A DNA stretch of 22,387 bases from a virus (lineage: Duplodnaviria > Heunggongvirae > Uroviricota > Caudoviricetes), in the IMG/VR virus record IMGVR_UViG_2698536657_000021, positions 1-22,387 of that record. The stretch is one strand, 5' to 3'. The notes under the pieces were generated by a model. It was given only the letters and a program-made list of their open reading frames with translations, was not told where the DNA came from and did no database searches. Below, piece by piece: positions 1-22,387 of the stretch; the stretch's first letter is position 1, and the number at the start of each line of letters is the position of its first letter. Position numbers and translations under genes: made by a program.

Positions 1-246
1 TTACATCATCATGTCGCTGTCAGGTGTGGGGTCACCGCCATCTGAAGCACTCCCCTCACCCGCGATACCTTCCGGCTCCGGAACTGCCGGTGCGCCCAGC
101 AGTTCATCCAGAATGGCATCCACTTCTGCATCAAGACGCGCCTCAAGGTTCTGGCGGAGTTTCTGTTTCAGTGCGCTCAGGACTTCTTCAGAGCGCAGGA
201 CTTCCTTCACTGCCTCTGCAGTGACCAGGGATGTAATTTCTGACAT
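1..246 (-). CDS. hypothetical phage late-region protein, 81 aa, acidic C-terminus
   Basis: ATG at 246-244 (MSEITSLVTAEA...), stop TAA at 3-1. This is the in-frame 3' part of track ORF 1..420; the upstream extension has no ATG and is overlapped by a separate small ORF in another frame. Confidence 0.45.
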   Translation of the reverse strand: MSEITSLVTAEAVKEVLRSEEVLSALKQKLRQNLEARLDAEVDAILDELLGAPAVPEPEGIAGEGSASDGGDPTPDSDMMM

Positions 247-286
247 GGGATTTTCTCGTCGAAAGGTGTGATTAAGAAAGTTGCAG

Positions 287-466
287 CTAAATGAGCGGCT
301 CTTCGGGTTTGCTTCCGGCTGACTGACTGGCGCTGATTTTCTCTGCGGCCCTTTTATCAATCTGCCTGCGCCAGAAATCGCGCACTGCCCTGTACCCACC
401 CGAAAGAAGATACAGCACACAGACCGCCGTACAGAAGTACAGCATTAACTGGTTCAGAAATGTCAT
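287..466 (-). CDS. small hydrophobic peptide, 59 aa, one predicted TM helix then basic/charged tail
   Basis: Not in the ORF track. ATG at 466-464 preceded by GGTGAGAAACC; translation MTFLNQLMLYFCTAVCVLYLLSGGYRAVRDFWRRQIDKRAAEKISASQSAGSKPEEPLI; stop TAG at 289-287. Confidence 0.35.
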   Translation of the reverse strand: MTFLNQLMLYFCTAVCVLYLLSGGYRAVRDFWRRQIDKRAAEKISASQSAGSKPEEPLI

Positions 467-508
467 GGTTTCTCACCGTGATAGTTGACATGATTTACTT
501 ATTTTTGT

Positions 509-534
509 AGAAAAACACCGCAGACTTCGGTGTC
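509..534 (-). terminator. putative intrinsic terminator downstream of nanS-p
   Basis: Perfect 6-bp stem ACACCG (515-520) / CGGTGT (528-533) with 7-nt loop; on the minus strand it is followed by TTTTC. Confidence 0.35.
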
Positions 535-616
535 ATCATGGTCGTTTTACCAGCCGCCAGCATTCATGTAGTGGACAAAGTTCATCCCTTTCCTTCATTG
601 CTGGCGGCCTTTTTTA

Positions 617-2599
617 TCATGCCGCGGCATCCGCGTTGTTCACTTCCACCTTCACACTGTCAATAAGCAGCGTATATGTCGCCGCCTTTGATATGCCTGT
701 CAGTTGCAGTTTGTCCGCCGACCCTGATGCCGGAGATTTCACCAGTGTGAACGGCGTACCCCGTTTCTCATCCAGTACCGGCGTCACCTGAATGCTGTTG
801 TTTCCGGCAAACTCAAAAGCCAGTGTGTGCCATCCGTTATCAAAGACCCCGAACGTATCCAGCTTCGCATTCTGCTTCTTGTGGTACATCGCGTTCAGGT
901 TCGTCGCATCCGTCTGCAGGAAGAAGGACATCAGCATGTCGTTGCCTTCCTCTGACAGCGTCACTCCCTCCGGCAGGGACGACAACTGCCAGTAAATACC
1001 CAGGGCAAACTGATTCGGCACCAGTGAGCCAGGCACCTTAAACCGCACGCTCACACGTCCGCCTTTCTTCAGCAACTCTGCTCCCTGCCCGGCTGCATCA
1101 TGCTCCAGAAACCAGATGTGGCTTTCCGGTTTGTTCAGTTGCAGGGCCTTACCACCGGTGGCACCCTCATCACTGACCACAGCCTCAGCGATGTTTTTAT
1201 TAACACTGTCTCCGCTCGCCGGTTTGTGATAATAGCGCCAGCCCTGTGATGCCAGGTCTTCACCGGACGCCAGCAGACTCATCAGGGTTCGGTTACTGAC
1301 CGGAGCTTCCGGCTCTCTCTCCGGGCCTTCACCGGAAGGTCCGGTGGGCTTCACCGTATCAGGCTGTTTTCCGGTAATGAATTCAGCGGTTCTCCCGGCG
1401 TGCAACAGAATCGCCGTTGCCAGACGGTCGGAAATAATCCCACGGCGAGCCCATGAACTGAAATGGCTTGCCCTGTCCACAGATGTCCAGGTCTTCTGGT
1501 CATTACGCCACTTTGAACCGTAATAACCGACGGTTTCCAGGTCCGGGTCTTCTGCCGGGTTATTGGTCTGCACATTCGCACCATTCTCATCCGTCATTAA
1601 CGGTACAAAGAAAATGTTCTGCGACTCCTTACCCTTATACCCTCCGTATACTGATGCATACCCTTCCGCATGACGCTGCTTCCAGAAATACGTTGTGTCC
1701 CCGCAAATCCACGGTACCGCTGATGCGCTGCCTCCTGTGCTCTGTGATGCCTGACCGGCAAGCTCCGTTCTGAACTGATTCACCATCGCACTAAACAGCC
1801 CCGGATGCTGCGCATGCGTCCCCACTGCCGCATCACCTTCTCCCTGCATCCACACCACCGCAAGCAGACGGTTTTTCGGGTTCTTCGCCAGTGCGGCTTT
1901 AGTCCGGCTCACCAAATCCTGATACAGCGGCTTACCCACACCCCAGCGCAGTGAATTTTCCGATGCACCGGCTGATTCGCTGTATGTGCCGTCTGCCCCC
2001 GTTGTGAATGCCGAAGCACCACGGCAGCACGGAACCAGCAGAATGCCCGCATTCGCCGGTATAAACGGCAGCAGTTTTTTGGCGATATGCAGCCCCTGCC
2101 CCACGGTTCCGTACTGCCCCTTTGACAGGTCCGCTTTCGGATGGTTAAGACGGCTCATGTCCTGCACATCATGCAGACAATGGTCCGCCGGAATAATGTC
2201 GTTATACTTACAGGCGGCACCGCCCGGTGTCACCGTACTGCGACGCGCCAGCTGCTTAATACGCGGGTCCGGACGGTCATATGTCTCCGGCAGCGGAAGG
2301 CCTTCACCATACGACATGCCGTTTGACTGCCCTGCCAGAACCACAACAAAGTAATACTCCGGGTCGCTGGTGGCGCTGATTACTGTGCCTTCTCCATCCG
2401 ACGGCTTCACCAACACAGGTGTGGTGACATCACCTTCCGCCGCAATGGCCTGCATCAGGGTATAAGGCGTGATGGCCACCGGGCTGCCAAATGGCTGCCA
2501 CCCCTCCTTCAGTTTTTGAGTCAGTCGCTCTGCAAGGTCTGACGGCGACGCCGCCCTGACCACATCGTAGTGTTTAAATGCCATGGTTCTTTCCACCAT
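617..2599 (-). CDS. nanS: prophage sialate O-acetylesterase NanS-p-like (DUF1737 N-terminal domain plus SGNH/SASA esterase domain)
   Basis: 660-aa track ORF. N-terminus MAFKHYDVVRAASPSDLAERL resembles DUF1737; VVVLAGQSNGMSYGEG is the SGNH-type esterase block I motif. Sits downstream of the phage tRNA cluster as in Stx-phage relatives. Alternative start ATG at 2584 (MAFKHYDV...) has a GGTGGAAAG context. Confidence 0.8.
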   Translation of the reverse strand: MVERTMAFKHYDVVRAASPSDLAERLTQKLKEGWQPFGSPVAITPYTLMQAIAAEGDVTTPVLVKPSDGEGTVISATSDPEYYFVVVLAGQSNGMSYGEGLPLPETYDRPDPRIKQLARRSTVTPGGAACKYNDIIPADHCLHDVQDMSRLNHPKADLSKGQYGTVGQGLHIAKKLLPFIPANAGILLVPCCRGASAFTTGADGTYSESAGASENSLRWGVGKPLYQDLVSRTKAALAKNPKNRLLAVVWMQGEGDAAVGTHAQHPGLFSAMVNQFRTELAGQASQSTGGSASAVPWICGDTTYFWKQRHAEGYASVYGGYKGKESQNIFFVPLMTDENGANVQTNNPAEDPDLETVGYYGSKWRNDQKTWTSVDRASHFSSWARRGIISDRLATAILLHAGRTAEFITGKQPDTVKPTGPSGEGPEREPEAPVSNRTLMSLLASGEDLASQGWRYYHKPASGDSVNKNIAEAVVSDEGATGGKALQLNKPESHIWFLEHDAAGQGAELLKKGGRVSVRFKVPGSLVPNQFALGIYWQLSSLPEGVTLSEEGNDMLMSFFLQTDATNLNAMYHKKQNAKLDTFGVFDNGWHTLAFEFAGNNSIQVTPVLDEKRGTPFTLVKSPASGSADKLQLTGISKAATYTLLIDSVKVEVNNADAAA

Positions 2600-2845
2600 A
2601 TTAAAAACAATTCTTTAAAATACCTGACATGCAATACAGAAAAAAAACACAAAACCATACCTTAAATGAAAACCTCATCATAAAGCAGGTATGCATGGAT
2701 AAACTACAAGACGGGATATAAAAAACCTGTATTTAAATAAACAATAAACAACATCAGAAAAATAATTCTGCTCTATGGTTTACATTCAAAATTATCATTT
2801 ATACTTTTCAGAACATCACCAGCACAGCATAAATAAGGGGGCTAA

Positions 2846-3181
2846 ATGAAGTGGATTGTGATTGATACAGTTACCCAGCCATCATGCGGAATATCTTTTT
2901 CAGCCATATGGAGTAAAATAAAATTAATAATCTGGTATCAATCGGATGTTTTCTTACCTCCTGAAAGTATATTTACGTTGACTCACACAGGTATCGTACT
3001 TAATAACAAAGTGCTACCTGTAACCATTTACAACGTTGTACCATTCAATAAAAGATTCTGGGATTTAATCAAAAACAGCCAGGAATGTCCTGCAAATTCA
3101 GATAACGTATTGAAAGAATGCTTTAATAATCATTGCATTCTGCAAATATGCCCTTACGGACTAAAACAACAGTGTCCATAA
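2846..3181 (+). CDS. hypothetical Cys-rich protein, 111 aa, in an AT-rich island
   Basis: ATG at 2846 with strong SD AAGGGGG 5 nt upstream; stop TAA 3179-3181. Low GC and divergent from nanS-p across a very AT-rich 245-bp intergenic region. Six Cys residues. No family recognised. Confidence 0.5.
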
Positions 3182-3204
3182 TTAGTTTACTCATATCTTA
3201 CAAA

Positions 3205-3236
3205 ATTCATATAAAAGCCCCTCCGGAGAGGGGCTA
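3205..3236 (-). terminator. GC-rich hairpin terminator, possibly bidirectional
   Basis: 8-bp perfect stem AGCCCCTC (3216-3223) / GAGGGGCT (3228-3235), loop CGGA. The minus strand has TTTTAT after the stem; the plus strand has only AAAG, so termination of the 2846..3181 gene would lack a U-run. Confidence 0.45.
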
Positions 3237-3482
3237 AAGCCGCGTATCTGTATCATCATGCGCATGATGCCGGGTGCCTCCCGGTGAGTTCAGCCCGGTG
3301 CCACCAAACCAGCGCGTTTACTTTCCTGGGTATCAAAGATAACACCTAATGCACCAGTCGCCCCTCCGCTCAGGGGGATTCACCATGCCTGTTTCTTTTA
3401 ACAAACTCCCCGCAAAACAGACAACTGTCAACCGTCTGAATTGTGAGACATTTAAAATTTTCGGGGCATGACTGATACCCGG

Positions 3483-3647
3483 CTAACTACCTGGCATGTC
3501 CTTTTTCACCAAAGGAAAAAGCACCACCACAATACCGACCACCAGCACTCCATCCGCCAGCACCGACATGATCCTGCTGGTGAAATCCACCATCACCACC
3601 AGAAACAGCAGGAGTGCCACAGCGGCCAGACGCAGTTTTACCGTCAC
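3483..3647 (-). CDS. small membrane peptide, 54 aa, two hydrophobic segments, translationally coupled to the upstream TerB-like gene
   Basis: Not in the ORF track (GTG start). GTG at 3647-3645 overlaps the TerB-like stop TGA (3646-3644) as GTGA; SD GGAGA 7 nt upstream; translation VTVKLRLAAVALLLFLVVMVDFTSRIMSVLADGVLVVGIVVVLFPLVKKDMPGS; stop TAG at 3485-3483. Confidence 0.4.
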   Translation of the reverse strand: MTVKLRLAAVALLLFLVVMVDFTSRIMSVLADGVLVVGIVVVLFPLVKKDMPGS

Positions 3648-4075
3648 AGGTGGTTCTCCAGTCGCAGGCCAAGAACACCAGCAATCTCTTCCAGAACCTT
3701 ACGCTCTTCCGGCTCAATTTCACCATCTGCTTCAGCAATAGCCACCGCCACATCCAGCACATCTTCCGCTTCACGCGTATCGTGTTTCACATCTTCAATT
3801 TCACGCAACGCCGCTCGACGACCAATTTTAAAGTTGGTGTCAAGCTGACCTGTGATCGTGGCACTGATGGCATTAATTTCTGACGTAAACGCGGACAACG
3901 CAGGCTGGTTACGTAATACCTGTTCGATCTTCGCTTTCTCTGAAGCCTCACATTCACCATCTGCATAGGCTACCAGGTAGGCAGCATTAATAACCGCCTG
4001 TGCCAGATCGCGTTTCTCAAACTTTTTAATTTCCGTTGCTGCTCTGCGGGTTTTCTTTTTGAAAATACCAAACAT
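3644..4075 (-). CDS. TerB-like (tellurite-resistance TerB domain) protein, 143 aa
   Basis: ATG at 4075-4073 with SD AAGGAA 8 nt upstream (the track's 4147 start is GTG with a poor N-terminal extension). Two-repeat architecture with YADGECEASEKAKIEQVL and AEADGEIEPEERKVLEEIAGVLGL, resembling the TerB ADG-x-E/D repeat fold. Confidence 0.65.
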   Translation of the reverse strand: MFGIFKKKTRRAATEIKKFEKRDLAQAVINAAYLVAYADGECEASEKAKIEQVLRNQPALSAFTSEINAISATITGQLDTNFKIGRRAALREIEDVKHDTREAEDVLDVAVAIAEADGEIEPEERKVLEEIAGVLGLRLENHL

Positions 4076-4204
4076 CGTGACGTTCCTTTGGGTGGGTGAG
4101 CCAACGCCCGGGAGCGATCTGCCCACAGAGAAAGTCACACTGACCACTCCGTAAGCTCACCCCCGAAAGGCTCTGTGGTTGATATGCGCCGGGCGTGGCG
4201 CGGA

Positions 4205-4230
4205 TACAAAAAAGGCCGCCAATAGCGACC
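4205..4230 (-). terminator. intrinsic terminator after the 69-aa ORF
   Basis: On the minus strand: GGUCGC-UAUUG-GCGGCC hairpin (6 bp including one G-U) followed by UUUUUUGUAU. Shares the core GATACAAAAAAGGCC with the terminator at 4802..4827. Confidence 0.5.
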
Positions 4231-4264
4231 TCAGTTACGGGATTATTCTGGGGTTAAACGACTG

Positions 4265-4474
4265 TTACTCCCCCCAGACAAAATCATCACTTCCTGTTCG
4301 ATGCGAGCCATAGTGAACCTCGTACTTATCTCCCGTCTTTCTTGCTTCCGTTTCTGCGTCTTCCTCTGTCGCAAAAACCCCAACAAGATGCCAGGGCGAG
4401 CTTCTTACCACAGCCCAACCTTTAACCCATCCTTTGTTGTCCTTATCTTCCATTAACACTTCAGAAACAAACAT
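4265..4474 (-). CDS. hypothetical small protein, 69 aa
   Basis: ATG at 4474 with SD GGAGA and a 5-nt spacer; track ORF; Trp-rich (MFVSEVLMEDKDNKGWVKGWAVV...). No family recognised. Confidence 0.5.
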   Translation of the reverse strand: MFVSEVLMEDKDNKGWVKGWAVVRSSPWHLVGVFATEEDAETEARKTGDKYEVHYGSHRTGSDDFVWGE

Positions 4475-4526
4475 ATTTATCTCCTTGTGGGTACCCAGAG
4501 ATATTTTATGATTGCTCCCGGTCAGA

Positions 4527-4751
4527 TCAATAAAGTGGCTTCAATTTTGCCTTAATGATCAAATCAGGGTGATTGACGGAATCGTACACCACCTCAATAT
4601 TTTCATCCGTGGCGTCGATAAGATATTCTTTTACATAAGGACCTGTTGATTTTCCATGAAATACATCTTCAACAAGTACACTCTCCCCCTGAACAACACG
4701 AAAACTAACTTCTGTTTCGAACGGACCAATCGTCACCATCAGTTTTTTCAC
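4527..4751 (-). CDS. hypothetical small protein, 74 aa
   Basis: GTG at 4751-4749 preceded by AGGAGG with a 4-nt spacer; track ORF (VKKLMVTIGPFETEVSF...). No family recognised. Confidence 0.5.
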   Translation of the reverse strand: MKKLMVTIGPFETEVSFRVVQGESVLVEDVFHGKSTGPYVKEYLIDATDENIEVVYDSVNHPDLIIKAKLKPLY

Positions 4752-4801
4752 ATAGCCTCCTGATAAGCACTCGATTTATTAGTTAATGGTGTAACGCTGA
4801 T

Positions 4802-4827
4802 ACAAAAAAGGCCCGCAAAAGCGAGCC
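4802..4827 (-). terminator. intrinsic terminator after the tRNA cluster
   Basis: On the minus strand: GGCUCGC-UUUU-GCGGGCC hairpin (7 bp, one mismatch) followed by UUUUUUGUA. Confidence 0.5.
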
Positions 4828-4840
4828 AGAAAAATAAGTA

Positions 4841-4917
4841 TGGCGCGTTGTACTGGATTCGAACCAGTGACCGATTGCTTAGAAGGCAATTGCTCTGTCC
4901 GGCTGAGCTAACAACGC
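4841..4917 (-). tRNA. argO: tRNA-Arg (anticodon UCU)
   Basis: Manual cloverleaf fold of the reverse complement: perfect 7-bp acceptor stem GCGTTGT/ACAACGC, D-stem GCTC/GAGC, anticodon loop CTTCTAA, T-arm ACTGG-TTCGAAT-CCAGT, discriminator G, 3' CCA. Confidence 0.85.
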
Positions 4918-4930
4918 TGAATACCGATAA

Positions 4931-5007
4931 TGGACCGCCATCGAGGACTCGAACCCCGCGCAGCCAGCTTCGAAGGCTGACGCTCTGTCCCGATGAGCTA
5001 ATGGCGG
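4931..5007 (-). tRNA. argN: tRNA-Arg (anticodon UCG)
   Basis: Manual fold: acceptor CCGCCAT/ATGGCGG, D-stem GCTC/GAGC, anticodon loop CTTCGAA, T-loop TTCGAGT, 3' CCA. Confidence 0.8.
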
Positions 5008-5016
5008 TATGTGATA

Positions 5017-5092
5017 TGGTGGCCCTTGCTGGATTTGAACCAGCGACCTGGCGATTATGAGTCGCTCGCTCTCACCACTGAGCTAAAGGGCC
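5017..5092 (-). tRNA. ileZ: tRNA with CAU anticodon, ileX/ileZ-like (lysidine tRNA-Ile2 type), 76 nt
   Basis: Reverse complement GGCCCTTTAGCTCAGTGGTGAGAGCGAGCGACTCATAATCGCCAGGTCGCTGGTTCAAATCCAGCAAGGGCCACCA closely resembles E. coli ileX; anticodon loop CTCATAA. The Ile versus Met call is by that similarity only. Confidence 0.8.
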
Positions 5093-5132
5093 GGGTGCAG
5101 GATAATAACGGTACGTAACTAATCCTGCAATA

Positions 5133-6191
5133 TCATCCGTTCTGACTGGCTAAATCCTGAACTTCCCTGACCGTCTGCTCAAAACGTTCAGTCTCCAGCT
5201 CAACGCCAGTTGCACGACGCCCCAGCGCCATCGCTGCTTTGACTGTCGAACCCGACCCCATGAAAAAATCTGCAACCAGGTCCCCCGGACGACTGCTCGC
5301 GCTGATTATCTGCTGCAGCATTTCTGCCGGTTTTTCGCACGGATGTTTCCCGGGATAGTACTGCACCGGTTTATGCGTCCACACATCGGTGTACGGCACC
5401 TGCGCCGTCACGCCAAAATACCGCCGCAGATGCTTATATTCACTCTGCAGTTCCGCATACTGCCGGTTCAGTGAAGTATACGTCTCCAGCAGCTGGTGGT
5501 GGGGCTTTTCCAGTACACCGCGCTGATGCTTCTCTTCTGCCACCCGGGCAAACAGCGACTGTAATTTCAGATAATCGCTTTCGTTCGGTAGCTGCCACTG
5601 ACTGGCACTGAACCAGTGCGACACCATGTTTTTCTTTCCTGTGGCATCCACTATCTGTTTTGCCGTTATCCCCAGGGCAGCACGCGCATCACGAAAGTAA
5701 GCAATCAGCGGAGCCATCACATGCTGTTTCAGTGCCCTGCCCTTCGCCTCATACCCGGCATCTTTCGGACGATACGGCCCCTGATAATGTTCCGCGAACA
5801 GAATGCGCTCTGTGGCGGGGAAATACGCCCGCAGGCTTTCCTTGTTGCACCCGTTCCAGCGTCCGGACGGCTTTGCCCAGATGATATGGTTCAGCACACT
5901 GAAGCGTTCACGCATCATGATTTCAATGTCAGACGCCAGGCGATGACCACAGAACAGGTAAAGACTTCCGGCAGGTTTCAGCACCCGCCAGAACTGCGCA
6001 AGACACTGGTCCAGCCATTTCAGGTAATCCTCATCCCCCGTCCACTGGTTATCCCAGCCCTCGGGCTTCACTTTAAAGTATGGCGGGTCTGTGACTATCA
6101 GATCGACAGAGTTTTCCGGTAAGGTCTGGATAAATTCCAGGCAATCAGCGTTGATTAGCTCACAACTGGATATTTTTACAGTATTAGCCAT
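5133..6191 (-). CDS. DNA methyltransferase, N6-adenine/N4-cytosine family (DPPY then FxGxG motif order), no cognate nuclease nearby
   Basis: 352-aa track ORF, ATG at 6191. Catalytic motif IV DPPY (LIVTDPPYF) near the N-terminus and AdoMet motif I DFFMGSGST near the C-terminus. Confidence 0.85.
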   Translation of the reverse strand: MANTVKISSCELINADCLEFIQTLPENSVDLIVTDPPYFKVKPEGWDNQWTGDEDYLKWLDQCLAQFWRVLKPAGSLYLFCGHRLASDIEIMMRERFSVLNHIIWAKPSGRWNGCNKESLRAYFPATERILFAEHYQGPYRPKDAGYEAKGRALKQHVMAPLIAYFRDARAALGITAKQIVDATGKKNMVSHWFSASQWQLPNESDYLKLQSLFARVAEEKHQRGVLEKPHHQLLETYTSLNRQYAELQSEYKHLRRYFGVTAQVPYTDVWTHKPVQYYPGKHPCEKPAEMLQQIISASSRPGDLVADFFMGSGSTVKAAMALGRRATGVELETERFEQTVREVQDLASQNG

Positions 6192-6330
6192 AGATCAATA
6201 AGCACTTCTCTGATAGGCTCATTCTGCTTTTGCGCAAAGCAGTGGGCCTGAGGTTTGCTTGTGATCCGGACGCATGAGCAGATGGCTGGTGAGTGCCCCT
6301 AACACCCACCAGCCGCCCATTTACCACAAA

Positions 6331-6355
6331 TAAAAAAGCCTTCAGGACTGAAGGC
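6331..6355 (-). terminator. intrinsic terminator overlapping the stop codon of the small HTH gene
   Basis: Perfect 7-bp stem GCCTTCA (6338-6344) / TGAAGGC (6349-6355), loop GGAC; on the minus strand it is followed by UUUUUUAUUUG. Confidence 0.45.
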
Positions 6356-6539
6356 GTCTGTAACAACCGAACTGATAGTCTGCCAGACCCGCCATAACAA
6401 GCTGGGTCAGTATTAACTGACAGCGTTCGCGTGAAAGGTACGTATTCTGCGCAATCTCCCCGACTGTCGCCGGTTCGGTGACGCTTAATTCATTAAACAC
6501 CACTCTGGCGGTTTCGGTCATATCCTGCTGTTTCAGCAT
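6342..6539 (-). CDS. hypothetical small winged-helix/HTH-like protein, 65 aa
   Basis: First ATG in the track ORF 6342..6620 (whose listed start is GTG and would run into the tR' hairpin). Translation MLKQQDMTETARVVFNELSVTEPATVGEIAQNTYLSRERCQLILTQLVMAGLADY...; HTH-like segment GEIAQNTYLSRERCQLILTQL. Confidence 0.4.
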   Translation of the reverse strand: MLKQQDMTETARVVFNELSVTEPATVGEIAQNTYLSRERCQLILTQLVMAGLADYQFGCYRRLQS

Positions 6540-6660
6540 GTCTTTTTCCCTTTTCCGGTTAACGTGACACACCAATAACTCTTGTCGAAAAAGCCAGCAA
6601 GCTGAAAGACCGGTATTCACCGCCGCCAGCGCGTTTACTGTACTGGAGTGATTTCAGTCA

Positions 6661-6685
6661 TAAAAAAACCCGCCTGGCGACGGGT
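6661..6685 (-). terminator. tR'-like terminator of a short pR' leader transcript (lambda 6S RNA analog)
   Basis: On the minus strand: ACCCG...CGGGU hairpin followed by seven U residues, about 60 nt downstream of the putative late promoter just after Q. Confidence 0.5.
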
Positions 6686-6732
6686 GTAAAAAGTCTTCTA
6701 ACGTCAGGCATAAAACGCCCATCGTTAGGGCA

Positions 6733-6760
6733 AATTTACCACAGATTCCGGAAAAATCAA
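6733..6760 (-). promoter_or_regulatory. putative late promoter pR' (qut region) immediately downstream of Q
   Basis: On the minus strand: -35 TTGATT (6760-6755), 16-nt spacer, -10 TAAATT (6738-6733); located between the Q stop (6766) and the tR' hairpin. Confidence 0.35.
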
Positions 6761-6765
6761 CCTTG

Positions 6766-7587
6766 TTACCTGGTTACCTTTTTTAACTGCCTCTCAGCCC
6801 ATGCTTCCTCAATATCAAACTTGCTCACCAGCGCATCATAGAATTTCTTAACTGTTTTTTCCCATGACGCGCGTGTTATCTGGTTTGTCACCTCGCATAT
6901 AGCATTAAATGCCTCTGTTGACGGCAATCTTTCATAGCCACGACCACCACAACGCTGGCAGTCCCTGATAACAGGCATACCCCGTTTTTCAGACTCTTCA
7001 CGATGAATGGCAACACCGCGCCCACGACAATCTTTACAGGCGGTGGAAACCTCCCCCTTTCCGCCACACTCCGGACAGGCAACTTTTACCACCTCCCTGA
7101 CTTTTTTCCATTCCTCCCAGTAAGACGGATACACGCCTTTTGTGCACTTTGCCCACACTGGCGGCTTACCATCCGGATACTGGATCTTGTTTGTAAAAAC
7201 CTCGCTTTCAATAAATTTTTTTCCATGACAACAGGAGCACTGTTTTTTGCTCGCCGCGCTACGGGCATAATCTTCAAACGCATACGAAGCCATAATACGC
7301 ATCACTGCCGGTTTTATTTCTGCCGGGAGTTTTCTTAACGCCGCCACGCAATCACACCGACTGAGTGCATATTCTGTCAGCAATTCTGTTGCCCGTTCTC
7401 TGTCATTCATACTAATGCCCATTTTCCCAAGGAACGCAGAAAACCCCATCTCAGCCCGATTCTGTGTCATGCCCTGCGCGGCCATCACATCAGTGATACT
7501 CAGCGCATCTTTCGACGTTGAGGCCGATGCATCAGTCAGGCCGGGGGATTTTGGGGAGTAGTATTTCGGTAAATCTTCCAGTTTCAT
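6766..7587 (-). CDS. Q: late-gene antiterminator Q (QuuQ/YdfT-like, 273 aa, with CxxCxGxG zinc-finger repeats)
   Basis: Track ORF; ATG at 7587 overlaps the rusA stop as ATGA. Cys motifs CPECGGKG, CKDCRGRG, CQRCGGRG. Synteny DUF968 - rusA - Q - pR'/tR' is typical of lambdoid phages. Confidence 0.8.
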   Translation of the reverse strand: MKLEDLPKYYSPKSPGLTDASASTSKDALSITDVMAAQGMTQNRAEMGFSAFLGKMGISMNDRERATELLTEYALSRCDCVAALRKLPAEIKPAVMRIMASYAFEDYARSAASKKQCSCCHGKKFIESEVFTNKIQYPDGKPPVWAKCTKGVYPSYWEEWKKVREVVKVACPECGGKGEVSTACKDCRGRGVAIHREESEKRGMPVIRDCQRCGGRGYERLPSTEAFNAICEVTNQITRASWEKTVKKFYDALVSKFDIEEAWAERQLKKVTR

Positions 7588-7964
7588 TTTTTGACCTGCC
7601 CTTCAAGCATTATGGGGTAAATCTTCACCCCCAGCCGTCCACCAGATACTGGCTTGCCACGTACAATATTGATTTCATCAAACTGCTCGTCATCAATAAG
7701 CACTCCCGCATGCGTCAGCGCATCCAGCGGTGCTTTCAGAATATTGTCCAGGTCACGACGACGCTTATCCGGTGGCTCTGCAATAATTTTTATTGCCAGC
7801 CGTCCGGACAGGCTTAATTTCAGCCGCTGCTGGCGAACAATAAGCGCCACTGCCCGGCGATAGCGCTTTCCCTCCTCCGATATAAAATATGTGCTGCCAC
7901 GGCGTCGCCAGTAAGTGTTCACCGTCGGCGGGTAAGGCAAAACAAATTCTATGCGCTCGGTCAT
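7584..7964 (-). CDS. rusA: Holliday-junction resolvase RusA
   Basis: Track ORF, 126 aa. LPYPPTVNTYW and DKRRRDLDNILKAPLDALTHAGVLIDDEQ match the RusA conserved blocks (compare K-12 RusA LPWPPSNNRYY and [22 protein letters not shown]). Confidence 0.9.
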   Translation of the reverse strand: MTERIEFVLPYPPTVNTYWRRRGSTYFISEEGKRYRRAVALIVRQQRLKLSLSGRLAIKIIAEPPDKRRRDLDNILKAPLDALTHAGVLIDDEQFDEINIVRGKPVSGGRLGVKIYPIMLEGQVKK

Positions 7965-9023
7965 TTATGCTTTCCACTTCAGAACACCCGAATTTCTCGC
8001 GTGCATTAAAAAACGAATCAGCAACAACAGCTGACTGCCGTGTTTCTCTTCAAAATCTTTTACCCCGGCGTGTAGTTCGTTATGGCATTTACGGCATAAC
8101 GGAATAACAAACAAATCGTCAGCCTTTGTTCCCATACCTCCCAGTCCATGACCAATGATGTGATGCGGATCATCTGCCTGATTGCCACACGTCATGCATT
8201 TCTGCGTTTTTACCCAGCGCGTGTATACAGGCATCTCTTCCCGTTGTGGTTTCTGGCGCTGGAGGTACTGAGCCGGAGACTCCGGATCAACGGCGATGCT
8301 TACTAACGTCTTTTCCTGGGGGGGATTTTGTTGCTGGTGGACGTGAAGTGGCAGCGCAATATTTTTTGTGCGCTGCTTCAGTATGCTGGTGGCGGCCTGC
8401 TCTCCCGGTATGATGTCGCTCTCACGGTATACGGAGCGGATTTTTTCCGCTGGTAATCCCAGCGAACGACGCACTACTGCCTCAGGTAGTGCATCCACCA
8501 CCTGATTGCAGACCGCCCACCAGGATAATTCGGCCAGCGATAACTCCCTCTCCTGCGTACTGCTTATTGCGTGACGGATGACGTCAATCATCCAGGCAAC
8601 CAGATTCTGCTGAGCAAGTTGATCGAGTGATTCTGATGTCTGGTCGCGCAGCTGGTTGTCACAGTGCCAGCACAACACCATCGCGCCGGTACCGTAACGG
8701 TGAATGACGGTTTCGCTGTGATGATAATCACCGTGTGGCCACTGGCAGGATTTCACGTGACGTAATAACCAGTCAGACAGTGCACCTGCACCACCTGCTG
8801 CACGAATAACCCGCTCATCGCTGAAAAATGGCAGTAATGTTTTATCCTCTGCCAGCGGCTGGCGAACGGCAGGAACGACTCCGGACGGCAGACCGCGCAT
8901 GTTTTTCGGTTCCGGTTCCACCAATATTCTGCCGTTATGGAATGCTGACATTGATTCACGGCCCGGCTTAAGGAGCACCATCCCGAGTTCCGGTACCAGA
9001 ACAGGTCGAAGTAATACCCGCAC
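7965..9023 (-). CDS. DUF968 (YdfU-like) protein with C-terminal HNH-like Cys/His motif
   Basis: Track ORF, 352 aa. GTG start at 9023 immediately follows the upstream stop and a GGAGG SD. C-terminal CMTCGNQADDPHHIIGHGLGG...CRKCHNELHAG. Sits upstream of rusA as ydfU does in Qin. Confidence 0.75.
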   Translation of the reverse strand: MRVLLRPVLVPELGMVLLKPGRESMSAFHNGRILVEPEPKNMRGLPSGVVPAVRQPLAEDKTLLPFFSDERVIRAAGGAGALSDWLLRHVKSCQWPHGDYHHSETVIHRYGTGAMVLCWHCDNQLRDQTSESLDQLAQQNLVAWMIDVIRHAISSTQERELSLAELSWWAVCNQVVDALPEAVVRRSLGLPAEKIRSVYRESDIIPGEQAATSILKQRTKNIALPLHVHQQQNPPQEKTLVSIAVDPESPAQYLQRQKPQREEMPVYTRWVKTQKCMTCGNQADDPHHIIGHGLGGMGTKADDLFVIPLCRKCHNELHAGVKDFEEKHGSQLLLLIRFLMHARNSGVLKWKA

Positions 9024-9024
9024 G

Positions 9025-9303
9025 TTACCTCCAGATGCGCTGCTGGAATGTGCGGGACGGACGCGGTGGGCGTTCGGAATAAGGGAGCCTGACGGAGATT
9101 ATCCAGTGACGACGATCGAAGCTGAGATCTTTCTGAAACTCGTAACCACGTCTGCGGTAGCACTGGATCAGCCATTCGGCCTGTTCTTCAGTGCATGGGT
9201 CATGCTGGAACCAGTCAGATTTGAATGCATGAGAACGCCGCCCGTGCCTGCTGGCAGGGGCGGTGGAGTTATCCGAATTGTGTAATTTGGTATCTTGCGC
9301 CAT
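9025..9303 (-). CDS. hypothetical nin-region protein, 92 aa
   Basis: First ATG (9303-9301) in track ORF 9025..9357 (the track start is TTG). Stop TAA abuts the DUF968 start. SD is weak, so the start is uncertain. No family recognised. Confidence 0.4.
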   Translation of the reverse strand: MAQDTKLHNSDNSTAPASRHGRRSHAFKSDWFQHDPCTEEQAEWLIQCYRRRGYEFQKDLSFDRRHWIISVRLPYSERPPRPSRTFQQRIWR

Positions 9304-9373
9304 CGGTTGTCTCTGCTGGCGCAGCAGGTGCCAGTTGTTCAGGCTGGCGTGCGGCAATATTGTCTCTGATTTC

Positions 9374-9403
9374 TGTTGTCGTCAACAGGCAGCGTGCTAT
9401 CAT
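9374..9403 (+). promoter_or_regulatory. putative parDE promoter with overlapping palindromic operator
   Basis: -35 TTGTCG (9376-9381), 16-nt spacer, -10 TATCAT (9398-9403). Inverted repeat TGTTG-tcgt-CAACA (9374..9387) overlaps the -35, consistent with antitoxin autoregulation. Confidence 0.35.
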
Positions 9404-9438
9404 CGAATAGTGTTCTATCCTACTCCGTGAGGTTTACC

Positions 9439-9696
9439 ATGCGTACAACCCAACAATTCAGCATTACATTAACTAACGAGATGGCTGACATGGTGCGCGC
9501 CCGTGTGGCTTCCGGCGCCTATGCTTCAGAAAGCGAGGTCATTCGTGAAGGGCTTCGCGCACTGAATGAGCGCGATAAAGCAATCGAAGCGTGGTTAACG
9601 CATTCAGCCGCCCCCTCTCTTGATTCTATCCGCGAAAACCCAAACAACGGACGCTCCATTTCACAGGTTCGCGTCGCGATTCGATCCGGGAAGTAA
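9439..9696 (+). CDS. parD: ParD-like ribbon-helix-helix antitoxin (type II TA)
   Basis: ATG at 9439 with SD GAGG and a 6-nt spacer. MRTTQQFSITLTNEMADMVRARVASGAYASESEVIREGLRAL fits the ParD/COG3609 RHH pattern. A 5-bp gap separates it from the downstream toxin gene. Confidence 0.75.
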   Translation: MRTTQQFSITLTNEMADMVRARVASGAYASESEVIREGLRALNERDKAIEAWLTHSAAPSLDSIRENPNNGRSISQVRVAIRSGK

Positions 9697-9701
9697 TCTG
9701 C

Positions 9702-10001
9702 ATGACATATGAAGTCATCATTACTCCTGAGGCCGAACAACAAATAATCAACCTGCACAGATATATAACGGAGAAAGCAGGGAACATCATTGCTGACAAT
9801 TATGCCAATGCGCTTCTTGATTATCTTGATGGGTTTTCTACATTCCCGCATCGGGGCAATAAACGCGATGATATTCGCCAGGGGATGCGGGTAACTCATT
9901 TCCGCCACAGAACGATTATTGCTTTTGCCGTTGATGGCAGAAAAGTCTTTATTGTCGGTATCTATCATGGTGGGCAAAGTTATGAAACCGATTTCTTATA
10001 A
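9702..10001 (+). CDS. parE: ParE/RelE-superfamily toxin (type II TA)
   Basis: Track ORF, 99 aa, directly after the RHH antitoxin. ParE-like layout: N-terminal helices (ITPEAEQQI...YITEKAGNIIADNYANALLD), C-terminal beta region (RVTHFRHRTIIAFAVDGRKVFIVGIYHGGQ). Confidence 0.75.
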   Translation: MTYEVIITPEAEQQIINLHRYITEKAGNIIADNYANALLDYLDGFSTFPHRGNKRDDIRQGMRVTHFRHRTIIAFAVDGRKVFIVGIYHGGQSYETDFL

Positions 10002-10082
10002 ACTTTTACCCACATCATTCCGGTGTTAGAATAAACCGTCTGCCCCTCTCTTACTGCGGATTCGTAGGCTATATAAATCAAA

Positions 10083-10116
10083 GATCCCGGCTCATGTTTG
10101 TGGCGGGATCTTTTTT
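10083..10116 (+). terminator. intrinsic terminator of the parDE unit
   Basis: 7-bp stem GATCCCG (10083-10089) / CGGGATC (10104-10110) followed by TTTTTT (10111-10116). Confidence 0.5.
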
Positions 10117-10203
10117 CGGCGATTTATCCCCAGCGGCAAATCGAATACACCACCAGCGCCACCGCCATTGCAATACCAACATTTGAGAAGGCCTCAGGCC
10201 AGC

Positions 10204-10734
10204 TCATTGGCGCACCTCCTTCGGCGGTTCTGGTAGCGGCATCCAGTGTGATGGTATCCACGACGCACCAGGTACTACCCACCCATCATTAGCGTCAGGA
10301 TGCCCCGGGATGTAAGTCGCCCATTTCATTCGCCAGTCACCTTTCCTGTCAAACTCCCTGGCAACAAGAACGGCTGTTTTGGTATCCGGCATTCGCTCAC
10401 TACAGCTTATCCAACCATCCGGAGTTACCGGCACTGGCTTGGCGGTATAAAGCGGTGTTATATCTGCCCGAAAATTACATGCTTTATGCAGCCGCACCCA
10501 CCGTTCGACTTCTGCTTTGTCAGAATACATACCAGTGAACGTGTTATATTCACGGTCAATTTGCGTGAATGTTACCTTCCACGCCACCGGCTCTGCTTCC
10601 AGAGATGCCAGTGCGATACGCAGGGAAGCCAGGATATTCCCCTGGTAATCATCAAGCCCGAAAGGAAGCTCATCACGAACGCTTTCATAATCGTTGATAG
10701 CCTGCTGCAGCCATTCTCTTGTGATAGTGCTCAT
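10204..10734 (-). CDS. DUF551-domain phage protein
   Basis: Track ORF, 176 aa. ATG at 10734 overlaps the upstream stop as ATGA. C-terminal ...WIPSHWMPLPEPPK is the DUF551 signature. Confidence 0.65.
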   Translation of the reverse strand: MSTITREWLQQAINDYESVRDELPFGLDDYQGNILASLRIALASLEAEPVAWKVTFTQIDREYNTFTGMYSDKAEVERWVRLHKACNFRADITPLYTAKPVPVTPDGWISCSERMPDTKTAVLVAREFDRKGDWRMKWATYIPGHPDANDGWVVPGASWIPSHWMPLPEPPKEVRQ

Positions 10735-11408
10735 GATTCCTCTCCTTTACCGGCTGCGGCGGCGATACGAAAAAGTTTAATGTCGCCGCTGTCTGAGTTC
10801 TGCTTACTCCAGATAAGTGACGTTTCTCGCCCGCGCTCGTTGATATGCATGAGATTTCTTTCGTCTGTAAAGCAGGCAGGGATGAAAGCTACAGGGAGTG
10901 GATAGAGGGCAACTGCATCATCACCCCATTGCTCAACTGCATATTTCTCATCGGTTGTGAACCTCGACATGAATGATGTGACGTTAGCATTCCTCATCCA
11001 TGCAACTGGCTTAACGTCCCGCGCCTGCAGCTCAGCAATCCGCTTCTCTGCTGCTTCCAGCTCAACACGCAGCTTCCCTACCGTTAGCGCAATATCCTCG
11101 TTCTCCTGGTCGCGGCGTTTGATGTATTGCTGGTTTCTTTCCCGTTCATCCAGCAGCGCCAGCACGGTAGCTGGATTGGCTGCGGCGATGAATTCAGCAT
11201 TGGCCTGCTGTTCCATTTGGAAATCTTCATCGAAACCGCTTTCAGGATGCGCTCCTTCAATTCTGCAAATGGGAATATATCCAGCAACTTCACGATGAAT
11301 TAGCGCATCATCACCATCAAATCGTCCCTCTCCATATTCGAGCGACCACTCGCCACACGTTGCTTTTTCTGCCTTAGCACGCAATGCCTGATAGTCAATC
11401 TTGCTCAC
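10731..11408 (-). CDS. Ead/Ea22-like protein, paralog 1
   Basis: Track ORF, 225 aa. GTG start with AGGAGGCAACCA context. Motif QQANAEFIAAANPATVLALLDERE followed by a coiled-coil segment. Confidence 0.7.
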   Translation of the reverse strand: MSKIDYQALRAKAEKATCGEWSLEYGEGRFDGDDALIHREVAGYIPICRIEGAHPESGFDEDFQMEQQANAEFIAAANPATVLALLDERERNQQYIKRRDQENEDIALTVGKLRVELEAAEKRIAELQARDVKPVAWMRNANVTSFMSRFTTDEKYAVEQWGDDAVALYPLPVAFIPACFTDERNLMHINERGRETSLIWSKQNSDSGDIKLFRIAAAAGKGEES

Positions 11409-11968
11409 TGGTTGCCTCCTTTGCGAAGCTCAGCGGCGAAGGCTACTGCGTGATCATGATGTTCAAGTGTGTATGCACACTCCGCAAACATCTCCACGCC
11501 CTGCGCTCGTACTTCAGCCAGGAAAGCATCGGTGGCAGGCATATTTCCTGTTGCCTTCATGGCCTCCAAAATAACCAGAACGCCATCTCTCCCAACCTCC
11601 TCGCAGATAACCTCGGTGTTGTCGCCAACAACATCGCAGAATGCCTGAACTGCTTTACGAGCAAGTGCATTCTCCGCCGCCAGCGCCACAAGATTAGCTT
11701 CCAGCTCTGCAATACGTTTGCTTTGGGCTTCCCGTTCATCCAGCAGTGCCTGTACTACTTCAGGGTTGAAAGCTGCAATAAATTCTGCGTTGTTCTCTGC
11801 ATTTTTCTGGTCATCAAAGCCAGGCCATTTGATAATGTCTCCGCAACGTTCATCCCCCGGCGTATGCACCGCATATGTATCAGTGCCCGGCGAAATGAAT
11901 GCGACCCATTCGCCCTGGGTTGCCAGTTTTGCTATCTCACGTAGCGTCTGATAATTAATTTTTCTCAC
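11405..11968 (-). CDS. Ead/Ea22-like protein, paralog 2
   Basis: GTG at 11968-11966 carries the identical AGGAGGCAACCAGTGAG initiation context seen for paralog 1; the track's longer ATG start at 11995 would add a 41-nt overlap with the upstream gene. Motif NAEFIAAFNPEVVQALLDEREAQ. Confidence 0.65.
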   Translation of the reverse strand: MRKINYQTLREIAKLATQGEWVAFISPGTDTYAVHTPGDERCGDIIKWPGFDDQKNAENNAEFIAAFNPEVVQALLDEREAQSKRIAELEANLVALAAENALARKAVQAFCDVVGDNTEVICEEVGRDGVLVILEAMKATGNMPATDAFLAEVRAQGVEMFAECAYTLEHHDHAVAFAAELRKGGNQ

Positions 11969-12260
11969 TGGTTGCCTCCTGGAAAATAACCGCATGTCCC
12001 AGTTTCTCCGCCAGTGCCAGTTCTGCCTTAGCGCCTGCCGACCGCTGCCAGCCTTTCAGCATGTAAACCGCATCCACACAACGAATCATCGCCATGCAAA
12101 TATCCATGTAATGTGGCTGAGTCAGCCCGTCCAGAAGTACTGCGGGATTTAATACGGTATGCCCTTCCTGTTTCAGTGCTTCTTCCGCCTTGTGAAACGC
12201 CTCACGGTTGAAATTTTCATATCCCGTCATCGGACCGGCGATATAAATTCTCACCCTCAC
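11955..12260 (-). CDS. DUF4406-like (nucleoside 2-deoxyribosyltransferase-like) phage protein
   Basis: Track ORF, 101 aa. GTG start overlaps the upstream stop as GTGA. N-terminal RIYIAGPMTG motif. Confidence 0.65.
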   Translation of the reverse strand: MRVRIYIAGPMTGYENFNREAFHKAEEALKQEGHTVLNPAVLLDGLTQPHYMDICMAMIRCVDAVYMLKGWQRSAGAKAELALAEKLGHAVIFQEATSEKN

Positions 12261-12538
12261 GCCTGAACCCTCCTGTCGAAATAAACGTAGTTATTCACTG
12301 CGCCCAACTTCATCCCAAACTTTTCGGCAATTTCCCGTCGGGGTACGCCACGCTGATGCAGTTGCCGCGCCAGCTCAATATCACGCTGTGAACATTTGGC
12401 TGACTGGTGATAATCACCCCGTAACATCATGCAGATACCCAGTTCCCGCGCTTTCGTCCTGACGGCAGCCCCACTACGGCCAATCAGACTGCCGATGCTT
12501 TCGACTGTCATCGTTCCCGCACACTGCCGGAGTATCAT
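12257..12538 (-). CDS. hypothetical small DNA-binding (HTH-like) protein
   Basis: First ATG (12538) in track ORF 12257..12622; the track GTG start would overlap the upstream gene by 52 nt. HTH-like segment RREIAEKFGMKLGAVNNYV. Confidence 0.4.
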   Translation of the reverse strand: MILRQCAGTMTVESIGSLIGRSGAAVRTKARELGICMMLRGDYHQSAKCSQRDIELARQLHQRGVPRREIAEKFGMKLGAVNNYVYFDRRVQA

Positions 12539-12570
12539 GATTTCCGCCCAGCGCCACTTCTTCCAGCCAC

Positions 12571-13287
12571 TCACCGCTTCTGCTCTCTGGTGGCGGTAAT
12601 ATCCCGGAGAATATCCCGGCACTTGTTAAGCTCCCGCAGAGCGGCACAGACTCGCTCCCACTTCTGCACATCACTTTTCGCCCGGCGCAGCTCGCGGTTA
12701 GCCACATGCAGCGATGGTAAAATCAGACCATCCGGATGTTTTCTGGTGAACGACGGCTGTGACTGCACTGTGACCGCCACACTTTCCGTTTTTATTTCTT
12801 CCTGTGTTTCTGCTTCCCGAACTGGTAACGCAACACCTGCTGGCTGAGGAAAGGCTTTACCATCGGTTTCCGCTACGGATGCAGCTTCCGGCTCTGCCGG
12901 TAAATCAGCGCCCGGTATGCAGTAACGAAATTTACCGCCCTGATTCACGCGAATCAGACGCCCTTTGCTGATTGCCATGGCCAGCGATGAATTCGCCCGG
13001 CGGGAGGTAATCCCGAACATCAGTGCCAGCTCATCCGCCGTTTGTGGGCCATGTTGTTCAATCGCCTCAGTCAGCATTTGCGCTGTCACTTTCGGTACCG
13101 GTGACACCGGTTCACTTTCACCAGCCTGAATCAGCCACCACATCGAACCCTTGTTATCCGCTTCACCGCGGCGCTTCAGTTTCCACAGTTCGTTGACCGC
13201 ATCTTCACGGCTGATTCCAAGGCGGGCCGCCACTACCTGTGAAGAGGCTCTTTTCAGTGCTTTCAGGGCGTCAAATACGGTTTCCAT
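12571..13287 (-). CDS. phage protein with two winged-helix-like segments (DUF1627-like, tentative)
   Basis: Track ORF, 238 aa, ATG at 13287. N-terminal [24 protein letters not shown] and a second wH-like [24 protein letters not shown]; basic C-terminus. Confidence 0.55.
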
Positions 13288-13308
13288 TAAAATTTCCTCC
13301 GGACAAAA

Positions 13309-14055
13309 TTACTTCACAACCCTCATATTGCTGACATTTGGACGCCAGCTATCCCAGTTAAACGTCACCCATCTACCACCGTTCATGGTCATGCGGTCCA
13401 TAATCCTCTCACCAAGAAGCGTACTCATTGCGGCATGATTCAGGTTTGTTAACATCCCGACACTGCACAGTGATGCTGTCCGGCGATCAATTATCTGGTG
13501 CAATACCACCTGCTCGTTTTTCGTCTCCCGCTGAACGCCTATTTCATCCAGGACCAGCAAATCAACCCCGCAAAGCTCCTGTAAAAATTTTTCCCCGGAT
13601 TTGCCGTTGTCGTAGCTGTCATGCAACACGCTCATGACGTCAGACACGGTGACGATAATCACGCTGCGCCCCTTCACCATCAGCCGGTTGCCCATCGCCG
13701 CTGCAAGGTGATTTTTCCCGGTGCCGGTTTTACCGCTGAACACAAAATTCGTGCACCCGGTCATCAGTTCGTCAGCTATGGATTTGGCCTGGCTCAGCGC
13801 GTATTTTTGCCCGTCGTTCTGCACCTGATAATTTGCAAACGAGCATTTGCTGTGCAGAGGCTGGATGCCCGAACGATTCAGGATTTTTTCCACCCGCAAC
13901 TGGCGATTCTGGCGGTTAATCTCCTCGCTGCGTTTTCGTCCTTCAGCAAGTTGCCATTCCCGCCACTCCTCCACCGTCCGGTACGGTGGAACCGCCCCCT
14001 GTGGTGCAAGTCTGCGAATACGTTCAAGAACCCCAACTGCCGCAATTTTTTTCAT
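13309..14055 (-). CDS. DnaC-like helicase loader (IstB-like AAA+ ATPase), replication protein P analog
   Basis: Track ORF, 248 aa. Walker A GKTGTGKNHLAAAMG, Walker B LLVLDEIG. SD AGGGGGTGA upstream. Immediately downstream of the O-like initiator. Confidence 0.85.
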   Translation of the reverse strand: MKKIAAVGVLERIRRLAPQGAVPPYRTVEEWREWQLAEGRKRSEEINRQNRQLRVEKILNRSGIQPLHSKCSFANYQVQNDGQKYALSQAKSIADELMTGCTNFVFSGKTGTGKNHLAAAMGNRLMVKGRSVIIVTVSDVMSVLHDSYDNGKSGEKFLQELCGVDLLVLDEIGVQRETKNEQVVLHQIIDRRTASLCSVGMLTNLNHAAMSTLLGERIMDRMTMNGGRWVTFNWDSWRPNVSNMRVVK

Positions 14056-14061
14056 GACACG

Positions 14062-15024
14062 TCACCCCCTGAATCCCGGCGGTATTTCAGTGTCCGGTTC
14101 AGAAATGTGATTCACGCAACGCTGCGCAGGCGAACGCCCCAGGCGGATAACCAGTTCATCCCATTTTTCCCGGAGTTTTGCCGGACTCATGATGTTTTTT
14201 ACCCAGAACGAATCCCGCTGGAGACGCCCAAACATTTCGCAAATTTGTCTGTGAGTTCTGCCATCCAGCATCCGCATTGTGCGAACGTCATTGGCCCATG
14301 CTGTCCAGTTGGGTTCTTTCGGTCTAGTGATCTCGCCATCATCGCTGGCCGCCTGCTCGTAAAGACTCACGATTCGTCCCCAGATCCACTGTGCGCACAC
14401 CAAATCTTCCTGACTTCCCCACTGGCGTTTTTTCGCACTGAACACAACCGCGTCAGGGTGTCGGGTTAAAAAATCCTGTTCAGCCGTCTGCGGGTCCGGT
14501 TGCGAAGCGTCCGGACAAGAAGATCTTTTATCTGACGGATCAGGTTTTAATACTGACGGATCGGGGTCAATCATCGCCCCCCTAATCGGCAGTTTTTTAT
14601 CAACAGTTGATCCATCAAAATTTGACGGGTCAACCGTTGAGGGGTCAATATTTGACGGGTCAACTGTTAACGGGTCATTTTTTGCCGGGCTAATTTTTCT
14701 TTTCGGTTTATATGACTCACGCGCCGCCGCCGCAGCTGCTTCGAGTTTTTCCACATTAAGCCGATAGATATTGCTTACATTACGCCCACCGACCTTACGC
14801 TCTTCCTTCGTCAGCCAGCCCTCTTTCGCCAGTTCTGCAATAGCCGATTTCACTGTGGATTCACTTCTTGCACCGATCTGACGCCGGATAGTTTCAATGG
14901 CAGGCCATGACACGCCCTCGTCATTGCTGTAGTCTGCAAGACGGGCCATAACCGCCACCCTGGATAAGATCATGCCGGTGAAGGCGCACCCTTCCCAGAC
15001 AAGACCATGAAGCTTGCTGCTCAT
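14062..15024 (-). CDS. replication initiator O-like protein (N-terminal wH DNA-binding domain, iteron-encoded DPS repeat linker)
   Basis: ATG at 15024 with SD GGGGG (the track start 15039 is GTG with no SD). The gene contains the iteron array; the protein segment LTVDPSNIDPSTVDPSNFDGSTVD is encoded by those iterons. Confidence 0.75.
   Translation of the reverse strand: MSSKLHGLVWEGCAFTGMILSRVAVMARLADYSNDEGVSWPAIETIRRQIGARSESTVKSAIAELAKEGWLTKEERKVGGRNVSNIYRLNVEKLEAAAAAARESYKPKRKISPAKNDPLTVDPSNIDPSTVDPSNFDGSTVDKKLPIRGAMIDPDPSVLKPDPSDKRSSCPDASQPDPQTAEQDFLTRHPDAVVFSAKKRQWGSQEDLVCAQWIWGRIVSLYEQAASDDGEITRPKEPNWTAWANDVRTMRMLDGRTHRQICEMFGRLQRDSFWVKNIMSPAKLREKWDELVIRLGRSPAQRCVNHISEPDTEIPPGFRG
14607..14696. 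repeat. replication origin iterons inside the O-like gene (six 15-bp units of imperfect palindrome TTGAC-N-GTCAA) followed by an AT-rich tract
   Basis: Units at 14607, 14622, 14637, 14652, 14667, 14682 (TTGATCCATCAAAAT, TTGACGGGTCAACCG, TTGAGGGGTCAATAT, TTGACGGGTCAACTG, TTAACGGGTCATTTT, TTGCCGGGCTAATTT), then TTTTCTTTTCGGTTTATATGA. Extra TGACGGATC copies at 14533 and 14564. Confidence 0.6.
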
Positions 15025-15046
15025 AAAACCCCCGAACACCGTGCTT

Positions 15047-15472
15047 TTAGTGCATCACCACAGCATTCCCTGCCGGGCCGCCGCGATTCATCTGGTCATA
15101 CAAAACAACCGCTGACGCAACAAAATCATCGACATCCTTCACCAGCCGATCCCTCCGTTCGACGATCTCACGGTAATATTCAGAACTGTGGCTGCGCATA
15201 CGGGCCACCAGCAAAGGCGGCATCGCCTTTTCGATCGCTGGTAACAACGCCTGAATTTTTTCAACTGCATCAGGGGTGTCTTTCTCTACCCAGCGGAAAA
15301 TTTTCTGGGTATTACGGGCCAGGGCTTCCGGATGGCTGTCGTCGTACAGTTCCGGGAACGTCATCCCCAGTTCGAAATAAGCCCGGGCTATTTCAGCTGC
15401 AGGTACTTTCTCACCGTCCGGATACGCCCAGGCATTCATCGCCATGCGGATGTGTTCATGCTTGATTTTCAT
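15047..15472 (-). CDS. YdaT-like protein (proposed CII-analog regulator / toxin family of Rac-type prophages)
   Basis: Track ORF, 141 aa. ATG overlaps the cro stop as ATGA. N-terminus MKIKHEHI matches the start of E. coli YdaT as I recall it. Sits between cro-like and O-like genes. Confidence 0.65.
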   Translation of the reverse strand: MKIKHEHIRMAMNAWAYPDGEKVPAAEIARAYFELGMTFPELYDDSHPEALARNTQKIFRWVEKDTPDAVEKIQALLPAIEKAMPPLLVARMRSHSSEYYREIVERRDRLVKDVDDFVASAVVLYDQMNRGGPAGNAVVMH

Positions 15473-15684
15473 GAATCATTCCTCATTTCGTGCGAGGTGT
15501 TATTCTTCTTTTTGTACAGCTCTGGGTTGTATTTCAATTCACCACCAGTAATTTCATCCAACTCAATTGCTCGAAGTTTTGGAATAACAGATTTCCACCG
15601 AACAACAGCCACGTGTGAAATTCCCAGAGCCTCAGCTACTAGCCGCTTTTTTTTGAAATAGCGTAGGACATCATCTTTAAACAT
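15469..15684 (-). CDS. Cro/YdaS-like HTH regulator, 71 aa
   Basis: ATG at 15684 with strong SD AGGGGGGA (the track start 15720 is TTG). HTH RLVAEALGISHVAVVRWKS. Divergent from the repressor gene. Confidence 0.7.
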   Translation of the reverse strand: MFKDDVLRYFKKKRLVAEALGISHVAVVRWKSVIPKLRAIELDEITGGELKYNPELYKKKNNTSHEMRNDS

Positions 15685-15711
15685 AAATCCCCCCTGTAAA
15701 ACCGAACCTAA

Positions 15712-15775
15712 AGGTAACAATAGTTACATGATAATGTCAACCATAGTGACATCCATTGGTAGTAACATTGGTTAC
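15712..15775. promoter_or_regulatory. immunity-region operator/promoter cluster between cro-like and the repressor gene
   Basis: Three palindromes: GTAAC-AATA-GTTAC (15714..15727), TGTCA-N7-TGACA (15735..15751), GTAAC-ATTG-GTTAC (15762..15775). Minus-strand promoter: -35 TTGACA (15740-15735) and -10 TACCTT/TTACCT (about 15717-15712), overlapped by the first operator. Confidence 0.5.
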
Positions 15776-16450
15776 ATGAACACTACCATTAGCGAACGCA
15801 TCCGAAAGCGTCGAAGAGACATAGGCCTAACCCAACAGCAGGTTGCAAAGGCTATCGGCGTCACCCGTGTATCCGTAACAAAGTGGGAAAATGGTTCAAC
15901 AAAACCGGACGGTGAGAATTTACATCTGCTGTCAAAACTGTTTTCCAAATCACCTGAATGGATTCTTTATGGGAAAGATATTCACGATAAAGTCGATGAT
16001 TTGCGATTGAATCAACTCCCCTACCTTAGTGACAACATCACCCGGTTGCCCGTTTTAACGTGGGAACAGGCTGGTTACTGGGATATGAGCTACCCAGTAA
16101 CCGAAATCCCTGGTATTAAGAATTGGGTTGATGTCATGACAAAAACATCTGAAAACTCTTTTTTATTGCGCGTTGAGGGGGATTCAATGACAAACTCTAA
16201 CGGTTTACCAACGATCCCCGACGGCTCCACGGTGTTGATCACTCCATGCTCTGGCAACATTGGGGAGATGGCGGGAAAGATTGTTCTAATCCAACTAGAA
16301 GGAATACCAACTGTAACACTGAAAAAAGTCGCAGTTGATGGCCCAAACATCTACCTACTGTCATTAAATCCGCTTTACAAGCCTATAGAACTCAATGGCC
16401 GCTACACCATTAAAGGTAAAGTCTCACAAATCCATCAATACTTAGATTGA
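15728..16450 (+). CDS. CI-type repressor (XRE-family HTH plus LexA-like S24 autopeptidase domain)
   Basis: Track ORF, 240 aa. HTH IGLTQQQVAKAIGVTRVSVTKWENG; S24 catalytic Ser in VEGDSMTN and Lys in VTLKKV. The ATG at 15776 (MNTTISERIRK...) is a plausible true start because operator copies fill 15714..15775. Confidence 0.8.
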   Translation: MIMSTIVTSIGSNIGYMNTTISERIRKRRRDIGLTQQQVAKAIGVTRVSVTKWENGSTKPDGENLHLLSKLFSKSPEWILYGKDIHDKVDDLRLNQLPYLSDNITRLPVLTWEQAGYWDMSYPVTEIPGIKNWVDVMTKTSENSFLLRVEGDSMTNSNGLPTIPDGSTVLITPCSGNIGEMAGKIVLIQLEGIPTVTLKKVAVDGPNIYLLSLNPLYKPIELNGRYTIKGKVSQIHQYLD

Positions 16451-16456
16451 CCAAAA

Positions 16457-16480
16457 GCCCGCATATATTGCGGTTTTTTC
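16457..16480 (+). terminator. intrinsic terminator after the repressor gene
   Basis: Stem CCGCA (16459-16463) / TGCGG (16469-16473) followed by TTTTTT (16474-16479). Confidence 0.5.
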
Positions 16481-16509
16481 ACACGCCTTCATGTAACTTA
16501 TGGAACCCA

Positions 16510-16538
16510 TTGACTCAACGGGTAACTTCTGTTACCTT
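16510..16538 (+). promoter_or_regulatory. putative early promoter of the ydfA-dicF-dicB operon with embedded repressor operator
   Basis: -35 TTGACT (16510-16515), 17-nt spacer, -10 TACCTT (16533-16538). The spacer/-10 contains GTAAC-TTCT-GTTAC (16522..16535), the same palindrome as in the cI-cro intergenic region. Confidence 0.45.
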
Positions 16539-16715
16539 CATTGCGTACCCACCCCGTCCCACAGAACGCCAGGCAATACCTAGAGTTACCCGGCAGTGGT
16601 CAGGGGTTAAGTAGCCAGCCCGAGGCGTATGAACATGACGGCGGGAACACTTTGTATAACAGCGCAGCAGGTTTTTAGTTCCGCTACCCCGGCGTTAAGG
16701 GGAAATGAGGTCAAC

Positions 16716-16868
16716 ATGGATACGCTCAATCTTGGCAACAACGAATCTCTGGTATGCGGCGTGTTTCCCAACCAGGACGGCACGTTTACCGCGATGACGT
16801 ATACCAGAAGCAAAACGTTTAAAACTGAAGCTGGCGCGCGTCGCTGGTTAGCAAGAAACTCTGACTAA
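16716..16868 (+). CDS. ydfA: YdfA-like small protein (DUF1391), 50 aa
   Basis: ATG at 16716 with SD GAGG and a 5-nt spacer. MDTLNLGNNESLVCGVFPNQDGTFTAMTYTRSKTFKTEAGARRWLARNSD resembles the Qin ydfA product. The upstream part of the track ORF lacks a usable SD. Confidence 0.65.
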   Translation: MDTLNLGNNESLVCGVFPNQDGTFTAMTYTRSKTFKTEAGARRWLARNSD

Positions 16869-16981
16869 TGAAGTCTGGTAGTTAAGGAATCCTCCACGGG
16901 GAGAACTGGTGCACACGCGCCGGACACAAGCAAGCATCCGGCATGCTCTTTAACAATCTGGATATCCATAACAGTAACAAT

Positions 16982-17473
16982 CTACAGATTGCCGTTCAGT
17001 TTTCTGGCCAACTCCTCAATAGATGGAGGCGATACATAATCCGGATTTTTATTCATAAGAAACTGATTTTCACAGTAGAGGCACCTGCTTTTATGAAAAA
17101 ACTCATATTCTCTAACCGGGAATGGTTGAAGTATCGATACTATCTTTTGTCCAAAACATTTTGGACAAAGATGCATGATTATGCTGCCGCCGTTCACGGT
17201 TACCTCCTTCGAGTACACAAAAGTTCCCGACTCAAGTTGGTTAAGGATATAACCTTCCGTCTGAGCCTCAAAGTTTTCAAATTCTGCAATTTTAGCTTTG
17301 AGAGAAGCATTTATTTCTTGATAAGTGCTCACCAGCTCAACGAGAGACACGCATTCGTGCTGAATAGATGCAAGCTTTGAGTTCAGTTCACCAATAGCCG
17401 CATTTACTTCAGCTTGAGTTTTTGCCTCGTTCATTAGTTTTGCAATCTGAGCGGTTTCACGAATAGCCGTCAT
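16982..17473 (-). CDS. hypothetical protein with N-terminal coiled coil and C-terminal CxxC...CxxC zinc-ribbon, AT-rich, reverse-oriented
   Basis: First ATG (17473) in track ORF 16982..17539 (track start is TTG). Low GC. MTAIRETAQIAKLMNEAKTQAEVNAAIGELNSKL... then CPKCFGQ and CLYCEN. Antisense to the expected ydfA-dicF-dicB transcript. No family recognised. Confidence 0.45.
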   Translation of the reverse strand: MTAIRETAQIAKLMNEAKTQAEVNAAIGELNSKLASIQHECVSLVELVSTYQEINASLKAKIAEFENFEAQTEGYILNQLESGTFVYSKEVTVNGGSIIMHLCPKCFGQKIVSILQPFPVREYEFFHKSRCLYCENQFLMNKNPDYVSPPSIEELARKLNGNL

Positions 17474-17486
17474 TGCTGCCGTTAAT

Positions 17487-17729
17487 TCAGCGATCACATT
17501 CAATACTCTTATTGTTGTTGGGGATATCCAGATTAACAAGATCCTTGTTGTTGGGGAATAACAGGTCCACCTCGCCTGACGTGGTTAAAAGCAGGCACAC
17601 AACACGAAAGCGCTCGGCGAAGTTAGTCTCTCTGTATATGTCGTCGTTAAATGTAATTCGATCGTGCGCTTCCGGTTGTGGCAATCCGCGAAATGGCGCG
17701 GCGGTAAGTATGGCTGGGGCTTCCTCCAT
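17487..17729 (-). CDS. hypothetical protein, 80 aa, possibly the first gene of a two-gene reverse cassette or the 5' part of a frameshifted gene
   Basis: Track ORF, ATG at 17729 with SD GGAG 5-8 nt upstream. Ends 13 nt before the ATG of the downstream ORF. The C-terminus is encoded over a 13-bp direct repeat TTGTTGTTGGGGA (17512-17524 and 17545-17557). Confidence 0.3.
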   Translation of the reverse strand: MEEAPAILTAAPFRGLPQPEAHDRITFNDDIYRETNFAERFRVVCLLLTTSGEVDLLFPNNKDLVNLDIPNNNKSIECDR

Positions 17730-17808
17730 TGCTCCAGAAAATGCACCGGGTTGTCAGGTTGACCATACACCTGAGTGACAACACCGCCACAACAACCTCT
17801 GTTATCAC

Positions 17809-17848
17809 TTTTCTGGTGATTCGGCGGAAATGGATATCCGCCATTTTT
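17809..17848 (+). ncRNA. dicF: DicF-like small RNA (cell-division inhibitor sRNA family), short variant
   Basis: Begins TTTCTGGTGA, as I recall the 5' seed of E. coli DicF; then hairpin GGCGGA-aatggata-TCCGCC (17823-17842) and ATTTTT. About 180 nt upstream of dicB, as in Qin. Exact ends uncertain. Confidence 0.55.
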
Positions 17849-18025
17849 AAAGTGTATTTTGTGATGCGGTGAATGCGGCTAAGCGCACGCGGAACAGTTA
17901 AAACAAGCGGTCTTTTACTGGCGTAACAGACATCAACTAACAATCCGGCGTTAATTGTTAACTGGTTAACGTCACCTGGAGGCACCAGGCACCACATCAC
18001 AAAATTCATTGTTGAGGACGCGATA

Positions 18026-18214
18026 ATGGAAACGTCACTACCAAACGTTAATACGTCTGAAAGGTGTTTTAATATTGGTATTCTGCTCAGTAACCGGGAG
18101 TTTACTGAGGACGCCATCAGGATGAGAAAATATGAGCCTTATCTTCTCAATGATAATTCCATACTCTCCAGAATTGCCCTTCTTGAACTTGGCATTTTCG
18201 GAGGGCAGCAGTGA
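18026..18214 (+). CDS. dicB: cell-division inhibitor DicB
   Basis: Track ORF, 62 aa. METSLPNVNTSERCFNIGILLSNREFTEDAIRMRK closely resembles E. coli DicB as I recall it. SD GAGGA upstream. Confidence 0.85.
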   Translation: METSLPNVNTSERCFNIGILLSNREFTEDAIRMRKYEPYLLNDNSILSRIALLELGIFGGQQ

Positions 18215-18399
18215 GTTCAGCGTTTGCACTGATGATGACGGTTTTTCTTATAACAGGTGAGCCACAGAATGTGATTACCGGAATTTATGCCAGTAAAGAA
18301 TCCTGCCTCCAGGCAAGAGACGAGCAAAAAATTTCTGGTGAATGCCTCCCGTTAAACAAAGTATCGCTGTACCTGAATAACGAAACACCGGCTGGATAA
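18211..18399 (+). CDS. ydfD: YdfD-like small lysis/membrane protein
   Basis: Track ORF, 62 aa. GTG start overlaps the dicB stop as GTGA. Hydrophobic N-terminus MSSAFALMMTVFLITGEP. Same position as ydfD after dicB in Qin. Confidence 0.65.
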   Translation: MSSAFALMMTVFLITGEPQNVITGIYASKESCLQARDEQKISGECLPLNKVSLYLNNETPAG

Positions 18400-18494
18400 C
18401 CCACCAGCCATATTAACGCCATACCAACGGATTAAAAATGCCAGCAATGGCAGGGATTCGTTCACCCTGAAATCTGTAATGAGGTTTAAACACA

Positions 18495-20966
18495 ATGAGT
18501 AAAATATTTATTTGCGCCGCCATTCCTGACGAACAGGCAATAAAAAACGAGGGCGCTGTTGCTGTGGCCACTGCCATTGAAGCCGGTGATGAACGTCGCG
18601 CCCGCGCAAAATTTCACTGGCAATTCCTTGAACATTATCCGGCTGCTCAGGACTGCGCTTATAAATTTCTTGTCTGTGAGGATAAACCCGGTACACACCG
18701 CCCAGCCCTCGACTCCTGGGATGCTGAATATATGCTGGAAAACCGCTGGGATGAGGAGTCTGCTTCCTTTGTCCCGGTTGAGACTGAATCAGATCCGATG
18801 AACGTCACTTTTGACAAGCTGTCCCCTGAAGTACAGAACGCTGTCATGGTTAAGTTCGACACATGTGAAAACATCACCGTTGATATGGTGATTAGCGCAC
18901 AGGAATTGTTGCAGGAAGACATGGCAACCTTCGACGGACATATCGTTGAAGCGTTGATGAAAATGCCAGAAGTTAACGCCATGTATCCGGAGATTAAACT
19001 GCATGCCATCGGGTGGGTTAAGCATAAATGTAAGCCTGGTGCCAAATGGCCAGAAATTCAGGCAGAGATGCGCATCTGGAAAAAACGTCGCGAAGGTGAA
19101 CGCAAGGAAACCGGAAAATATACGTCTGTTGTTGATCTCGCACGCACCAGAGTTAACCAGCACCTCACCGAAAACTCAGCAGCAAAAATCAACCCTGTCA
19201 CTACAGCCATTCGTCGCGAATACAGGCAGACATGGAAAACACTGGATAAAGAACTGGCCTGCGCCCTCTGGCCCGGGGATGTGGATGCAGGAAACATTGA
19301 CGGTACCATCCATCGCTGGGCTAAAAATGAGGTTATCGACAAGGATCGCGAAGACTGGAAGCGTATCTCAGCATCAATGCGCAAACAGCCTGATGCGCTT
19401 CGCTATGACCGTCAGACTATTTTCGGCCTTGTTCGTGAGCGCCCGATCGACATTTACAAAGATCCCGTTGCACTGAACAAATACATCAGCGAATACCTAA
19501 CGACAAAGGGCGTGTTTGAACATGAAGAAACAGACCAGAGCTCTGCTGATGCTATCCTGTCGTCAGCAGCACAAACTGATCCAGTGGAGACGGCGGAATC
19601 CAATTCTCAAAAAAATGAAATCCTGGTGGAAGCTGAACCATCTGTAGAGCGTGAAGGACCGTTTTATTTCGTCTTTACCGATAAGGACGGGGAAAAATAC
19701 GGCAGGGCAAACAAACTTTCTGGCCTGGACAAGGCGCTGGCTGCCGGTGGTACCGAAATCTCAAAAGAAGAATATTTTGCCCGAAAAAATGGCACATATA
19801 CGGGCTTACAGCAAAATACAGATACCGCAGAAGATTCAGAACAACCAGAGCCGGTAAAAGTTACCGCTGACGAAGTAAACAAAATTATGCAGGCAGCCAA
19901 TATCAGCCAGCCTGACACCGATAAATTGCTTGCTGCATCACGTGGTGAATTTGTTGAAGGGATTAGCGACCCGAATGATCCGAAATGGGTTAAGGGGATT
20001 GAAACCCGCGATTCTGTGAACCAGAACCAGCCCGAATCGGAACAAAACGACCAGAAAGCGGAACAAAACAGTCCAAATGCGTTACAAAACGAGCCAGAAA
20101 CGAAACTGCCTGAACCAGAAGTGCAACAAGAACCGGAAAAAGTCTGCACCGCCTGCGGTCAGACCGGCGACGGCAACTGTCCTGACTGTGGCGCGGTAAT
20201 GGGCGACGCAACATACCAGGAAACATTCGATGAAAAAAATCAGGCTGAAGTTCAGGAAGATGATTCGGAGGAAATGGAAGGCGCTGAACATCCGAACAAT
20301 GAGAATGCTGGTAACGATCAGCATCACACCAGCGATAGTGAAACTGGCGAGGCAGCAGAGCCCTTAATTGCGGAGAACGGTCATCACATTATCACATCCA
20401 CCAGCAGAGTGTGGATTCACCTGTCGGTCGACCTTGAAACGATGGGAACAAATCCTGATGCGCCAATCAACTCTATTGGCGGTAAATTTTTTGATCCGGC
20501 AACCGGAGAGATGGGGCCTGAATTCAGTAAAGCTATCGATCTGGAAACCTCCGGCGGAATCATCGACCGTAAAACAATAAAGTGGTGGGCGAAACGATCA
20601 CGCGAAGCACAATCCGCTATTTTTACCGATGAAATCTCGTTAGATGTTGCTCTCCGGCTATTCATAGAATTTATCGAAAAAAACTCCGGCGGGCGTTTTG
20701 TCCAGGTATGGGGAAATGGAGCCAACTTCGACAACGTAATTTTACGCCGTTCATATGAACGGCAGGGGATCCCCTGCCCGTGGCTTTACTACAACGATCG
20801 CGATGTACGCACAATCGTTGAACTGGGTAATGCCATTGGCTTTGATGTCAGAATGGCTATTCCATTCGAAGGCGTACCCCACAATGCGCTGGACGATGCC
20901 CGTCACCAGGCAAAACAAGTTTCAGCAATCTGGCAAAAACTGATCCCGAGTCAGGCTGATTTTTAA
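18495..20966 (+). CDS. YdfE-like large prophage protein with a C-terminal DnaQ-like (DEDDh) 3'-5' exonuclease motif set and a central zinc ribbon
   Basis: Track ORF, 823 aa, SD TGAGG upstream. C-terminal Exo I VDLETMG, Exo II WGNGANFD, Exo III HNALDDARHQ; central CTACGQTGDGNCPDCG; long acidic Q/E/N-rich linker. Follows dicB-ydfD as ydfE does in Qin. Confidence 0.75.
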   Translation: MSKIFICAAIPDEQAIKNEGAVAVATAIEAGDERRARAKFHWQFLEHYPAAQDCAYKFLVCEDKPGTHRPALDSWDAEYMLENRWDEESASFVPVETESDPMNVTFDKLSPEVQNAVMVKFDTCENITVDMVISAQELLQEDMATFDGHIVEALMKMPEVNAMYPEIKLHAIGWVKHKCKPGAKWPEIQAEMRIWKKRREGERKETGKYTSVVDLARTRVNQHLTENSAAKINPVTTAIRREYRQTWKTLDKELACALWPGDVDAGNIDGTIHRWAKNEVIDKDREDWKRISASMRKQPDALRYDRQTIFGLVRERPIDIYKDPVALNKYISEYLTTKGVFEHEETDQSSADAILSSAAQTDPVETAESNSQKNEILVEAEPSVEREGPFYFVFTDKDGEKYGRANKLSGLDKALAAGGTEISKEEYFARKNGTYTGLQQNTDTAEDSEQPEPVKVTADEVNKIMQAANISQPDTDKLLAASRGEFVEGISDPNDPKWVKGIETRDSVNQNQPESEQNDQKAEQNSPNALQNEPETKLPEPEVQQEPEKVCTACGQTGDGNCPDCGAVMGDATYQETFDEKNQAEVQEDDSEEMEGAEHPNNENAGNDQHHTSDSETGEAAEPLIAENGHHIITSTSRVWIHLSVDLETMGTNPDAPINSIGGKFFDPATGEMGPEFSKAIDLETSGGIIDRKTIKWWAKRSREAQSAIFTDEISLDVALRLFIEFIEKNSGGRFVQVWGNGANFDNVILRRSYERQGIPCPWLYYNDRDVRTIVELGNAIGFDVRMAIPFEGVPHNALDDARHQAKQVSAIWQKLIPSQADF

Positions 20967-21030
20967 TGTTCAACCCCGGTCGTCGTCCGCAAGCTATAGT
21001 GGCGGCGGCCATGATTAGCGAACAACGCTC

Positions 21031-21279
21031 ATGGCAAGACTTATTCTGCTCACTGAGTGGGCAAAAGAGGAATTCAGTGAACCGGTCCCTACTCCGGGCA
21101 CGTTAAGTAAATACGCTAAAGCCGGAATGATATTTCCTCTCCCCAAAAAAGTTGGAAGACACTGGCGAGTGGATCCTCGAGCTCGCTTTGTCGGAATGGT
21201 AAACAAGCCGGAAGTGATCGCCACAGATCACCCTGCTTTGAAGAGGATACTGGAAGATGGCGCGCCCACGAAAATATAA
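21031..21279 (+). CDS. xis: excisionase (Xis-like)
   Basis: Track ORF, 82 aa. LTEWAKEEF...GMIFPLPKKVGRHW parallels lambda Xis (LTLQEW...RIFPPPVKDGREY). Overlaps the int start by 23 nt, as in lambda. Confidence 0.75.
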   Translation: MARLILLTEWAKEEFSEPVPTPGTLSKYAKAGMIFPLPKKVGRHWRVDPRARFVGMVNKPEVIATDHPALKRILEDGAPTKI

Positions 21280-22387
21280 AACTGAAGTTCCGGGATTATC
21301 TCCGTATTTTGACAAAAGAAATAACAAAGTTTACTGGCGTTACAGGCATCCCATAACAGGAAAAAATCACGGGCTCGGCAGTATTGACCAGAAACAGGCA
21401 GAAGCTATTGCAGCAGAAGCGAACAGCCGTCTTGCCAGGCAACAAATGGAACAAATGCTCACTCTGCAGGAGAAAATTATTCGTGATACCGGTGGTTCAT
21501 CAACCGTTTCTGTTTTTCTGAATAGTTACCGAAAAATTCAACAGGAAAGATATGAAAACGGAGAGATCAAACTCAACACACTGAAACAGAAAGCATCCCC
21601 TCTCAGGGTATTTGATGAACGTTTTGGTACCAGACCATTAGATGCCATAACCGTAAAAGATGTGGTATCGGTGCTGGAAGATTACAAGGCAAAAGGACAT
21701 AACAGAATGGGACAAATTTTCAGGAAAGTACTGATTGATGTTTTCCGGGAGGCCCAGCAAACGGGCGATGTCTCGCCAGGCTTTAACCCTGCAGAATCGG
21801 CAAAAAAACCACAGGTACGGATATCACGGCAACGACTGACCTTTGATGAGTGGATGATGATTTATAATGCAGCGGAAAAGGATGGTTACTTTTTACAACG
21901 TGGTATGCTGCTGGCGCTGATGACAGGCCAGCGCCTTTCAGATATTTGCAAAATGAAATTTTCGGATATCAGGGATGGTTATCTTCATGTCGAACAGCAA
22001 AAAACAGGAACCCGGATTGCCATCCCTCTGGCTCTGCGTTGCGATAAATTAAATCTCACCCTGGATGATGTAGTGTCATCCTGTCGCGATTGCGTTCTTA
22101 GTCCGTGGTTATTGCACCACCATCATGCTAAAGGGACAGCTAAGCGCGGCGGGATGGTTAAGCCAGCAACGTTGACAGTTGCATTTAAAAAAGCCCGGGA
22201 TTCTGTGGATTACAACTGGCGCGCTAATGGCACTCCCCCCTCTTTCCATGAGCAGAGATCTTTATCAGAGCGATTGTTCAGGGAACAGGGAATTGATACC
22301 CAAATTTTGCTGGGTCATTCGAATCAAAAAATGACCGATATTTACAACGATGTACGCGGTAAAGAGTGGAAAAAACTGGTCATTTGA
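21257..22387 (+). CDS. int: tyrosine integrase (lambda Int family)
   Basis: Track ORF, 376 aa. N-terminus aligns with lambda Int (FDKRNNKVYWRYRHPITGKNHGLG versus YIRNNGYYCYRDPRTGKEFGLG). Catalytic-domain H-x-x-R (HEQRSL) and C-terminal Tyr region LLGHSNQKMTDIYNDV. Stop TGA is the last codon of the window. Confidence 0.9.
   Translation: MARPRKYKTEVPGLSPYFDKRNNKVYWRYRHPITGKNHGLGSIDQKQAEAIAAEANSRLARQQMEQMLTLQEKIIRDTGGSSTVSVFLNSYRKIQQERYENGEIKLNTLKQKASPLRVFDERFGTRPLDAITVKDVVSVLEDYKAKGHNRMGQIFRKVLIDVFREAQQTGDVSPGFNPAESAKKPQVRISRQRLTFDEWMMIYNAAEKDGYFLQRGMLLALMTGQRLSDICKMKFSDIRDGYLHVEQQKTGTRIAIPLALRCDKLNLTLDDVVSSCRDCVLSPWLLHHHHAKGTAKRGGMVKPATLTVAFKKARDSVDYNWRANGTPPSFHEQRSLSERLFREQGIDTQILLGHSNQKMTDIYNDVRGKEWKKLVI

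What the first reader, a model, noticed from the sequence alone, without database searches (positions are those of the whole stretch)
18495..20966. Large YdfE-like protein combining a DEDDh exonuclease motif set, a zinc ribbon and a long acidic linker
The C-terminal 180 residues carry all three DnaQ-like exonuclease motifs (DLETMG, WGNGANFD, HNALDDA), preceded by CTACGQTGDGNCPDCG and about 150 residues of acidic Q/E/N-rich low complexity. The gene occupies the position after dicB-ydfD held by a truncated ydfE in K-12 Qin. An intact copy with a predicted 3'-5' exonuclease next to xis/int could act in recombination or counter a host defence.
Basis: partly seen in the sequence, partly recalled or inferred. 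Interest (0 to 1): 0.4.

Follow-up and report, generated by a model that had tools for sequence, protein, structure and literature searches.

The report
RecE-like prophage protein with swapped exonuclease
This is an intact copy of a very common E. coli prophage gene: a RecE-like multi-domain protein whose usual 5'-3' nuclease is replaced by a T4 DexA-type 3'-5' exonuclease. It is already annotated as an exonuclease in public databases but has not been studied experimentally.

Summary
ORF 18495-20966 (+) encodes 823 aa. It has a complete DEDDh motif set (D646/E648, D746, H796/D801), a four-Cys ribbon (aa 551-566) and about 130 acidic, disordered residues around the ribbon.

The C-terminus is a firm Rv2179c/DexA-type 3'-5' exonuclease (Pfam E 9e-60). 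T4 DexA is the closest solved fold.

- The protein is a chimera. Residues 1-255 are K-12 YdfE (91% identical). Residues 262-628, including the zinc ribbon and acidic tether, are homologous to the non-catalytic part of Rac RecE. The DEDDh domain sits where RecE has its PD-(D/E)XK nuclease.
- It lies in the early-left operon (cI-like repressor ... dicB-ydfD-gene-xis-int) with no annealase. None was found in 80 related loci either.
- It is ubiquitous and already annotated. It matches in 4803 of 5426 complete E. coli genomes, RefSeq calls it '3'-5' exonuclease', and it belongs to PHROG 2082.

Most likely it is a phage DNA-end-processing nuclease that acts during lytic growth. That role is inferred. 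An HREX-type anti-T4 role and an RNA substrate are not excluded.

The same scaffold carries PD-(D/E)XK or probable Rad52-like modules in other phages. Interest is low to moderate.

The parts
18495..20966 (+). Complete gene, 823 aa plus stop. It is 100% identical at the DNA level to the gene for RefSeq WP_042965478.1 ('3'-5' exonuclease').
18495..18785 (+). Domain 1 (aa 1-97): small alpha/beta sandwich, YdfE-type head. dN/dS 0.10.
18804..19109 (+). Domain 2 (aa 104-205): helical, YdfE-type, with the conserved TFEGHIVEA...KWPEI motifs. dN/dS 0.12.
19227..19514 (+). Domain 3 (aa 245-340): helical. The alignment to Rac RecE (residues 278-594) begins here, at aa 262.
19656..19790 (+). Domain 4 (aa 388-432): small beta-hairpin/helix unit with the motifs ERxGPFYF...GRANK...EISxEEYxARKNG. 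It is absent from Rac RecE. dN/dS 0.07.
19905..20015 (+). Conserved segment aa 471-507 containing RGEFVEGISDPNDPKW. It is shared almost unchanged with RecE 453-490.
20016..20138 (+). Acidic, Q/N-rich disordered tether 1 (aa 508-548), net charge -8.
   Evidence: pLDDT below 50; composition and dN/dS 0.26
20145..20192 (+). Four-Cys zinc ribbon CxxC-x8-CxxC (C551, C554, C563, C566), shared with RecE. dN/dS 0.09.
   Evidence: Pfam zinc-ribbon models match only below threshold. AF2 pLDDT is 55-76.
20220..20411 (+). Acidic disordered tether 2 (aa 576-639), net charge -16, dN/dS 0.74.
20412..20963 (+). DEDDh 3'-5' exonuclease domain (aa 640-823) of the Rv2179c/DexA type. ExoI D646/E648 (nt 20430-20447), ExoII D746 (nt 20709-20732), ExoIII H796/D801 (nt 20880-20900).
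   Evidence: Pfam E 9e-60. AF2 pLDDT 92-98. Foldseek best match is T4 DexA 8KEN at E 4e-11. Residue conservation.
15728..16450 (+). Context: cI-like repressor at the head of the leftward early region.
   Evidence: phrog_4 E 5e-46
18026..18399 (+). Context: dicB and the ydfD homologue, immediately upstream in the same orientation.
   Evidence: present upstream in 79 of 80 related loci
21031..22387 (+). Context: excisionase and integrase immediately downstream. There is no recT or other annealase gene between them and the exonuclease gene.

Best explanation
The gene encodes a modular phage nuclease of the RecE lineage in which the catalytic module has been exchanged.

Architecture:
- A four-domain N-terminal scaffold. 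Domains 1-2 are YdfE-type; the RecE-related stretch starts in domain 3 (aa 262), and domain 4 has no counterpart in Rac RecE.
- A conserved RGEFVEGISDPNDPKW segment.
- A long acidic disordered tether that carries a four-Cys zinc ribbon.
- A C-terminal T4-DexA/Rv2179c-type DEDDh domain at the end of that tether.

Proposed mechanism: the DEDDh domain removes nucleotides from 3' ends by two-metal-ion hydrolysis, using D646, E648, D746, H796 and D801.

Proposed role: the gene sits in the repressor-controlled early-left operon (cI-like repressor ... dicB-ydfD-gene-xis-int). It should therefore be made after induction or infection. It most likely processes DNA ends during phage replication and recombination, as a 3'-end-trimming counterpart of RecE that works without a phage annealase.

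Shown here: domain identities, intact catalytic residues, homology to YdfE and RecE, operon position, absence of an annealase, purifying selection on the folded parts.

Inferred: DNA rather than RNA as substrate, timing of expression, and the role in end processing or recombination.
For: - Enzyme identity. Pfam PF16473 E 9e-60. All five DEDDh residues are present and conserved in 61-63 of 68 aligned family members. The AF2 model has pLDDT 92-98, and T4 DexA (8KEN/8KEL) is the closest solved fold at E 4e-11, followed by RNase T and Orn/REXO2.
- RecE relationship. BLASTP aligns aa 262-628 to RecE 278-594 at E 1e-62, with near-identity over aa 473-628 including the zinc ribbon. There is no match to the RecE nuclease domain. 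NCBIfam exoVIII matches only aa 453-628.
- Same operon slot as recE in Rac-type phages: kil-ydaE-racC-recE-recT-...-xis-int, against dicB-ydfD-gene-xis-int here.
- Modularity. The same scaffolds occur with DEDDh, with PD-(D/E)XK (P0140, P0152), and with a probable Rad52-like annealase (P0137 and relatives). That last module gives Pfam Rad52_Rad22 E 0.004 and hhalign against RAD52 E 0.008 over 115 columns. Its gene lies between Gam-like and Mu-Gam-like genes.
- A 58%-identical standalone DEDDh gene lies between Erf-SSB and Abc2 in phage mEpX2.
- The gene is functional, not a relic. All 80 IMG/VR relatives have intact ORFs. dN/dS is 0.07-0.19 in folded domains against 0.37-0.93 in linkers. It is present in plaque-forming phages such as Tritos, HannyBb and mEp460.
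Against: - No biochemical or genetic data exist for any full-length member in the literature I could search.
- The founding Pfam member, Rv2179c, is an exoribonuclease, so an RNA substrate cannot be excluded.
- 3'-5' polarity yields 5' overhangs, which are not the canonical substrate for phage annealase-driven recombination.
- No annealase, SSB, Gam or Abc2 homologue lies in the window or in 80 related loci. That fits a solitary role that may not be recombination at all.
- Expression only after induction is inferred from lambdoid operon layout. It was not measured.
Confidence: 0.5

Rival explanations
1. HREX-type prophage defence. The DexA-like domain degrades the modified (5hmC-type) DNA of superinfecting T-even phages and so protects the lysogen. 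This was reported for the standalone E. coli DexA homologue EcD.
For: PMC12153337 reports that plasmid-borne EcD digests T4 DNA, spares unmodified dsDNA and protects E. coli from T4. The window domain belongs to the same DexA-like family. Like EcD, it lacks the DexA tetramer residue: D90 aligns to V718.
Against: - The two residues the paper ties to 5hmC recognition are not conserved. W152 aligns to Y766 and D169 to A780, although the alignment is only 23% identical.
- EcD is a different, standalone protein. Its primers show it starts MIDTET and ends TIPETYD.
- The gene lies in the early-left operon downstream of a cI-like repressor, so it is probably silent in lysogens.
- PADLOC gave no hit.
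- The RecE-type scaffold is unexplained by this model.
Confidence: 0.15
2. RNA-directed enzyme. As in M. tuberculosis Rv2179c, the domain is a 3'-5' exoribonuclease. It would trim or degrade host or phage RNAs, or short oligonucleotides, during lytic growth. Degrading signalling nucleotides would make it a possible anti-defence function.
For: The best Pfam family is named for an exoribonuclease. RNase T and Orn/REXO2 are the next-closest solved folds after DexA. RefSeq names many copies '3'-5' exoribonuclease'.
Against: - The closest solved relative, T4 DexA, is a DNase (PMC12153337).
- The scaffold is shared with a dsDNA exonuclease (RecE) and with a probable annealase.
- The standalone homologue sits inside a DNA-recombination module.
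- There is no evidence for any RNA partner.
Confidence: 0.15
3. Host-DNA scavenging, the other known DexA role. The nuclease degrades nicked or broken host DNA from 3' ends to feed phage DNA synthesis, with no role in recombination.
For: Host-DNA scavenging is one of the two established roles of T4 DexA (PMC12153337). The enzyme is solitary, with no annealase nearby.
Against: Temperate lambdoid phages are not known to degrade the host chromosome (general knowledge). The conserved RecE-type scaffold and the operon slot point to end processing rather than bulk degradation.
Confidence: 0.1
4. Decaying remnant of a recE-like gene with no current function.
For: K-12 Qin carries only an IS2-truncated fragment. 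A 527-aa internal-deletion derivative also exists (P0122).
Against: All 80 related viral loci have intact ORFs of 811-823 aa, 76 of them with every motif pattern intact. dN/dS is 0.07-0.19 in folded domains. At least 80% of the gene is present in 3523 complete E. coli genomes.
Confidence: 0.02

Closest known systems
RecE (exonuclease VIII) of the Rac prophage, E. coli K-12
   Same: - Same slot in the early-left operon, upstream of xis/int.
- Homologous over aa 262-628 against RecE 278-594: helical domain 3, the RGEFVEGISDPNDPKW segment, the CxxC-x8-CxxC ribbon and the acidic tether, about 75% identical over the last 150 residues.
- Large multi-domain protein with the nuclease at the C-terminus.
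- The N-terminal region has no known function in either protein (PMC11611040).
   Different: - The catalytic domain is a DEDDh 3'-5' exonuclease, not the PD-(D/E)XK 5'-3' dsDNA exonuclease.
- The first 255 residues are YdfE-type, not the PF06630 RecE N-terminus.
- Domain 4 (aa 388-432) is absent from RecE.
- No recT follows the gene.
- The protein scores 280 bits against the 1269-bit cutoff of the RecE equivalog model.
T4 DexA (exonuclease A; PDB 8KEL/8KEN) and its standalone homologues, including E. coli 'EcD'/HREX and the mEpX2 gp31-type proteins
   Same: Same DEDDh subfamily. DexA is the closest solved fold (E 4e-11). All catalytic residues align. Both are phage-encoded.
   Different: - Only 23% identical to DexA.
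- It lacks DexA's extra loops.
- The 5hmC-recognition residues W152 and D169 align to Y766 and A780.
- It is fused to a 640-residue scaffold rather than standing alone.
Rv2179c of M. tuberculosis (founding member of Pfam PF16473)
   Same: Full-length match to the family profile (2-177 of 177, E 9e-60).
   Different: Rv2179c is a standalone bacterial exoribonuclease. It did not appear among the top 50 structural matches. Here the context is a phage DNA-metabolism operon.
YdfE of the K-12 Qin cryptic prophage
   Same: aa 1-255 are 91% identical, and the position after dicB-ydfD is the same.
   Different: K-12 ydfE is a pseudogene cut by IS2 after residue 255. It lacks everything from domain 3 onward.

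Membership tests
DEDDh (DnaQ-like) exonucleases, Rv2179c/DexA subfamily (Pfam PF16473) | Profile match above the curated gathering score | tested here: met
   201.8 bits against a cutoff of 27, E 9e-60, profile positions 2-177 of 177
DEDDh (DnaQ-like) exonucleases, Rv2179c/DexA subfamily (Pfam PF16473) | Exo I D-x-E, Exo II D and Exo III H-x4-D catalytic residues | tested here: met
   D646/E648, D746 and H796/D801 are present and align with invariant columns, including T4 DexA H186/D191
DEDDh (DnaQ-like) exonucleases, Rv2179c/DexA subfamily (Pfam PF16473) | RNase H-like alpha/beta fold | tested here: met
   AF2 pLDDT 92-98 for aa 640-817. Foldseek matches DexA at E 4e-11 and RNase T at E 2e-8. 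This rests on a predicted model only.
DEDDh (DnaQ-like) exonucleases, Rv2179c/DexA subfamily (Pfam PF16473) | Metal-dependent 3'-5' exonuclease activity | not testable with these tools
   Needs an enzyme assay
RecE / exodeoxyribonuclease VIII (NCBIfam NF007259 equivalog) | Whole-protein score above the equivalog cutoff | tested here: not met
   280.4 bits against a cutoff of 1269; only aa 453-628 match
RecE / exodeoxyribonuclease VIII (NCBIfam NF007259 equivalog) | C-terminal PD-(D/E)XK 5'-3' nuclease domain | tested here: not met
   No alignment to RecE 600-866. No DUF3799/PDDEXK Pfam hit. A DEDDh domain occupies that position.
RecE / exodeoxyribonuclease VIII (NCBIfam NF007259 equivalog) | PF06630 Exonuc_VIII N-terminal domain | tested here: not met
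   No hit. Other family members (P0124, P0126) do have it.
RecE / exodeoxyribonuclease VIII (NCBIfam NF007259 equivalog) | Non-catalytic middle region with zinc ribbon and acidic tether | tested here: met
   aa 262-628 against RecE 278-594, E 1e-62
RecE / exodeoxyribonuclease VIII (NCBIfam NF007259 equivalog) | Adjacent RecT annealase partner | tested here: not met
   xis follows directly. No RecT hit in any of 80 related loci.
HREX / EcD-type anti-T4 exonuclease (PMC12153337) | DexA-like domain that lacks the tetramer residue D90 | tested here: met
   D90 aligns to V718
HREX / EcD-type anti-T4 exonuclease (PMC12153337) | Conserved 5hmC-recognition residues (DexA W152 and D169) | tested here: inconclusive
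   W152 aligns to Y766 (aromatic kept) and D169 to A780 (lost). The alignment is 23% identical, with gaps nearby.
HREX / EcD-type anti-T4 exonuclease (PMC12153337) | Selective digestion of 5hmC DNA and protection from T4 | not testable with these tools
   Needs plaque and nuclease assays
YdfE (Qin prophage) | Sequence identity and synteny with K-12 ydfE | tested here: met
   91% identity over aa 1-255, downstream of dicB-ydfD

The most novel reading that the evidence does not exclude
The YdfE/RecE-type N-terminal region, whose function in RecE has stayed unknown for decades, may be a general delivery scaffold of lambdoid phages onto which alternative DNA-end modules are plugged. The modules seen here are a PD-(D/E)XK 5'-3' nuclease, a DexA-type 3'-5' nuclease, a probable Rad52-like annealase and a short 'GLCANP' tail. 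On this reading the DEDDh version is a single-protein, annealase-independent end-processing system. Its acidic tether and zinc ribbon would engage a host partner such as RecBCD, SSB or the replisome.
Probability: 0.25. Interest if true: 0.55.

Novelty: new variant of a known kind. Interest (0 to 1): 0.3.

Why it matters
The gene occurs in most sequenced E. coli strains, often in several prophages per genome, including Stx-phage-bearing EHEC strains. No full-length member has been characterised.

It is a natural domain-swap experiment on RecE. The same scaffold, zinc ribbon and acidic tether carry a nuclease of opposite polarity, and there is no RecT. Working out what it does would therefore bear on the long-unexplained role of RecE's N-terminal two-thirds, which enhances linear-linear recombineering. 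It could also yield a new recombineering or cloning reagent.

It also gives a concrete test of whether the recently proposed DexA-type 'HREX' defence extends to the commonest DexA homologue in E. coli.

As a discovery it is modest. The domain content is already in RefSeq, PHROGs and Pfam.

Tried and rejected
- PDB sequence search with the whole protein gave nothing. With the C-terminal domain alone it gave only weak DexA hits (E 0.001).
- PADLOC defence models gave no hit.
- I first assumed the window equals NZ_AP045170.1 3113916-3136302. That was wrong. Only 16547-22387 is collinear (99.8%), and no complete E. coli genome covers 80% or more of the window in one place. I therefore annotated the window's own ORFs.
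- I looked for an annealase or end-protection partner (RecT, Erf, lambda Bet/Exo/Gam, SSB, Abc2, Rad52-like module). None was found in the window's large ORFs or in 80 related loci. The downstream flank is usually short because the prophage ends after int.
- A profile of the Rad52-like module searched against PDB sequences gave no hit. Only weak Pfam and hhalign support exists.
- I tried to retrieve the EcD sequence. Only its primers are in the supplement, so identity to the window domain could not be computed.
- Two literature searches were wasted because 'RecE' matched 'receptor' in word-start mode.
- Rfam finds no DicF upstream of dicB. Alignment shows a shortened variant there.
- The 'dead remnant' hypothesis was rejected on conservation grounds.
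Full report
**1. The observation**

The window has an ATG-initiated ORF at 18495-20966 on the + strand that encodes 823 residues.

| Motif | Residues |
|---|---|
| DLETMG | 646-651 |
| WGNGANFD | 739-746 |
| HNALDDA | 796-802 |
| CTACGQTGDGNCPDCG | 551-566 |

Residues 508-639 contain the ribbon. The two stretches flanking it are 24-28% Asp+Glu, rich in Gln/Asn, and carry a net charge of about -26. dicB and a ydfD homologue lie immediately upstream. xis and int lie immediately downstream.

**2. The C-terminal domain**

Pfam PF16473 (Rv2179c-like 3'-5' exoribonuclease) matches aa 642-813 over the whole profile at E 9e-60. I aligned the domain with T4 DexA, with the standalone homologue of phage mEpX2, and with 50%-cluster representatives. 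The five DEDDh residues (D646, E648, D746, H796, D801) fall in invariant or near-invariant columns.

An AlphaFold2 model of aa 440-823 gives pLDDT 92-98 for aa 640-817. Its closest solved structures are T4 DexA (8KEN/8KEL, E 4e-11), then RNase T and Orn/REXO2. The enzymatic assignment, a metal-dependent 3'-5' exonuclease, is therefore strong. Substrate (DNA or RNA) cannot be read from the sequence.

**3. The rest of the protein: a chimera of YdfE and RecE**

Residues 1-255 are 91% identical to the K-12 Qin ydfE pseudogene, which IS2 cuts at that point. Residues 262-628 align with residues 278-594 of Rac RecE at E 1e-62. From residue 473 onward the two are about 75% identical. That stretch includes the RGEFVEGISDPNDPKW segment, the CxxC-x8-CxxC ribbon and the acidic tether.

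The RecE nuclease domain (about 600-866) has no counterpart here. The DEDDh domain occupies its place. Consistent with this:
- The RecE equivalog model matches only aa 453-628 and scores far below its cutoff.
- The RecE N-terminal Pfam domain PF06630 is absent.

**4. Fold and constraint of the scaffold**

AlphaFold2 on aa 1-470, with an 18-sequence alignment, gives four confident units separated by low-confidence linkers:
- aa 1-97, alpha/beta
- aa 104-205, helical
- aa 245-340, helical; the RecE alignment begins within this unit, at aa 262
- aa 388-432, hairpins plus helices

I computed pairwise dN/dS against the 88%-identical gene of phage Tritos. Every folded unit, the RGEFVEG segment and the zinc ribbon give 0.07-0.19. 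The linkers give 0.37-0.93, except acidic tether 1, which gives 0.26. This independently supports the domain map and shows the whole architecture is under selection.

**5. Genomic context**

The window is a lambdoid prophage early region. A cI-like repressor (15728-16450, +) and a cII-like gene (15047-15472, -) are followed on the + strand by a ydfA-like gene, dicB, ydfD, the exonuclease gene, xis and int. The rightward genes on the - strand are an O-like initiator, a DnaC-like loader, Ea22-like unknowns, a DUF968/HNH protein, Q and a methyltransferase.

In Rac-type phages the same slot holds recE followed by recT. Here nothing lies between the gene and xis. No annealase was found among the window's large ORFs.

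In 80 IMG/VR loci that carry close relatives:
- The ORF is intact in all 80 (811-823 aa).
- dicB and ydfD are upstream in 79.
- tblastn finds no RecT, Erf, lambda Bet/Exo/Gam, SSB, Abc2, RecE nuclease or Rad52-like module.

A 58%-identical standalone DEDDh gene sits between Erf-SSB and Abc2 in phage mEpX2. The domain therefore does occur inside a classical phage recombination module.

**6. Modularity across the family**

A search of 1.84 billion cluster representatives returned 10,419 relatives. Inspection of the long ones shows that both scaffold types, with a YdfE-type or a RecE-type head, occur with several different C-terminal modules:

| C-terminal module | Examples |
|---|---|
| DEDDh domain | this protein, P0121, P0123, P0124, P0126, P0133 |
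| PD-(D/E)XK / DUF3799 nuclease | P0140, P0152 |
| About 190-residue core (plus a helical tail) with Rad52 hallmark motifs | P0137, P0144, P0149, P0176, P0208 |
| Short 'GLCANP' tail | P0130, P0147, P0181 |

The evidence that the third module is Rad52-like is weak. Pfam Rad52_Rad22 gives E 0.004, below threshold. hhalign against human RAD52 gives E 0.008 over 115 ordered columns. A profile search of PDB sequences found nothing.

In locus L092 the scaffold-annealase fusion occupies the same operon slot. It lies between a lambda-Gam-like and a Mu-Gam-like gene, upstream of xis/int. Together these facts tie the scaffold to DNA-end transactions. This is the main support for a recombination or end-processing role.

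**7. What is already known**

The gene's DNA is 100% identical to that encoding RefSeq WP_042965478.1, which is annotated '3'-5' exonuclease'. It gives full-length matches to PHROG 2082, 'exonuclease'. Its database entries carry precomputed Pfam tags PF27430 and PF27432, which are not in my local Pfam copy, alongside PF16473.

The gene matches in 4803 of 5426 complete E. coli genomes. At least 80% of it is present in 3523 of them, with a median of two places per genome. It is also in isolated phages: Tritos, HannyBb, PhiR42_1, mEp460 and the PPompW phages of EHEC.

I found no paper on the full-length protein. The nearest experimental work is PMC12153337 (NAR 2025). It solved the T4 DexA structure and reported that a standalone E. 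coli homologue, EcD, digests 5hmC T4 DNA and protects cells, a mechanism the authors call 'HREX'.

EcD is a different protein. Its primers show it starts MIDTET and ends TIPETYD. By the paper's own criteria the window domain fits only partly. It lacks the tetramer residue (D90 aligns to V718). The proposed 5hmC readers W152 and D169 align to Y766 and A780.

**8. Verdict**

The best-supported reading is a RecE-lineage phage nuclease whose catalytic module has been swapped for a DexA-type 3'-5' exonuclease. It would be expressed from the early-left operon and act on DNA 3' ends during lytic development, without a phage annealase. My confidence is about 0.9 for the enzymology and about 0.45 for the biological role.

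Three rivals remain open: HREX-type defence, an RNA substrate, and host-DNA scavenging. A dead remnant is excluded.

The sequence family is already catalogued, so this is not a discovery of a new element. As a system it is an uncharacterised variant of a known kind. Its value is as a handle on the unexplained RecE scaffold. Interest: 0.3.

Noticed in passing
window 17806-17850 (+), about 175 nt upstream of dicB: The DicF sRNA locus is a shortened variant. It keeps the 5' TTTCTGGTGA and a GGCGG...CCGCC terminator stem with a T-run. About 19 nt of the K-12/Tritos DicF interior are missing (the segment beginning ACTCCGTGACTGCTCTG). Rfam detects no DicF here. From memory, the lost segment is the part reported to pair with ftsZ mRNA, so target range may differ.
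   Followed up: partly
L092 4989-7337 (+); proteins P0137, P0144, P0149, P0176, P0208: The same YdfE/RecE-type scaffold is fused to a module of about 190 residues that carries Rad52 hallmark motifs (FGP.G..WG.E; GATPY; KKSLTDA.KKALS.LGFSADVWLGLYD). PHROGs labels these proteins 'exonuclease', probably by propagation from the shared N-terminus. In L092 the gene lies between a lambda-Gam-like and a Mu-Gam-like gene. Evidence for the Rad52 fold is weak (Pfam E 0.004; hhalign E 0.008).
   Followed up: partly
proteins P0130, P0147, P0150, P0181 (cluster representatives): A fourth alternative C-terminus on the same scaffold: a tail of about 50 residues with L(T/D)W(K)Q..TIAA..GLCANPA. It matches no Pfam family and matches only the C-terminus of PHROG 26058 (function unknown).
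   Followed up: no
protein P0122 (527 aa cluster representative): An internal-deletion derivative that joins residue ~366 directly to the middle of the DEDDh domain and so loses the ExoI D-x-E motif. Presumably it is an inactivated copy circulating in some genomes.
   Followed up: no
window 1-16546 compared with 16547-22387: Only the last 5.8 kb (ydfA-like gene to int) is collinear, at 99.8%, with the prophage at ompW in strain JNEC-KY174. The rest matches in mosaic pieces at 77-95%. No complete E. coli genome in the collection covers 80% or more of the window in one place.
   Followed up: partly
window 3205-3417 (-) and 17841-18058 (+): There is a strong Rfam STnc100 sRNA match (131 bits) at 3205-3417. 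A weak second match (33 bits, below the 47-bit gathering score, E 3.5e-5) runs into the start of dicB.
   Followed up: no
window 16982-17539 (-): A 185-aa ORF lies antisense to the early-left operon, between the ydfA-like gene and dicB. It matches PHROG 1244 (function unknown, E 1e-57) and contains CPKC...CLYC cysteine pairs. RefSeq annotates it as hypothetical in the related prophage.
   Followed up: no
window 4844-5092 (-): A cluster of three tRNA genes lies in the late-regulatory region downstream of Q, as is typical of Stx-type lambdoid prophages.
   Followed up: no
database entries for the 823-aa protein (P0001-P0120): All carry precomputed Pfam tags PF27430.1 and PF27432.1, which are newer than the local Pfam-A copy. 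Pfam curators have apparently already defined families for the non-catalytic parts. Their names could not be read here.
   Followed up: no
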